DNA from: Trueperaceae bacterium
Lineage (GTDB): Bacteria > Deinococcota > Deinococci > Deinococcales > Trueperaceae
DNA: 64,000 bases
Assembly (NCBI GenBank): GCA_965213925.1
Contig: OZ243927.1
Coordinates: forward strand, 3,936,001 to 4,000,000
Direction: 5' to 3'
The position numbers and the translations under genes were made by a program. Below are positions 1 through 64,000 of this stretch, one piece after another. How positions within the stretch are numbered: the stretch's first letter is position 1; each line of letters opens with the position of its first letter. A model generated the notes under the pieces. The model did not search any database and was not told the origin of the DNA. It worked only from the letters and a program-made list of their open reading frames with translations.

Positions 1-1190
1 AGCAGCGCACACCCGACCTGGACAAAGTGGTCGAAGAGGTCACAGACCGCGAGGGCTGGCGTTCGGGCAACGCGATGGTCTTTGTTATCTCGAGCAGCGA
101 CAAGAACGACCGGCGCGTGGCGGAGTCGTACCGCGGTGACAAGAAGGGTGCGCCCACGCTCGTTATCAAGTATAGCGGCGGCAGCAAGAGCGAGCCTAAG
201 CCGTCCAACCCTCCCCAAGCTAAGGGTGGCAAAGCCCGCATCATCTTGGACACCGATATAGGCGTAGACGTCGACGACGCGGGCGCACTCGCCGTGCTGC
301 ACACCCTGGCAGACCGGGGCGAAGCTAGAATTTTGGCGACGGTCTCGAATACCTACGACCCCTACGCCGCCGCCGCCATCGACGCCATCAATACCTACTA
401 CGGCCGCCCCAACATCCCCGTAGGTCGCAACGCGAACCGCAAGCAGCTCCCTAAAGCGACCCCCTGGTGGCGCAAGAACGACGCCCACTTCGTCCGGAGC
501 GTCGCCAAGCGCTTCCCGAACAACACGGGCTCCAAGGTGCCTTCAGCCGTCTCGGTCTACCGCAAAGCGCTCGCCTCGCAGCCGGACAGGAGCGTCACTG
601 TGGTCTCGGTTGGGTTCATGAGCAACTTAGCGGACTTGCTCAAGTCGAAGCCGGACAAGTACAGCAAGCTGAGCGGCAAAGCGCTCGTCAAGCGCAAGGT
701 CAAAGACTTGGTCATTATGGGCGGCACCTATCCGCGCAGCAGCCGCGACCTCTACCTCAAAGGGACCAGAAAGGGCAACATCTCGCCCCAAATCGCGGGC
801 TACGTGCTCAAGAGCTGGCCGACGAGGATGACGTTCGCAGCGGGCAACGTCTGCGGCGGCATCAAGAACGGGCACACGCTCGCCAAGAAGACGCCTAAGA
901 GCAACCCCGTCCGCGAGTCTTACCGCCTCTTCTTCGGCAAGTCGGGCGTCGGACGTGTCAGTTGGGACCTCTGCGCCGTGCTCTACGCCGTGCGCGGCTC
1001 CTCCGGACCCGGCGGCGAGACCTATTTCGCCAGACGCGACGTCGACAAGCACCTCACCATCAACAAGAGCGGCAGCACCCAGTGGGTTTCGCCCAGCAAC
1101 GGTCGCCACACGCGGCTCGTGAGGAAGATGTCGAGCAAGAAGATCACCGCGCGACTCGAGGCCCTCTTGGTCACCCCCCCACGGCGCTAG
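1..1190 (+). CDS. Nucleoside hydrolase (IU-NH)-fold protein, 5' end outside the window; the N-terminal part is shared with the secreted protein at 50279-52279
   Basis: IILDTDIGVDVDDAGAL (DxDxxxDD) motif, SVGFMSNL and SWD motifs; frame open to the window edge; very Lys/Arg-rich. Confidence 0.75.
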   Translation, partial: QRTPDLDKVVEEVTDREGWRSGNAMVFVISSSDKNDRRVAESYRGDKKGAPTLVIKYSGGSKSEPKPSNPPQAKGGKARIILDTDIGVDVDDAGALAVLHTLADRGEARILATVSNTYDPYAAAAIDAINTYYGRPNIPVGRNANRKQLPKATPWWRKNDAHFVRSVAKRFPNNTGSKVPSAVSVYRKALASQPDRSVTVVSVGFMSNLADLLKSKPDKYSKLSGKALVKRKVKDLVIMGGTYPRSSRDLYLKGTRKGNISPQIAGYVLKSWPTRMTFAAGNVCGGIKNGHTLAKKTPKSNPVRESYRLFFGKSGVGRVSWDLCAVLYAVRGSSGPGGETYFARRDVDKHLTINKSGSTQWVSPSNGRHTRLVRKMSSKKITARLEALLVTPPRR

Positions 1191-1211
1191 TCGTCCCACG
1201 AAAAACCTTCG

Positions 1212-1245
1212 CGAGACCTCTTAGCCTTCTAAGAGGTCTCGTTTT
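1212..1245 (+). terminator. Intrinsic terminator
   Basis: 13-bp stem CGAGACCTCTTAG/CTAAGAGGTCTCG followed by TTTT, just after the stop codon. Confidence 0.8.
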
Positions 1246-1338
1246 ATGCGGAAGCTTCGTTCTGCGTGTCGGATGTGCTCGCCTTTGTCGCACCTTTTGA
1301 CGAAGAGAACCGCGTGCGGCTTTTCGACCTCTTGAGAC

Positions 1339-1515
1339 TTAGTACACTGTCAACTAAGTATTGATACCTTCTTACTGATGTCACCCTGAGCCGAAGGCGT
1401 GAGGGTCTCGTTTTTCATTCTCTGTCAGAGGAGTCAGCAAGGGCAGAGATTCTTACGCTCCACTGCGTTCCGCTCAGAATGACATGCCTTATTTTTAACT
1501 TAACGCTGTACTTAG
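1339..1515. repeat. MITE/REP-like dispersed element, copy 1
   Basis: Core TGTCACCCTGAGCCGAAGGCGTGAGGGTCTCG...AGATTCTTACGCTCCAC...TTCCGCTCAGAATGACA (1379-1484) recurs at 23705-23826; imperfect outer inverted repeats TAGTAC.../...GTACTTAG. Confidence 0.8.
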
Positions 1516-1588
1516 TTATGCGCTTCTCTTACCAAGCGTTAGAAGGCTCAGGCTTGAATCTGCCGTTGGAACGAGAGAGGTGCTTCGT

Positions 1589-2443
1589 TTAACCCGACCT
1601 CAACCTCTTTAACACCTCTCGCCCCTGCTGCTCGAACGCCTCGTCGCTATGTTCTCTCGCCCACATAACTGTCGTCAGTGCTGTATGCGCTGACAGCTTC
1701 GTCAATACGTCCCTCTCTTCAACGGTTAAGCTGCGTCCATAGCCTCTCCAAAAAGCAGCCGCTAAATCTGGACGGCGTTGCCATATGCCACTCCAAAGTC
1801 TCTCTACGTCCAGAAACCAGAGGTCGGGTCTGGCGTGTTCGAAGTCGATGACGTAGACGTCTTCACCATCTAAAAGCCAGTTGCGCGCGGTGTAGTCACG
1901 GTGGCAGGGAACGCGCGTCCAACCTCGCGCGCGGATGACTGTAACGGCGTCCTCGAGCTGTCCCCGCACCCAATCGACGGTTTGCGACTCTATCAGCCCC
2001 TCGCCCCTCTTGATCCAAGCCTCGGACCTCTTGAGTAGCGCGTCAGCGAGGGGAAGCGCGTCCGTATCTGCAAAGGGCAAGTCGTGAAGCCGCCGCAAAA
2101 ACGCACCGGCGCGGCGGTAAACCTCTCTTTCCTGAGCTTCTGTTGGCTTGACCTCTTGTGCGAGCACGCCGGGGACGGCAGAGAGAAGTAGTGCGTTAGG
2201 ATTTTTACGAGTGGCGACAAGGTCGGGCACCAGCGTCAGATGAGGGGTCCAATTTTGATAAGCGTAGACCTCTTGCTGAAACTTGCGCGGCTGCTTGTGT
2301 TGCTTGAGGTAGTAGCGTCTCCCCTTCGCGGAGACTTCCCACACGTTCGACTCGGCGTGGTCCCAGCCGCAAAAGCGCGTGACCTCGAACGGTCCTAGCG
2401 CCGCGCGGAGAAACTTCTCTAAGGCAGCCTCGGGGCGACGCAC
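1589..2443 (-). CDS. Aminoglycoside phosphotransferase (APH)/kinase-like family protein
   Basis: CHRDYTARN and IDFE motifs, YLKQ lysine. Confidence 0.85.
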   Translation of the reverse strand: MRRPEAALEKFLRAALGPFEVTRFCGWDHAESNVWEVSAKGRRYYLKQHKQPRKFQQEVYAYQNWTPHLTLVPDLVATRKNPNALLLSAVPGVLAQEVKPTEAQEREVYRRAGAFLRRLHDLPFADTDALPLADALLKRSEAWIKRGEGLIESQTVDWVRGQLEDAVTVIRARGWTRVPCHRDYTARNWLLDGEDVYVIDFEHARPDLWFLDVERLWSGIWQRRPDLAAAFWRGYGRSLTVEERDVLTKLSAHTALTTVMWAREHSDEAFEQQGREVLKRLRSG

Positions 2444-2450
2444 GCGCGGC

Positions 2451-3539
2451 TCAAGGTGCGTCGCCGCGCACGACTTCGACGCGGTTGCGCCCGCCGCGCT
2501 TCGCCGCGTAGAGCGCTCTGTCGGCGCGTTGGACGAGCCTTTCTAGCGTGTCCCCTAGCGCGTACACCGTCACGCCGCAACTCACCGTGACGCGGTGATC
2601 CCCAACTAAAGGTCTCGCTTCGACCGCTTCGCGCAGCCGCTCGGCGCGGCGCAGCGCGCCCGGTTCGTCCACGTGCCGCACCAAAACGATGAACTCCTCG
2701 CCACCCCAACGCCCGAGCGCGTCCCCCGTGCGGAGGTGCTCGGCGAGCCGCTGCACGGCGGCTGAAAGCACCATGTCGCCGACGTTATGACCGAAGATGT
2801 CATTGATCTTTTTGAAGTGGTCGAAGTCGATCATCATGACAGCGAACGAACTACCCTTGCGCCCCTCGATCAGCGCGTCTTGCAGCAAGAGGTTCATCTG
2901 CCGCCGGTTCGGAACGCCCGTAAGTGCGTCGTGATAGGCGAGCTTCTGAAGCTGCGTGACGTCTTCGCTGACGCCGGATAGGGGCAGGTGAGCGCGCGTC
3001 AGTGCGTGGAGCGCAGCGAGGCACGCGCCGTGCCCGATAAGGAGCGCGGCGGGCAGCAGAAATCCGCTGGACAGCCGCACGTCACCCGCGGTCGCGAGCG
3101 CGTGCGGCACGCTCGCTGCGACAAACGCGCCCAGCGCCACCACCGAGACGCTCAGCGCCGTCTTGGACGGGTAAACCGAGAAGAAGGCGGCGTAGATAGC
3201 GGGCAGCCACAAGACGACCTTGAACACCGCGAATTGCTCGACGCTCGAGCCGTAGGAGTAGTAAAAGGCGTCGAGCCAGGCGACCAAGAGGACCGTGAGG
3301 TAGACGAACGTTCCTAACTCCACCGCCCGCTCGCGGTGACGCGGCGGCGCGAGGAACGCAGCTAGGCTCGAGAGAATAAGCAGCCCGTAGAGGCTGCGGT
3401 TGAGCGGAAACGCGATGCCCATGCGCTCGTAAAAAGCGAGCCATAAAACGCTCATCAGCAGGCTGAGGAGCGCCAGAGCGCGCTGCAACGCGCCACGCGG
3501 CGACGACGAGTAGTAGGGCCAAAATAGAGGCGTCAACAT
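2451..3539 (-). CDS. Membrane-bound diguanylate cyclase (GGDEF domain)
   Basis: Multiple TM helices, DALTG, DFDHFKKIND, RWGGEEF and ADRALYAAK; start placed at MLTPLFW. Confidence 0.9.
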   Translation of the reverse strand: MLTPLFWPYYSSSPRGALQRALALLSLLMSVLWLAFYERMGIAFPLNRSLYGLLILSSLAAFLAPPRHRERAVELGTFVYLTVLLVAWLDAFYYSYGSSVEQFAVFKVVLWLPAIYAAFFSVYPSKTALSVSVVALGAFVAASVPHALATAGDVRLSSGFLLPAALLIGHGACLAALHALTRAHLPLSGVSEDVTQLQKLAYHDALTGVPNRRQMNLLLQDALIEGRKGSSFAVMMIDFDHFKKINDIFGHNVGDMVLSAAVQRLAEHLRTGDALGRWGGEEFIVLVRHVDEPGALRRAERLREAVEARPLVGDHRVTVSCGVTVYALGDTLERLVQRADRALYAAKRGGRNRVEVVRGDAP

Positions 3540-3736
3540 GAGTTTTCTCGGTAACGTGGCATAACTTTCCCCCAAGCGAGTATACCAAAAGCGTCGTGAT
3601 GTACTTCCGCCAAGTCGTAGGGGTGAAGGACCGCGCTGACGAAGCGCACAGCGCTCCGTAAGGCACATTTACAGAGCAAGGCGAATTTGCAAGGCAAGGC
3701 GGTTTCCTCCGCCCCGAAAGCGGGTATAACCGGGGG

Positions 3737-4594
3737 GTGGATAGCGGCGTCCGAGTCCGTAAGGTAGCGCAGACGAAAACGAAACTTTGGGAGTGGCCCA
3801 CCGTACTCTCCCTGGACGCGCCGCTCATCGCGGTGCTCTGGCAGGCGCTCTTCGCGCAAGTTTTCGGCGTATCTCTGGCGTGGTACTACGTCTTCCTCTT
3901 AGCTGCTCCCGTGTGGCTCGTCTACAGCGCGGACCGCCTTTTCGACGGCTGGCAGCGCCACCCCGAGGGTGCGCAAACCCGTCGCCACCGCTTCTACATC
4001 GTGTACCGCAAAGAGGTTGTAGGGGTGTGGCTCGCGGTCCTCGTGGTCAGCCTGCTCGCCGCGCTCCTCACCTTGCGCCCAATCGAACTTTTAGGCGGAC
4101 TCTTGGTCCTCAGCGCGACGCTGGGGTATCTCGCGCGGCTTCACCTCTCTCCGGGAACGAAGCTCATCGTTCCCAAAGAGGTTCAAGTCGCGCTCCTCTT
4201 CGGCGCGGGCGTGGCGCTCTTTCTGGTGCCGAGCCTCGAGTTTCCTTGGCGCATCCTTTCACCCCTCGTACTTTTCACGCTGCTCTGCGCCCTCAACTGC
4301 GCGTTCATCAGCCACTGGGAAGCGGCGACGGACACGCAGCAACACCTGTCCCTCTTGCGCTATTCCCGTTTGGAAGGGCGGCTCTTACACGTTGCCCTCG
4401 CGCTCACGTGCGTAGGGGTGCTCTTCACCTCTGCCTTTTCCGGTGCCGCGCCCCTCTACGGTGCCGTCGCCGGGAGCGCCTTGGCTTTATTTGAATTGGA
4501 ACGCACCCACCTCGGTCCCGCCGCCCTGCGCGTGCTAGGCGACGCCGCCCTGCTTACGCCCGCGCCGCTCCTTATAGCGTTCTGGCTCATCTAA
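3737..4594 (+). CDS. Multi-pass membrane protein (weakly UbiA-like)
   Basis: About 8 hydrophobic segments, YSADRLFD motif; 8 nt from the downstream methyltransferase. Confidence 0.6.
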   Translation: MDSGVRVRKVAQTKTKLWEWPTVLSLDAPLIAVLWQALFAQVFGVSLAWYYVFLLAAPVWLVYSADRLFDGWQRHPEGAQTRRHRFYIVYRKEVVGVWLAVLVVSLLAALLTLRPIELLGGLLVLSATLGYLARLHLSPGTKLIVPKEVQVALLFGAGVALFLVPSLEFPWRILSPLVLFTLLCALNCAFISHWEAATDTQQHLSLLRYSRLEGRLLHVALALTCVGVLFTSAFSGAAPLYGAVAGSALALFELERTHLGPAALRVLGDAALLTPAPLLIAFWLI

Positions 4595-4602
4595 GCGAAG
4601 AC

Positions 4603-5247
4603 GTGAAGAGTTTCGACCGCTTGGCGCGATCTTATCGGCTGCTCGAGCACCTAACCTTCGGTTTTGACCTCACGCGCACCCGCACCGCCTTTCTGAACGA
4701 ACTTACGGGCGCGGAACGTGTGCTCATCTTGGGCGAAGGGGACGGGCGCTTTTTAGCGCGGTTTTTGCAGATTAATTCTTGCGCTCAGGTTGACTGCGTG
4801 GATAAGAGCTTAGAGATGTTGAAGCTGGCGGAAAAGCGGGTCTCGAGCCTACGCGCCGAGCCCCGCGTCACTTTCCACCACGCCGACGCCCTCACGTTCA
4901 GTTACCCCGCACGTCACTATGACCTCATTATCACGCTCTTTTTTCTGGATGTTTTTACGGAAACGCAGCTAGAGCACCTCATCCCTAAACTCGCACAGAG
5001 TTTGGAACCCGAGGGTCTCTGGTATACCGCCGACTTTTGCGTTCCGCAAGGACCTCTTCAACGCCTCCATAGTCTGCTCTGGCTCCGCTTGCTCTACGGC
5101 TTTTTCAACTGGCAGACCGATATGCAAGCGCGTGCGCTCGCTGACCCGGCACCTCACTTTGAAAAACAGGGGTTAGGCCCGCGCCAGACTCGCCATAGAC
5201 GCCTGGGAATGCTCTACAGTCAGGTCTTACAGAAAGAATCGGCATAA
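4603..5247 (+). CDS. Class I SAM-dependent methyltransferase
   Basis: VLILGEGDG motif I, VDKS and YDLII motifs. Confidence 0.85.
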   Translation: MKSFDRLARSYRLLEHLTFGFDLTRTRTAFLNELTGAERVLILGEGDGRFLARFLQINSCAQVDCVDKSLEMLKLAEKRVSSLRAEPRVTFHHADALTFSYPARHYDLIITLFFLDVFTETQLEHLIPKLAQSLEPEGLWYTADFCVPQGPLQRLHSLLWLRLLYGFFNWQTDMQARALADPAPHFEKQGLGPRQTRHRRLGMLYSQVLQKESA

Positions 5248-5365
5248 AGTGGAACCGACGCGCCCAAATATTTTGCTCAATTCGCTCTGTAAGGCCGACG
5301 CCCTTCTCACACCCTCACATCTTTTATACTGAACCTAGCGTTCAGCGGGACAAAAGGGGGAACGT

Positions 5366-5656
5366 ATGCAGGGGGAAAAAGCGACTTTGTCAGGCTCTGC
5401 AGGCTTGGGTTTGCTCGTGGTTCGCGCGGGGCACATCTCGGGCTACTGGCGAGCCGAAGCGGGGTGTCCGCACCTCTACACTCGGCTTCATAGCTTCTAC
5501 CAGAGTCAAGCGAGCGTACTGTATTGCGGCTGCGTTTACAACGAAGAAACGCGCAGCGCGTCGTGGAAGAGGTTGGAGGTAGTGATCTCGAGCTGGGCAC
5601 ACCACGACCACCCAAGTAGTTTAGAGCTTCGCGCTCTACAACCCAGTTTCAACTAA
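5366..5656 (+). CDS. Hypothetical small protein
   Basis: ATG ORF with purine-rich RBS; no recognisable motif. Confidence 0.3.
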   Translation: MQGEKATLSGSAGLGLLVVRAGHISGYWRAEAGCPHLYTRLHSFYQSQASVLYCGCVYNEETRSASWKRLEVVISSWAHHDHPSSLELRALQPSFN

Positions 5657-5809
5657 AAAACTTCAAACCACTCCGCGCTACCGGACAATCTTTCGGTAGC
5701 GTATTTGGTATGTATATTTCTGTAAGGGGTTGACGCGCAACCTGTGGGCAGCATTCTGCAGCGTCAACTCAACGTTTATGAACCAATAAAAAATTGAGTA
5801 AGGAGTCTT

Positions 5810-7618
5810 ATGACCCAATCATCTACGCAAACAAATATGCAAACGGAGACCGAAAGCAGCGTCAAATACCCCTATCTCGGCGCGACGGTAGAAGAAGGGG
5901 GCGTGCGCTTCCGCGTCGTGTCGCCACCTTCCGAAAAAGTCGAGGTGGTTTTGGAGGGGGGCGAGAGCTACGCGATGACCCAAGAGGGCGACCTCTTTGA
6001 AGCGTTCGTAGAGGGTGTCAAAGCGGGCACGCGCTACCGCTACCGCTTTGACGGGGACAACGAGTTCCCCGACCCCGCCTCACGCTTTCAACCCGAAGGC
6101 GTTCACGGTCCCTCCGAAGTCGTTGACCCGAGCACATTTGAATGGAGCGACGGCGGCTGGCAGGGCGTCCCGCACAAAAATTTGGTCTTTTACGAACTTC
6201 ACGTCGGCACGTTCACGCAAGAAGGCACCTACAATGCCGCCAAAGAAAAACTCCCCTACCTCAAGGACTTAGGTATTACAGCGGTGGAACTCCTGCCCGT
6301 CTCCGACTTTCCCGGCGAGCGCAATTGGGGCTACGACCCCGCCGCGCAGTACGCGCCCACGCACGCCTACGGCACACCGGACGAGCTGCGCGAGTTCGTC
6401 AACGAGGCGCATAAACTCGGCTTAGCCGTTTACTTAGACGTCGTCTACAACCACTTCGGACCGGACGGCGCGTACGTCGTGGGCATCAACCCGCAGATGT
6501 TTACAGACAAACACGAGACGCCTTGGGGTCAAGCTATCAACATGGACGATGAAGGCGCGGAGCACGTGCGGCAGTTTTTCTTGGAGAACGCGGTGCACTG
6601 GCTCACCGAGTACCACTTCGACGGCTTCCGCTTGGACGCGGTTTTCGCGATTATCGACGACTCGCCTAAGCATTTCTTAGCCGAACTGACCGAAGCGTGC
6701 GAAGATGTACCGGGCTGGCGGCGCTTTTTGATCGCGGAGGACCCGCGCAACTACCGTAAACTCGTCGAGCCACGCAGCGAAGGCGGCTATGGCTTGGACG
6801 GCATCTGGGCGGACGACTTTCACCACATCGTCCGGGTGAATTTGGCGGGAGACCGCTACGGGTACTTCAAAGATTTTGAAGGTACAACCGAGGAGATGGC
6901 GGCGACCTTGGAACAAGGCTGGTACTACACTGGGCAACATTCCGAGAACGAAGGGGAAGAGAGGGGCACGACCACCGAAGGTTTGCGCCCCGAACACTTC
7001 ACCCTCACGATCCAGAACCACGACCAGGTCGGCAACCGTCCGCGGGGCAACCGTCTGAGCGACGAAACCTCACCGGGCGGCTTCCGGGCGGCGAGCGCCC
7101 TCTTGCTCTTCGCGCCGCAACTTCCGCTCATGTTCATGGGACAAGAGTGGGCGACAAAGACACCCTTTCAGTACTTCACCGACCACAACGAGGAGTTGGG
7201 CAAACTCGTGAGCGAGGGGCGCAAGGAGGAGTTCAAGGACTTCCCCGACTTCCAGGGCGACGTGCCCGACCCGCAGGACCCGGAGACCTTTACGCGGAGC
7301 AAGCTGGATTGGAACGAGTTGGAGAAACCTGAGCACGCCAACGTTCACAAGATGTACCAGGAACTTCTGACGGTGCGCCCCGACTTTACAGGTGAGGTTA
7401 GGCGTGAGCATGTGAGCGAGGGTGGGCTTGTCATAAGGCGGGACGACCACGTATTAGCAGTCGCTTTACGCGAAAACGTTCAGTTACCTCTTCCCGAAAA
7501 TGCGCAACCCCTCTGGCAAAGTGAGGACTACGCCGTAGAGCCCGGTCCACCCGAAATCACGGGTCAAGAGGTCCGCTTCACGACGCCCGGTGCAGTGCTC
7601 TTCAAGGTAAGCGCGTGA
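5810..7618 (+). CDS. treZ: Malto-oligosyltrehalose trehalohydrolase (GH13)
   Basis: YELHVGTF, NWGYD, DVVYNHFGP, DGFRLDA and QNHDQVGNR motifs; AAGGAG RBS. Confidence 0.95.
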   Translation: MTQSSTQTNMQTETESSVKYPYLGATVEEGGVRFRVVSPPSEKVEVVLEGGESYAMTQEGDLFEAFVEGVKAGTRYRYRFDGDNEFPDPASRFQPEGVHGPSEVVDPSTFEWSDGGWQGVPHKNLVFYELHVGTFTQEGTYNAAKEKLPYLKDLGITAVELLPVSDFPGERNWGYDPAAQYAPTHAYGTPDELREFVNEAHKLGLAVYLDVVYNHFGPDGAYVVGINPQMFTDKHETPWGQAINMDDEGAEHVRQFFLENAVHWLTEYHFDGFRLDAVFAIIDDSPKHFLAELTEACEDVPGWRRFLIAEDPRNYRKLVEPRSEGGYGLDGIWADDFHHIVRVNLAGDRYGYFKDFEGTTEEMAATLEQGWYYTGQHSENEGEERGTTTEGLRPEHFTLTIQNHDQVGNRPRGNRLSDETSPGGFRAASALLLFAPQLPLMFMGQEWATKTPFQYFTDHNEELGKLVSEGRKEEFKDFPDFQGDVPDPQDPETFTRSKLDWNELEKPEHANVHKMYQELLTVRPDFTGEVRREHVSEGGLVIRRDDHVLAVALRENVQLPLPENAQPLWQSEDYAVEPGPPEITGQEVRFTTPGAVLFKVSA

Positions 7619-10278
7619 ACGCTTCTTACCGCTTGCAACTCACGCCGGATTTCACGTTTGAGGATGTCCGCGCCCTCTTGCCCTACTTCCAAAAACTCGG
7701 CGTCTCGCACCTCTACCTCTCCCCTATCACCGAAGCGCGGCAGGGCAGCACGCACGGCTACGACGTCATCAACCACAACCAGATTCGTGAGGCGTTCGGC
7801 GGGGCGGAAGGCTTTGAGCGCTTGCGCGAAGAGGCGCGGGCGCACGGGCTCTCCTTCATCCTCGACTACGTCCCGAACCACGCAGGCGTCGGACCGCGCA
7901 ACGTCTACTGGCAAGACGTCTTGGCGTACGGTCCCAACTCCGCGCACGCGGACTTTTTCGACATCGACTGGACGCCTGTCAAACCGGAGCTACAAAATAA
8001 GGTCCTGCTACCCTTCTTAGGGAGCCCTTACGGGGATGTGCTGGACGGCGGCGAACTTGGGTTAGCCTATGACGGCGGACGCTTCTACGCGACCTACTAC
8101 GACAACCGCTTCGCGCTCTACCCCGGCTCGTACGCCCAGATTTTAGAGCGGATGCTGCCCTCGTTCGAGCGCACCGAGCGCTATTTCGACCTCAAGGATT
8201 TGACGGACGACTACGCCTCCTTGGAGCCGAGCCAGCGCGACCGGGCGGAAGGCTTGCGCGTCCGCCTCTCAGCGTTGGCGGAGCAGATCGACTTCGGGGC
8301 GAACTTGCCGACGTTGGAGACGGGCGAGATGCATGACCTCCTAGAAGGGCAGTTCTTCCGGCTTTCCTACTGGCAGACCGCCGGGAGCGAGATCAACTAC
8401 CGCCGCTTCTTCGACATCAACGAGCTTGTGGGTCTCCGCATGGAGTCGCCCGAAGTCTTCTGGGACGCGCACCGCACTTTGGGCGAACTCCTGGTGAAAG
8501 AGGGCATGGACGGCGTCAGGATTGACCATATCGACGGGCTTTTCGACCCGCATGGTTATTTGGAGAGGTTAAAGGCGCTGGGCTCGAGAAACGTCTGGGT
8601 AGAGAAAATCCTGGCGCACGGCGAGGTCTTGCCCGAAGCGTGGCCCGCCCAAGGCACCTCGGGCTACGAATTTATGAACGACGCGATGGGCGTCTTGCTC
8701 TATCAGGAGGGAGAATTGTCCGTTATGCGGGCGTACCGCCGCTTTTTAGGCGACTTCACGCCCTTCGAAGAAGAGGTCCACGGCGCTAAGCGTTTAGTTA
8801 TGGAAACGAGCTTGGCGGGCGAACTCTCGCGCTTGGCGGGCGAACTCAACGAGCTTTCGGAGGCGGATTATCACACCAGGGATTTCACCTTAGACTCGCT
8901 GCAAGAGGCGCTAGCCGAAGTCATCGCCGCCTTCCCGCGCTACCGGACGTACTTACCGTTCGACAAAGATGAAGCGAAAGAGATCGTGCGCGAAGCCGTG
9001 CAGAGCGCCAAACGCCGCAACCTAGCCGCCGAGCTGTCCGTCTACGACTTCATCGAGCGCAGCTTGATCGGGGACGTCAAAGAGGATTTGCGCGGCGCGC
9101 AAGACGCCTTTATCGGACGCTTTCAGCAGTACACCGCGCCCGTGACCGCCAAAGGCATCGAAGACACGACCTTCTACCGCTACATCCCGCTGGTTGCCTT
9201 AAACGAAGTCGGCGGCGAGCCCGAGCACTTCGGGACGGACGCGCACGGCTTTCACTCGAGGGCAAGATTTCGCGCCTACCGCTACCCCGACAACCTCTTG
9301 GCGACGGCGACCCACGACCACAAGCGCGGCGAGGATACGCGGATGCGCCTCATTGCGTTGGCGGAGCACACGGACGCCTGGGAAGAGGTCTTGAGCGCGC
9401 TCAACAACAGGGCACAAGAACTCAGGCAAGGGCGAACGGAGACGATTCCCTTTCAACAGTCGGTCACGAAAAACGACGCCTACTTGTTCTATCAACTGCT
9501 GCTTGCGCTCTGGGTGGACGAAGAGCCGAATTCTTTGGCGGAACGCCTAGAAGCGTACATGGAGAAAGCCGTGCGCGAAGCGAAGGTCAACTCGTCGTGG
9601 CTCAATCCAAACGGCGGGTACGAGGAAGAACTGAAGACCTTCGTGCGCGAAATGACCACCGACGAAGAGGTGGCGCAAATCATCGAACCTCTCGCCCAGG
9701 ACCTCGCCAAAGACGGCTTTTTGAACGGCGTGTCGCAGCTCATCCTCAAGCTCACTACCCCCGGCGTCCCCGACTTCTACCAGGGGACCGAACTCCTAGA
9801 CCTCTCGCTCGTGGACCCCGACAACCGCCGCCCGGTGGATTATGAGGAGAGGAACGCCCTGTTAGATGAGATGGCTCCGCTCTTCGAGAACCCGGACGCG
9901 GACACGCTGCACGGTTGGCTTAGGGAGCAGAAGCCCAGGGCTAAACTCTACGTCATGGCGCAACTTCTCGAGCTGCGCGGTGAGCAGGCGTCTCTCTTCA
10001 GAGGGGATTACCGAGACTTGGACGTAACGGGCGAAGGCTGCGAATTCTTCCTAGCGTTCATGCGCGAAGCTGAGGACAACGCGCTTTTAGTCGTCGTGCC
10101 GCGTTTTCCAGCAATGAGGGCGGAGCAGGATTTGAGCGGCGTCAAGGTCGTCATACCCGAGGACATGCGCGGCAGAGGGTGGCGGGGCGTGCTCTCTGGC
10201 GCAGACATGCAGATAGGAGAAACCCTCAATCCCAACGACTTACCTCTTCCTTTCTCTGTACTGGTTAGTTTGACTTAG
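7615..10278 (+). CDS. treY: Malto-oligosyltrehalose synthase
   Basis: YRLQL, STHGYDV, INYRRFFDIN, RIDHIDGL, THDHKRGED and PGVPDFYQG motifs; GTGA overlap with treZ. Confidence 0.95.
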   Translation: MNASYRLQLTPDFTFEDVRALLPYFQKLGVSHLYLSPITEARQGSTHGYDVINHNQIREAFGGAEGFERLREEARAHGLSFILDYVPNHAGVGPRNVYWQDVLAYGPNSAHADFFDIDWTPVKPELQNKVLLPFLGSPYGDVLDGGELGLAYDGGRFYATYYDNRFALYPGSYAQILERMLPSFERTERYFDLKDLTDDYASLEPSQRDRAEGLRVRLSALAEQIDFGANLPTLETGEMHDLLEGQFFRLSYWQTAGSEINYRRFFDINELVGLRMESPEVFWDAHRTLGELLVKEGMDGVRIDHIDGLFDPHGYLERLKALGSRNVWVEKILAHGEVLPEAWPAQGTSGYEFMNDAMGVLLYQEGELSVMRAYRRFLGDFTPFEEEVHGAKRLVMETSLAGELSRLAGELNELSEADYHTRDFTLDSLQEALAEVIAAFPRYRTYLPFDKDEAKEIVREAVQSAKRRNLAAELSVYDFIERSLIGDVKEDLRGAQDAFIGRFQQYTAPVTAKGIEDTTFYRYIPLVALNEVGGEPEHFGTDAHGFHSRARFRAYRYPDNLLATATHDHKRGEDTRMRLIALAEHTDAWEEVLSALNNRAQELRQGRTETIPFQQSVTKNDAYLFYQLLLALWVDEEPNSLAERLEAYMEKAVREAKVNSSWLNPNGGYEEELKTFVREMTTDEEVAQIIEPLAQDLAKDGFLNGVSQLILKLTTPGVPDFYQGTELLDLSLVDPDNRRPVDYEERNALLDEMAPLFENPDADTLHGWLREQKPRAKLYVMAQLLELRGEQASLFRGDYRDLDVTGEGCEFFLAFMREAEDNALLVVVPRFPAMRAEQDLSGVKVVIPEDMRGRGWRGVLSGADMQIGETLNPNDLPLPFSVLVSLT

Positions 10279-10406
10279 CCGTTTGGAGCGCCTCGAGCGG
10301 TTGAGCGGCAAGAAACTGGTGTCAAAGCAAGGGTTTCAACCCCTTGTTCACTACGTTGAGACAGCAGAGGGAGTACACAACAGCACTCGACTTAGAACCA
10401 CTACGG

Positions 10407-10439
10407 GAGGTTGCAAGGTGAGCTTGCAACCTCTTATTT
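10407..10439 (+). terminator. Hairpin, probable terminator downstream of treY
   Basis: Stem GAGGTTGCAAG/CTTGCAACCTC followed by TTATTT. Confidence 0.55.
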
Positions 10440-10530
10440 CGTAGAGGCGCACCAACTTAACGACTCGAGCAGTGTTCCCCTTCAACCTATAGCGAGGTAT
10501 CTGCAAGAGTTCACACGAGTACCATAAGGC

Positions 10531-12612
10531 ATGGCTCAACTCAGCGGACATCCTTTAGATTCAGCGCTCACAGGTAAACTCCCGAGTTTCATCACAGGTG
10601 AGTGGCAAGAGGGCGCGGGCGACGGCGTGGAGGTAGTAGACGCGGTCTACGGCGAGAGCGTTACCCACCTCACGACAGACGGTTTGGACGTTGCAGGCGC
10701 ACTCCACTACGCCAGAGACGTCGGCGGTCCCAACTTGCGCCGCCAGACCTTCCACGAACGCGCCCTTATTCTCAAAGAACTCGCCAAACACCTCATGAGC
10801 GTCAAAGAGCGCTTTTACGAAGTCTCATTCAAAACGGGGACGACGCGGCGTGACGGCTGGATCGACATCGAGGGGGGCATCGGAACGCTCTTCGCGTACT
10901 CGAGCCTCGTCCGCCGCGAATTCCCCAACGAAACCCTTTTAACCGAAGGTCCAGCGCTACCTCTATCCAAAGACGGCACCTTCACGGCGCGTCACCTCTT
11001 GACGCCGAAAGAGGGCGCGGCGGTGCACATCAACGCTTTCAACTTTCCCTGTTGGGGAATGTTGGAGAAGCTCGCGCCGACCTTCCTCGCTGGCGTCCCG
11101 GCGGTCATTAAACCCGCGCCGCAGACCTCTTATCTTGCAGTGGCGATGTTTCAGGAGATGCTGGCGGCGAACCTCTTGCCGGAGGGGTCTGTACAACTTC
11201 TCGCGGGTGACATCGTGGACTTCTTGCCGCATCTCAACGAGCAAGACGCCGTGACCTTTACAGGCTCCGCCGAAACGGGCAAGAAACTGAAAGCACATCC
11301 GAACGTGATTGACAAAGCGGTGCCGTTTACACTCGAGGCGGATTCCTTAAACGCCTGCATCTTGGGCGAAAGCGTCCAGCCCGGCGACGAGGAATTTGGA
11401 CTGTTTATCAAAGAGGTCTCGAGGGAGATAACGGTCAAGGCGGGACAGAAGTGCACCGCGATTCGCCGCGTCATCGTACCGAGGGATAAGGTGGAGGCGG
11501 TGACGAAAGCGCTCGGTCAGCGTCTTAGCAGTGTGACGATGGGCAACCCTGAGCGCGACGAGGTGCGCATGGGTCCGCTGGTGAGTGCGGAACAGCGCGA
11601 AGAGGTGGGGCGGAGTGTGGAGCGGCTGCGCACCTCTTGTGAGGTAGTGTTCGAGGGAGGGCTCGAGCTGCACGGCGGCGACCCTGAGAAAGGCGGCTTT
11701 TACCCGCCGACGCTACTCTACTGTGAGGACCCATTGAACGCTCGAGAGCCTCACGAAGTCGAAGCCTTCGGACCCGTCGCTACGCTCATGTCGTACGAAA
11801 CGCTGGAGGAAGCGGGCGCACTCGCCAAACGCGGGCGCGGCTCGCTCGTCGCCTCCGTCATCACACATGACCGCGAAGAGGCGCGGCGGCTCGTGCTGGG
11901 CGTAGCGTCGCATCACGGACGAATCTTGGTCCTCAACCGCGAGAACGCCGCCTCGTCCACTGGACACGGCTCACCGCTCCCTTACCTCGTCCACGGCGGA
12001 CCCGGACGCGCGGGCGGCGGCGAAGAACTCGGCGGCGCCCGCTCCATCAAACACTTCATGCAGCGCACCGCCGTTCAAGCCGACCCGACGACGCTCATGA
12101 GTGTGACGAAGGAGTATGTAGCGGGCGCACAGACGGTGCATGACGAGGTACACCCCTTCCGCAAGCGGTTCGAAGATCTCTCCATCGGCGAAACCTACCT
12201 CACGCACCGCCGCACTGTGACAGAAGCGGACATCGTCAACTTCGCCAACGTGAGCGGCGACTACTTCTATGCCCACGTAGACGAGCTTGCCGCGAAGGAC
12301 TCCTTGTTCGAAAAGCGCGTGGCGCACGGCTACTTCTTAGTGTCGATGGCGGCGGGTTTATTCGTCGACCCGAGACCAGGTCCCGTTTTGGCGAATTACG
12401 GTTTAGATCACCTACGTTTTATTGAACCTGTCGGTATCGGCGACACCATCCAAGCGCAACTCACTGTGAAGCAGAAGATTAAAAAGGACAAACGCGACGA
12501 CGATAAATATGCGGCGGGCGTGGTGGCGTGGGACGTGCGGCTCACCAATCAGCACGGCGAGGCGGTGGCGCTTTACACGATTCTAACGCTGGTGCAGCGT
12601 GAAGAGGACTGA
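10531..12612 (+). CDS. paaZ: Bifunctional oxepin-CoA hydrolase/aldehyde dehydrogenase (phenylacetate catabolism)
   Basis: ALDH domain (INAFNFP, FTGS, EADSLN, GQKCTAIRR) plus C-terminal MaoC domain (SGDYFYAH, VAHGYF). Confidence 0.95.
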   Translation: MAQLSGHPLDSALTGKLPSFITGEWQEGAGDGVEVVDAVYGESVTHLTTDGLDVAGALHYARDVGGPNLRRQTFHERALILKELAKHLMSVKERFYEVSFKTGTTRRDGWIDIEGGIGTLFAYSSLVRREFPNETLLTEGPALPLSKDGTFTARHLLTPKEGAAVHINAFNFPCWGMLEKLAPTFLAGVPAVIKPAPQTSYLAVAMFQEMLAANLLPEGSVQLLAGDIVDFLPHLNEQDAVTFTGSAETGKKLKAHPNVIDKAVPFTLEADSLNACILGESVQPGDEEFGLFIKEVSREITVKAGQKCTAIRRVIVPRDKVEAVTKALGQRLSSVTMGNPERDEVRMGPLVSAEQREEVGRSVERLRTSCEVVFEGGLELHGGDPEKGGFYPPTLLYCEDPLNAREPHEVEAFGPVATLMSYETLEEAGALAKRGRGSLVASVITHDREEARRLVLGVASHHGRILVLNRENAASSTGHGSPLPYLVHGGPGRAGGGEELGGARSIKHFMQRTAVQADPTTLMSVTKEYVAGAQTVHDEVHPFRKRFEDLSIGETYLTHRRTVTEADIVNFANVSGDYFYAHVDELAAKDSLFEKRVAHGYFLVSMAAGLFVDPRPGPVLANYGLDHLRFIEPVGIGDTIQAQLTVKQKIKKDKRDDDKYAAGVVAWDVRLTNQHGEAVALYTILTLVQREED

Positions 12613-12914
12613 GCGCGGGGTTAATGGACTCGAGCCAAACCGACGAGCCAGACCCGCAACGCTGGCACGTACACATGGGTTTTCACACAAGCGGCATCAC
12701 CAAGAACATCGCCGACGACAACGTGGGAGAGGTTGTTTACAGGAAGATGCTTTGAGGGACCGAAAGCCCAAAACACTTCTTTCTTTCAGAAGGCAGAAAA
12801 GCGCTTCTGTCACACTAAACGTGGACCATAAATACACGAAGTGGCTTCACATCGCAATGAAATGTTCCTCATCCTCTGGTATTGTGATACACCAACCTGG
12901 TACAGTGATACTCC

Positions 12915-13511
12915 ATGAGCCTAGACCGAGGATTAGTCGGACCGAAACTCAATACACGTGGGGCTCGAGGTGACGCGGGCATCGAGGCGGTGGTCTCGCT
13001 GCTCGACCTCAAACACGACGAGAAGGTGAGGGGAATATGGGCGGCGCTAGAACGCGAGTTCGGGCTGCGCAGCATCTACAGCGCGCCCTTTCCGCACTTC
13101 TCGTATCACGGCGCGAACGACTTCGACGACGAGCGTGTCCGCTCGCTCCTAGAGCGCGTCGCTGAGGAGGGGCGTCCCTTCCACATCCGCACTGCCGGGC
13201 TCGGTATCTTCCCCGGTCCTAAACCGATCGTCTATATTCCTGTGGTGCGCAGCCCCAAGCTCGTTCACTATCACTGCAAACTTTATGGCGACCTCTCCGG
13301 CCTCGCCAAGAGGCCTAACCCGCTCTATCACCCCGAACGGTGGCTTCCGCACATCACGCTCGCCCACGGCGACCTCACGCCCGAATTACTTCCCGACGTA
13401 GTGCGCTTTTTGAACGAGGACACCTTCGCGTGGACCGCGACGATTGACAATTTTTCGCTTGTTTATACCGAAGGGGTGGACCAGGGGCTGAGCTTTCGGG
13501 TCGAGCTTTAA
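12915..13511 (+). CDS. 2H phosphoesterase (2'-5' RNA ligase-like) protein
   Basis: Two H-x-S/T motifs (PHFSY, PHITL); the true start may be slightly downstream. Confidence 0.8.
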   Translation: MSLDRGLVGPKLNTRGARGDAGIEAVVSLLDLKHDEKVRGIWAALEREFGLRSIYSAPFPHFSYHGANDFDDERVRSLLERVAEEGRPFHIRTAGLGIFPGPKPIVYIPVVRSPKLVHYHCKLYGDLSGLAKRPNPLYHPERWLPHITLAHGDLTPELLPDVVRFLNEDTFAWTATIDNFSLVYTEGVDQGLSFRVEL

Positions 13512-13549
13512 GGGGCTCGAGAAGATGGATGCCCATAACCTCTTTAGCG

Positions 13550-14071
13550 TCACGACTTGTTTGGGGGCGAATCAGAAATTTTGGACCAGCCATACGCGAC
13601 TTCGGTCAAGGTTGCGCCCATCATCGTGATTGTTTTGCGCTCGTGGAGTTCGCCGCCTAGATGCTCGTAGAAACCCCTCGTCGGGTTATCCTCCAAAACC
13701 CATAACCGCATGGCGTCATGACCCGCCGCTTTTAACGAGCGCATGGCTGCCCGGAAAAGCGCCCTACCGTAGCCACGCCCGTGAAACTCTCTCAAGAGAT
13801 AGATCGCGTAGAGTTCGCCCGTGTAGTGCGCGTGGTTCTCCCGCTCCGGTCCGACCGCTGTGAAACCGACGACGTCGCCCTCGTGTTCATAAACGAGTAG
13901 AGAGGGTGCGCTCCCCTCGCCGAGCGCCCTGCGCCACATCGCCGCTCGTTCGTCCTCCGAGAGGTTATCCAGCACTTCCTGTGGAATGAGCCTGGCGTAA
14001 GTTTCTCGCCAGGCGTCCACGTGAACGCGGGCGACGCTGAGAACATCCGCTTGCGTCGCAGGTCTTGTCAT
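13550..14071 (-). CDS. GNAT acetyltransferase
   Basis: ELYAIYL, GRGYGRAL and GFYEHLG motifs; leaderless (TACACT 6 nt before ATG). Confidence 0.9.
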   Translation of the reverse strand: MTRPATQADVLSVARVHVDAWRETYARLIPQEVLDNLSEDERAAMWRRALGEGSAPSLLVYEHEGDVVGFTAVGPERENHAHYTGELYAIYLLREFHGRGYGRALFRAAMRSLKAAGHDAMRLWVLEDNPTRGFYEHLGGELHERKTITMMGATLTEVAYGWSKISDSPPNKS

Positions 14072-14094
14072 AGAGGTAGTGTAGCGCTATTTTA

Positions 14095-14141
14095 AGCAAT
14101 GAGTACCGAGCAACGAGTAAAAATCTTTAGACTCATTGCTC
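14095..14141. repeat. Short heptamer-based inverted repeat, same family as 17914-17987
   Basis: AGCAATGAGTACCGAGCAACGAG ... CTCATTGCTC. Confidence 0.6.
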
Positions 14142-14319
14142 ACCGTTCGTTCCCTTCGGGCTAGCGGGAGCGTATGCGACTGTACTGCGTAACCAGCCCT
14201 GTGCCCTGCACAAGCGGGTATGACTGGGTTGCTTTCAACTCGTTACTCTCTAGCTGTCATCCCCCGTTGACGCTAGAGCCGCGTCTTAATGGTAGTCTTA
14301 CACATAGGAGGACGCACCT

Positions 14320-14820
14320 GTGACATTTAGAGTTGGCGACCGCGTGGTCTACCCTTCGCAGGGTGCCGGCACCGTCGAAGAGAAAACTGCCCGCGAAGTA
14401 TTGGGTGAAACCCACGAATATTTGCGTATCAGCTTTATCCGGGGCGAGATGGAGGTTTTAGTCCCCTTAAAGAAAGGGCAAGAGGTAGGTTTGCGGCACA
14501 CGGTTGGCGAGGACGAAGTCGAGCGGCTGCACGGCGAGATCGCCTCGTCTGACCTGTCTTTGCCCACACAGTGGCCCCCGCGCTACCGCGCCGAGCAAGA
14601 TATCCTGTCGAACGGCGACGCTTACGAGCTGGCGCGTCTGATTGGTGTCTTAGCCGAGCGTGACTTGGAGAAGGGTCTAGCCGCCACCGAGCGCGAAGTC
14701 ATGGAAAACGCCAAGACGATGCTCGCCAGCGAATTTGCGGTGGTGCAAGAAACGACGCTCACCCAGGCGAGCCGCAGCATCGAAGAAACCATCGCGACCC
14801 ACATCGAAGCGAACGCCTAA
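14320..14820 (+). CDS. carD: CarD-family transcription factor
   Basis: FRVGDRVVYPSQGAG N-terminal RID motif, GLR and W..RYR; AGGAGG RBS. Confidence 0.88.
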   Translation: MTFRVGDRVVYPSQGAGTVEEKTAREVLGETHEYLRISFIRGEMEVLVPLKKGQEVGLRHTVGEDEVERLHGEIASSDLSLPTQWPPRYRAEQDILSNGDAYELARLIGVLAERDLEKGLAATEREVMENAKTMLASEFAVVQETTLTQASRSIEETIATHIEANA

Positions 14821-14915
14821 GCGTGCCCTTTGGTGCGCATGAGCCAACGGCGTAGCTTTGCGTCGCCTAGACCCAGCCGCCTCGTGGCGCGCGCAAAGCG
14901 TATAGCCGGCCGAGC

Positions 14916-15749
14916 GTGAGCAGTCCGCCAACCCTCTCCACCCCGAGCGCCGTGAAAGGGCTGCTCACGCGCTACGGTCTTAGGGCAGATAAAAGTTTCG
15001 GTCAAAACTTCTTGGTGGACGGCAACGCGCTCGGCGCGATTGTCGAGGCGGCGAGACTCGAGCCGACCGATACCGTTTTAGAGGTCGGTCCCGGACTCGG
15101 CGTCTTGACCCGCGAACTTGCGCTTAGAGCCAAAGAGGTCGTGAGCGTCGAACTCGACGCGCGCCTGCTGCCTGCGCTAGAAGAGACCCTCGCGCCCGCA
15201 GGCAACGTCACCCTTATTCACGGCGACGGGCTCACCTTCGACTTGCAGACACTTCCTGGAGGGAGCCTGCTCGTCGCCAACTTGCCCTACAACGTCGCGA
15301 CGCCTATTCTCGTTCGCGCCTTGAAGTCGGGGCGCTTTAAGCGGCTCGTTTTTTTAGTGCAAAAAGAGGTGGCGCAGCGGCTCCGCGCGGGACCGGGCGA
15401 GGGCGCGTACGGAGCGCTCAGCCTCATCGTCGCGCACTTCGCGGAAGCCGAAATCGTCCGCGACGTCAAGCCCAGCGCCTTTTTTCCGCCGCCCGAGGTC
15501 ACCAGTAGCGTGGTGCGCTTAGACGTGAGGAACACCCAAAGCGACCCCAAGACGTTCGCGCTCATCCACCACGCCTTTCGCCACCGCCGCAAGACGCTGA
15601 AAAAAAACCTGCTTATGGCGGGCTTTGAGAAAGTGCGTGTGGAGAATGCGGTCGCGGCGCTAGGACTAGACCCGCGCACTCGCGCAGAGATGTTAGATAT
15701 CTCACAGTTCGCTGCGCTAGGGCGCGCCCTTCACGGGGGCGCACCTTAG
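14916..15749 (+). CDS. rsmA: 16S rRNA m6(2)A dimethyltransferase (KsgA)
   Basis: FGQNFL, EVGPGLG, VANLPYN, QKEVA and RRKTL motifs. Confidence 0.95.
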   Translation: MSSPPTLSTPSAVKGLLTRYGLRADKSFGQNFLVDGNALGAIVEAARLEPTDTVLEVGPGLGVLTRELALRAKEVVSVELDARLLPALEETLAPAGNVTLIHGDGLTFDLQTLPGGSLLVANLPYNVATPILVRALKSGRFKRLVFLVQKEVAQRLRAGPGEGAYGALSLIVAHFAEAEIVRDVKPSAFFPPPEVTSSVVRLDVRNTQSDPKTFALIHHAFRHRRKTLKKNLLMAGFEKVRVENAVAALGLDPRTRAEMLDISQFAALGRALHGGAP

Positions 15750-15970
15750 CGCAGTGGGCAAACGCAGCTATTTAGGCTATACTGCGTATAAGCAACGCTT
15801 ATACGAACAGCTGGGGGGAGGGACCTTAAAGCGTGCTATGCGTTAAACTGCGCTTTAGAAATCGCATAATCATGTACAGCGGGTGTCGTAGAGCGCGTAA
15901 GAGAGGTCAGACCGGTCTCGAACATTTTGAGAGCTGTTAAGATAAACGTAAAGAGACGTGGGAGAGGTGA

Positions 15971-16948
15971 ATGGCTAAGTTTTTCGTCATCGGCGACGTG
16001 AGCGTTGACCAGATGTACTTCGTTGAGGGCTTACCCGAACTCGGGGGCGAGGTCTCGGCTGAGCGCGCCCAGATGGAGCCAGGCGGCGCGGGTGGCACCG
16101 TCGCGGCGGTGCTCGCGCGGCTCGGCAACGAGGTATCGTTGGCAGCTAGGGTAGGCGAAGGACCCTTCTCGGACTTAGCCCTCAAATACGTCAAAAAAGC
16201 AGGCGTGGACACGCACCTCGTCCAGCTCGACGCGGCGCTACAAACGAGCAGCGTAACCCTGCTCGTCACCCCCGACACGCAGCGCACCATGATCAGCGCG
16301 GGCGGCGCGAGCCGCGACTTAGACGTTGCGGCCTTTAGCGAGGACCAAATCGCAGCGTGCGACGCGCTCGTCGTCAGCGCCTACAGCCTCATCAGCGGTC
16401 CGCAGCGCGAGTACGCGGTGCGGGCGCTCGGAGCCGCTAAAAAGGCGCGGCTCACCACCTTCATCGATATGGGCTCGGGCGCGGTCAATGCGCTTAAAGA
16501 GCGTCTTATCCCCACCGTACAGGGCGTGGACTACCTCATCATGAATCAGCAAGAACTCTACACGCTGACCGACGAAAGCTCGATCTCCGAAGCGGTGGCG
16601 GGGCTCGCCGAGCGCGGGGTCGAGCGCATCTTGGTCAAACTCGGCGAGATGGGCTCGATGGTCATCACGCCCGAGCTGACCGAACTCATCGAGGCGTTAG
16701 AGATCGACGAGGTCGTCGAATCGACGGGCGCGGGCGACTACTACACGGCCGCGTTTGCGCACGGCATCATGGCGGGCTACGACATCTACTACGCCGCTAA
16801 GCTCGGCAACATCGCGGGTGCGCTCAACGTCACCTCGGTGGGCGCGCAAAGCTGCGTCTTTGACGCAAAAACGCTCGAGTCTCACGCCCAGGAAAAAGCG
16901 CCGGGCAGCGCGTCAGAAAACCCTAAAGTCAAGCAGATAGCCGACTAG
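15971..16948 (+). CDS. PfkB/ribokinase-family carbohydrate kinase
   Basis: PGGAG, VKLGEMGS and STGAGD motifs. Confidence 0.9.
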   Translation: MAKFFVIGDVSVDQMYFVEGLPELGGEVSAERAQMEPGGAGGTVAAVLARLGNEVSLAARVGEGPFSDLALKYVKKAGVDTHLVQLDAALQTSSVTLLVTPDTQRTMISAGGASRDLDVAAFSEDQIAACDALVVSAYSLISGPQREYAVRALGAAKKARLTTFIDMGSGAVNALKERLIPTVQGVDYLIMNQQELYTLTDESSISEAVAGLAERGVERILVKLGEMGSMVITPELTELIEALEIDEVVESTGAGDYYTAAFAHGIMAGYDIYYAAKLGNIAGALNVTSVGAQSCVFDAKTLESHAQEKAPGSASENPKVKQIAD

Positions 16949-16978
16949 TCACTGCCTACTTATGCGTTACATTGAGGT

Positions 16979-17935
16979 GTGATTACCCTAAACACCGTAA
17001 AGCACCTGATTCAGTGCGGGCTCGCGTTGGGCGTCTTTTTAAGCGCCTCCGCGCTCGCGCAAGCAGCGTATGAAACGCGCTTCGATACCGCCTGGCAGCT
17101 CGTCGAGGAGCGCTACTGGGACCGCGACTTCGGCGGTAACGACTGGGATGAGGTTCGCACTGAGTACGAGCCGAGAGCCCTTGCAGCCGACAACGAACGC
17201 GAGTTTTATGGCGTCCTAGCGGACATGTACGAAGAACTCGGCGATAACCATTCCGTTTTCGTGCCGCCTAACCGCGTAGACCAGATTCGCGCTGAATACG
17301 GCGACTTGCCCTGTTTAGGCGTGTTCGGACAGGTCTTGGAGCCGCAAGGCACCGAGCAGCGCGGGCGGGTCAGCTACACACTCCTAGAGGACAACATCGG
17401 CTACATCCGCGTCCCCGACCTGGTCGGTACGGCGAGCGACTTGCGTTCTACCGTGCGGAGTTTACGCGGCGCAGAAAGCCTCATCCTCGACCTGCGCGGC
17501 AACCCTGGTGGCAAACTCGTCGAGATGATGCAGGCGGCAGGCGTTTTTACGAGCGGCTTCTTGTGGCGCACGCTGACCCGCTGGACGCTCCCGCTCCCCT
17601 ATCCTGCGGTGGGCAACACCATTACCGAGCTGCCCCTCGTCGTCCTCATTGACGGAAACGTGAATAGCGCCGCCGAAGGTCTAGCAGGCGCACTCCAAGC
17701 TAAGGGACGCGCCACCGTCATCGGCGAGACAAGCGCGGGCAACGTCGAAGCGGTCTTGCCTTTTTGCCTCCGCGACGGCTCGCAAGCCTGGATCGCGACG
17801 GGCGTCCTAGCGCCCATCGGCGCACCGACCTGGGAAGGGCGCGGCGTGGTGCCAGACATAGAGGTCGCGCCGGATACCGCCTTGGATGAAGCGGTTGCGT
17901 TTTTGAGCGGAGAAGCAATGAGCAATGAGCAATGA
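16979..17935 (+). CDS. S41-family peptidase, secreted
   Basis: Signal peptide; IGYIRV, LDLRGNPGG, NSAAE and GVVPD motifs. Confidence 0.88.
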   Translation: MITLNTVKHLIQCGLALGVFLSASALAQAAYETRFDTAWQLVEERYWDRDFGGNDWDEVRTEYEPRALAADNEREFYGVLADMYEELGDNHSVFVPPNRVDQIRAEYGDLPCLGVFGQVLEPQGTEQRGRVSYTLLEDNIGYIRVPDLVGTASDLRSTVRSLRGAESLILDLRGNPGGKLVEMMQAAGVFTSGFLWRTLTRWTLPLPYPAVGNTITELPLVVLIDGNVNSAAEGLAGALQAKGRATVIGETSAGNVEAVLPFCLRDGSQAWIATGVLAPIGAPTWEGRGVVPDIEVAPDTALDEAVAFLSGEAMSNEQ

Positions 17936-17987
17936 GTTGAAAGTAGAAGCCTTTACCTCATTGCTCATTGCTCGGTACTCATTGCTC
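17914..17987. repeat. Heptamer tandem repeats (AGCAATG)x3 with inverted CTCATTG copies, forming a hairpin
   Basis: Read directly from the sequence; overlaps the S41 stop codon. Confidence 0.75.
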
Positions 17988-17992
17988 TTTTC

Positions 17993-18835
17993 ATGACCTC
18001 TGAAACCCTCGCTGACGGCGTCCACCGCCTCCCCCTCCCCAGCGACACGCTGCCCCCTTTCGACCACACGAACAGCTACCTCATCGAAAGTCGCGGCGTC
18101 GGTGTCTTGGTTGATGCGGGAAGCGAAGAGGGTGAGGCTTTAGAGGGGCTCGAGCGAACACTCCAAGCGAAAGTCAATCTCTTCAAAGCCCTCCTCCTCA
18201 CCCACACGCACCCCGACCACTGCGCAGGGGCGAAGAGGGTACAAGACCATTTCGACGTGCCGATTTACGTGCACCCTTTAGAGCGTCCCCGTTTTGAAGA
18301 AAAGTACGAGCCGACGGGCGAAATTATCTCCTTACAGGACGAGCGCGTCTTGACCGTCGGCGGCAAAGAGGTCCGCGCCTTGCACACGCCCGGTCACAGC
18401 CCCGGTCATCTGAGTTTCTACCTGCCCGACACGCGCACGATTTTGGCGGGGGACGTGGTCGCAAATCGAGGCTCAACCTGGGTTGGACTGCCCGAGGGCG
18501 ATGTGTCGGACTATTTAGCGACATTGGAGCGGTTGCAAGACCTTGGCGCGGACCTCATCGGACCTGGACACGGCGAAGTCATCACGAATCCGCAAGAGAG
18601 GTTGCAGCAGTCCAAAGCGCACCGCTTGGAGCGGGAGCAGCAAGTTTTAGATACGCTCGGAAGCGAACAACTCAGCTTGGATGAACTGCGCACTCGCATC
18701 TACCCGCAAGTGCCGGAGCGCATGACCAAGCTCGTAGAAGGAAGCGTGCTGGCGCACCTCAAAAAGCTGATGGCGGAGATGCGCGTGGTGCATCTCGGGG
18801 AGGATGAGGCGGGACCGTACGCGGCGCGGCGTTAA
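17993..18835 (+). CDS. MBL-fold metallo-hydrolase with C-terminal winged helix
   Basis: HTHPDH, TPGHSPGH, AGD and PGHG motifs. Confidence 0.9.
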   Translation: MTSETLADGVHRLPLPSDTLPPFDHTNSYLIESRGVGVLVDAGSEEGEALEGLERTLQAKVNLFKALLLTHTHPDHCAGAKRVQDHFDVPIYVHPLERPRFEEKYEPTGEIISLQDERVLTVGGKEVRALHTPGHSPGHLSFYLPDTRTILAGDVVANRGSTWVGLPEGDVSDYLATLERLQDLGADLIGPGHGEVITNPQERLQQSKAHRLEREQQVLDTLGSEQLSLDELRTRIYPQVPERMTKLVEGSVLAHLKKLMAEMRVVHLGEDEAGPYAARR

Positions 18836-18963
18836 GCAGGTCTCAGCCTTTAGGCTAGCGGAACTTCATCTGGTCGCAAACGCTATCGCTATATACAAAA
18901 CTGCTCAGTTCGTACATTTTGAGATGATGGCTGCGCAATTTACAGCAATGCTTGTGATAGCTA

Positions 18964-19206
18964 TTATTCATCCTCTTTTACAATGAGGTTCTCCAAGTCT
19001 GCCTGCGCCTCTTCGATGGACCCGTATTTGTAAACGCCTGGTTTATACCGCCGCCCCACAAGTTCATGCGCCCGCTGCCAAAGCGCTTCAACGCGGTCAA
19101 TGTAGGCGTCGTCTACCTCATCAACCCAGAGCGCTTCTCGAGCCTCTTCAAACGAACGAAATTTGTAGACGGGCATTTCTTCGTCCAATTCATCATTGCT
19201 ATACAA
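18964..19206 (-). CDS. Hypothetical small protein
   Basis: Internal repeat VYKFRSFEEA / VYKYGSIEEA. Confidence 0.6.
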   Translation of the reverse strand: MYSNDELDEEMPVYKFRSFEEAREALWVDEVDDAYIDRVEALWQRAHELVGRRYKPGVYKYGSIEEAQADLENLIVKEDE

Positions 19207-19238
19207 TGTATTTTCTTTTGCCCGATAACACTTCGTTT

Positions 19239-19592
19239 CTAATCGGTGAAGAAAATCATTTCCTCAATCGCTTCTCTAAACCACTCCCAGAAGTCGCCAT
19301 ATATCTTCACTTGTTCGTATCCTGGTGACGCGAAGTCATGGATAAGTACAACCTTGCTAGCCATATTTTTCTCAAAACAAGCAACATCATCGCTATCCTC
19401 TCGGCGGGCGAATGGTACTAAGTGCCGATAAGGGTAACGTTCTCGCATACCCAAATACCTTATTTTCAACCGTTCACCTTCGAGGATAAACCAAGGGTCT
19501 AAATCACAGAGGTTGAGGTCAACGACACGGCGAAACTCTTTTGGGTAGCTCAACCATTCCGCTTCGATTTCAGTATTGAGCAGTTTTTCCAT
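19239..19592 (-). CDS. SMI1/KNR4 (SUKH)-like immunity-type protein
   Basis: YPKEF, PFARREDSDDVACF, V.LIHD and FWEWF pattern; AT-rich. Confidence 0.6.
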   Translation of the reverse strand: MEKLLNTEIEAEWLSYPKEFRRVVDLNLCDLDPWFILEGERLKIRYLGMRERYPYRHLVPFARREDSDDVACFEKNMASKVVLIHDFASPGYEQVKIYGDFWEWFREAIEEMIFFTD

Positions 19593-19599
19593 GATTTCA

Positions 19600-20907
19600 C
19601 TAAGAAAGTAGAACTTGGCTCAGCGCTGCTAGGTCCGGCTCCAACCTCTCCACCCTCGTCTCCTCATCCCACAACTTTTCCAGCCTCTCCTCTTTCGGCG
19701 TGGGAATGCCCAATGCTTCTGAGACCACATCAGGAAACTTCGCAGGGTGCGCCGTCGCTAAAACAATGGTAGGAGAGGTATCGCTCGTCTCCGAACGGTA
19801 GCGGTAGACGGCTTCTAAACCGACAGCCGTATGCGGACACGCCACATAGCCTGTGCGCTCATAGACCTCTTTCATGCGTGTTTGAGTCACTTCGTCCGTC
19901 ACAGATGAGCCCCAAATCATCCCCTGCATCTCATCACTAAGGAGCGCGTAGAGCCGCTCGAAGTTGCTGGGCGCACCCACGTCCATCGCGTTGGAGACGG
20001 TCGCAACCGTCGGGCTAAACGCATACGCCTCGCGGAGTTTGTGCAGGTAGTTCGGGAAGAAGTCGTTGGCGTTATGCGCGGCGATGAATTTGGTGACGCC
20101 GAGACCGGCTCGAGCCGCCAAAACACCGCCCGTGAGGTTGCCTAAATTACCGCTCGGAATACAGAAAACAGGCGCTATTCCGCTTTCGTCTAGCTGGGAC
20201 GCGACTTGTACGCTCGCCCAAAAGTAATACAAGGACTGAGGTAAAAGCCGCCCGATGTTGATAGAATTTGCAGACGAAAGAGGTAGGCGACTCAATTCTG
20301 GTGAGACGAACGCCTCTTTGACCAAACGCTGACAGTCGTCGAAGTCACCCTCAACCGCGAAAGCACGCACGCCTTTGCGCTTCGCGATAAGCTGCCGCTC
20401 TTGCACCTCGCTCACTTTGCCTTTGGGGTAGAGGAGTACTACATCGATATTGTCTTGACCCGCGAACCCGTCCGCGACTGCGCTACCCGTATCACCCGAC
20501 GTCGCCACTAAAATCGTGCGGCGCTCACCTCTTTGGGCGAGAAAGCGGCTCATGAGCCGCGCCATCGTGCGCGCGCCTACGTCCTTAAAGGAGAGGGTGG
20601 GGCCGTGGAACAGCTCGAGCACGAACACCCCGTCCCCTAGTGACACAACGGGCACGGGAAAATTGAGCGCGTCATCCACTAAACTAGCGAGGCTGACTTC
20701 GTCCACTTCGGACCCTAACCAGTCGTTGAGCACCGCGCCGCCGAGGTCACTTAAAGAGGTTGCGCTCCTCCACGCTTCACTAGGAACTTGGGGAATGCAG
20801 TCGGGGACGTAAAGCCCGCCGTCCTTTGCTAGCCCTTTGAGTAAGGCGTCCGCGAAGGAGACCTTGTGCTTCTCTTTGTCTCTCGTGCTGTAGTAGCGAA
20901 TCGCCAT
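19600..20907 (-). CDS. thrC: Threonine synthase
   Basis: ELFHGPTLSFKD, ATSGDTG, SANSINIGR and ATAHPAKF motifs. Confidence 0.96.
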   Translation of the reverse strand: MAIRYYSTRDKEKHKVSFADALLKGLAKDGGLYVPDCIPQVPSEAWRSATSLSDLGGAVLNDWLGSEVDEVSLASLVDDALNFPVPVVSLGDGVFVLELFHGPTLSFKDVGARTMARLMSRFLAQRGERRTILVATSGDTGSAVADGFAGQDNIDVVLLYPKGKVSEVQERQLIAKRKGVRAFAVEGDFDDCQRLVKEAFVSPELSRLPLSSANSINIGRLLPQSLYYFWASVQVASQLDESGIAPVFCIPSGNLGNLTGGVLAARAGLGVTKFIAAHNANDFFPNYLHKLREAYAFSPTVATVSNAMDVGAPSNFERLYALLSDEMQGMIWGSSVTDEVTQTRMKEVYERTGYVACPHTAVGLEAVYRYRSETSDTSPTIVLATAHPAKFPDVVSEALGIPTPKEERLEKLWDEETRVERLEPDLAALSQVLLS

Positions 20908-20908
20908 C

Positions 20909-21184
20909 TTATCCTAAAACCGGGGCGTCTTCTTTGGGGCGTTTGAAGGTTAAGTAATGCTCTGGCATACCCGACGACTGTGAGGTCTGAACGGCGTGCG
21001 TGACGAGTTCCCAGCCATCTTCGCCTGCGAGCGTGAGAAGCTCGGGGAGCGTCGCGGCGTCGTACCCGCGCGCGCTCGTCCAGGTGTCGCCCAGACGCTC
21101 CCCGTTGTGGTCGAGCGAACTCAGCTCCTGGGTGACGCCAAGCCCCTTGAAGCCGAAGCGGATAGCTAGATAGTCCCACTTCAT
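20909..21184 (-). CDS. Small conserved protein (DUF4177-like)
   Basis: MKWDY..., GEDGWELV and FKRP motifs. Confidence 0.65.
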   Translation of the reverse strand: MKWDYLAIRFGFKGLGVTQELSSLDHNGERLGDTWTSARGYDAATLPELLTLAGEDGWELVTHAVQTSQSSGMPEHYLTFKRPKEDAPVLG

Positions 21185-21185
21185 A

Positions 21186-22208
21186 TTAGCCTACCGGACC
21201 TAGCTCGAGTACGGCGTAATTCTCGGGTAGGGCTGCCGCCTGAGAGAGCAAACTCGGACCTGGGCGCTCCGCCACCGCGCAGAGTACATCGGCGAGCACG
21301 GCGCTCGCGGTGGGCTTCGCCCCTGCGCCTGCGCCTGTAATAAGCACTTCGCCGATGGCGTCGCCTTTGAAAAGCAGCCCGTTGCGGTTGCTCGCCGAGC
21401 CTGCTAAGGGATGCGACGCCGCGAGGTACGCCGGGCGCACCTCCACGCGCCACGCGCCCTCTTTCGGGTAGACGCTGCCGACTAAACGCACGCGCCCGCC
21501 GTCCTCCATCGCCTCGGTGATGTGCGTATCGGTAAGGTGCGAGATGCCTATCGTGCGCGCCTTGACCTCGTCCCAAGTGAGGTCAGGCAGAACGGTGAGC
21601 CGCGCCAAAAGGGTGAGCTTGTGCGCGGCGTCGAAACCTTCAATATCTAGGGTGGGATCAGCTTCGGCGTAACCGAGCCGCTGCGCTTCGGCTAGGGCAG
21701 TCTGGAAATCCTTGCCCACTTCCATCTCGCTCAAAATATAGTTGCAAGTTCCGTTCAAGAGGGCGTGCATCTCCAAGGGTTTGGAGCCGCGCAGGGCGTT
21801 CGTCAGCGGACCGATGATGGGTGTGCCTGCCATGACCGCCGCCTCGAAATAGAGCATTCCGGCTTCCAAATAGGGCTTGAACTCATCCCACCTCTCGGCG
21901 AGGACCGCTTTGTTCGCGGTGACCACGCGCTTGCCCTCTTTTAGCGCTTGCAGCGTCCAGTCACCCGCGAGGTCCGTGCCGCCGACGAGTTCAACGACGA
22001 TGTCGGCGTCCTGAAGTACCTCTTGCGCGTCGGGGGTGAGTTTGTCAGTGGGGATTGCGCCTCGAGCCCTACTCGTGTCCCTCACAAGCACGTTACCCAA
22101 CTCCGCCTCAACTTCACACGCACGGATGCGCCTTTGCAAAAGTTCCGCCAACGCCGTTCCTACCGTGCCCGCCCCGAGTAGCCCGATACGCTTTACGCCT
22201 CGTGTCAT
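21186..22208 (-). CDS. hom: Homoserine dehydrogenase (no ACT domain)
   Basis: GAGTVG, VVTANK, FEAAV, NGTCNYIL, GYAEADP and GAGAG..TASAV motifs. Confidence 0.93.
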   Translation of the reverse strand: MTRGVKRIGLLGAGTVGTALAELLQRRIRACEVEAELGNVLVRDTSRARGAIPTDKLTPDAQEVLQDADIVVELVGGTDLAGDWTLQALKEGKRVVTANKAVLAERWDEFKPYLEAGMLYFEAAVMAGTPIIGPLTNALRGSKPLEMHALLNGTCNYILSEMEVGKDFQTALAEAQRLGYAEADPTLDIEGFDAAHKLTLLARLTVLPDLTWDEVKARTIGISHLTDTHITEAMEDGGRVRLVGSVYPKEGAWRVEVRPAYLAASHPLAGSASNRNGLLFKGDAIGEVLITGAGAGAKPTASAVLADVLCAVAERPGPSLLSQAAALPENYAVLELGPVG

Positions 22209-22432
22209 GAGGGTGAGGATAACATGGGAGCGCCTTGCAGGTACTATCTGGTTACAAACGCTCTCACTTGAAAAAAGCCTCTCAGCACGCACACTCAGGG
22301 ATGATATCTGCGCTATTCCAATTCGGTACCCCTACGAATTGCTATACTGCTCCTTTGGATAGGACGTACGCTTCCTCTTAATGTTTATATGGGTAGGCCA
22401 CGCTGGAAACGTCACAGAAAGAGGCAAATGTA

Positions 22433-22460
22433 GTAGGGGTGATTCATGAATCACCCCTAC
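22433..22460. repeat. GTAG-type REP palindrome
   Basis: Perfect 28-bp palindrome GTAGGGGTGATTCATGAATCACCCCTAC. Confidence 0.8.
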
Positions 22461-22583
22461 GCTCCGCACTCCCTCGCCGAGAAAGATGATTGTACGAAAT
22501 TCAAAGAGATTCTAAGCAGTATCTATGCGAAGGTAGCGGCGCGCAGGAAGAATCAAGGATTTTCGAGTTAGGTTAGGAATCAG

Positions 22584-23670
22584 ATGCTAGGAATAGGAAT
22601 TGTAGGACTGCCGAACGTCGGCAAGAGCACCCTTTTTAACGCCATCACCAAAGCGGGCGTCGAGGCGGCGAATTACCCCTTCGCCACCATCGATAAAAAC
22701 GTCGGCGTCGTTCCCGTGCCCGATGAGCGCTTGGAGGCGCTTAAACAAGTCTACGTCAAGGGTGAGCGCGTGCCGCCCGTCGTGCCGACGACGGTTGAAT
22801 TCGTAGACATCGCGGGTTTAGTCAAGGGCGCGAGCCAAGGCGAAGGTTTAGGCAACCAGTTTTTAGCGAACATCCGCGAGGTCTCCGCCATCGCCCACGT
22901 GGTGCGCTGCTTCGAAGACCCAAACGTGGTGCACGTGGCTGGGAAAGTCGACCCGCTTGGCGACATCGAAATCATCAACACGGAGCTTGCGTTAGCGGAT
23001 ATCACGAGTTTGGAGAAACGACTGGAGAAACTCCGCCGCAGCGCTCGTTCCAATAAAGAGGACGCGCTGATTGTCGAGGCAACTGAGAAGATGATCAGTA
23101 AACTCTCCGAAGGGATTCCGGCGCGGCAAACCGACATCGAACTCCCCAGAGACTTCAACCTCTTGACCGCGAAGCCTGTCATCTACGTCTGCAACGTCTC
23201 CGAAGAGGACGCGGCGATGGGCAACGCCCTAGTCGAAGAGGTGCGCGAGTACGCGGGACAAAGAGGGTGCTGAAGTCGTGGTTATCTCCGCAAAGATCGA
23301 AGGGGAACTCGCCGAGTTGGACGAAGAGGAGGCGATGGAGTTCTTGCGGGACTACGGTTTGGAGGAACCAGGGCTCAACCGCCTCATCCGCAAAGGCTAT
23401 AAGGCTTTAGGGCTCATCACCTTTTTGACGGCAGGCGAGAAAGAGGTCCGCGCTTGGACGGTGCGTGAGGGCAACCGGGCTCCGCAGGCGGCGGGCGAAA
23501 TCCACACGGACTTCGAGCGGGGCTTTATCCGCGCGGAGGTCATCGACTGGGACAAGCTCGTGGAGGCAGGCGGCAACGTCGCCGCGCGCTCTAAAGGCTG
23601 GCTGCGCACGGAGGGGAAAGACTACGTCGTGAAAGACGGCGACGTGATGAACTTTTTGTTTAACGTTTAG
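22584..23670 (+). pseudogene. ychF: Redox-regulated ATPase YchF with a 1-nt frameshift near 23255-23257 (real or a sequencing error)
   Basis: GLPNVGKST and DIAGLV in the first ORF; TGS-domain [12 protein letters not shown] in the second; removing one G restores [15 protein letters not shown]. Confidence 0.9.
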
Positions 23671-23857
23671 TACGCCGTAAATTAAGTATTGCTACTTATT
23701 GGCATGTCACCCTGAGCCGAAGGCGTGAGGGTCTCGTCTCGCAACCTAAGTCAGAAGAGTCAGCAAGGTCAGAGATTCTTACGCTCCACGGAGCCTGCCC
23801 TGGTGAGGGTTCCGCTCAGAATGACAAGTTTCATTTCTTGGCTAACAGTGTATTTAG
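23667..23857. repeat. MITE/REP-like dispersed element, copy 2
   Basis: Core 23705-23826 closely similar to 1379-1484; the left end overlaps the ychF TAG. Confidence 0.8.
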
Positions 23858-23899
23858 TTTTTACAGCGCGTCACCGTGTACAGCCGAATGCAACGCTTC

Positions 23900-23983
23900 G
23901 TAGGGGCGGGTTTGAAACCCACCCCTACCACGTTGATGCGTTCTCTGTAATGAAAAGTAGGGAGATTCATGAATCCCCCCTAC
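23900..23983. repeat. Two GTAG-type REP palindromes
   Basis: GTAGGGGCGGGTTTGAAACCCACCCCTAC (23900-23928) and GTAGGGAGATTCATGAATCCCCCCTAC (23957-23983). Confidence 0.75.
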
Positions 23984-24003
23984 GCCGCGCATAGGCAGCA
24001 GTA

Positions 24004-25281
24004 TTATTCCAGCGTCGCCTTGCCAAAATATGCCTGAATAGGCTCTGGCAAGCGCACCGTGCCGTCCTCGCTCTGAAAGTTCTCGAGGATCGCCGCGACC
24101 GTGCGCGGAAAGGCTAAGGCGCTGCCGTTAAGGGTGTGCACTAGCTCGGGTTTGCCCTTGCCCTGCGCGCCGCCCGCGCGAAAGCGGGTCAACATGCGCC
24201 GCGCCTGAAAGTCGGTGAGGTTGCTGATCGAGGAGACCTCCAGCCAGCGCTCTTGCCCCGCGCTCCACACCTCCAAGTCGTACTTTTTCGCCTGCGTGAA
24301 GCCCATGTCACCCGTGCACATCGAGAGTCTACGGTAGGACAAGCCTAACGCCTCCAAAATCCCCTCCGAGATTTCGGTCATCTCCTCCAACACGTTGTAG
24401 CTTGTCTCTGGCTCGACAAACTGCACCATCTCGACCTTGTCGAACTGGTGCACGCGGTTCACGCCGCGCACCTCTTTGCCGTACGAGCCCGCCTCGCGCC
24501 GGAAGTTGGGGGTGTAAGCGCTCAGCTTAATAGGTAAGTCCGCCTCGTCTAAGATTTCGCCCCGAAAGAGGTTGGTTACGGGCACCTCCGAAGTCGGGAT
24601 GAGGTAGAAGCCGTCCGTGACTTCGTACATCTGCCCCTCTTTGTCGGGCAGTTGCCCTGTAGCGGTCGCGGACTCCGCGTTGACCATGACGGGCGGCGCG
24701 ACTTCCGTGTAGCCCTTTTCGGTAAGCGTGTCTAAGAAGTAATTTTTAAGGGCTCTCACGAGCCGTGCCCCGTTTCCTCTAAAAATTGGGAAGCCTGCAC
24801 CCGTCGTTTTGACGCCCGCTTCGAAATCGATCCAGCCTCTCGCCGTCGCGAGGTCCCAGTGAGGTTTGGGCGCGAAGTCAAACGTGGGTTTCTCACCGCG
24901 CTCGTGCACTACGACGTTGTCGTGCTCGCTCTCGCCGTAAGGCACGCTCTCGTGGGGAACGTTAGGAACCTCCAACATCAACCCCTCTAACTGATGCTGC
25001 AAGCTCCGCTCTTTCTCCTCTAAGCTCTTGACTTCGCCTGACAGCTCGCCCATCTCGCGGATGAGGTCCTCGGCGCTCTCGCCGCGCCGTTTCAGCTCGC
25101 CGATTTTCTTGCTGCTGGCGTTGCGCTCAGCTTGCTTTTCTTCTAGGTCGCTGCGCAAGAGGCGGTACTCTTCGTCGATGAGGAGGAGTTGCTCCAACTT
25201 AGGCAGCGTGTGGAGCTGCTTGTCGCGAATCGCTTTGCGGACGGTCTCGGGGTTTTCACGGATGAATTTAAGGTCCAGCAT
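24004..25281 (-). CDS. serS: Serine--tRNA ligase
   Basis: MLDLKFIR, coiled-coil arm, LIPTSEV, FRREAG and HTLNGS motifs. Confidence 0.97.
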   Translation of the reverse strand: MLDLKFIRENPETVRKAIRDKQLHTLPKLEQLLLIDEEYRLLRSDLEEKQAERNASSKKIGELKRRGESAEDLIREMGELSGEVKSLEEKERSLQHQLEGLMLEVPNVPHESVPYGESEHDNVVVHERGEKPTFDFAPKPHWDLATARGWIDFEAGVKTTGAGFPIFRGNGARLVRALKNYFLDTLTEKGYTEVAPPVMVNAESATATGQLPDKEGQMYEVTDGFYLIPTSEVPVTNLFRGEILDEADLPIKLSAYTPNFRREAGSYGKEVRGVNRVHQFDKVEMVQFVEPETSYNVLEEMTEISEGILEALGLSYRRLSMCTGDMGFTQAKKYDLEVWSAGQERWLEVSSISNLTDFQARRMLTRFRAGGAQGKGKPELVHTLNGSALAFPRTVAAILENFQSEDGTVRLPEPIQAYFGKATLE

Positions 25282-25285
25282 GGAA

Positions 25286-27103
25286 CTAGCCTACCTGAAA
25301 AGGGGCGAGGGAAGTATGCGCCTGGGTTTTAGCTCTGCGCGTCTCTTCACGTCGGAGGTCGCGGAGTTTGGCCCTGAGATGCGTCACCAAAGCCCCCAAC
25401 GCCGCCCTTTCCACCTCACCCGTGCGCCGCACGTTGACCTCCGCTATCCCGTCCGCCAAGCCTCTGCGTCCTAGCGTCACCCTGAGGGGAAGCCCGAGCA
25501 GGTCCGCGTCGCCGAACTTGACGCCCGCGCTCTCGTCACGGTCATCGAAAAGGGGCTCTAAACCCGCCGCCGCAAGGTCAGCGTAGAGCTGCTCTGCCAC
25601 CTCCGCCACGTCGGGAAAGCGCGTCCCGCCGAGCGAGACGAGCGCCACTCGGTAGGGCGCGACGCTCACAGGCCAGCAGAGCCCCGCGTCGTCGTAGTAC
25701 AACTGCGCGATGCAAGCAAGCGTGCGCTCGACGCCGATGCCGTAACTTCCCATTAGAATAAGCCGGGACGCGCCGCCACTGTCCAGATACGTCGCCCCTA
25801 GCGCCTCGCTGTACTTGGTTCCTAACTTGAAGATATTGCCCACTTCGACGCCGCGCCGCGTCGCCATCTGTGCGCCGCATAGGGGGCAAGCGTCACCTTC
25901 GGACGCGGCAGCGATGTCTGCGACGAGGTTCGCGCTGTAGTCTCGCCCGTAGTTCGTGTTCATGAGGTGATACCCTGCGCGGTTCGCCCCGGCGACGAGG
26001 TTGGGAGAGGTCGTTACAATGTCGTCCACGACGAGCATAACCTCTTCCGCAACACCGATAGGTGAAGCGTAACCGGGCTCCGCCCCGACGCGGCGAATCT
26101 CCGCTTCGGTCGCGGGGCGCAAGCTATGCGCGCCGATAAGCGTATTGAGCCCGGCACTCAGCTTCGTCTCGCTGAGCGCCATATCGCCGCGCAGCAGGGC
26201 GAAGACGAAGCGTTGTGTCTCTCGAGACTTCAACGCCGCGACGAAAAAGACCGCTTTCGCTGTGCGGGATGGTGGAATCTTCAAGAGGTCAGCGAGCGCG
26301 TCTATCGTTTTGGTGTCGGGCGTCTCCACAAGTGCTATTTCTTTCAGCGCTTCTGCTGGTGCGCTCGCCTTTCGAAACCGCGCCACTTGGCGGTTCGCCT
26401 TGTAGTCACACTGGGTGCAGAGCAGGAGCGTATCCTCGCCGATAGGCGTGAGCACCATGAACTCGTGCGCGCCGCTAGTCCCCTCAGCCGAACCACCCAT
26501 CATGCCCATGTCGCTCTCCACCGCGACGACGGGCAAGCCGAGGCGGGCGAAGATGCGTTCGTACGCGGCGTACATCTGCCGGTACGTCGCCTCCAAACTC
26601 TGCGCGTCCGCGTGAAACGAGTAGGCGTCGTTCATGGTGAATTCCCTCGTGCGGATGAGCCCGCCCCTGGCGCGCGCCTCGTCGCGAAATTTAGGTCCGA
26701 TCTGGTAGAGCGTCACGGGAAGCTGCCGGTAGCTGCGCACCGTGTGACGCGCTATATCAGCCGCCGCCTCTTCGTGCGTCATGCCGAGGCAAAGCGCACG
26801 CCCCGCCCGGTCTCTAAAGCGCACCATCTCACCGCCGACGCTGTGCCAGCGTCCGCTGCGCCGCCACAGGTCGGCAGGCTGGACGAGCGGAAAGCTCACC
26901 TCTTGCGCGCCCAAGGCGTCCAGTTCCTCGCGCAAAACAGCTTCGATCTTCCGCTTTACCCGGAGTCCGAGCGGAGAGAGGTCGAACAGCCCTGCGCCTA
27001 CTTGCTGAATGAATCCGCCACGTAGTAGCAGGCGGTAGTTGGCGGTATCTGCCTCGGCGGGCGCGTCGCGCAGCGTTCGGAAGAAAAGCCGGCTCATTCT
27101 CAT
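25286..27103 (-). CDS. proS: Proline--tRNA ligase, bacterial type with insertion editing domain
   Basis: MRMSRLF, THEE, KFRDEARAR, EVGNIFKLGTKYS and MGSYGIG motifs; AAGGAGG RBS before 27103. Confidence 0.95.
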   Translation of the reverse strand: MRMSRLFFRTLRDAPAEADTANYRLLLRGGFIQQVGAGLFDLSPLGLRVKRKIEAVLREELDALGAQEVSFPLVQPADLWRRSGRWHSVGGEMVRFRDRAGRALCLGMTHEEAAADIARHTVRSYRQLPVTLYQIGPKFRDEARARGGLIRTREFTMNDAYSFHADAQSLEATYRQMYAAYERIFARLGLPVVAVESDMGMMGGSAEGTSGAHEFMVLTPIGEDTLLLCTQCDYKANRQVARFRKASAPAEALKEIALVETPDTKTIDALADLLKIPPSRTAKAVFFVAALKSRETQRFVFALLRGDMALSETKLSAGLNTLIGAHSLRPATEAEIRRVGAEPGYASPIGVAEEVMLVVDDIVTTSPNLVAGANRAGYHLMNTNYGRDYSANLVADIAAASEGDACPLCGAQMATRRGVEVGNIFKLGTKYSEALGATYLDSGGASRLILMGSYGIGVERTLACIAQLYYDDAGLCWPVSVAPYRVALVSLGGTRFPDVAEVAEQLYADLAAAGLEPLFDDRDESAGVKFGDADLLGLPLRVTLGRRGLADGIAEVNVRRTGEVERAALGALVTHLRAKLRDLRREETRRAKTQAHTSLAPFQVG

Positions 27104-27149
27104 GATTTGCCTCCTTGTATTTGACCAGGCTGTCGTTTCCGCCACGCCC

Positions 27150-27186
27150 AAAAGAAAAACCCCGCCAACCGTAAGAGGTGGCGGGG
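27150..27186 (-). terminator. Attenuator terminator in the proS leader
   Basis: Minus strand CCCCGCCA...TGGCGGGG followed by TTTTTCTTTT. Confidence 0.8.
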
Positions 27187-27209
27187 CACAAAAGCGTAGA
27201 AGCGTCAGC

Positions 27210-27278
27210 CTAGCTGAGCGCACCCCTACAGATAGACGGGACCTGCTTGACGTTCGTCAGGTGAGGGATGCGGTTCAT
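27210..27278 (-). CDS. Putative proS leader peptide MNRIPHLTNVKQVPSICRGALS
   Basis: Leaderless uORF 7 nt after TATACT, ending 24 nt before the terminator. Confidence 0.55.
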   Translation of the reverse strand: MNRIPHLTNVKQVPSICRGALS

Positions 27279-27285
27279 GCAGTGA

Positions 27286-27315
27286 AGTATACGAAGGGGT
27301 GGGTCGGGGCGTCAA
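27286..27315 (-). promoter_or_regulatory. Sigma70-type promoter of the proS leader
   Basis: TTGACG-N18-TATACT on the minus strand. Confidence 0.65.
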
Positions 27316-27430
27316 GTGGGGCTGGGTCAGCTACCCCGAACCTCATCCGAAAAGGTCGTGCGCGGTCGCACATCTGCCCCCCTCGCAGTCACCTCGATTC
27401 AGTCAGTAAAAATGCGTCATAATACGCTCT

Positions 27431-28402
27431 ATGACGACAGAACGAGGCGCGATCACTAAGGCGAGGCGGCTCTCAGCGTTACCTGAACTCCTCAAGCGCA
27501 AGCCGCGCACAACCGCCGAACTCGCCGAGCACTTCGCTGTCCCTCGGCGCACGATTCAGCGCGACCTAGAGACTTTGCGCGAGGAAGGCTACGGCGTCGA
27601 AAGCCCTGAGCGGGGTCTCTACCTCATTCCCTCTAGCCCCCCCAACCTCAACGCGGTCGAAGCGCTCGCCGTCCACGCCGCCACCAGGCTCCTCTACCAC
27701 CACGCCCCAGCACGCAACCCGCACTACCGCTCCGCTTTAGAAAAGCTTGCCTCTTTACTGCCAGAACCAGCACGGGGCGTCGCACTGAGCAGCGTAGAGG
27801 CGCTGGATGAGCGTCCTCCTGACGACAGGGCGCTCGAGCTTGCCGCCCAAGCGTGGTTCGAAGAGCGCGTGCTCGCGTTCGAGTACCTCTCGCCGAACGG
27901 CTCGGGCAAGTGGCGACCCAAAGAGCTAGAGATTTACGTAATCGAGATTAGCCGAGCCAACCTCGCTCCCTACGCCATCGGCTTCGAGCGCCGCTTTCAC
28001 AACAGAGTTCAAACCTGGAAACTCTCGCGGATGCGCCAAACGCGCTTACTGGGAGACACCTACACCATCCCCCAGGGCTTCGACCCAAGGGATTACTTAG
28101 AGACCGCTTGGGGTGTCATCGGCACCAGTGGCGGGGAGACCGTAACCGTAAAGTTGCGCTTCGCACCCGAAGCCGCTCACCGCCTCCGCGAAGGCGGCTA
28201 CCCGAACATGAAAATCGAGCGAGAGCTACCCGACGACGCTTTAGAGGTCTCTATTCAGGCTGGCACGGATGACGAAGGGTTCCCCTTAGAACTTCTCTCC
28301 TGGGTGCAGAGCTGGGGGCCGCGCGTCGAGGTGCTAGAACCCCTTAACTTGCGCGAACGCTGGTTAGAGGAAGCTCGGCGCGTCGCAGGGTATACTAAGT
28401 AG
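27431..28402 (+). CDS. HTH-WYL-WCX transcriptional regulator, CRISPR-adjacent
   Basis: N-terminal HTH (ELAEHFAVPRRTIQRDL), WYL-like core (WKLSRM), C-terminal SWGPRVEVLEP. Confidence 0.9.
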   Translation: MTTERGAITKARRLSALPELLKRKPRTTAELAEHFAVPRRTIQRDLETLREEGYGVESPERGLYLIPSSPPNLNAVEALAVHAATRLLYHHAPARNPHYRSALEKLASLLPEPARGVALSSVEALDERPPDDRALELAAQAWFEERVLAFEYLSPNGSGKWRPKELEIYVIEISRANLAPYAIGFERRFHNRVQTWKLSRMRQTRLLGDTYTIPQGFDPRDYLETAWGVIGTSGGETVTVKLRFAPEAAHRLREGGYPNMKIERELPDDALEVSIQAGTDDEGFPLELLSWVQSWGPRVEVLEPLNLRERWLEEARRVAGYTK

Positions 28403-28482
28403 CGCATGTTTGTGAGGACGTTGACAACCTATGCTCGAGACTTAGAAGGGGTAAAACGCTAGTTTTGCCGTCTGGGTCAAGT
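28403..28482 (+). promoter_or_regulatory. CRISPR leader of array 1
   Basis: Last 30 nt AAAACGCTAGTTTTGCCGTCTGGGTCAAGT are identical to the leader of array 2. Confidence 0.85.
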
Positions 28483-29245
28483 GTATTCCCCACGCATGTG
28501 GGGATGAACCGCGCCGCGGCCGAGCGTGACCAGGGGCGTATTCCCCACGCATGTGGGGATGAACCGGCCTCGGCGAGCGGCGTTTCCCCACGGCAAGCAA
28601 TAGCGAAGTATTCCCCACGCATGTGGGGATGAACCGTTGTCCTCCGAGAGGTTCCCAGCCAGCTCAGGGTATTCCCCACGCATGTGGGGATGAACCGTTG
28701 AACGCCTCAGCGATGACGAAGTTGACCTCGTATTCCCCACGCATGTGGGGATGAACCGTTGACGCGCGGTGAGGTGACGGTGATGGGGATGTATTCCCCA
28801 CGCATGTGGGGATGAACCGGACCGTATGACGCAGCCAGCGCGACGCTCATTGTATTCCCCACGCATGTGGGGATGAACCGGGTACATTGTAGCTTTTCAT
28901 AAGCGCGGTGTAGTATTCCCCACGCATGTGGGGATGAACCGGTCTACAGCGGTCACGAGTACGTGACCGTGACGTATTCCCCACGCATGTGGGGATGAAC
29001 CGTGCCGCTCGCAAAGGTCTTCAAACTCGCGCTTGTATTCCCCACGCATGTGGGGATGAACCGGGATACGTGAAGATGTGGTACCAGGCGTGGCAGTATT
29101 CCCCACGCATGTGGGGATGAACCGGCCAAAGATCAAATTCAAGCGCGTATTAACCGTATTCCCCACGCATGTGGGGATGAACCGACCTCGCGCCGGTACT
29201 CGCCCCAGCGGATGAACTATTCCCCACGTGTGTGGGGATGAACCA
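28483..29245 (+). CRISPR. Type I-E CRISPR array 1: 13 repeats, 12 spacers
   Basis: 29-bp repeat GTATTCCCCACGCATGTGGGGATGAACCG; spacers 26 and 41 nt, then 31-32 nt; last repeat degenerate. Confidence 0.98.
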
Positions 29246-29473
29246 GGGGGCTGTACGCATCTCAGGTGGGCAACGAGCAGAGATAACAGGGTTCGCGGTG
29301 GTCGGGGTTCACTTGCGAATCATAAGCGCATGGAGGGCGTCACTGTGCCCATCGGTGAGCCCTTCGTGACGCCTTTGGGGGCGCGGCTGATGTATCTGAG
29401 AGACCATAGCCTTTCCGCACTAAGTTTTGAAATCTACAACTGCAGGTGCACAATAGTCGGAGTGAACCGCTAA
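29246..29473 (+). pseudogene. C-terminal fragment of a phage MuF/SPP1 gp7-like head morphogenesis protein
   Basis: RWATSRDNRVR...H..MEGVTVPIGEPF...LMY....EIYNCRCT matches the family's W.T..D.RVR..H...NCRC pattern (recognised by eye). Confidence 0.7.
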
Positions 29474-29772
29474 AGACCTAAACGCTTCTCCTCCTCGTAG
29501 AGCCTTTCAATCACAAACTCTTTCATCAGCGTTTGGTAGCCCTTACCCTTTTTTCGGGCGAGGGTCTTGAGCCGTTTGGTAAGGTCGTCGTCAAGTCGGA
29601 TAGAGGTGTTACGTGACGCACGACGCGGTCTAGCCGGTGGCAAATCGTCCTCGTCCACCTCGATCTTAGCGAGATATTCGTCCGTGACAGTATGCTCTTG
29701 CCAGAAGGCCCTAGCCTCTTCCTCGCTCATGTTCTCGGGTACTTGCTTGGGGTCGGTCAGTAGGTCGCTCAT
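29470..29772 (-). CDS. BrnA/CopG-like antitoxin
   Basis: SEEEARAFWQEH and RHH-like SIRL...LARKKGKGYQTLMK. Confidence 0.8.
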   Translation of the reverse strand: MSDLLTDPKQVPENMSEEEARAFWQEHTVTDEYLAKIEVDEDDLPPARPRRASRNTSIRLDDDLTKRLKTLARKKGKGYQTLMKEFVIERLYEEEKRLGL

Positions 29773-30047
29773 TATCGTCCTTTCTTTTTGTTGAGGCGGC
29801 GGTAGGATTTCTTTTCAGGAGGTTTGGCGTCGCGTGCGGTGATGGCTCGCCATAAGCCTTTGCCCTTTCGCTCGAGAATGACCACCAAGAGACGACCCGT
29901 ATCGGTTTTGCCGATGAAGCCGACGTTACCGCTGTGGGCACCGAAAGGGACGCGCTCAGGGTCGGTAACCGCCTCTTCAAACTCGAAATCGTCAACGTCG
30001 TGCCTTGCAATATGGTCAAGGTTGCCGTTGTCCCATTCGAATTCCAT
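29772..30047 (-). CDS. BrnT-like toxin
   Basis: MEFEWD..N..HIARH, GKTDTGRLL and ITARDA; leaderless (TATACT 6 nt upstream); coupled to the antitoxin. Confidence 0.8.
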   Translation of the reverse strand: MEFEWDNGNLDHIARHDVDDFEFEEAVTDPERVPFGAHSGNVGFIGKTDTGRLLVVILERKGKGLWRAITARDAKPPEKKSYRRLNKKKGR

Positions 30048-30100
30048 AGCTATAGTATACGCGATTGTGGGCACATCCATATACGCAACTGTTGCGAGAA

Positions 30101-30132
30101 AAGGGGCGCGGTCACCAAAGACCGCGCCCCTT
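30101..30132. terminator. Strong hairpin between the BrnT promoter and the mini-array
   Basis: AAGGGGCGCGGTC/GACCGCGCCCCTT; U-tail on the minus strand. Confidence 0.55.
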
Positions 30133-30215
30133 ACATGCCTAGGTAAAACGCTTAGTTCACCGCGTCTTTTAGCGCCTTGCCGGGCTCAAAGACGGAGTAC
30201 TTAAACACGGGTGTC

Positions 30216-30301
30216 CTATTCCCCACGCATGTGGGGATGAACCGACGGGGAAGGACTTTGAGGTCTCTCGTCTATTTCCTACGTATGTAGGGATGAAACC
30301 G
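30216..30301 (+). CRISPR. Mini-array: intact repeat, 27-nt spacer, degenerate repeat
   Basis: CTATTCCCCACGCATGTGGGGATGAACCG - ACGGGGAAGGACTTTGAGGTCTCTCGT - CTATTTCCTACGTATGTAGGGATGAAACCG. Confidence 0.9.
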
Positions 30302-30335
30302 CCCTCGAGCTAGACCGAGGAGATAACCCAAATAG

Positions 30336-30485
30336 GACGGTAGTACCGTCGTCATCTTTAATATCGGCGGAAACAAGTACCGTTTGGTCGTCTATATCAG
30401 CTATAAATCTCAGCGCGTTTATATTCGCAAAGTTATGACGCATGAAGAGTACGACTTCTGGAATGACCAAGGGAGACCGACATGA
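30336..30485 (+). pseudogene. higB: 5'-truncated HigB-family toxin
   Basis: VVIFNIGGNKYRLVVYISYKSQRVYIRKVMTHEEYD; ATGA overlap with higA; no start codon, stops upstream. Confidence 0.85.
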
Positions 30486-30895
30486 CCCAAAACCAAGTCA
30501 TCGAAGCCTGGAGCGCGTTCAAAGCAAGCACCCACTTCAAGCGCCCCGAAAGTGAAGCCGAGTACGAGGGGTTGCAAGGGCTCATGTATTACCTCATCGA
30601 CCATGACAACTGCGACGAAGAGCCCTACGCTTCTCTTTTGCATCTGGTAGGAACTTATATGGACGAGTATGAGCGCGAATATGACGCCGACTTGAAAGAT
30701 GTTGACGTGGCACCTCGGCAAATGCTCGAGTTCTACATGGATCAGCAGGGTGTAACGCAGTATCAACTTGGCAAAGAGGGCGTTGCGAGTCAGAGCGTGC
30801 TGAGCCGAGTACTTTCAGGCGAGCGTGAGATCAGCAAAACGTTGGCGAAGAAGTTGGCGGAGAGATTCAGCGCGAACGTGGAAGTCTTCTTATAA
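30482..30895 (+). CDS. higA: HigA-family antitoxin (C-terminal Xre HTH)
   Basis: SEAEYE..., MDQQGVTQ, SQSVLSRVLSGEREISK. Confidence 0.88.
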   Translation: MTQNQVIEAWSAFKASTHFKRPESEAEYEGLQGLMYYLIDHDNCDEEPYASLLHLVGTYMDEYEREYDADLKDVDVAPRQMLEFYMDQQGVTQYQLGKEGVASQSVLSRVLSGEREISKTLAKKLAERFSANVEVFL

Positions 30896-31096
30896 ATGAA
30901 GGCAGGGCTGTCGCCTGGCTACCTTGATTCTCCGTTAGAGCGCATATCGCTGTCGCTCGAGCAAGACACTCTCAAAAGGCTTAAACGCTTAGCAAAGCGC
31001 AAGGGGATGGGCTACTAAACGTTGCTCAAGTCTTTTGTAGAGGAAAGGCTCTATGAGGAGGAGAAGCGCAAAGGGATGCTCGAGATGAGTGAATGA
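30896..31096 (+). pseudogene. Degenerate copy of the BrnA/CopG-like antitoxin
   Basis: LAKRKGMGY*TLLKSFVEERLYEEEKR versus LARKKGKGYQTLMKEFVIERLYEEEKR; TAA at 31016. Confidence 0.8.
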
Positions 31097-31155
31097 TACG
31101 GATTCCGCTCATCTCCCATTGCCATTGACCTCTGAAGACGATGCAGAGCAGCTTC

Positions 31156-31746
31156 TTAAATATCCGCCAAAATCTTCTCGGCTAACTGCTTGGCGACCCT
31201 CTCTTTCGCTTCCTCTTCTCGCCGCGCTTTGTCGTACTTCGCCGCTCTGACCTTGAGCTTTTCGCCTACTACGCGGAGGGCGCGTTCAGGTTCCATGAAG
31301 GGATTGAGCACGAAGTTGTACATCTGCTTCTGCTGCTTATCAATGGCTAAAACTTGGTAATGTTTTGGGCCTAGCAGGGCGGCAAGTTCAAAGCGGTCCA
31401 TGCGCTCTGCCGCGATGACCTGCGAGTCTTTGAGCTTTCTTTTTAAGCTCCACTGATCGAGTTCACGGTCATTGTCATAAGTTGGGCGCATTCTGAGACG
31501 GCTCCACAGAAAAGGAATACCGAATACGCACAGGAAGTTGAGCCCTATGAAGCTTACGTAAGCACCAATAATAAGTCCAGTCTCATTACCAGTACTCCAC
31601 GCCATAATTGCTACGCCTAGCAGTATCAACGCTCCCCAGAGGTACATTGTCCAAAGCGATACGTACTCCTCTTTTGCAGCCGCGCTGAACCGCTTGCGCC
31701 ACGGTGGTTTCTCTACCAGTAGGTCTCTAAACAAGGTGTCTGACAT
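31156..31746 (-). CDS. Hypothetical two-TM membrane protein
   Basis: Two hydrophobic helices, charged C-terminus; AGGAGG RBS. Confidence 0.7.
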   Translation of the reverse strand: MSDTLFRDLLVEKPPWRKRFSAAAKEEYVSLWTMYLWGALILLGVAIMAWSTGNETGLIIGAYVSFIGLNFLCVFGIPFLWSRLRMRPTYDNDRELDQWSLKRKLKDSQVIAAERMDRFELAALLGPKHYQVLAIDKQQKQMYNFVLNPFMEPERALRVVGEKLKVRAAKYDKARREEEAKERVAKQLAEKILADI

Positions 31747-31877
31747 GCACGTCCTCCTATTGCAGATGATAACGAAGTGCCGGACCCCTATTATCGCACA
31801 TTACGCTTAGAAAGTGAGGGAGCGTCAGTATGTTTTTCGCGTCACCAATTGACGCCAGCGCGTGATATATCTGTTTT

Positions 31878-34544
31878 ATGTCTTTAAGTCAGAGAGCGCA
31901 GAGTTTCTGGGCGAAGAGCAGCGACGATGGGCACGGACATCCTCTTATCGCGCATCTTCTCGATGTCGCGGCTGTATCCGCAGAACTTCTAGGGCGCGAG
32001 CCCGCGCGAACCTCTCATCTCTACGCCTCCGATTTGGGTTTACCACTCGAGCAAGCGCTCCCTTGGGTTTGTGCTTTAGTAGGGCTTCACGACCTCGGCA
32101 AAGCGAGTCCTGCTTTTCAACTCACTTCGGATAAGCGCGTCAAGTGGCGAGCTGGCGCAGAGCGGCTGGAAGAGAGCGGGTTGTTGTGGCGCTCGAAGCG
32201 GCTCGACCCCGTGCCGCACGGCGTGGTGAGCCAGAAGCTGCTAGGGCGCGTTCTCGAGTCCTACGGTTGGGCAAGAAAAGCCGCTAAACACGCTGCGGAC
32301 GCAGTCGGGGCGCATCACGGATTTAGAGCGACGGGAGATGAGCTTAAACGCATCGGCACAGTTGAGCTGGGTGATGAAATTTGGGACGAAGCTCGAGCAG
32401 AACTGGTCGAAGCGTTATTGAAGGCTGCCGGGGTTTCTAAAGGCGCTCCGACCTGCGAACGCTTGGGCGGCGCAGCCTTCATGCGCCTCGCCGGACTCAC
32501 GAGCTTTGCCGACTGGATAGGCTCCAACCCCGACTTCTTCGGTTACGAGCGAGGGGTCGGCGACCCGGCGGCGTACTATCAAAGGTCGTTGGGAAAGGCG
32601 CGGCGGGCGCTCGAGACGATTGGCTGGGAAGCGCGTGAGCCGCTGCGCCCCGCGCTCATCACCTTTTCGGATGTTTTTCCCTTCGCACCGCGACCGTTGC
32701 AACGCGTCTTGGAGGGAAAAGTCGAGGGACTTAGCGAGCCGACCCTCCTCATCGTCGAAGCGCCGATGGGCGAGGGCAAGACCGAGGCGGCGTTCTTCGC
32801 GCATCTGCGTTTGCAAGCGCAAAGTGGACACCGAGGGATGTACGTTGCGCTGCCGACCCAAGCGACGGGCAACGCGATGTTCGAACGCACAAAGCAGTTT
32901 TTAGGCGAGCAGGGACATGCGTCACCGCCTGACTTACAGCTTTTGCACGGCTCCGCCATCCTCGAGGAAAGCTACGCCAACATGCGCGTGAAAAACGTCG
33001 GGGGGAGCGGTGAAGCAGTCGTCGCTAGGGAGTGGTTCACCGCCAAAAAGCGTGCGCTTCTCTCGGAATATGGCGTTGGCACGGTGGACCAAGCGCTGCT
33101 GTCGGTGCTCAACGTCAAGCACCAGTTCATCCGCCTGTGGGGGCTCGGCAACCGCGTGGTTGTCATTGACGAGGTGCACGCCTACGACACGTATACCTCA
33201 CACCTTATCGAAACCCTCATACGCTGGCTGCACGCGCTGGGCTCGTCTGTCATCTTGATGAGCGCGACGCTCCCTAAAGCGCGAAGGGAGGCGCTTTTGG
33301 AGGCTTACGGCGCGAAGGATATACCGGACATTCCGTACCCTCGCCTTCTTAAAGTGAGCGGCGCAGAGGTCTCCGCTGAAACATTTGAGACCCGCGCGTT
33401 GCCCACGCTTACACTCAAGAAGACCGCGCAAGAGGTTGCGACTTTAGCAGACCTGCTCTTTCAGGAGACTGCCGAGGGTGGCTGCGCGGCGTGCATCCTC
33501 AACACGGTGCAGCGGGCGCAAGAGGTGTACTGCGAGTTGCGACTTCGCTTTGACGGCGACCTCATCCTCTTCCACGCTCGCTTCCCGGCTGAGGAGCGGC
33601 AAAAGCTCGAGCAAGAGGTACTGAGACGCTTCGGCAAAGACAGCGCTCACCGTCCGAAAAAGGCTATTTTAGTCGCCACGCAAGTTGTCGAGCAGAGCCT
33701 AGACGTGGACTTCGACGTGATGGTCAGCGACCTCGCGCCCGTCGATCTCATCTTGCAGCGTTCGGGGCGGCTCCATAGGCACGAAGGCAAACACGCCACG
33801 CGCCCTAAAAGCCTGAAAACGCCGAAGCTGTACGTGGCAGGGTTGGAGCACAGCGGGGACTTACCCGACCTGAGCACGCACCACTTTGACTACGTTTACG
33901 ACCCTTACATCCTCTTAAAAACCTGGCTCGCGCTGCGCGAAAAACGAACCATCACGCTACCAGACGATTTTGAACCTCTTATCGAAGTCGTCTATTCGGA
34001 CATCGAACTCGCTAACTTATCTTCGACTATTTCGGAGGCGCTTGAGGCGGCTCGAGAGGTCTCCACAAGAGAGATTGCTGAACATAAAACCGCAGCAAAA
34101 AGCGTGATTATCGGGCAACCCGAAACGCTTACGAAGAATAATCCGCCAGGTCATCAGGTGAGCGAAGACGATGAGAACCCTGAACTGCACCCCACGCTGA
34201 GAGCGCAGACTCGTCTCGGCGAAAAGAGCCTGAGCGTTATTCCGCTCTTCCTCAAAGATGAACAATTTCACATAACGCCAGAGGGCAACTCGGTTACGCT
34301 TTTGGACAAAGCGCCAACCTGGGATGAAGCGAAGCGGCTTTACCTTCGCAACGTGAAGTTGAGCCGAAAGGGAGTCGTCCATGAACTTTCAGAGCAGCCC
34401 GTACCCGAGGGGTGGGAAAAGCACCCCCTCCTCAGAAATTGCCGTCCTTTGATCTTAGAGAACGGTCAAACGCAGATTGGAAACACGGTTGTTAGCCTCG
34501 AGCCTGACTTGGGCGTCGTCTATAGGAAAGTTGATGACCTATAA
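31878..34544 (+). CDS. cas3: Cas3 HD nuclease-helicase
   Basis: WAKS, HLLDV, HDLGK, APMGEGKT, DEVH, SAT and QRSGRLHRH motifs. Confidence 0.97.
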   Translation: MSLSQRAQSFWAKSSDDGHGHPLIAHLLDVAAVSAELLGREPARTSHLYASDLGLPLEQALPWVCALVGLHDLGKASPAFQLTSDKRVKWRAGAERLEESGLLWRSKRLDPVPHGVVSQKLLGRVLESYGWARKAAKHAADAVGAHHGFRATGDELKRIGTVELGDEIWDEARAELVEALLKAAGVSKGAPTCERLGGAAFMRLAGLTSFADWIGSNPDFFGYERGVGDPAAYYQRSLGKARRALETIGWEAREPLRPALITFSDVFPFAPRPLQRVLEGKVEGLSEPTLLIVEAPMGEGKTEAAFFAHLRLQAQSGHRGMYVALPTQATGNAMFERTKQFLGEQGHASPPDLQLLHGSAILEESYANMRVKNVGGSGEAVVAREWFTAKKRALLSEYGVGTVDQALLSVLNVKHQFIRLWGLGNRVVVIDEVHAYDTYTSHLIETLIRWLHALGSSVILMSATLPKARREALLEAYGAKDIPDIPYPRLLKVSGAEVSAETFETRALPTLTLKKTAQEVATLADLLFQETAEGGCAACILNTVQRAQEVYCELRLRFDGDLILFHARFPAEERQKLEQEVLRRFGKDSAHRPKKAILVATQVVEQSLDVDFDVMVSDLAPVDLILQRSGRLHRHEGKHATRPKSLKTPKLYVAGLEHSGDLPDLSTHHFDYVYDPYILLKTWLALREKRTITLPDDFEPLIEVVYSDIELANLSSTISEALEAAREVSTREIAEHKTAAKSVIIGQPETLTKNNPPGHQVSEDDENPELHPTLRAQTRLGEKSLSVIPLFLKDEQFHITPEGNSVTLLDKAPTWDEAKRLYLRNVKLSRKGVVHELSEQPVPEGWEKHPLLRNCRPLILENGQTQIGNTVVSLEPDLGVVYRKVDDL

Positions 34545-36054
34545 CTTTAACCTCACCACCGAGCCTTGGATTCCTGTACGTAATTTGGAGGACAGACTCG
34601 AGCTTCTCAGCTTAGAAGACGCGCTTCTAAGGGCGCATACGCTCCACCGTATCGAAGACCCCTCACCTCTCGTCGTGGCATCTTTACATCGGCTACTTCT
34701 CACTGTGCTGCACCGAGCGTTGAGAGGTCCTGAAGACCTCGAGCAAGCGGCGGACTGGTTTGAGGCGGGACGGCTTCCGGCTGAACCCACCAAGAAGTAT
34801 CTCGAAAGGTGGCGTGAGCGCTTTGACCTCTTTAGCGACACGCACCCTTTCTATCAAGTACCGGATTCTGAGGAGAAGGTTCAGCCTATCTCGAAGCTGG
34901 CGGCAGAACTCTCGAGCGGCACGAATAAACTCCTTTTCGACCACTCACAAGACGCGCAGCCGCTCGCCGTTTCTCCTGCTGTAAGCGCCCGCCTCCTCCT
35001 CGCCCGGCAGATGCTCGCCGTACCCGAAGGCGCAGGCTACAGCCCGAGTCCGTTGGGTGGCACAGCGGTCACGATTCCGCAAGGAGCCACCCTCTTCGAG
35101 ACACTATGCCTCAACCTCGTCACGTATGACGCAGACGAGACGGGCGACGCGCCAATTTGGGAAGAGGACGCGCCGACCTCAAAAAGTATCAAAGAGAACA
35201 AGGAGCGAACGGCGCTTGGGCTCACGAACCGCTACACCTGGCTCAGCCGCTCAGTGAGGCTCGAGCCAGAAAGAGATGAACGCGGCGAAACCGTCGTGCG
35301 CTGGCTGCGCTATACGACAGGCTTGAAGTTTCTACCCGGCGAAGTCTTCGTCGCTGACCCGATGCTCGCGTACCGCAGGGACGAGAAGCGGGGCAACTTG
35401 CCGCAGGGCTTTCGCAAGGGGCGCGGATTCTGGCGAGACTTTCTTGCCCTCGTGCCCAACTCAAACGAAAAGGGACTGCTCACGCCACCCGCGATTGACC
35501 ACGCGCTAGGCGTCTACGAAGCGTTGGACGTTCACAAGCCGCTACAGATAATGGTCTTGGGTCTCTCCAACGACAAAGCCAAAGTCGAGCTGTGGCGGAG
35601 CGAGGTCTTCTATCTTCCTGACGTGCTCACGCAGGACAATCGCGCCTACGAATTGGTGGAAGACGCCTTGCAAAGCGCCGAAGAAACAGGGCGAGAGCTT
35701 CGCAAGGCGGGCTTTGTGCTCGCGGCGAATCTGCTCACGACGGGCGAGCGTCAACCCGACCCCAATGATTCAGCTAGGCTGCGCGACAGCTTCCCGCTGG
35801 ACGCGGTGTACTGGTCGAGGCTCGAGACGCGCTTTCCAGCCTTTTTAGAGAGGTTCAAACCAGGTTATGACGCTGAGGCTCTTTTTGATGATTGGCTCGA
35901 GGAACTCGTCAGCGCGGCGCGTGATGCGTGGAAGAAAACGGCGCAGAGCGTTGGCAAGGACGCGAGAGCGTTGAGGGCACAACAGGAAGGGGACAGGGTG
36001 TTGAGCAGACATATCAATCAACTTCGCCGCGAATCTGGTGAGGTGGCGTCGTGA
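34534..36054 (+). CDS. cas8e: Cascade large subunit Cas8e (Cse1/CasA)
   Basis: FNLTTEPWIPV, FDLF..HPFYQ and LFDH motifs; operon position. Confidence 0.93.
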   Translation: MTYNFNLTTEPWIPVRNLEDRLELLSLEDALLRAHTLHRIEDPSPLVVASLHRLLLTVLHRALRGPEDLEQAADWFEAGRLPAEPTKKYLERWRERFDLFSDTHPFYQVPDSEEKVQPISKLAAELSSGTNKLLFDHSQDAQPLAVSPAVSARLLLARQMLAVPEGAGYSPSPLGGTAVTIPQGATLFETLCLNLVTYDADETGDAPIWEEDAPTSKSIKENKERTALGLTNRYTWLSRSVRLEPERDERGETVVRWLRYTTGLKFLPGEVFVADPMLAYRRDEKRGNLPQGFRKGRGFWRDFLALVPNSNEKGLLTPPAIDHALGVYEALDVHKPLQIMVLGLSNDKAKVELWRSEVFYLPDVLTQDNRAYELVEDALQSAEETGRELRKAGFVLAANLLTTGERQPDPNDSARLRDSFPLDAVYWSRLETRFPAFLERFKPGYDAEALFDDWLEELVSAARDAWKKTAQSVGKDARALRAQQEGDRVLSRHINQLRRESGEVAS

Positions 36055-36554
36055 CACTGAACCTTGCAGAAGATTTCGTGGCACATCTCAAGAAGCTCGC
36101 AGGCGAGAACGGAGGAAACCCGAACCGCGCCGCGCTCGCCGAGTTACGCCGAAGCTTGACACAAGCGCCAGGAACCTATGTGCGGGCGTATCGGTACGTG
36201 CCGCCTTACGTGCATAACCTCTTTCAAGAGCAGCGAGACGCCTACTTTCTTGTAGCGGGTCTCTTCGCAAGTCACGTAGATACGGCGTCAGATGAGTCTC
36301 TGGGCGCATCCATCAAAAAACTTTACAGAGAGAAAGATTCGTCAGAGAGCGTCGAAAAGCGCTTTATCACCCTCTTGGACGCGGATGAAACGCAGCTTCC
36401 CTACAGGCTCAGACAGATGGTGTCGCTACTCAAGAGCGAGGACATACCCGTTGACTACCTCAGCCTGCTTCAACATCTCACCCATTGGAGCCATCCAGAC
36501 CGCTGGGTGCAGCAGCGCTGGGCACGCGACTTTTACCGTTCAGCACACGGCTAA
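36051..36554 (+). CDS. cse2: Cascade small subunit Cas11 (Cse2/CasB)
   Basis: LAELRR, VEKRF..LL and WARDFY motifs. Confidence 0.93.
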   Translation: MTLNLAEDFVAHLKKLAGENGGNPNRAALAELRRSLTQAPGTYVRAYRYVPPYVHNLFQEQRDAYFLVAGLFASHVDTASDESLGASIKKLYREKDSSESVEKRFITLLDADETQLPYRLRQMVSLLKSEDIPVDYLSLLQHLTHWSHPDRWVQQRWARDFYRSAHG

Positions 36555-36574
36555 ATTAGGGCTAAGGAGACCCC

Positions 36575-37756
36575 ATGAACGCACTTTTGGAACTTCACAT
36601 CTTACAGAACTTCGCCCCCTCGCTCCTCAACCGCGACGACACCGGCTCCCCGAAAGATTGCGAATTCGGCGGCACCCGCCGTGGGCGCATCTCGAGCCAG
36701 TGCTTAAAACGCGCCGCCCGTGAGTACATTCGCGACAACGATTTGCTCGAGGAAAATGACATGGCGCTGCGAACGAAGCGGCTCACGCAGGCGTTGCAGG
36801 AAAAGCTTAAAGGGCGTGGACACGACAACGAAGAGAAGACCGAACAGGTCATCGAGGCGGCACTCGGCGGTTTGGGGCTCGCGCTGGACAAAAAGGGTGA
36901 GGAGGCGGAGGCGAAAACGCAGTACCTCCTCTTTATCGGCGTGCAAGAGGTGGAAAAACTCGCCGAGCTGATTCACGAACACTGGGACGACTTAGCGAAG
37001 GTCAGCGCGGCGGAGGATTCGGGGAAGAGCAAAAAGAAAACGGCGAAGGCGGCGGTGGATAAGGAAATCAGCAAAGCGATGATGGACAGTCTCGACGGAG
37101 GCAAGGCGGTAGACTTAGCACTTTTCGGGCGGATGCTCGCTGACCTCCCTCAGCGCAACCGCGACGCGGCGTGTCAGGTGGCGCACGCCCTCTCCACGAA
37201 CGCCGTCGCTAGAGAGTTCGACTTCTACACTGCTGTGGACGACCTCAAGCCGGACGACAACGCCGGAGCCGACATGCTGGGCACGGTTGAATTCAACTCC
37301 GCGTGCTACTACCGCTACGCCGCGCTAGACTTAGAGAAGCTGCTGGAGAACCTGCAAGGGGACAAGTCGTTGGCGCTTAAAGGGTTGGAGGCGTTCGTCC
37401 GGGCGAGCGTATTGGCGCTGCCGAGCGGCAAGCAAAACTCCTTCGCCGCGCACAACCCGCCGAGCTTCGTCGCCTTGACCGTGCGGCAGGGCGCTGCGCC
37501 GCGCAACCTTGCTAATGCGTTTGAAGTGCCCGTGCGTCCGAATAGCAGAGACAACGAGGGATTGAGCGAAGGCGCTTTACAGAAGCTCGAGGCGATGTGG
37601 CGGCGGCTCGACACGGTCTACAGCAACGGGAGCGTCAGCACCGCCTGTTTGAACCTCACGGATGCGAAATTGACCTATCTCGGCGAACATGTCAAAGAAT
37701 CCCTCGAGAGAGCGCTTAGCGACACCTTAAATGCGGCTGACCAGGTGATGGGCTAA
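36575..37756 (+). CDS. cas7: Cas7 (Cse4/CasC)
   Basis: [25 protein letters not shown] and DFYTAVDD motifs. Confidence 0.97.
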
Positions 37757-37758
37757 GC

Positions 37759-38403
37759 GTGACGACCCTTCTAATGCGCTTAGCCGGACCCATGCAATCG
37801 TGGGGCACGCGCAGCCGCTTCGACGAGCGCGACACCGGGCTCGAGCCCTCTAAAAGCGGCGTGCTCGGGCTTGTGTGCGCCGCGCTCGGGCGTGATCGAC
37901 ACGAAAGCGTGGCGGACCTCGCCGCGCTCAAGATGGGCGTGAGGGTAGACCATGAGGGCATCCTTAAATACGACTACCAAACCGCGCAAAACATCATCGG
38001 TGCGGATGGGAAAAAGATGCACGCTACGGCTGTGACTCAACGCTTCTACCTCTCTGACGCGGTCTTCCTCGTCGGGCTCGAGGGTGACGAAGAACTTTTA
38101 GAACGCATTCACCACGCACTTTACAATCCGCACTGGTTCCTCTCACTCGGGCGCAAATCATATCTGCCGAGCCGGAGCGTGTGGTTAGAAGATGGGCTGC
38201 GTGACGCGCCGCTTTGGGAAGCACTTTCCACCTATCCATCTTTGCTCGCTGAAGGCGACACGACCTGTCGCTACGTCCTCGAGAGTTCCGAAGGTGCACT
38301 GCGCACTGACGAACCCCTCGCGCCCTTCGCCGAGCGGCGTTTTGGCATTCGCTATGTTCAAACGAGGCAGGGAAAGGTGGGGAAACCCGATGTATCTCTC
38401 TAA
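37759..38403 (+). CDS. cas5: Cas5e (CasD)
   Basis: LAGPMQSWG, PSKSGVLG and LGRKS motifs. Confidence 0.96.
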   Translation: MTTLLMRLAGPMQSWGTRSRFDERDTGLEPSKSGVLGLVCAALGRDRHESVADLAALKMGVRVDHEGILKYDYQTAQNIIGADGKKMHATAVTQRFYLSDAVFLVGLEGDEELLERIHHALYNPHWFLSLGRKSYLPSRSVWLEDGLRDAPLWEALSTYPSLLAEGDTTCRYVLESSEGALRTDEPLAPFAERRFGIRYVQTRQGKVGKPDVSL

Positions 38404-38971
38404 GCTCGCACCGAATCTTCGTAACCTTCAGGCGCGGCGTGACCTAGCTAATCCTTATGAGATGCACCGCACGTTGGCTCGAGCAGCCCATTCAGAAAGT
38501 GAGCGGTTGCTCTGGCGGCTCGAGGAGGACGAGCAGCCGACGCTGCTCGTCCAGACACTTTCAGAACCTGACTGGACGTTTCTTGACCCCGCGTATCTTC
38601 GTTGTCCTCCAAAAGCTAAAGCTGTGCACCTCAACTTCGCTAAAGGGCAGACGCTCCGCTTTCGCCTTAGGGCAAATCCAACCGTCAAACGTCAGGGAAA
38701 GCGCCAAGCGCTCTACGCTATTCAAGATCAGCATGAGTGGCTAAAACGCAAGGCTGAGCAGGCGAGCTTTAACATTTTGGGCGCAATGGCGCACCGTCAA
38801 GAGCAGTTGCGAGCGAAGCGCCAGGGCAAAACGGTCACGCTCTTCGCAGTTACGTTCGATGGGCATCTACAAGTCGCTGAGCCGAATTCCTTTCAAACTG
38901 CGCTTGAAAACGGGATAGGTTCAGCCAAAGGCTTCGGTATGGGTCTCCTCTCCCTCGCCCCGGACGCCTGA
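38390..38971 (+). CDS. cas6e: Cas6e (Cse3/CasE)
   Basis: MYLSKL, YEMHRTL, FRLRANP and GIGSAKGFGMGLL G-loop. Confidence 0.96.
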   Translation: MYLSKLAPNLRNLQARRDLANPYEMHRTLARAAHSESERLLWRLEEDEQPTLLVQTLSEPDWTFLDPAYLRCPPKAKAVHLNFAKGQTLRFRLRANPTVKRQGKRQALYAIQDQHEWLKRKAEQASFNILGAMAHRQEQLRAKRQGKTVTLFAVTFDGHLQVAEPNSFQTALENGIGSAKGFGMGLLSLAPDA

Positions 38972-39954
38972 TGCCCTCCTTACGCAACCTCCGCGAACTC
39001 CCCAAGTTCCGCGACGGTCTCTCGTACCTCTACATCGAGCGCGGACGCATCGAGCAAGACGCTAAAGCTATCGCTTGGTACGGCGAAGAGGGCAAGGTGA
39101 GCGTACCCGCTGCCGCGCTGGGCGTCCTTATGCTCGGCCCCGGCACGAGCATTACGCACGAAGCCGTGAAAGCCCTAGCCGATAACGGCTGCCTCATCAA
39201 CTGGGTCGGCGAGGACAGCGTGCGCTTTTACGCGGGCGGCACGGGCGAGACGCGCAGCAGCGCCAACCTCATGCGCCAAGCGGAATACTGGGCAGACCCC
39301 GCCAAGCACCTTCGAGTCGTGCGGCGCATGTACGGGATGCGCTTTGAGGATGGGCTCGAGCCCGGACTAACCTTAGAGCAGATTCGCGGCAAGGAGGGCG
39401 TGCGGGTGCGCACCGTCTATGCCCGCATGAGTAAGGAAACGGGCGTTCCCTGGCACGGGCGCAGCTATAAGCGCGGCACGTGGGGCAGCGCCGACCCCAT
39501 CAACCGCGCCCTCTCCGCTGGAGCCGCTTGCGTTTACGGCGTTTGCCACGCCGCTATCGTTTCAGCAGGCTACAGCCCCGCACTTGGCTTTATCCACACA
39601 GGCAAGCAACTCTCCTTTGTCTACGACATCGCCGACCTCTACAAGATGGAGGTGCTCGTGCCCGCTGCGTTTAGACTCGTCGCTGAGTCAGACGAACATG
39701 TAGAGAGCCGCATCCGGCATTACCTCCGGGACGCCATGCGCGAGGCGCGAATGTTGGAGCGCGTCGTGAGCGACCTGCACAATCTCTTCAGCAGCGACGA
39801 AGGGAGCGGTGAACGCTTTGCCGAAGACGGCGCAGCACCGGGCGAACTGTGGGACCCGAGCGGCAACGTGGAAGGAGGGGTGAGCTATGGTGGTGATGAC
39901 GCTCGAGAAAGTACCGACGAGCCTACGCGGAGAACTGAGCCGCTGGATGGTTGA
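38971..39954 (+). CDS. cas1: Cas1 (type I-E)
   Basis: LMLGPGTSITH, RGKEG.RV, GFIHTG and FVYDIADLYK motifs. Confidence 0.97.
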   Translation: MPSLRNLRELPKFRDGLSYLYIERGRIEQDAKAIAWYGEEGKVSVPAAALGVLMLGPGTSITHEAVKALADNGCLINWVGEDSVRFYAGGTGETRSSANLMRQAEYWADPAKHLRVVRRMYGMRFEDGLEPGLTLEQIRGKEGVRVRTVYARMSKETGVPWHGRSYKRGTWGSADPINRALSAGAACVYGVCHAAIVSAGYSPALGFIHTGKQLSFVYDIADLYKMEVLVPAAFRLVAESDEHVESRIRHYLRDAMREARMLERVVSDLHNLFSSDEGSGERFAEDGAAPGELWDPSGNVEGGVSYGGDDARESTDEPTRRTEPLDG

Positions 39955-40240
39955 AGTCTCTACAGGCGTCTACGTCGGCAAACTGAGCGCTCTAGTGCGC
40001 GACCTCTTGTGGGAAAAGGTGATGGCGAGCAAACGCACCGGGCGCTGCTGTCAGGTCTACCGCACCAATACGGAGCAGGGTTTTGTCATTCGCATGGACG
40101 GCGACTCAGAACGGAGCGTGGTTGACCTAGACGGGTTACACTTAGTTGCAGTGAAGAACGCGGCGTGGGAAAAGATGTTCGTTGAGCCCGCTGAGGACTA
40201 TGAAAGCATGGATGGAGACATAGAGGGGTCAAAACGCTAG
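39887..40240 (+). CDS. cas2: Cas2 (type I-E), no DnaQ fusion
   Basis: LRGELSRW, GVYVG, EQGF and DLDGLHLV motifs. Confidence 0.95.
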   Translation: MVVMTLEKVPTSLRGELSRWMVEVSTGVYVGKLSALVRDLLWEKVMASKRTGRCCQVYRTNTEQGFVIRMDGDSERSVVDLDGLHLVAVKNAAWEKMFVEPAEDYESMDGDIEGSKR

Positions 40241-40260
40241 TTTTGCCGTCTGGGTCAAGT

Positions 40261-41119
40261 CTATTCCCCACAGGCGTGGGGATGAACCGTCCTGCGGCTT
40301 GCTATTCCCCACAGGCGTGGGGATGAACCGCTCGAGTTCCGCGCTGCCTAGAACCCTTGCCCTATTCCCCACAGGCGTGGGGATGAACCGACTGTCAAGT
40401 TCACCGTGCCTTTCGACCTGTCCTATTCCCCACAGGCGTGGGGATGAACCGCCGCAGCCCGACATCATCGGGCGCAACCACTTCTATTCCCCACAGGCGT
40501 GGGGATGAACCGAGGCGATCCTTCTCTATCTGCATGTCAAAGACTATTCCCCACAGGCGTGGGGATGAACCGAGTCGAAAGATGAGTTGGCGCTCGAGCT
40601 TATCCTATTCCCCACAGGCGTGGGGATGAACCGGTCTTTTACTGCGCGGCTACCTAATCGGCGTTCTATTCCCCACAGGCGTGGGGATGAACCGCTCGAG
40701 CCTCTGACTCCCGTCCAGCAGCAAAGCTATTCCCCACAGGCGTGGGGATGAACCGCACGCGGGCGAAAAAGCCCTGCGTCCCTTTGGCTATTCCCCACAG
40801 GCGTGGGGATGAACCGACGCCGGGAATGATTTTTTCAAGTCCACTTACCTATTCCCCACAGGCGTGGGGATGAACCGCAAGCGTAAAACCAGGTGCGACG
40901 GTACTTCCCCTATTCCCCACAGGCGTGGGGATGAACCGGGCTCGTTGCGGTTTTGGATAGCCTCTACAACCTATTCCCCACAGGCGTGGGGATGAACCGT
41001 AGATGAGCGCAAGGACGGTAGGAACCAACCCTATTCCCCACAGGCGTGGGGATGAACCGGGCGGCGCAGCCCTCACCCTCTACTCCCTCCCTATTCCCTA
41101 CAGGCGTGGGGATGAACCG
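40261..41119 (+). CRISPR. Type I-E CRISPR array 2: 15 repeats, 14 spacers
   Basis: Repeat CTATTCCCCACAGGCGTGGGGATGAACCG; first spacer 12 nt, others 31-32 nt. Confidence 0.98.
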
Positions 41120-42153
41120 CAGAGATGCGAAGCACCTCGAGTCAAACAACAAACATTGCTAATATTTCGCTAACTGGTATTCGTCCAATACTCGCACCCC
41201 TCCCACCCCTCGAGGAACAAAAACGCATCGTCGTCAAAGTGGACGAGCTTATGGGGCTTATAGACACGCTCGAGGCGCAAGAACGCGCCAAAAGGGACGC
41301 CCGCATGAGGTTCGGCGGTGCGGCGCTAGGCTCTCTCCTAAGCGCAGAGGACGCGGACACGTCTGCGTGGAGCTGGCGGCGCGTGCGGGACAACTTCGAC
41401 CTCTTGTGCGCTGCGCCGGGGAGCGTCGCGGAGTTGCGCAAGGCGGTGTTGCAACTGGCGGTGCAGGGGAAGCTCGTGCCCCAAGACACAAGTGATACAA
41501 ATTGGAAAGAAGTGTCTTTACAAACTTTACTACGAGAAAATTCTCGTAACGGGCTTTCTTCGCGTCCTTCCGATAGCCCTCCAGGTGTCCCGATTTTAAG
41601 AATCAGCGCTGCCACCTCACGCCATGACGCAATAGTAGACGAAAGCGACTACAAATATCTTGAAGTGGATGAAGCTGACCTGAAAAAATACGCCTTAGAG
41701 TCGGACGATTTGTTAGCGTGTCGATTCAACGGCAACCTGCATTATGTAGGAAGGTTTGCCCTTTATTTGAACTACTCGGATGAAACTCGCCTCTATCCAG
41801 ATAAACTCATTAGATTTAGAGTTGACGACACCAAAGTGATACCAAAATATGTCTGTCTAGCTATGAATAGCTCTGAAGGTAGGAAGAAAATAGAATCATA
41901 TTGCGCTACTACTGCGGGCAATATAGGTATAAGCGCGACCAATCTAAAAACTGTCATGATTCCCCTCCCGCCCCTCAACGAACAAAAACGCATCGTCGCT
42001 AAGGTGGATGAGCTTATGGGGCTGATTGACGCGCTGGAGGAGGGGCTAAAGCGGGCGCAGGGGGACGCGGAGCGGCTTTTGGAGGCTGCTGTCCGTAGCC
42101 TCCTCACGCGGAACCGCGCAGCGTCCGCTCGCCGTAGTCACGCCGATGCTTAG
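41120..42153 (+). pseudogene. hsdS: 5'-truncated type I restriction-modification specificity subunit
   Basis: Two PLPPL.EQKRIV.KVDELM repeats and LAVQGKLVPQD; first TRD almost entirely missing; no hsdM/hsdR nearby. Confidence 0.88.
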
Positions 42154-42870
42154 AGCAAAATCGGTTGACGCGCCCTTCTCCGAGTGAGAGGTGAAGGGGT
42201 TTTGGGGTGTAGCGCGGCGTCGCGCCCGCGTCAAAACGGATTTTCACCTCTTTTGATAATGTTTCTCTCAGAGAAACGTGCGGCGAGCGTCCAAATGCCT
42301 TCAAAAACACGCCGACCCAAATAAAAAGACACCTCTCCTTAATACTTTAGACGTTCTTTAGCAAAGTCAAAATCTTTTCGTTTTCTAAAGCGTAGCGTTC
42401 TTTAGGCGCTCTTTAGCGAGGCTTATCTTCTTAACGCTTCTTTGAGCTTGGAGGTTGAGGCTACACTGAGCCCTAGCGCCAAGCGTAAACGCTCGGACTA
42501 GAGCGCGATGTGGTGAGCAGTAACGCTTCCCGTCGCCCATCGGCGTCAGCCACAGTAGCAGCCGCTTGTGCGACCTCCCCCTCTGCTACGACCCAACGGT
42601 AGGGGGTTGGTGAAATCACCGCGAAAGCGCACTGCTGTCTAAGGTCTCAACCTCTTACCAACTGCGTCTCGCGAACAGGGGTGCCTTTATCGGACACAGC
42701 TTCTTGCTGCCACCGCGTCAAGGACTTGGGCGAGTATTCTCTAGCCCCCTGCGGGCTTGCCACTATAGTAGAGGTCTGGCTCCCTAAAAGCTGTGAAACT
42801 TTCAGGGAGGTTTCAATCCCAAGTACCGCAATTCAGAATTCTGTAACACTGTTTTATATATGCTAAAAAA

Positions 42871-43026
42871 ATGAAAACTGTCGCGTTCTTAATAGTAATG
42901 ATGGCTTGCGGATTCCTCGGAATGTCAATAGGTTTGAGCGCTGGATTTGGTGAGCTAGGTTTAGTATTGGGCTTGAGCGTAGGAGCATGGATCAACAAAA
43001 GCGCTAAGTTTGACAATCAAATATAA
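42871..43026 (+). CDS. 51-aa hydrophobic Gly-rich membrane peptide (not in the ORF track)
   Basis: MKTVAFLIVMMACGFLGMSIGLSAGFGELGLVLGLSVGAWINKSAKFDNQI; TATGCT 6 nt before ATG. Confidence 0.55.
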   Translation: MKTVAFLIVMMACGFLGMSIGLSAGFGELGLVLGLSVGAWINKSAKFDNQI

Positions 43027-43324
43027 ATTGCACACGTCCATTTACTAACTGTTGAAGATGACGTACTGGACGTGCTCGAGCGTCCGGGTAAGCCTCAAGC
43101 ATATGCCGTTGCTATGCCGTTTGTACTCGTGAAAGCAGGCTTGGAGTTCGCTTAGGTATCGGTCTCTCGACCACTTACTGAGGTCCTCATTATCTACAGC
43201 TTCGAGCTTCCGGGAAGCGTAAACAGCGCCGGTCCGGGTTCGGCACGGGTCCTTTGCTCTTTCCCAAATTAAATCTAGCTATATCGCTGCTAAAACAGGT
43301 AAGCTCCAGCGCAGTCCGCTGAGC

Positions 43325-43816
43325 TTATAACCCTAGCGCCTCTCGCATCAGCCCAGCCTCGGGAACGTAGCCGGGCATAACCTGGAGGATTTGCCCTTTC
43401 TGGTCTACCACCATAAACGCAGGTACGCCTTGCAAGGACGCCTCGTCATAGAACGCCTCGTCCGGGTCGAGGTAGGCGGTGTCCGTGAAGCTCGAGGCGA
43501 AGTCCGCGCAACTCTCGCGGCTGTCTGCGCCGACGACGACAGCCATAGGGATGCCGTCACTCAACAACTCGGCGCTGAGCGTCTGAATCATCGGTCTCGC
43601 CGCGTGGCAGTGTGGACACCAGGGCGCGACGTAAACGACGAGGCAGCGCCGAGCCTCGCAGCGAACCGCGCTCTCTTGCTCGGGCTGCTCAGCCGCCGAG
43701 AAGCGCTCTAAGGTCAAGGTGGGTAGCATCTGCTGACCTGTCCATGAAGCGGGCAGCGGGGCAAAAAGTAAGGCGAAAGCGGCGAGCACGGAGACGGCGG
43801 CGATAGCGCGTAGCAT
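43325..43816 (-). CDS. Thioredoxin-like (TlpA) exported protein
   Basis: APWCPHC, GVP cis-Pro loop, signal anchor. Confidence 0.85.
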   Translation of the reverse strand: MLRAIAAVSVLAAFALLFAPLPASWTGQQMLPTLTLERFSAAEQPEQESAVRCEARRCLVVYVAPWCPHCHAARPMIQTLSAELLSDGIPMAVVVGADSRESCADFASSFTDTAYLDPDEAFYDEASLQGVPAFMVVDQKGQILQVMPGYVPEAGLMREALGL

Positions 43817-43931
43817 ACCGAGCAGGGTAGCGCAGCCCGTCTCACAGAAACCTTACAGCGCGGATAGAGTAAGACTTTTGTAAGAGCCTCTCCGCTAAGC
43901 TCCAGGTCGAAATTCTTTTGGAGGATGCGAT

Positions 43932-44309
43932 GTGAACAAACTTTTTTCGATGCAGGGTAGGTTAGGTAGAGGCAATTACTTCTTGATCTCAGTCGTGGCG
44001 TTTCTCATTTATATCTTGGTCCTGTTTTTCGTTGGGCTGGCACTAGGCACTGCTTTGTCCGAGGAAGAGCTGACGATGTTTTCTAACGTTCTTATGATTC
44101 CCTATATCATCGTCATTGCGGTGGCGAAGGTTAAGCGCCTGCACGACCTTGACCGCCCCGGCGCTCACTACTGGCTTCAGCTCATTCCGATATACGGGCT
44201 CTACCTCGAGCTTCTTCTATTGCTTAAACCAGGCACAGAGGGAGAGAACCGCTACGGTCCTGGCTCTACGCAGCCACAGACAGTGAGCGACGAGGTATTG
44301 GCGGTCTAA
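43932..44309 (+). CDS. DUF805 membrane protein
   Basis: GRLGR..Y, KRLHDLDR.G and GENRYG motifs. Confidence 0.88.
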   Translation: MNKLFSMQGRLGRGNYFLISVVAFLIYILVLFFVGLALGTALSEEELTMFSNVLMIPYIIVIAVAKVKRLHDLDRPGAHYWLQLIPIYGLYLELLLLLKPGTEGENRYGPGSTQPQTVSDEVLAV

Positions 44310-44881
44310 GTCAGCGTTTTAGCCACTGCTGAAGCGGCGGCTAAAGACAACGTATGTGGAGACGAGCCTGCTCTTAAAGAGCGGGCCTTTTTGATGGCTA
44401 GGGCTGTGACGCTTCGTAAAGTGATGAGAACTCGCGTTGAAGAAACCTCCGTATGTGGCAGTGATCATTAGCTGCTCTAAATGGTATTTGAGCAACTCGC
44501 TTAACGCGAACAGGAACTCTACATTTCCCCATTCATCCTCCTTCTAACCTTCTACTCATAATAGAGATATGGCATATTTCACACTCAAAATTATTGACGC
44601 ACGAATGCCTCGAAAGCGTATCTAAAATGGTGTCAGAAATCGGAATATACAGAATAAACCATGTATATACGTCCAGCATCGCTTAGAAATTCTTGACTCT
44701 TCAACTATAACAAAGCTAAAAAGAGTGGCTTAGGTTCATTACGTTTCTCTCGGAGAAACTTACGTTTCTGACGGGTTTTATGAGAGGTCGCCTGCGCATC
44801 TTATGCGGCGTAAGAGGTGCTTTAAGGTGGAATGACTAAGGAGGAGGGAGTAAGAAGCAAACGAAAGGAGATAGAGATATT

Positions 44882-45103
44882 ATGCAATTTACAGAACGTC
44901 AAGATACGGACAAAAAAGGTCGGTCGTCGGAGAATGTGAGGCTGACGTATACCGTCGAAGAGGTAGCCGAGGCATTAGGCGTCGGCAAGAACACAGCCTA
45001 TGAGCTGGTGCGTTCTCAGCGTCTCAGAGCGGTCAAAATCGGCAGGCGCTACCTCATCCCTCAACAAGAGGTGGGGGAGTTTCTCGAGCGTGAGGCGGCG
45101 TAA
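44882..45103 (+). CDS. Excisionase-like HTH protein
   Basis: YTVEEVAEALGVGKNTAYELV...KIGRRYLIP. Confidence 0.88.
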   Translation: MQFTERQDTDKKGRSSENVRLTYTVEEVAEALGVGKNTAYELVRSQRLRAVKIGRRYLIPQQEVGEFLEREAA

Positions 45104-45199
45104 TACCTGCCTCACACGCAACACCTTGTGCAACCTGTAAAAAGCACGTAATTTCTTAAACCCAAGACAATTCATTCAACCTTTGGAGGTCATACATCT

Positions 45200-47101
45200 A
45201 TGCACCTTAAAGACTCTATTGCCCAAAAGATGGCACAGCAGTTTAGCGACGAGTTTACCCGGCATCCCGCCGCCCACATCGAGTGCGTCTCTAACGGCGC
45301 TGAGGGGAAAAAGGTAGTCACGAGGCATTATCCGCTCTCGGAGAAACGCATCTTGGAGCATCTGAACAGTTCAGACGCGAACGGTCAAAAGGGGGTTGGA
45401 GCGCGGGGCGTCTCCTTCACCTTCCCAGTGGAGGGCAGCGCTGGGAACGGAAAAAGTAAGTGGTACACCAACCGCATTGTTTTTGATTTCGACGACTTAG
45501 TCTTAGACTGGCTGAGCGACCTTGCCCACACGCTCGAGGGCAACGGTATCTACATCTACCTCACCAACGGCACGACGGGGCGCGGCGCACACGTCCATCT
45601 TCCTTTAGAAATCTCTATCCCGCAGCACGAGGCGTACAAGCTGGCAGAAGGATGTGCGGCGTTCTTCGCCGAGCAGGAGTTACCGCGCCCAGAGCTTTTC
45701 CCCTCACGCTCTCATCGTGAGAGCAAGGCTATTCTGCTTCCTTATCGCGGGGCAGCGTCTAGCAAGCACTTAGGATACGGCTATAACCCGCTGCTCGACC
45801 CCACCGAACTCACCCCCATCCCTATCCAGAATTTAGCGCAGCTCAACCGCACCTCCCTCGATGACTTACGGGAGTTCGTCAAAGCGGTCTCTAAACCCGC
45901 GCCGCGCGTGCGCTCAAAAGGGGCGCGGCGTCCGAGCACGCGACATAGCCACGCCGACCCAAATGCCGCGTGGCACGCCGAGCTAGAGCGTGTCGCCCCA
46001 GCGTGGCAGAAGGAGAAGCGGCAATACCTGACGCTCGCTCTGAGCCGCTACGGTCTTTACGACTTGGGGTTGCCTCTCGAGCAGGTTCAGAAGGATGTGC
46101 TCGAGCTGGCACGGCAAAAAGGCGACATCGAAATCAGAGAGAGGTCGAAAGCCATTACGGGAACGCGGGAGAAGATGCAGCGCGGGGAGCCTGTTAGCCG
46201 CAACAACTGGTACAAGAAGGCGGGGCTCGAGCCTCCGGGAAAGCCTGCGCCGAGCCAGGATGTTCTGGACCTCCTAACCGCCCTGGAGAACTTCCTTTTT
46301 GAACATCTGTGGCAGTGGAAACGCAGCGCGGCTCTTACCGATCTCCGGGTGTTACGGACGCTTATCTACGTCGCTCAGCAGCACGGCATCCTTCACGCTG
46401 ACGGCGTCGAGGTCTCTATCAGCCGACGTGAGCTGGCAGAGAGGGCAGGTGTAACCCTGAGTACGGCAAACTCTTCTACCTCGAGATTAAAGGCAAAGGG
46501 GCTCGTTCAGACGCAGCGAGCGGCATATAAAGGTGACGCAGACTCGGTCATTTTGATTTTGCCGCAAATTGACCGCTCCAACATTCTTAACGTTTCTCTG
46601 GAGAAACGTCCAAACACGAGAGGTTTACAGAGTTGTTCTTCGGAGAATCCCTACAAGGGGGGTAGAAAGAGTGTTCTAAGTAAAGGTGTTTGGCATAGCA
46701 TCGCGTGCCCTGTTCTTTTCAGTCAAAAGGGGCTCGGCATGTTGGCTGGACTTATCCTCGACGTGCTTATCCATCTCGGCGGACGTGCCCCTCACGCTCA
46801 GCTCGCCGAGGCGACAGGACGTAAAAGGCGGCAGCTCGACAAACCACTCAAGCGCCTCGTAGACTCCGGCTTGGTTCTCCGGGAAGGTCAGGAATACGTG
46901 CTGCCTGAGAACTTGCCTGCGGCGCTAAAGCGTGCTGCGGAGGTGACAGGTGCGCTCGAGGTGCAGACCAAGCGCAAAGCCTTACATGAGGTGGGACGCG
47001 CCAAGTATGGCGAGTTTTTAGAAAGGCAGCGGGCGGAACGTGAAGCGAGTAACAAGTCTAGGGATAGTGAGTCCGAAGTGGAACTTGCTGATGTGGCTTG
47101 A
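45200..47101 (+). CDS. Replication initiator-like protein: AEP primase-type N-terminus plus two winged-helix regions
   Basis: VFDFDD and TTGRGAHVH motifs; ISRRELAERAGV and AQLAEATGR HTH segments. Confidence 0.65.
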   Translation: MHLKDSIAQKMAQQFSDEFTRHPAAHIECVSNGAEGKKVVTRHYPLSEKRILEHLNSSDANGQKGVGARGVSFTFPVEGSAGNGKSKWYTNRIVFDFDDLVLDWLSDLAHTLEGNGIYIYLTNGTTGRGAHVHLPLEISIPQHEAYKLAEGCAAFFAEQELPRPELFPSRSHRESKAILLPYRGAASSKHLGYGYNPLLDPTELTPIPIQNLAQLNRTSLDDLREFVKAVSKPAPRVRSKGARRPSTRHSHADPNAAWHAELERVAPAWQKEKRQYLTLALSRYGLYDLGLPLEQVQKDVLELARQKGDIEIRERSKAITGTREKMQRGEPVSRNNWYKKAGLEPPGKPAPSQDVLDLLTALENFLFEHLWQWKRSAALTDLRVLRTLIYVAQQHGILHADGVEVSISRRELAERAGVTLSTANSSTSRLKAKGLVQTQRAAYKGDADSVILILPQIDRSNILNVSLEKRPNTRGLQSCSSENPYKGGRKSVLSKGVWHSIACPVLFSQKGLGMLAGLILDVLIHLGGRAPHAQLAEATGRKRRQLDKPLKRLVDSGLVLREGQEYVLPENLPAALKRAAEVTGALEVQTKRKALHEVGRAKYGEFLERQRAEREASNKSRDSESEVELADVA

Positions 47102-47419
47102 GGTCTATTCTGTATATGCAAATAAATATACTTTTAGTAAGCTCGCGTCTTTAGCTTCAAGAGGATAGACGCAGCGAGCGAAGCCCGCTGTCATAGGTAA
47201 ATGCCCATTTGACATGTACTTTAAGAATGAGCGGTCTCGAGAGGTGCACAGTGAAGACCTAAACCATTTTTATGAAGCAGTTCAACATCACTTTTTGGGG
47301 AGCTTTTGCTTGCGCCGCAGTATTGTGCCGAGATAATAGAGAGTCAAATTGCGTTTGGGGTCCATGCCCCCCCTACACCCAAAGACATTAAGAGGAGAGC
47401 GGGGACGAACCCCGCTCAC

Positions 47420-47755
47420 TCACCCGCGCAGTCGTGACGCATGAATCTGCAAGTAGATGTGGTGCCATTTGGCTTCGGCAATCTCGACCTCACTCCGCGC
47501 ACGGCTGAGTTCTACCTCCACGTTGTGAAGCCAGTCGTGCAAAGAACCGTTCGCGCGATATACAGCAGCATTGTGTTCAATTGTGCTGTTCCACTTGGCA
47601 CCTCTTCTAACGTGAAAGGAAGTATATTGATACCAAGCATACTCGCATACGTGAACCGCCTTAGTATGTTCTATGAGCGCTGTACGCAACCTTGTTTTAG
47701 CTTTGGTGAGCGCGTCTGTGGCTTGCCTAAGTTGTTGGTCAAGAGGGTCGCTCAT
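47420..47755 (-). CDS. Hypothetical coiled-coil protein of the element
   Basis: ATG ORF, helical heptads, overlaps the upstream ORF by 4 nt. Confidence 0.55.
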   Translation of the reverse strand: MSDPLDQQLRQATDALTKAKTRLRTALIEHTKAVHVCEYAWYQYTSFHVRRGAKWNSTIEHNAAVYRANGSLHDWLHNVEVELSRARSEVEIAEAKWHHIYLQIHASRLRG

Positions 47756-47967
47756 GCGAGCACCTTCGCTAAGACTCGCGTAGCCGCTTTGGCCGTTGCG
47801 TGGCGGCTTGGCTCGGTGCCGTAAGAACCGAGTACGCGCCGCTGAGTAAGGTCAAGGCGCTGCTTGAGTGTGCCAGCTTGTTGACCGTTGCGTAGGGGCG
47901 TGTAGCGCTTAGGAGAGTGCCAGGTATGACGCACTCCCGACAATCTACTGAGTTTGATATGCTACAT
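47752..47967 (-). pseudogene. Small basic ORF with TAG at codon 2
   Basis: AAAGGA RBS, then ATG TAG, in frame with the 47752-47943 ORF. Confidence 0.4.
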
Positions 47968-48038
47968 GTTGAATCCTTTCAACTGAGAGATTCCCAAAGG
48001 GCTCGAGGCTTTCCAGGCGTAAGCCCTTTGGGTAGCAT

Positions 48039-48084
48039 ACTCTATCACTTGTGATATATATAAGTCAACTACTTGTGATATACT
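48039..48084. promoter_or_regulatory. Divergent promoters with operator repeats
   Basis: TATCACTTGTGATA palindrome; ACTTGTGATATA twice; TATACT 6 nt before the xre ATG; minus-strand TTGACT-N18-TAGAGT. Confidence 0.65.
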
Positions 48085-48090
48085 AGGGGT

Positions 48091-48342
48091 ATGGGGAGAG
48101 TTGTGTGGAAATTGCGAGCGTATCTAGGTGAACGAAACATCAAGCCGAGGGCGGTTGAGAACGAAGCGATAGAACTGGGCTATAGCTTTGGACGGAATAT
48201 GATCTACAGGCTGCTCAGAGATGATGGTCCTGTCAACGTTAATAGAGACACCTTAGCCGCTCTTATCGGGGCGCTGAGGAGTCTCACGGGACGCAAGGTG
48301 AAGGTGCAGGATTTGTTGGAGTACGAGGAAGGAAGCGACTAG
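48091..48342 (+). CDS. Xre/Cro-like HTH regulator
   Basis: WKLRAYL...RNMIYRL...TLAALI..L...DLLEY pattern. Confidence 0.75.
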   Translation: MGRVVWKLRAYLGERNIKPRAVENEAIELGYSFGRNMIYRLLRDDGPVNVNRDTLAALIGALRSLTGRKVKVQDLLEYEEGSD

Positions 48343-48375
48343 CTCGAGGGGGACGAGACCGTTTAGGAGAACATT

Positions 48376-49518
48376 GTGGCGAGACGACGCGGTAAAGGTG
48401 AAGGCAGTATTTTTAAGCGCAAAGATGGCGTATGGCAAGGCGCAGTAACCGTCGGTTACACTGAGGAGGGCAAACAGAAGCGCAAGACGGAATATGGCAA
48501 GACTCAAGCCGAAGTGCGAGGTAAGATTGACGAGATTAAGCATCAGCTCGCAAGCGGTACATTCACTGATTCAAACTTCACGGTCAAAACGTATTTAGAG
48601 CGTTGGTTAGCGGAAAAGGCGCGTCAGGTTGAGAAGAGTACGATGGACTCCTACGAACGCCTCACGCGGCTTCACATCGTCCCACGTATCGGGAGAGTGC
48701 CGCTCGTCAAACTCACTGCTTTGCAGGTACAAAGCATGATGCGCGAGGTCTCAGAGGTCGCAGGCGTGCGCACCGCAAACGCCTGCCGCACTTTGCTCTA
48801 TAGCGTCCTCAAACAAGCAATGCGCTGGCAACTCGTGTCACGCAATGTCGCGGAGGCAGTAGACCCAATCAAGAAAGCCTCGCAAGAGATGGCGCTGTGG
48901 ACACCTGATGAGGCGGTACGCTTTTTAGACACAGCAAGCGGACATAGACTATACGCGGCGTTCTATTTAGCGATGTCTACAGGGTTAAGGCGCGGCGAGC
49001 TGTTGGGTTTACACTGGTCGGACCTCGAGGGGAACGTTCTCCACATTCGGCAGCAGCTCACTTACCGCGAGGGCACATTCGTCTTCAAGCAGACGAAGAC
49101 CGAACGCGGAAAGCGTCGCGTCGCCATCTCGGAGGATGTACTTGACGTGCTAGCGGACCACCGCAAGCGTCAGGATTCCGAAAAGCGATTCTTAGGCGAA
49201 GCGTGGGCAGATACCGACTTAGTTTTCACCTCAGAGGTAGGGACACCTATTCACCCTCGCAACTTCGACAGGACCTGGAAGCAGCTCAAGACGAAAGCAG
49301 GCGTGCCACAAGTAAGACTTCACGACCTGCGCCACCTTCACGTCTCGCTTCTAGTAAAGCAGGGCTTTGACCCCGCTACCATCGCCGACCGCGTGGGGCA
49401 TACTGACCCTGCGTTCACGTTGCGCAAGTACACCCACATGTTCGAAGAGCAGCGTCAAGCCGCCGCTATCGGCGTCAATGACCTGTTGAAAAGTAGGAAT
49501 CCCGGTGATGCAAACTGA
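48376..49518 (+). CDS. int: Tyrosine integrase
   Basis: RRGKGEGSI arm-binding domain; catalytic GLRRGE, HDLRH, VGH and KYTH. Confidence 0.96.
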   Translation: MARRRGKGEGSIFKRKDGVWQGAVTVGYTEEGKQKRKTEYGKTQAEVRGKIDEIKHQLASGTFTDSNFTVKTYLERWLAEKARQVEKSTMDSYERLTRLHIVPRIGRVPLVKLTALQVQSMMREVSEVAGVRTANACRTLLYSVLKQAMRWQLVSRNVAEAVDPIKKASQEMALWTPDEAVRFLDTASGHRLYAAFYLAMSTGLRRGELLGLHWSDLEGNVLHIRQQLTYREGTFVFKQTKTERGKRRVAISEDVLDVLADHRKRQDSEKRFLGEAWADTDLVFTSEVGTPIHPRNFDRTWKQLKTKAGVPQVRLHDLRHLHVSLLVKQGFDPATIADRVGHTDPAFTLRKYTHMFEEQRQAAAIGVNDLLKSRNPGDAN

Positions 49519-49560
49519 ACCCTGTAGCTGTAGTTAAGCTGTAAATGGTGCTGAATGAGA

Positions 49561-49590
49561 AAGCCCCTAGCTAGGCTAGGGGTCTTTTTC
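49561..49590. terminator. Hairpin between the integrase and tRNA, likely bidirectional terminator
   Basis: CCCCTAGC/GCTAGGGG stem with A-rich and T-rich flanks. Confidence 0.65.
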
Positions 49591-49612
49591 TCTGTGCTAG
49601 ACGGGCTTTTCC

Positions 49613-49688
49613 TGGTGGAGCTGGGGGGATTCGAACCCCCGACCTCGTGAGTGCGATTCACGCGCGCTCCCAACTGCGCCACAGCCCC
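49613..49688 (-). tRNA. tRNA-Ala(CGC)
   Basis: 76 nt; GGGGCTG acceptor stem with G3:U70; anticodon arm CGTGA-AT CGC AC-TCACG; TTCGAAT T-loop; encoded CCA. Confidence 0.96.
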
Positions 49689-50139
49689 AAGCGCCCATAA
49701 GTCTACCGCGCAGACGCAGGGGCGTCAAGCTAGGCGCGAACGAAAGCCAGGGCTTACGCGCATAGATTCGTGAGATCTTGTTTGCATTCGATTTATAACT
49801 TTTCAAGGGACAGAATTCAGCTTAATACCCTCTCTCAGCGAGTTCTGGTTCCGTTTCGAAAGGTTTACAGCGACCTCTCTCTGAGAATTAGCGTACATGT
49901 GTATGCCTTGCGAATGAAACTTGAATAGCGCACCTTCTCGAGCGTTCTGAATCATCGCCATTTTATGTAGCGCCTGAAAAATCCAAGCGAACTGAAGCGT
50001 TGAAACCTATTCTCCCCCTTTCGCAGTTCCCGTAAGCCAATTCACAACTTCACTATACCTTCAGACTCTTACAGAAATCTTACAGACCGAGTGACCTGCT
50101 CGGCTTAAACTACCACTATCACTGAGGGGAAAGACCCCA

Positions 50140-50220
50140 CCCCTCGGAAGCGATGATACCTAGACCCGCAATTTGGGCGCTTGGGACTAGGAGGAGCTAG
50201 TAGCGCAACCGGCCGAGGGT
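50140..50220 (+). ncRNA. c-di-GMP-II riboswitch
   Basis: P1 CCCTCGG/CCGAGGG; GGAAGCGATGA...TTGGGCGCTTG...GGAGCTAGTAGCGCAACCGGCC with GCGCT/AGCGC pseudoknot. Confidence 0.85.
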
Positions 50221-50278
50221 AGCACTTTGCTATGCCCGGTACCTACATCGACTTCTTATGGGGTCAAGGGAGCAGAGT

Positions 50279-52279
50279 ATGCCAGTGACCAGCACAACCC
50301 ACACCCAAGCCAACCAGACCAACCAAGCTAACCAGACCAACCAAGCTAACCAGACTAACCGCCAGTCCTACCTTCGCTTAGCCCTCTTAGCCGTACTCGT
50401 CTTGTTCTTCACCGCTTGTAGCAGCGTTACCGACACGCCTAACCTAGAGACCCAGGGCAAGACCAAGTACCTCAAGGTGCGCGTCGCCTCGGACAAAGAC
50501 GACGCCGAAGAGCGCGCCTCGGGCAAGGTCGTGCTTGACAGCACCGACTTAGAGCTGCCCTACGACGTCAAGCGCGGTCAGCAGATCGTGGGCGTGCGCT
50601 TCAAGCGCGTTACGATTCCCCAAGGTGCGACCATCAAGCGCGCCGAGGTGCGTTTCAAGGCGGACGAGCGTGACGGCGGCACGGTGCGCCTCAAGGTGCG
50701 CGCCGTTGACAGCGACAGCGCCGCCCCTTTTAGCACAGCGCACCGCAGCCTCTCCAAGCGCAAGACCACCGCCGCCTCGGTCACCTGGCAACCCGCCGCC
50801 TGGCGCAAGGTCGGCGAGCACGGCGGCAAGCAGTGGACGCCCGACATCGCCGCGCTCTTGCAAGAGGTCGTGAACCGTCAAGGCTGGAGAGAGGGCAACG
50901 CCTTCGCGCTACTCATCAGCGGCGAGGGCAAAGCCAAGCGCGTCGCCGAGTCCTACCGCGGTGACCGGCGCGGCGCTCCGCAGCTCTACGTCGAGTACAC
51001 CCTTAGTAGCGCCGCTCCGAGCGCTCCCGAAGCGGCACCTGCGCCCGCGCCCACCCCTGCACCTGCGCCCACAACTAAGCCCACGACCAAGAACGCGCTC
51101 TACGTCTCGACCAAGGGCTCCGACAGCAACGACGGTCGCTCCAAGGACAAGCCGATCAAGACCATCTACAAAGCCACCAAGCTCGTCAAGCCTGGCGACA
51201 CGGTCTACTTGCGCGGCGGCGTCTACAAGGGCAAGTACCAGGGCTACGTCGGCTACGACCGCACCCCCTTTACCACCGACGGCACCCAAGACAAGCCCAT
51301 CACCATCACCAGCTACCCTGGCGAGCGCGCCATCATCGACGGCAGCGACCGCCACTGGCGCGACTCCAAGAGCCTCAGCAGCCCCGAGCTGTTCAAAGTG
51401 ACCGCCGACCACTACGTCATCCAAAACCTGACCTTCCGCCGCGGTGCCGGGCGCGGTCTCTACCTGAGGGGCAAGCACATCACCGTGCGCAACGTCTTAT
51501 CGCACCACCATCATAGCGACGGCATCTACTTCTTGGGCGACTACGGCACCTTTGAGGACACCGTTTCGCACTCCAACTACAGCGAGCAAAATGGCGGCGA
51601 CTCTGCCGACGGCATCAAGATTCCTGGCGGCGTCAAGCACGTGGTGAGAAACTTCTTAGCCTACAACAACTCCGACGACGGTGTCGACATCTTCTGCTCC
51701 AGAAACACGCTCATCGAGTACAGCGTTGCGCACTCCAACGGGCGCGGTTATGCGGGCAACGGCAACGGCTACAAGTTAGGCTGCCGCGGCAACTACCAGT
51801 CGCGCATGAACAACCAAAACGTAGTGCGTTACAACATCGCTTACAAAAACCGCTCGAACAACTTTGACACCAACGGCAGTGGCGGGGTGACCCTCTTACA
51901 CAACACCTCCTGGAAAGCGGGCGGGCGCGGTTTCGCTGGTGACACCGACAGCCGCCGCCGGGTCAACGTCGTCAAGAACAACATCAGCTACCAAGACGCC
52001 AAGGGTGTCGGCATGGGCAAGGGTGACAAGGAGAGTTACAACAACTGGAACCTGGGCATCCGCAACCCCGAGTTCGTCTCCCTAGACCACCGTTCCAGCC
52101 ACTTCTTCAAGCTCAGCCGCGGCAGCGACGCGATTGACGCCGGCAGCAAGCTGAGCAGCTCCTACCGCGGTTCTGCGCCTGACCTAGGTGCTTTAGAGTA
52201 CGGCTCCAGTGTCGCTGAACTGCTCGGTCCGACCGTTAAAGCCCTTCAGGGTGGCACCCTCAAGTTAGCCGGCTTCTAA
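50279..52279 (+). CDS. Secreted lipoprotein: N-terminal surface domain, Pro/Ala linker, right-handed beta-helix (PL9/pectate lyase-like)
   Basis: Lipobox FTAC; YVSTKGSDSNDG, PGDTVYLRGG, NSDDGVD and GNGNGYKLG motifs. Confidence 0.85.
   Translation: MPVTSTTHTQANQTNQANQTNQANQTNRQSYLRLALLAVLVLFFTACSSVTDTPNLETQGKTKYLKVRVASDKDDAEERASGKVVLDSTDLELPYDVKRGQQIVGVRFKRVTIPQGATIKRAEVRFKADERDGGTVRLKVRAVDSDSAAPFSTAHRSLSKRKTTAASVTWQPAAWRKVGEHGGKQWTPDIAALLQEVVNRQGWREGNAFALLISGEGKAKRVAESYRGDRRGAPQLYVEYTLSSAAPSAPEAAPAPAPTPAPAPTTKPTTKNALYVSTKGSDSNDGRSKDKPIKTIYKATKLVKPGDTVYLRGGVYKGKYQGYVGYDRTPFTTDGTQDKPITITSYPGERAIIDGSDRHWRDSKSLSSPELFKVTADHYVIQNLTFRRGAGRGLYLRGKHITVRNVLSHHHHSDGIYFLGDYGTFEDTVSHSNYSEQNGGDSADGIKIPGGVKHVVRNFLAYNNSDDGVDIFCSRNTLIEYSVAHSNGRGYAGNGNGYKLGCRGNYQSRMNNQNVVRYNIAYKNRSNNFDTNGSGGVTLLHNTSWKAGGRGFAGDTDSRRRVNVVKNNISYQDAKGVGMGKGDKESYNNWNLGIRNPEFVSLDHRSSHFFKLSRGSDAIDAGSKLSSSYRGSAPDLGALEYGSSVAELLGPTVKALQGGTLKLAGF
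50306..50359 (+). repeat. 18-bp tandem repeat x3 encoding QANQTN
   Basis: CAAGCYAACCAGACYAAC x3. Confidence 0.9.
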
Positions 52280-52530
52280 ACGGAGACGACAAAGGTAAAC
52301 GAGTCAATGAAGTTGAACAAGGTAAATAAGCTAAAGCGCAAGGGCGTCCACTTGGGACGCCCTTGCTTGTTGGGACTACAAAATTGCAAGAGCAAACGCT
52401 CGAGCCTACTCTTCTAAATTCACCCAAAGTACTTAGCGCAAGTTCCTTACTCGAGGCATCATTACGCAAAGCGTCTACCTAACGTTTGCAGATAGCAGCC
52501 GCAAACGGCTACGTGCGATAAGCTAGAACC

Positions 52531-53916
52531 ATGACGAAACATGACCTTATCATCATCGGCGCGGGACCGGGCGGCTACGTAGCCGCGATTCGCGCCGCCC
52601 AACTCGGCTTCGACGTGGCTTGCATCGACAAGAACGACGCCTTAGGCGGAACGTGCCTGCGCGTAGGCTGCATCCCTAGCAAAGCCCTTTTGGAGTCGAG
52701 CGAGAAGTTCTACGAAGCCCAGAAAAGTTTTCAAGATCACGGCATCAAGGTGAGCGGCGTCGAGCTGGACTTGGACACGATGCTCAAACGTAAGGACAAC
52801 GTGGTTAAAAGCCTTACGGGGGGTGTAGCAGGGCTCTTCAAGAAGAATAAGGTTAAACACTACCAGGGACTCGGACGCATCACGGGTCAAGGTAAAGTCA
52901 CCGTCCAGAGCGACGAAGGCGAAGAGGAGTTAGAAGCGCAGCGCATCCTCATTGCTACGGGCAGCGCCGTCGCTACCTTGCCCGGCGTCGAGTTAGACGG
53001 CGACCGCATCGGTACGAGCAGCCAAGCGATTGATTATCATGAGGTCCCCGAGCACCTCGTTGTGATTGGCGCGGGCTACATCGGCTTGGAACTCGGCTCG
53101 GTCTGGAAACGACTAGGCGCAAACGTCACCGTCGTCGAGTATTTAGACCGCATCCTCCCCGGCATGGACGCCGAAATCGCTAAAGAAGCGCTCAAGCAGT
53201 TTAAGAAGCAGGGCTTAGAGTTTCGCTTGGGCAGCAAAGTGACGTCCGCTAAAGCAGAGGGCGACACCTGCACCGTCGAGATTGAGGGCGCGGACCCCAT
53301 CACCTGTGACCGCGTGCTCGTGGCGGTAGGGCGCAAGCCGAACACGGAAGGGTTGGGTTTAGAGTCCATCGGGCTCGAGCTAGACGACAAGGGACGCATC
53401 CCCGTAGACGAAAGCTTCAAGACCTCAGTGGAGAACGTCTACGCCATCGGCGACGTCATTCGCGGTCCGATGCTGGCGCATAAGGCGGAGGAAGAGGGCA
53501 TCGCCTGCGTGGAGGGCATTGCTAACGGTTACGGACACGTCAACTACGGCGCGATTCCTGCGGTTGCTTATACCGAGCCGGAAATCGCCTCCGTCGGCAA
53601 GACCGAAGAGGAACTCAAGGACGAAGGCGTGGACTTCAAAAAGGGCGTCTTCCCCTATCAAGCGAACGGACGCGCCAAAGCGCTCGGTCATCCCGAGGGC
53701 AAGGTCAAAATCTTAGCGGACGCGGAGACGGACCGCGTGCTGGGCGTGCACATCATCGGCGTACGGGCAGGCGATATGATCGCCGAAGCGGTAGCGGCGA
53801 TGGAGTTCGGCGCGTCGGCGGAGGACATTGCCCGCACCAGCCACGCGCACCCCACACTAGCGGAAACGATTAAAGAGGCGGCGTTGGCCGTGGAGAAACG
53901 TCCTATTCATATATAA
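52531..53916 (+). CDS. lpdA: Dihydrolipoyl dehydrogenase
   Basis: GAGPGGY, GGTCLRVGCIPSK and HAHPTLAE motifs; leaderless (TAAGCT). Confidence 0.97.
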   Translation: MTKHDLIIIGAGPGGYVAAIRAAQLGFDVACIDKNDALGGTCLRVGCIPSKALLESSEKFYEAQKSFQDHGIKVSGVELDLDTMLKRKDNVVKSLTGGVAGLFKKNKVKHYQGLGRITGQGKVTVQSDEGEEELEAQRILIATGSAVATLPGVELDGDRIGTSSQAIDYHEVPEHLVVIGAGYIGLELGSVWKRLGANVTVVEYLDRILPGMDAEIAKEALKQFKKQGLEFRLGSKVTSAKAEGDTCTVEIEGADPITCDRVLVAVGRKPNTEGLGLESIGLELDDKGRIPVDESFKTSVENVYAIGDVIRGPMLAHKAEEEGIACVEGIANGYGHVNYGAIPAVAYTEPEIASVGKTEEELKDEGVDFKKGVFPYQANGRAKALGHPEGKVKILADAETDRVLGVHIIGVRAGDMIAEAVAAMEFGASAEDIARTSHAHPTLAETIKEAALAVEKRPIHI

Positions 53917-53954
53917 GAACGCAAGCACAAAGAGGTCAAAGAGTCCCAACATTC

Positions 53955-53985
53955 AAGAGAGGTCATGACCTCTCTTTTTCTTTTG
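53955..53985 (+). terminator. Terminator after lpdA
   Basis: AAGAGAGGTCATGACCTCTCTT followed by a T-run. Confidence 0.7.
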
Positions 53986-54159
53986 TTTGGAAAAGCTTTA
54001 TAAAAATACTTCAGAATCGTTACCCAGGTATTTGAATACAAAATAGAACTTGACAATATTAAGTTTTAGTTCTATATTACTCTCTGAGGACTAACGCAGA
54101 AGAGTGATTGGTAAATTCAGCTTTCGATTTATTCACATCTATTATTAAAGGAGGCGAAG

Positions 54160-55053
54160 ATGAGTGAACAAGACCGTATTCACGCGCTTGTCGAAGAAGG
54201 AAAAATCAGCCAGCAGGAAGCGGCGCTTCTGCTCGAGACGCTCCAAGACACCGAACAAAATACCGAAGGGAACATAGGAGGGAATACCGAGCGAGAAGAG
54301 AACGAGCGCGTAAACGTGTCGAAACCGATCACACCGCCTCATCCGCCAACCTCTTTGCCTAACGCCGAACTTGTGGCGAGTACCCCGCCGCCCAACGCAC
54401 CGGAACCCCCCTCTAAAGCCCCGCCAACCTCATCCGCCCAAGAGGTCACACGCTGGGTTACGGTTTCGATGCTGGCGGGGGACTTGGACGTACACGTCGA
54501 TACCTCTTTAAGCGAGCCCGTCTTCGAAGGCAAGGCGGAGCTGACGCGGCGCGGCGACAACTTCGAAATCAGGCAGCGCCCGCGCCAGAAGGAGGGCGAG
54601 AGCATCTTAGATAACCTCTTGAACTGGGTCAAAGCGGGCGACTTGCGGGTGCGTATCCCAGCCGGGTACGGCTTAGAGGTGCAGAGCAAGGCGGGCGACA
54701 TCAACGTCAGAGACATTCCCTACCTCAAAGGAAAACTCTTAGCGGGTGACGTGGACGCGCAAGCGATAGGCGGCGTGGACCTGGTGCTGCAAGCGGGTGA
54801 CGTGGACGTAAGTCTGCGCCTTACAGCGGGAGAGCACCGCCTCAAAGCGAAGGCTGGCGACGTCAATGTTGTACTGTTGGCAGGCTCGAGCGTCACCACG
54901 AAGGGAAACATAAGCGCGGGCTCGCTCCACGTCGAGGGACCGTTCACCCGTCGGGAGAGCATGACCGGCGGGCGCTTCGAGGGCACGGTGGGGGCGGGGA
55001 CGGCGAGGCTCGAGGTTGACCTCATGGCGGGCGACGTGAGCGTGAAAGCGTGA
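54160..55053 (+). CDS. SHOCT-like plus beta-solenoid (DUF4097-like) protein
   Basis: EEGKISQQEA and repeated AGDV motifs. Confidence 0.75.
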   Translation: MSEQDRIHALVEEGKISQQEAALLLETLQDTEQNTEGNIGGNTEREENERVNVSKPITPPHPPTSLPNAELVASTPPPNAPEPPSKAPPTSSAQEVTRWVTVSMLAGDLDVHVDTSLSEPVFEGKAELTRRGDNFEIRQRPRQKEGESILDNLLNWVKAGDLRVRIPAGYGLEVQSKAGDINVRDIPYLKGKLLAGDVDAQAIGGVDLVLQAGDVDVSLRLTAGEHRLKAKAGDVNVVLLAGSSVTTKGNISAGSLHVEGPFTRRESMTGGRFEGTVGAGTARLEVDLMAGDVSVKA

Positions 55054-55418
55054 ACGAGCAGCGCCGCATTTTGGAGATGCTTATAGCCGGGCAAGTCAGC
55101 GTGGACGAAGCCGACGCGCTCCTGAGCGCTCTACAGGCGGAGACGCGCGCCGAGGTGAAACCCAAAGGTGCAGCGAAGTTGCTCCGCATCGCCGTGGACG
55201 CGGACGGCGTGTCGAAGGTGCGCGTGAACGTGCCACTCAGCTTAGCCAAATTTGCCGCGCGGTTCGTTCCAAAAGAGGGTCAGATGACGCTGCAAGGGCA
55301 AGGGGTTGACCTCAACGAACTGCTCGCGTCGCTGAACAGCTCGAGCGAAGGACGCCTCCTCGACTTGGAAACGAACGAGCACGGCTATCCGGTCCGAATC
55401 GTCCTCGATATGGTCTAG
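55050..55418 (+). CDS. SHOCT-like small protein
   Basis: ILEML..GQVSVDEA and VRVNVPLSL motifs. Confidence 0.75.
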   Translation: MNEQRRILEMLIAGQVSVDEADALLSALQAETRAEVKPKGAAKLLRIAVDADGVSKVRVNVPLSLAKFAARFVPKEGQMTLQGQGVDLNELLASLNSSSEGRLLDLETNEHGYPVRIVLDMV

Positions 55419-55425
55419 TGGTGAC

Positions 55426-55812
55426 ATGAGCGAGATGAAAAAACTGCCGATGCCCACCCACTGCCCCGTGACGGGGGAGCCTTTGGAGGTGACGCGGCTA
55501 GAGTGCCCCGAGAGCGGCGTCACCATCGAAGGACGTTTTGCACCGAACGAGTTCGCCCTCCTGTCGAACGAACCCTTGGAGTTCTTACGCCTCTTCGTCA
55601 AGGTGCGCGGCAACCTCAAAGAGGTCGAGCGGATTTTGGGGCTTTCCTACCCCACCGTGCGCCTGCGCTTCGACACGATGCTTAAAGCGCTGGGTTACGA
55701 GGCGGCGGAAGAGGTTAGGGGCGAACGGGCTAATGTTATTGGGCTCTTGGAAAAGGGCGAGATTACGGCTGAAGAGGCGACGGCGCGGCTGCGGGCGTTG
55801 CAGAAGCGGTGA
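55426..55812 (+). CDS. DUF2089-family HTH protein
   Basis: CPVTG..L.C, RGNLKEVER.LG.SYPTVR and GEITAEEA motifs. Confidence 0.88.
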   Translation: MSEMKKLPMPTHCPVTGEPLEVTRLECPESGVTIEGRFAPNEFALLSNEPLEFLRLFVKVRGNLKEVERILGLSYPTVRLRFDTMLKALGYEAAEEVRGERANVIGLLEKGEITAEEATARLRALQKR

Positions 55813-56061
55813 GCGCTTATGTGAGCCTTGGCTTATAAACCTCTCTTATTGGTACATCTGTATACTCGTAATGGGTAAGAGCGGCGCATGGCTCTTGTGT
55901 TCACCCACCTTGGTCAGCAAAGCTGATGGTCGTTAGTGAAAGTGCCTGCGCCGCTCTTAAAGTGTCTATCGCTAGGTCCGCCTATGTCGGACGTGTCCTG
56001 CAGCAGAAGCGTGACCTCGCCCCAAGGGAGAGCGTAACATGAGGCCGTAATCGGCTGAGGT

Positions 56062-56733
56062 TTACTCGAGTACGATCAAGCCACTTTCCGGTACCGGGTA
56101 CCACTGCGCCCCCGGCACGCCGCCGTCCCTGAGCCGCTGGTAGTAGTCGGGCCCGTCGGCGGCCTCGATACGGACAGCGTTCCAACCCGCTTCAAGGTCT
56201 AGGTCGAGGGTCAGCTCCTCATCGGTACCCGCATCACAGGTGCCTTGAAGAGATACATCCCTATCGGTGAAGATGCGCATTTCGAAGACGTAAACGCCGG
56301 GGTTGTTGCGCGGGTCCTCGGCAGCCAGTGAGGTTCCCACGGCGAAGGCGTCACCCTCGTAGACTGATAGGCCCGATACGACACCCCAACGAAACGCTGG
56401 GTCCGAAACCGCTATATCAGCGCAAAAGGGGGGCGTTTCCAATTCCTCATCCGGGACCGGGTCGTCCAGGTCGAGCATGAAGTTACCTTGAGCGTCGATG
56501 GTGCCTCTGCCGAAATCGTCCGAGCTGCCGAAGGCGGTGCCAGCGACGAGCGTACCGGCTGGGCCGCTATAGTCCGTCACCGTTCCCGACAGGAGGCTAA
56601 CGTCAGGAGCAGGGCCAACCGGGTTGTCAGTACCTGGTCTGTTGCTGTCTGGGTCGGTCGCAGCACTACAGGCTGCAAGGGTAAGCGCGAGGGCAAGCGC
56701 GAGAGCAAGCGCAAGAATAGGGTTAAGGTTCAT
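56062..56733 (-). CDS. Hypothetical lipoprotein
   Basis: Lipobox LAAC; acidic beta-rich body; RBS GAGGAG. Confidence 0.75.
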   Translation of the reverse strand: MNLNPILALALALALALTLAACSAATDPDSNRPGTDNPVGPAPDVSLLSGTVTDYSGPAGTLVAGTAFGSSDDFGRGTIDAQGNFMLDLDDPVPDEELETPPFCADIAVSDPAFRWGVVSGLSVYEGDAFAVGTSLAAEDPRNNPGVYVFEMRIFTDRDVSLQGTCDAGTDEELTLDLDLEAGWNAVRIEAADGPDYYQRLRDGGVPGAQWYPVPESGLIVLE

Positions 56734-57514
56734 AGAATCTCCTCTCGTAAACCATCGAATCAGAAATAGTCACGGTCTGGCTGGAAAAACTTCACTTTAC
56801 GCTCTAATCCGCACGGATAAATCCTTATAAAGATGCTCCTCGGGAAGTCAGCTTTGAGCAGGGTGTAGAATGGGAGACATCCGAGTCATAGGTCGGCACA
56901 TGTGCCGAACCCATACTAACTTGGCGGTGAACTTTGCCTAGACCTAAGCTTTCAGCCCACGTTAAACCCACTAGAGAGCGCCTACTCGAGGCCGCCGAGG
57001 AACACCTTCAGCGTGGCGGCTATTCAGGGCTGTCCCTCCTGATATCAATGCTGACCGAGTCGTGCGCTTGGGTCAAGACCTAGAGAACGAGCAGCTTCGC
57101 CGAACCCATCAATCCGCATTTTGCAACGCGGGCAGGATATACGAGCACATAGTGGTATACCTGGGGAGCGGAGACTTCATCATTCAGGACCTCGAGTACT
57201 GGACCGAGGATGAGGCCCTGTATTTCCGGCTTTATCAGAACCGTCGGCTGACGGCTGAAGTCGTTGGTCGCTAATCCTGTAGAGACAATCTCGTCAGGCT
57301 TCAGATCGCCAAAACCACAAGAATCAGTTCGAAACCGGTGACCTCATTCAGGTTTCTTCGCCGCGTATATCGTTCGAAGTCTCCCTCGCATCTTTTAACA
57401 GTTCCAAAACATACTGAGGCAAAGTGTCGCAGATACCATCTCATAACGTGCGTACTGAACAGTGTTTTCTACAGTGAGAGTGTCTCAAACCAGATGATAC
57501 CTGCTATTTTAACC

Positions 57515-57787
57515 TCACTTCTCGAAGATTCGCAAATCCTCCGGGACCGCGTCGTGCTCGTCAGCAGGCACGTCAGGCACAGCTGCCAGCACCTCCCTGT
57601 AAGCGTCCTCGTCGGCTCGGTCCGCCCGCTCGCGCAGGTACGTCGCCGCGTCCAGCGCCGAGACCTTCTCGGCTACCGCTAGCGTAATGAGCTGATTGAT
57701 CGAAACGCCCTCCCGCTTAGCGAGTTCGCGGATGTGGTCGTGTAGATAATCAGGGAGGCGCAGGTTCAAACTGCTCATGGGGTCCAT
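57515..57787 (-). CDS. RHH antitoxin (HicB-like C-terminal type)
   Basis: LNLRLPD.LH...AKREGVSINQLI. Confidence 0.85.
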   Translation of the reverse strand: MDPMSSLNLRLPDYLHDHIRELAKREGVSINQLITLAVAEKVSALDAATYLRERADRADEDAYREVLAAVPDVPADEHDAVPEDLRIFEK

Positions 57788-58203
57788 CCTTTCTCGAGAA
57801 GCCTTCGGAACAGCTCGGCGGGGTCGATCACTTCGACGCCCAACGTTTCACTCCCTCTAAAGTCCTTGAGGTTATAGGTGACGATATTAGCGTTCGCGTT
57901 GGCAGCGAGTTCGAGGAGCATGTCGTCGTTTGGGTCATCCAAGAAGGGTCGCCACAGGTAGTTGATGGTCGGGTGCACGGTGTTTGCGCAGAGGAAATCT
58001 AAGAAGGTTTCGATCTGTGTATGGGTGAGGGGCACCATGCCAGGGCGCTTCAACACAGCTTCGTACTCGAGTACCAGCGCGACCGACACGCATAGCTCGG
58101 TAGGCAGCGTAGTCAGTCTGGTGAGCAGTTGGTAGCTGAGCCCCTGCCGAGAGCGCAAACCCGCTACGAGAACATTCGTATCGAAGACGAGGCGCATCAC
58201 CAA
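57775..58203 (-). CDS. PIN-domain toxin
   Basis: VFDTNVL, DPNDDMLLELA and IVTYNLKDF motifs. Confidence 0.9.
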   Translation of the reverse strand: MVMRLVFDTNVLVAGLRSRQGLSYQLLTRLTTLPTELCVSVALVLEYEAVLKRPGMVPLTHTQIETFLDFLCANTVHPTINYLWRPFLDDPNDDMLLELAANANANIVTYNLKDFRGSETLGVEVIDPAELFRRLLEKGWTP

Positions 58204-58348
58204 TCAACGTCCAGCGGCATAATTTATAGTACCATATGCGGTGCTATTTAGAAACTAAAAGACCTCTCCTGAAATTTAGCAATGCCTCAGAAAGTCTTTA
58301 TGGTGGGTATCCTTCTGCAAGCGCCGCGCGCGAGCGCAGAAGACCCGC

Positions 58349-60463
58349 TCAATCTGAACTCGCCGCCTGCGCCTCGCCCTGCACCCCTTCCTCCTGACGC
58401 ATCTTAAAGAAGTTGATCGCTAAAACCACGAGGATCAGTCCGAAACCGATGACCTCATAGAGCAAGTTCGGCCAGAAGATACCGACTAAACCTGCTGTAG
58501 CGAGGAGCCTCGAGACCAGATACATCTTCGTGAACATGTAACCTTCTAGCGCCGCCGCGAACGCCCCAAGCGCCGCGAACGCTGTGACGACGTTCCACGC
58601 GACAACGAGCACCGGACCGCCCGTAATAATCTCCGGGTTGAAGACCATGAAGAGCGGGATAAGGTAGAGCCCCTTCGCGAACTTCCACGCTTCGACGCCC
58701 GTCTTCATCGGGTCACTGTTGGCAATACCCGCTGCCGCAAACGCAGCTAGCGCGACAGGTGGCGTCACGTTCGAGTCTTGCGAGTACCAGAAGATGACCA
58801 AGTGCGCGATGATGAGCGGCACGCCGAACTCGTTCTGCAGGGCGGGCGCGGCGAGCACCGCTAAGACGATGTAACTTGCGGTGACGGGCAGACCTAAACC
58901 GAGGACGAGCGAAGCGATGGCGAGCAAGAGGAGCGCCAACAAGAGGTTACCGTTCGAAAACGAGAGCATCAGGGAGGAAAACTTGAGCCCGAGCCCGGTC
59001 AAGCCGATCACGCCAACCACGACGCCCGCGATGGCGCACGCGACGCTGACGGGCACAGCGTTTCTCGCGCCGACTTCCATCGCCTCGAAAAATTTACCCA
59101 ACCCGATCAGGAGCTGGCTCAGCATCGACTTAGAGGAACCCGCCTCCCCCTCTTCATCCTCTTCTAACCGCTCACCTCTTTGAATGAGGGCGTCGCCGAT
59201 TTCGTTGGAGGTTTGGCGCTCAAGCAGCCCCATCCCCTCTACCTCTTCCCGTTCGCCCGACGGCTGCGCATAGAAGTAGCGCACCAGCGCCCGCGCCACC
59301 GATACCACAACGATAGCGACGATGGCGATGAAGCCCACCAAGCTCGGCGAGATGTTCAGAAAGAGGAAATAGATGAGCGCCGCCAGTGGGATGAGGAAGT
59401 GCCAGCCCTCTTTGAACACGCTGCGCACGCTCGGCAGGTTCTCGTCCTTGATGCCTTTCATCCCCCGCTTCGCCGCGATGATATCTACGAAGAGGTAGAC
59501 CGTCGTGAAGTAGAGAATGGCAGGCAAAATACTCAGCTTGACGATGTCGAGGTAGGGCAAACCCGTATACTCGGCAATCAGAAACGCGCCTGCGCCCATA
59601 ATGGGCGGCATGATCTGACCGCCCGTACTCGCCGCCGCCTCCACGCCGCCCGCTTGCTCGGGTTTATAACCGAGCTGCTTCATCAGGGGAATCGTGAACG
59701 AACCGCTCGTCACAACGTTCGCAATCGCGCTGCCCGAGATCGAGCCCATGAACGCCGAGGCGACGACGGCTGCCTTCGCAGGTCCGCCGCGCTGCCGCCC
59801 CGCCGCCGCATACGCCAAGTCGATGAAGAACTTGCCGCCGCCCGTGACCTCTAAAAACGCGCCGAAAAGCACGAAGATAAAAACGAACGTCGCTGCGACG
59901 CCCAGCGGCACGCCGTAGATTCCCTCTTGCCCTAGATAGAGCTGCGCGACGATGCGGTCTACGCGGTAGCCCCTATGTTCCAATATTCCTGGTAAAACGT
60001 TACCTAAAAAGGGAACCGTCCCCCTCGGTCCCGCCATCGCGTAGAGGATGAAAATAAGCCCGATAACCGTAATAAAAAGCCCGATGACGCGGCGGCTCGC
60101 CTCCAAAAGCGTGACCACCGCAACCACGCCGACGATAATATCGGTCTGCGTCCAGAAGCCCGCTCGGTTGATGATGTCGTCTAAAAAGTAAACGAGGTAG
60201 AAGCCCGAGTACGCGCTCCCGAGGATGAACGCGCCGTCGATGAGCCAGCCCAAAATGCCGCGCTTGCGCTCTTTACCGAAAACCGGGAAGAGCAAGAATG
60301 CCAAGATCAAAATAAGCGCCAAGTGGATGCCGCGCTGATAGAAGAGGTTGAGGGCGACGAAGCCCGAGGTGTAGAGTTGGAAGAGGGAGAGACCAACCGC
60401 CACCGCAGAAATGGTCAATAAGATAACTTTAGGCTGGTGTGTGGGAGTATCTTGAACGCTCAC
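58349..60463 (-). CDS. TRAP transporter fused 4TM/12TM permease
   Basis: GGPAKAAV, SGSAIANV, ASTGGQIMPP and TPPVALAA motifs. Confidence 0.95.
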   Translation of the reverse strand: MSVQDTPTHQPKVILLTISAVAVGLSLFQLYTSGFVALNLFYQRGIHLALILILAFLLFPVFGKERKRGILGWLIDGAFILGSAYSGFYLVYFLDDIINRAGFWTQTDIIVGVVAVVTLLEASRRVIGLFITVIGLIFILYAMAGPRGTVPFLGNVLPGILEHRGYRVDRIVAQLYLGQEGIYGVPLGVAATFVFIFVLFGAFLEVTGGGKFFIDLAYAAAGRQRGGPAKAAVVASAFMGSISGSAIANVVTSGSFTIPLMKQLGYKPEQAGGVEAAASTGGQIMPPIMGAGAFLIAEYTGLPYLDIVKLSILPAILYFTTVYLFVDIIAAKRGMKGIKDENLPSVRSVFKEGWHFLIPLAALIYFLFLNISPSLVGFIAIVAIVVVSVARALVRYFYAQPSGEREEVEGMGLLERQTSNEIGDALIQRGERLEEDEEGEAGSSKSMLSQLLIGLGKFFEAMEVGARNAVPVSVACAIAGVVVGVIGLTGLGLKFSSLMLSFSNGNLLLALLLLAIASLVLGLGLPVTASYIVLAVLAAPALQNEFGVPLIIAHLVIFWYSQDSNVTPPVALAAFAAAGIANSDPMKTGVEAWKFAKGLYLIPLFMVFNPEIITGGPVLVVAWNVVTAFAALGAFAAALEGYMFTKMYLVSRLLATAGLVGIFWPNLLYEVIGFGLILVVLAINFFKMRQEEGVQGEAQAASSD

Positions 60464-60960
60464 GGTTTGATCCTTATCGTCACGCGCTCACCTGCGGCTA
60501 CGTCGCTCAGTGAATAGACCTGCCCGGCGTGAACGATGCGGTGATCCACCTCTTCGTAGCCGACTCTAAGCGCGTAGGCATTACCGATCACAGGCTCGTC
60601 GATATCTCTAATCCAGTAGCCGTGCGCGTCGTCGGACTCGAGCCGCCCCCGCCCCGGAATGTGCCCTAGCCCCGCGTCGAAAGAAGGCGTATGAGAATCC
60701 GTCAGCATCATTTGTCCCTCCCTATAAGCGTAGTAATCGCTGACTGTAATACCGGTGACGGAGTGGTTCCACAAAAGGTGCCAGGTGGTGTCTTCTGCTA
60801 GGTCGAGTTGTAAAAGGGTGACTTTTTGGGTTGCCCCTTGTGGCGTGACCTCTTGTTGAATGACCTCGAGATAGGGCGCAGCCAGCGTTAAACTGAAAAC
60901 CGCAAAGAGGAAGAGCAGAACACTCTTCCTCAATATCATCCCTAATCTATCACGCTTCAT
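60460..60960 (-). CDS. DUF1850-like TAXI-TRAP accessory protein
   Basis: WNHSV and FDAGLG motifs; conserved position in the operon. Confidence 0.75.
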   Translation of the reverse strand: MKRDRLGMILRKSVLLFLFAVFSLTLAAPYLEVIQQEVTPQGATQKVTLLQLDLAEDTTWHLLWNHSVTGITVSDYYAYREGQMMLTDSHTPSFDAGLGHIPGRGRLESDDAHGYWIRDIDEPVIGNAYALRVGYEEVDHRIVHAGQVYSLSDVAAGERVTIRIKP

Positions 60961-61923
60961 CTAGCCTGGCGGCATCAACTCTTGCGGCACCTCTTGCCCT
61001 GTCTCCTGGTAGTAGCGCGCCGCGCCAGGGTGAAAGGGAATGGGCGTCGCGTCTAAGCTAAACTCGATAGTCGTATTGTTCGCCGCTGGGTGAATCGCGA
61101 TGAGTTCGTCCACGTGGTCGTACATCGCTTGGGTCATCTGATAGGCCAACTCTTCGTCCATGTCCGCGTTGACGATCAAGACGTTCGGCGTGCTGATGGT
61201 CGTCACGTCCTCGTCTTGACCCGGATAGGTGCCGGCGGGTAGCGTGTAGGACGCGAAGACGGGCTCTTCCTCCTGCGCGGCGCTGATCTCCTCTTCGGAG
61301 AGGGAGATGATCGTGACATCCCTCGTCGTCGCCAAGTCAAGAATCGAACTCGTGGGCGGTCCGACGCTCCAGAAACCCGCGTCGATCTGACCGTCACGCA
61401 GAGCGTTCGCGGTCTCGTTGAAGTTCAAGCGGCGCTCGTCGATGTCGTCATAGGTGATGCCGTTGGCGTTCAGAATCGTTTCGGCGGAGAGTTCGGTGCC
61501 GCTCCCCGGTGCGCCTACCGAGACGCGCATACCCTCTAGGTCCGCTAAGGAGGCGATGCCCGAATCCGCGAGCGTCACGATCTGCACGGCGTTCGGGTAG
61601 ATGGAGCTTAGGGCGCGTAGATTATCGACCTGTCGCCCTTCGAAGTCGCCGGTGCCTTCGTACGCGGCGAGCACCGTGTCGGCGAGGGCTAAGGCCATGT
61701 CCGAGTCACCCCGAAAGACCAGCCCGACGTTCTCGACGGACGCGCCCGTGACCTCCGCCACCGCGTCGTAACCGTCGATATACTTGTTGACCAACTCGGC
61801 TAAGCCGCCGCCGTAAGGGTAGTAGACGCCGCCCGTGCCGCCCGTCGCGATGGACAAGCTTCCTTGAGCGAACGCGCCGCTTAGAGCGAGGGCTAGAAGC
61901 GACATAATGAACCGCAAGCGCAT
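60961..61923 (-). CDS. TAXI-family TRAP solute-binding protein
   Basis: IATGGTGGVYY, TGASVEN and PFHPGA..YY motifs; AAGGAGG RBS. Confidence 0.95.
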   Translation of the reverse strand: MRLRFIMSLLALALSGAFAQGSLSIATGGTGGVYYPYGGGLAELVNKYIDGYDAVAEVTGASVENVGLVFRGDSDMALALADTVLAAYEGTGDFEGRQVDNLRALSSIYPNAVQIVTLADSGIASLADLEGMRVSVGAPGSGTELSAETILNANGITYDDIDERRLNFNETANALRDGQIDAGFWSVGPPTSSILDLATTRDVTIISLSEEEISAAQEEEPVFASYTLPAGTYPGQDEDVTTISTPNVLIVNADMDEELAYQMTQAMYDHVDELIAIHPAANNTTIEFSLDATPIPFHPGAARYYQETGQEVPQELMPPG

Positions 61924-62112
61924 ATGTTCCTCCTTCAAATTGGTGTAAGGCTCACTATAGCAGATTGGCGCGAAAGGCGTCTTCATCATTACGTACAACA
62001 ATTCCATCGCCCGTTGCTACGCCACTGGTTGCGTCCATGTCTATTCGCATCCGCTTGTATGTGGAGTTTAGAACGTTCAGAAGCGGCTCGAGCACCCGTA
62101 CGCCTCACCCTT

Positions 62113-62733
62113 CTACACCTCGCGAATTCTCACACCTTCCAGTACCGTTTGAATAACCCGCCTCGCGTAAGCTTCGTCTAAGGGCGCATGTTCCAAGAGG
62201 AGCCGATACCAGGCTGCCCCAAGCATCATGTCAATGAGCGCGTCTTCATCGGCGCTTTTGCGCAGCTCGCCGCGCCGCTTGGCTCGCGCCAGCACGTTGC
62301 GAAGAGGTCCGCGCCAGTAGACGTGAAGCTGCGCGTAGGTTTTCAGAAAATCCGCGTCGAGTTGCGCCTCAGCCATGAGGGTTTTGTTCGCCAGAGCCGT
62401 CCCCCGGTCATACGCCTCGTTGAGCTTGAACACGGGCAGTAAGATAGCCTCTAGGTCACGCGCCACCTCGCCCGTGTCGGGTTCGGGTACGCGCACGTCG
62501 CTCGCCGCTATGTACGCCTCTAAGACAAGCTCGGCCTTGCCCTTCCACCAGCGGTAGATGGTCTGCTTGCCCACGCCCGCATGGGCCGCGATTCCTTCGA
62601 TAGTGAGATTTTTGTAACCTCCCTCTTCTAAAAGTTCGGTGGTCGCCTCCAGAATTGCCCGGTGCGACTTAGTATTGCGGCGTTTGATGTCGGGTTCCGT
62701 ATGATTTTTCTTTACTGTTTCCTCGCTCGACAT
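62113..62733 (-). CDS. TetR-family regulator
   Basis: IAAHAGVGKQTIYRWW. Confidence 0.93.
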   Translation of the reverse strand: MSSEETVKKNHTEPDIKRRNTKSHRAILEATTELLEEGGYKNLTIEGIAAHAGVGKQTIYRWWKGKAELVLEAYIAASDVRVPEPDTGEVARDLEAILLPVFKLNEAYDRGTALANKTLMAEAQLDADFLKTYAQLHVYWRGPLRNVLARAKRRGELRKSADEDALIDMMLGAAWYRLLLEHAPLDEAYARRVIQTVLEGVRIREV

Positions 62734-62748
62734 AAAACAGTGTACCTC

Positions 62749-62806
62749 TTGACAAGACGCTGCGTCTCGTCTATAGTCATTTTATTAAACGAGACGCCGC
62801 GTCTCG
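62749..62806 (+). promoter_or_regulatory. SDR promoter with two TetR operator palindromes
   Basis: TTGACA-N17-TATAGT; AGACG-N3-CGTCT at 62755-62767 and 62792-62804. Confidence 0.8.
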
Positions 62807-62824
62807 CTTAGAAAGGAGAAGCTG

Positions 62825-63544
62825 ATGAAAGAGGTCGCACTCGTTACCGGGGCAAGTCATGGGATTGGGTTGGAGGCTGTTCGGCAGCTCTCTCAAAAGG
62901 GGATGACGGTCATTCTTACAGCTAGGAACGAGGAGACAGGGCGGGCGGCGGTGCAAGAACTCACGGGTGAGGGGCTGGGGGTGCACTTCCTCCGGCTCGA
63001 CGTGTCGGAGAACGCGAGTGTGGAGAACGCCGTTAGCAAGGTCGAACAGGACTACGGAAAGTTAGACGTGCTCGTCAACAACGCCGCGGCCTTTGCCGAC
63101 TGGTCGGAGACGGCGAGCAGCGCCGACTTAGCGCACTCGCAAGCGGTCATGAACGTCAACCTCTTCGGTCCCTGGCGTGTCACCCAGGCGTTTCTGCCGC
63201 TTCTCAAAAAGAGTAAGCACGCGCGCATCGTCAACGTCTCCTCGGGCGCAGGCTCGCACGGCGAAGCTCAGTTTGGTCTCGCTGCGAGCCCGACCACCGC
63301 CAGCTACGCCGTTTCCAAAGCTGCGCTGAACGCGCTTACGGTGAAGCTCGCGGGCGAGCTTGAAGAGGTAGGAATGCGGGTCAACGCGGTAGACCCAGGT
63401 TTAACGGCGACCGCGCCCGGCATGGAGGAGATGGGCGCACGCCCTGTACCTGAAGGTGCGGCGAGCGTCGTTTGGGCGGCGACGCTGGATAAAGGTGGAC
63501 CCACAGGCGGATTCTACCGCGACGGTCAGCCGCTGCCCTGGTAG
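62825..63544 (+). CDS. SDR oxidoreductase (carbonyl reductase-like)
   Basis: TGASHGIG, NNA and YAVSK motifs. Confidence 0.93.
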   Translation: MKEVALVTGASHGIGLEAVRQLSQKGMTVILTARNEETGRAAVQELTGEGLGVHFLRLDVSENASVENAVSKVEQDYGKLDVLVNNAAAFADWSETASSADLAHSQAVMNVNLFGPWRVTQAFLPLLKKSKHARIVNVSSGAGSHGEAQFGLAASPTTASYAVSKAALNALTVKLAGELEEVGMRVNAVDPGLTATAPGMEEMGARPVPEGAASVVWAATLDKGGPTGGFYRDGQPLPW

Positions 63545-63590
63545 GCAAACAGGCTCACATCTACCACGTATTCGGTCAGCGAGGGCGCTC

Positions 63591-64000
63591 TTAGAGCCAC
63601 GGAAACCCATAAGGCTCCCGCGCCGCGTGCGCCATCACCTCGTCGTTGTCATGACCCCTCACCTGCGTCAACAGGGGGAAGTCTTCGGGCGTTACCTGAA
63701 GTTTTACAAGAGGTCGGACAGGGTTCAAGTTAGCGTAATGAGGCTCATATATCCTCCCGTGCTTTCCAAGCATATAGGGTGGTTGCCGTACAAACCCGTC
63801 CGAAGACAGCACATAGACAACGCCTTCGCGCCAAGGGTAGCGCTTCAGAACCTCTTGCGTCACCGAAAAGAAATAGTGCATCCGCGTCCAACCCTCAGCC
63901 GCTTCAAACTGCAGCGCACCGTTAAGCATTCGTAAGCGGAAGTTCACGCGGTCAATCACCGCGTAAAAAACCGCCCAGATGCCGTCACCTGCAGCGAAGA
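63591..64000 (-). CDS. Hypothetical protein, 5' end outside the window
   Basis: Frame appears open to the edge; GVVYVL and PEDFP motifs. Confidence 0.6.
   Translation of the reverse strand, partial: FAAGDGIWAVFYAVIDRVNFRLRMLNGALQFEAAEGWTRMHYFFSVTQEVLKRYPWREGVVYVLSSDGFVRQPPYMLGKHGRIYEPHYANLNPVRPLVKLQVTPEDFPLLTQVRGHDNDEVMAHAAREPYGFPWL

Follow-up and report, generated by a model that had tools for sequence, protein, structure and literature searches.

The window, by which we mean the whole 64,000-nt stretch of DNA analyzed, contains all three CRISPR arrays of its Trueperaceae genome (G000), each of type I-E. A search of the 4.75-Mb genome with the repeat pattern (≤3 mismatches) recovered 29 repeat copies, every one of them inside these three arrays, so that "every array" in an earlier note on this DNA, which had proposed CRISPR-linked capture of long DNA at the trailer ends, means three of three. 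Features lie on the plus strand unless stated otherwise. The type I-E assignment was based on all eight Cas proteins being encoded in one operon (cas3, cse1, cse2, cas7, cas5, cas6e, cas1, and cas2; 31878..40240), including an I-E-type Cas2, with Pfam matches well above cut-off; on 29-nt palindromic repeats and spacers of ~32 nt (22 of the 27 in G000 measure 31–32 nt); and on a leader beside cas2, which is conserved between G000 and a congeneric genome (G001). Array 2 (40261..41119) has 15 repeats, a first spacer of only 12 nt, and a terminal repeat (41091–41119) with one mismatch.

Array 1 (28483..29245) comprises 13 repeats, the last at 29217–29245, and its leader (28437..28482) carries the final 26 nt of cas2 in a second copy, which indicates that this leader arose by duplication; the corresponding 84-nt direct repeat (28437–28520 and 40215–40298) is 86% identical. 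Twelve repeats of array 1 carry the loop GCAT. The terminal repeat carries GTGT, as in array 1 of G001, and ends in A instead of G; the ancestral loop type is thus confined to the terminal repeat, in a collapse-and-repopulate pattern. The mini-array (30216..30301) consists of a repeat (30216–30244), a 27-nt spacer, and a degenerate 30-nt repeat (30272–30301) with an extra A. A leader-like motif (30142..30157) located 58 nt upstream of it matches the array 1 leader over 16 nt, with a score reached by 0 of 2000 shuffles; the leader matches of the lone repeat in G001 and the repeats in G063 were not significant (544, 136, and 40 of 2000 shuffles). On its left side, the CRISPR block common to G000 and G001 begins with a gene for an HTH-WYL-WCX regulator (27431..28402; Pfam WCX, HTH_11, and WYL), which has 86% nucleotide identity to G001.

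The last repeat of array 1 adjoins MuF′ (29246..29473), a phage MuF-like minor capsid gene reduced to its final ~65 residues, with ~227 residues missing. The abutment reported in the earlier note is real: the frame aligns from 29249, 3 nt past the repeat, with residues 228–292 of a 305-aa phage MuF-like protein. Matches to MuF′ were found by tblastn in 152 phage records, and the Pfam match to Phage_Mu_F (PF04233) reached only E 0.004 over profile positions 66–111 of 112; MuF′ has neither a full MuF domain nor a surrounding head-morphogenesis cluster, and Pfam identified no phage genes beside it. Its own genome contains no paralogue, and no close donor was found, the best protein identity among 44 viral loci being 54%. 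Convergent on MuF′ is a toxin-antitoxin pair on the minus strand, brnA (29470–29772; Pfam CopG_antitoxin/BrnA) and brnT (29772–30080; Pfam BrnT_toxin, below cut-off). The next repeat follows 970 nt after the joint and has its own leader remnant, the motif described above, which rules out reading 29246–30215 as one giant spacer and speaks against the segment from MuF′ to BrnTA being a captured piece.

Behind the mini-array lies higB′ (30302..30485), in which a degraded stretch (30302–30335) precedes the clear second half of a HigB domain (30336–30482) and a stop codon. The clear part matches HigB_toxin (PF09907; E 2.8e-17, profile 36–72 of 74) and shares 78% nucleotide identity with higBA of G019, where higB is intact at 111 aa. 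No full RelE-like HigB domain lies upstream of higA, the upstream part being interrupted by stop codons. A truncated higB is therefore present as first described, but the 34 nt in front of it, which had been taken for about one spacer, still resemble higB in frame, in degraded form, across two stop codons and an 18-nt gap; from this faint similarity, higB′ probably reaches to within ~5–15 nt of the repeat. The antitoxin gene higA (HTH_3; 30482..30895) is apparently intact and is followed by brnA″ (30896..31106), a brnA-like, 5′-truncated antitoxin remnant that shows inverted nucleotide similarity to brnA and adjoins no repeat. In G001, the N-terminal part of this brnA gene is kept directly behind the lone repeat, and the ~230 nt up to the point where the flank is shared again contain no brnT. 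The position of brnA″ away from repeats and the lack of brnT beside brnA in G001 point to other decay in the region, which favors turnover of modules. In a search of 121 family genomes for donors of the region spanning the array 1 and mini-array joints, 15 matched, by higBA only and at ≤78%.

Array 2 ends against hsdS′ (41120..42153), which comprises the tail of TRD1, the central conserved region, TRD2, and the C-terminal conserved region, with ~215 N-terminal residues missing. HsdS homology begins at 41122, measured against the protein's own second TRD tail, in agreement with the TRD tail recognized earlier at this position. The fragment aligns from residue 218 onward of the 466-aa HsdS of G001, whose full gene is 96–98% identical to it in the DNA of the conserved regions, and it holds one Methylase_S domain and covers only positions 194–398 of 461 in the NCBIfam PRK09737 profile. 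It is a fragment of a family member rather than an HsdS with two TRDs and hsdM/hsdR partners: with no DNA paralogue in its own genome and no cognate hsdM there (the best genome match to hsdM of G001 is 32%), hsdS′ is an orphan. No close donor was found, the best protein identity among metagenome contigs being 48%. All three fragments lie on the array strand, as had been noted, and orientation alone has a chance probability of p = 1/8.

The fragment is the first part of an 8.43-kb segment (41120..49549) absent from G001, which also encodes a thioredoxin (minus strand), a DUF805 protein, an HTH_17 excisionase-like protein, a 633-aa wHTH protein, and a tyrosine integrase (PF00589; 48376–49518) followed by a 31-nt arm. 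A relative of 42007–49644 with ~93–95% identity is present in two marine metagenomes (runs X1 and X2). On the minus strand beyond lie a terminator hairpin (49550–49612) and tRNA-Ala(CGC) (49613–49688), and the att block of this integrase family corresponds to 49600–49657. In all four loci compared from another genus (G117, G074, G025, and G090), the integrase 3′ end is followed collinearly by the arm, hairpin, and tRNA-Ala at 72–75% nucleotide identity, and the integrase is the only protein these loci share with the window (55–60%); judged by this collinearity, the integrase-tRNA junction is native. A 60-nt copy of window positions 49600–49657 lies 8.7 kb from the tRNA in G090 at 88% identity, and by sequence the two copies are an attL/attR pair; in G074 the att copy is in tandem. 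A second copy is absent from the window (a 25-nt probe with ≤3 mismatches gave one match) and from the genome. The element therefore has its integrase beside the target tRNA but lacks a pair of direct att repeats, one at each end, and is a truncated, immobilised island remnant. Given its native tRNA-proximal end and missing distal att, the joint at array 2 is the clipped edge of a neighboring element and not a captured piece, contrary to the capture proposal. No repeat duplication flanks the 8.43-kb segment and no repeat stands at 49549/49550, again contrary to capture; the joint between repeat and hsdS′ looks like one of deletion or replacement. Targeting of the repeat edge by the integrase was considered and rejected: compared by eye, the two sides of the joint have only a 2-nt overlap and weak similarity, and the family's att lies in the tRNA. 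Integration of a phage or island into a CRISPR repeat does not describe the other two joints either, neither of which has an integrase.

Comparison with congeneric genomes showed how these parts are stacked. In a third genome (G002) the site is empty, with kynureninase followed by ~50 nt, the hairpin, and tRNA-Ala. G001 has a CRISPR block of 13.2 kb between kynureninase and tRNA-Ala, which corresponds to 27410–41119 in the window, and in G000 the extra 8.43-kb segment exactly fills the interval from the last repeat to the hairpin. None of the three trailer flanks is the same in G000 as in G001. At array 2 the two genomes switch exactly at the 3′ edge of the repeat; at array 1 and the mini-array the switch falls within ~3–15 nt, and no alignment continues past the last repeat. 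From these sequences, the difference at array 2 could be due to insertion plus deletion in G000 or to deletion in G001. The missing 5′ halves were not found beside the kynureninase gene of G000, where only unrelated genes lie. A survey of 19 related I-E loci, mostly in distant genomes, gave 21 usable trailer junctions, and at none of them was a truncated gene recognised next to the array (families unknown to Pfam would escape this survey), so the enrichment at related trailers that capture would lead one to expect was not seen. An unannotated frame is open from the junction in five or six of the 21, and related arrays usually end in a degenerate or 3′-truncated repeat. In seven other loci, no tRNA genes were found near the arrays.

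On balance, we lean toward the view that the joints were left when modules of a defence island at tRNA-Ala turned over or were deleted, and not by CRISPR adaptation. The phage remnant, the toxin-antitoxin cassettes, and the integrase island with its type I R-M gene would be mobile modules that settled beside the arrays and were later clipped or replaced through deletion or illegitimate (short-homology) recombination. In each event, one breakpoint would have fallen on the 3′ edge of a repeat. At array 2, comparison shows that integration of a tyrosine-integrase island took place at tRNA-Ala next to the array and, from the absence of attL in the genome, that the distal end carrying attL and the 5′ half of hsdS was then lost; the observed joint of repeat and hsdS′ would be what such a deletion left over. 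The earlier note had listed repeat-bounded deletion among its alternatives, and that suggestion, unlike its headline of capture, comes close to this reading. Co-orientation of the fragments is partly expected; survivable clipping of a higBA-type operon would presumably remove the toxin end first. The final bases are altered in two of the three terminal repeats (G to A in one, the extra A in the other), which fits a crossover inside the repeat end. What tells against turnover is the position of the breakpoints, which lie nearer the 3′ edge of the repeat than random deletion in a 61-nt period predicts: those at arrays 1 and 2 are within 3 nt of the repeat, and that at array 2 is exact relative to the G001 trailer. 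The junctions thus do lie at the repeat edges, as first reported, and with the swapped flanks they hint at a process specific to those edges; no result presented here explains the placement.

One such process, which we consider unlikely, would be escape from self-targeting, in which a 32-nt spacer crossed over in cis with its directly oriented protospacer in a neighboring island or prophage and the intervening DNA was deleted, so that the fragment would now begin with the former spacer. Selection for such a deletion would be strong, and the model predicts both the loss of attL with the island's near end and a full repeat that passes straight into colinear sequence from inside a gene, as seen; recombination between phages and CRISPR spacers has reportedly been observed. 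Yet among the 27 spacers of G000 and 14 of G001 now present, none has a match in the genome beyond the arrays (the best hit of any is 27 nt with 3 mismatches, E 0.07), two terminal repeats are imperfect at the junction, and none of the 21 related trailers is alike. The last point weighs equally on a role for Cas1-Cas2 at the spacer-side edge of the last repeat, through half-site integration of a long DNA end or a repaired nick, which we judge quite improbable. The junctions coincide with a site that Cas1-Cas2 of type I-E systems is known to attack, and at the end of array 1 the 29th base of the repeat, PAM-derived in type I-E, has changed from G to A. Against this, the 8.43-kb segment lacks a flanking repeat duplication and has the native integrase-tRNA junction at its other end, the repeat downstream of array 1 has its own leader remnant, and insert lengths of 0.97 and 8.43 kb ignore the 32-nt ruler. 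The marks of a full-site product, a duplicated repeat and ~32-nt ruler length, are accordingly lacking, and we know of no published in vivo case of Cas1-Cas2 joining long DNA at a repeat edge.

The arrays rather than the genes could instead have been the incoming parts, with leader-repeat units or a whole repeat-ended CRISPR block inserted into or beside the MuF, higB, and hsdS genes, or arrays seeded at repeat-like sites. The CRISPR block is an insertion relative to G002 with a right end that is exactly a repeat, and the cas2 3′ remnant shows the array 1 leader to be duplicated; the missing 5′ halves, however, lie neither across any array nor elsewhere in the genome, and the repeats are canonical and not gene-derived, all of which makes this account very unlikely. 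Wrong contig joins are scarcely credible as a cause. Repeats are classic mis-join sites and, among the read-contig pieces listed, none bridges 41119 or the other junctions (run X5, under the same species label, covers almost nothing of the stretch), but the contig (C1) is 4.58 Mb long, the genome has no further array with which a false join could form, the flanks are present at 100% identity in run X3, and in the independent G001 assembly an array, an insert, a lone repeat, the cas operon, and an array follow one another in the same arrangement.

If the joints are ordinary decay, the locus is a well-documented stack of a CRISPR-Cas block and an integrase island at one tRNA site, and a caution that the gene fragments found behind arrays are pseudogenes. 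Should repeat edges prove to be preferred breakpoints, arrays would shape defence islands and discard neighboring mobile elements, with a bearing on array birth, movement, and loss. A stronger version, that recombination is active at the last repeat's 3′ edge (through Cas1-Cas2 attack or crossover of a self-targeting spacer with its protospacer) and lets arrays repeatedly trim and re-join adjacent mobile DNA, seems to us doubtful though not far-fetched; it would leave promoter-less, co-oriented, 5′-truncated genes under array read-through and would explain why all three trailer flanks are swapped at repeat edges between G000 and G001.

Among known systems, CRISPR arrays whose trailer ends are conserved and whose terminal repeats are degenerate or truncated are described in the accessible text of a review (PMC8047081). 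The collapse-and-repopulate pattern of array 1 is like those trailers, whereas the terminal repeats in the window are full length and abut coding fragments, an arrangement not described in that text; nor did the accessible portions of the literature yield a description of truncated genes fused to terminal repeats. The mini-array, with a repeat, a 27-nt spacer, and a degenerate repeat upstream of cas3 and beside toxin-antitoxin genes, resembles CreA/CreR. Such mini-arrays reportedly act as regulators; here the spacer has no seed match anywhere in the window, and the mini-array is a candidate regulator only. CRISPR self-targeting is said to be followed by genome deletions, and the neighboring island with one end short and an array beside the scar is similar, but no self-targeting spacer remains here, and published self-targeting deletions are, to our knowledge, not described as ending at repeat edges. 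Prophages, for their part, reportedly integrate into CRISPR repeats and phages recombine with spacers, likewise joining mobile DNA to array sequence at repeat/spacer boundaries; the joints at array 1 and the mini-array have neither att homology to the repeat nor an integrase, and the only integrase at this locus belongs to a tRNA-Ala-targeting family. There is also a likeness to tRNA-associated tyrosine-integrase islands, whose att direct repeats are made from the tRNA 3′ end. As in those, the integrase stands beside tRNA-Ala with an excisionase-like HTH_17 gene, and the relatives in the other genus have the same integrase-arm-hairpin-tRNA layout, that of G090 with its 60-nt att duplication; in G000, where the distal att is missing genome-wide, the island instead ends in half an hsdS fused to a CRISPR repeat.

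The CRISPR locus lies in the window G000:C1:3936001-4000000 of a 4.75-Mb genome (G000) whose closest named Cas1 relatives, as found by Cas1 search, are Trueperaceae. To the right of serS and proS (− strand), a WYL regulator gene (27431–28402, + strand) is followed on the same strand by a leader that includes a second copy of the 3′ end of cas2, array 1 (28483–29245) and, directly 3′ of that array, a MuF fragment. Next come brnA and brnT (− strand), a mini-array (30216–30301, + strand), a higB fragment followed by higA (+ strand), a second, 5′-truncated brnA-like remnant, and a gene of 196 aa without family assignment (31156–31746, − strand), which lies just upstream of cas3 and is also present in the congeneric genome G001. 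The complete I-E operon, cas3 to cas2 (31878–40240, + strand), leads into array 2 (40261–41119, + strand) and directly into half an hsdS gene (+ strand), after which come, in order, a thioredoxin gene (− strand), DUF805 and an excisionase-like HTH_17 gene. The island also encodes a 633-aa protein with a central winged-helix (wHTH) domain and no family assignment (45200–47101) and a tyrosine integrase (48376–49518, + strand), and tRNA-Ala(CGC) lies at 49613–49688 (− strand). All 29 genome-wide matches to the repeat pattern fall in this region, and the same search found no further CRISPR arrays. Elsewhere in the window, ychF is apparently split by a frameshift or sequencing error into a GTPase part (22584–23273) and a YchF C-terminal domain (23278–23670) in different frames.

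Alignment to homologues confirmed, at three of three joints, the earlier observation that the arrays run into co-oriented 5′-truncated genes. The terminal repeat of array 1 occupies 29217–29245, and the frame from 29249 aligns with a phage minor capsid protein of the MuF-like type (305 aa, residues 228–292; 39% identity; 152 phage records matched). At array 2 the terminal repeat ends at 41119 (from 41091) and HsdS homology begins at 41122, where the fragment corresponds to the G001 HsdS (466 aa) from residue 218 on (82% identity over 119 aa), so that about 215 residues are missing. The degenerate repeat of the mini-array ends at 30301, and 30336–30482 encodes positions 36–72 of the 74-position HigB_toxin profile (E 2.8e-17); the encoded residues also match the C-terminal portion of HigB in another genome, G019, where the protein is intact at 111 aa. 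The intervening 34 nt, previously taken for about one spacer, look instead like degraded higB when translated (“RR*PK*” vs. “RERYPN...K”, with an 18-nt gap); this is the weakest of the three mappings. At arrays 1 and 2 the breakpoints lie at most about 3 nt from the end of a full repeat. Each of the three fragments has the orientation in which the arrays are transcribed, and no terminator-like site separates array 1 from the MuF fragment or the mini-array from the higB fragment. The other truncated genes in the region touch no repeat. Assembly error at the joints is unlikely.

Behind array 2, collinearity with four genomes of one other genus (G117, G074, G025, and G090; 72–75% identity over 49315–49690) extends across the integrase 3′ end, a 31-nt arm bearing repeated CTGTAG-like motifs, a hairpin and tRNA-Ala, and the integrase (55–60% aa identity) is the only cargo in common. 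In G090, a 60-nt copy of 49600–49657 (the final 45 nt of the tRNA and 13 nt more) is found 8.7 kb away and forms the expected attL/attR pair with the tRNA site; the att arrangement in G074 is tandem. No second att copy was found in the window or in the whole genome under study. Given this native tRNA-side end and the genome-wide lack of a distal att copy, 41120–49549 is an integrase island that has lost its distal end, and the hsdS fragment is its clipped edge. The genome contains no DNA paralogue of this fragment and no cognate hsdM (best match 32%); in G001, a complete hsdS whose conserved regions are 96–98% DNA-identical to the fragment stands beside hsdM.

That G001 hsd locus (L011, G001:C4:806000-825000) is a defense cluster encoding a SIR2-like 1310-aa protein, hsdS, HepT/MNT, hsdM, a NACHT-HEAT protein and part of an EcoEI-type hsdR, with the C-terminal conserved region of hsdS present a second time about 1 kb downstream of the gene and an adjoining ribonucleotide reductase with a LAGLIDADG intein. 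Contigs from sequencing run X3 include several sequences with a common hsdS C-terminal conserved region that differ upstream (hsdS-related sites at 41197–41275 and 41962–42040, loose ends at 41960–41962), which suggests that the sample holds hsdS variants with swapped recognition domains.

Within the genus, G002 lacks the CRISPR locus and has cyclase, kynureninase and about 50 nt before the hairpin and tRNA-Ala. Between kynureninase and hairpin, G001 carries a 13.2-kb block homologous to 27410–41119, in the order WYL, leader, array 1, an unrelated insert of 1086 nt, a lone repeat, a brnA-like gene, the 196-aa gene, cas3–cas2 and array 2; brnT is absent from the ~230 nt that precede the common flank beside the brnA-like gene. 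The last repeat of its array 2 is perfect and is directly followed by CTGAATGAG, hairpin and tRNA; in the genome under study CTGAATGAG begins at 49550, so that 8.43 kb are extra exactly between the last base of the repeat and the trailer, with a 2-nt overlap and no repeat duplication. At each of the three arrays the two genomes have different DNA immediately 3′ of the terminal repeat, the common distal flanks being the 196-aa gene with cas3 and tRNA-Ala, and a Pfam-recognizable truncated ORF occurs at none of the three G001 trailers. The left neighbor also differs, being proS here, and kynureninase lies 300 kb away beside unrelated genes. Next to it (L211, G000:C1:3664000-3682000, 78–5417), where G001 carries its CRISPR block, a low-GC gene whose 892-aa product has an HSDR_N-like nuclease domain, and a convergent gene for an 873-aa protein of unassigned family, may be another defense insert at the same hot spot. 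A MITE- or REP-like element of ~110 nt occurs in dozens of copies in all three genomes (about 57396–57506 and 22238–22313 in the window; 209–315, 3391–3497 and 15644–15882 in the G001 CRISPR locus, L012); G001 alone has a copy inserted in the interval from the WYL gene to the array-1 leader.

Related I-E loci were surveyed from 80 Cas1 hits, 67 with a visible array; of 27 array ends with at least 400 nt beyond, six running into N were left out, giving 21 junctions at 19 loci. The Pfam scan covered 52 of 96 N-free candidate frame pieces (short, overlapping and N-gap-junction pieces were left out), and 10 frames open at the junction were re-scanned at E 0.05, eight of them also in NCBIfam. No domain was cut off at the repeat at any of the 21 junctions, 5 or 6 of which have an unannotated frame open from the junction where a truncated gene is possible; at these thresholds the window's own three fragments were all detected at E 0.05, and two of them at E 0.001. 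The nearest genes are complete and encode HemD, an aminotransferase and inositol monophosphatase (starting ~21 nt after the repeat), or else are opposite-strand IS remnants, and arrays usually end in degenerate or 3′-truncated repeats (L039, L083, L085, G032, and G034). Enrichment of truncated genes at related trailers was thus not seen, which by the earlier note's own criterion counts against a general capture mechanism; what was observed here is accordingly specific to the locus and does not extend to I-E arrays in general. None of these conclusions depends on the unpublished genome G035. Genome G063 has an orphan lone repeat, 882 nt with a DUF2283 gene and a small ORF, and a mini-array of repeat, 32-nt spacer and degenerate repeat, right after which a 319-aa ORF starts (L206, G063:C2:5268500-5274500, 2336–3337); no cas genes lie near these repeats.

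We lean slightly toward reading the joints as turnover scars in a tRNA-Ala defense island. Established features of the locus are the integrase island's native right end, the missing attL, a clean difference of 8.43 kb relative to G001 located at the repeat edge, and the empty site in G002. The joints would be products of deletion or replacement. Short homology at repeat ends may have aided recombination, the last bases being altered in two terminal repeats out of three, and the common orientation may follow from which deletions a toxin-first operon can survive. CRISPR-linked capture of long DNA, as the earlier note proposed, is not supported, given the lack of repeat duplication, the native island end and the 0/21 related trailers. 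A giant-spacer reading of the DNA from array 1 to the mini-array was also considered and rejected, since the mini-array is preceded by a leader motif 58 nt upstream.

Turnover does not explain the ~3-nt precision at repeat ends. Crossover between a spacer and its protospacer during escape from self-targeting would account for it, but no self-targeting spacer remains; Cas1-Cas2 action at the spacer-side repeat edge would do so too, but the repeat duplication is absent, and neither has positive support. No donor sequences close enough for reading a PAM beside the breakpoints were found.

The spacers nearest the leader vary in length (26 and 41 nt in array 1, 28512–28607; only 12 nt for the first spacer of array 2, 40290–40301, and 24 nt for its G001 counterpart), an irregularity that suggests errors of integration or small deletions at that end of the arrays. 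No spacers are common to the two genomes. In array 1, 12 repeats have the loop GCAT and the terminal repeat alone has GTGT, the type used throughout the G001 array (28483–29245 vs. L012:3589-4165). Gene fragments fused to terminal repeats are not mentioned in the examined passages of a review (PMC8047081), nor reported in the excerpts returned by a full-text literature search. Those passages do describe conserved trailer ends, polymorphic or truncated terminal repeats, ectopic integration, and array collapse with later repopulation, and the loop distribution of array 1 is a collapse-and-repopulate pattern.
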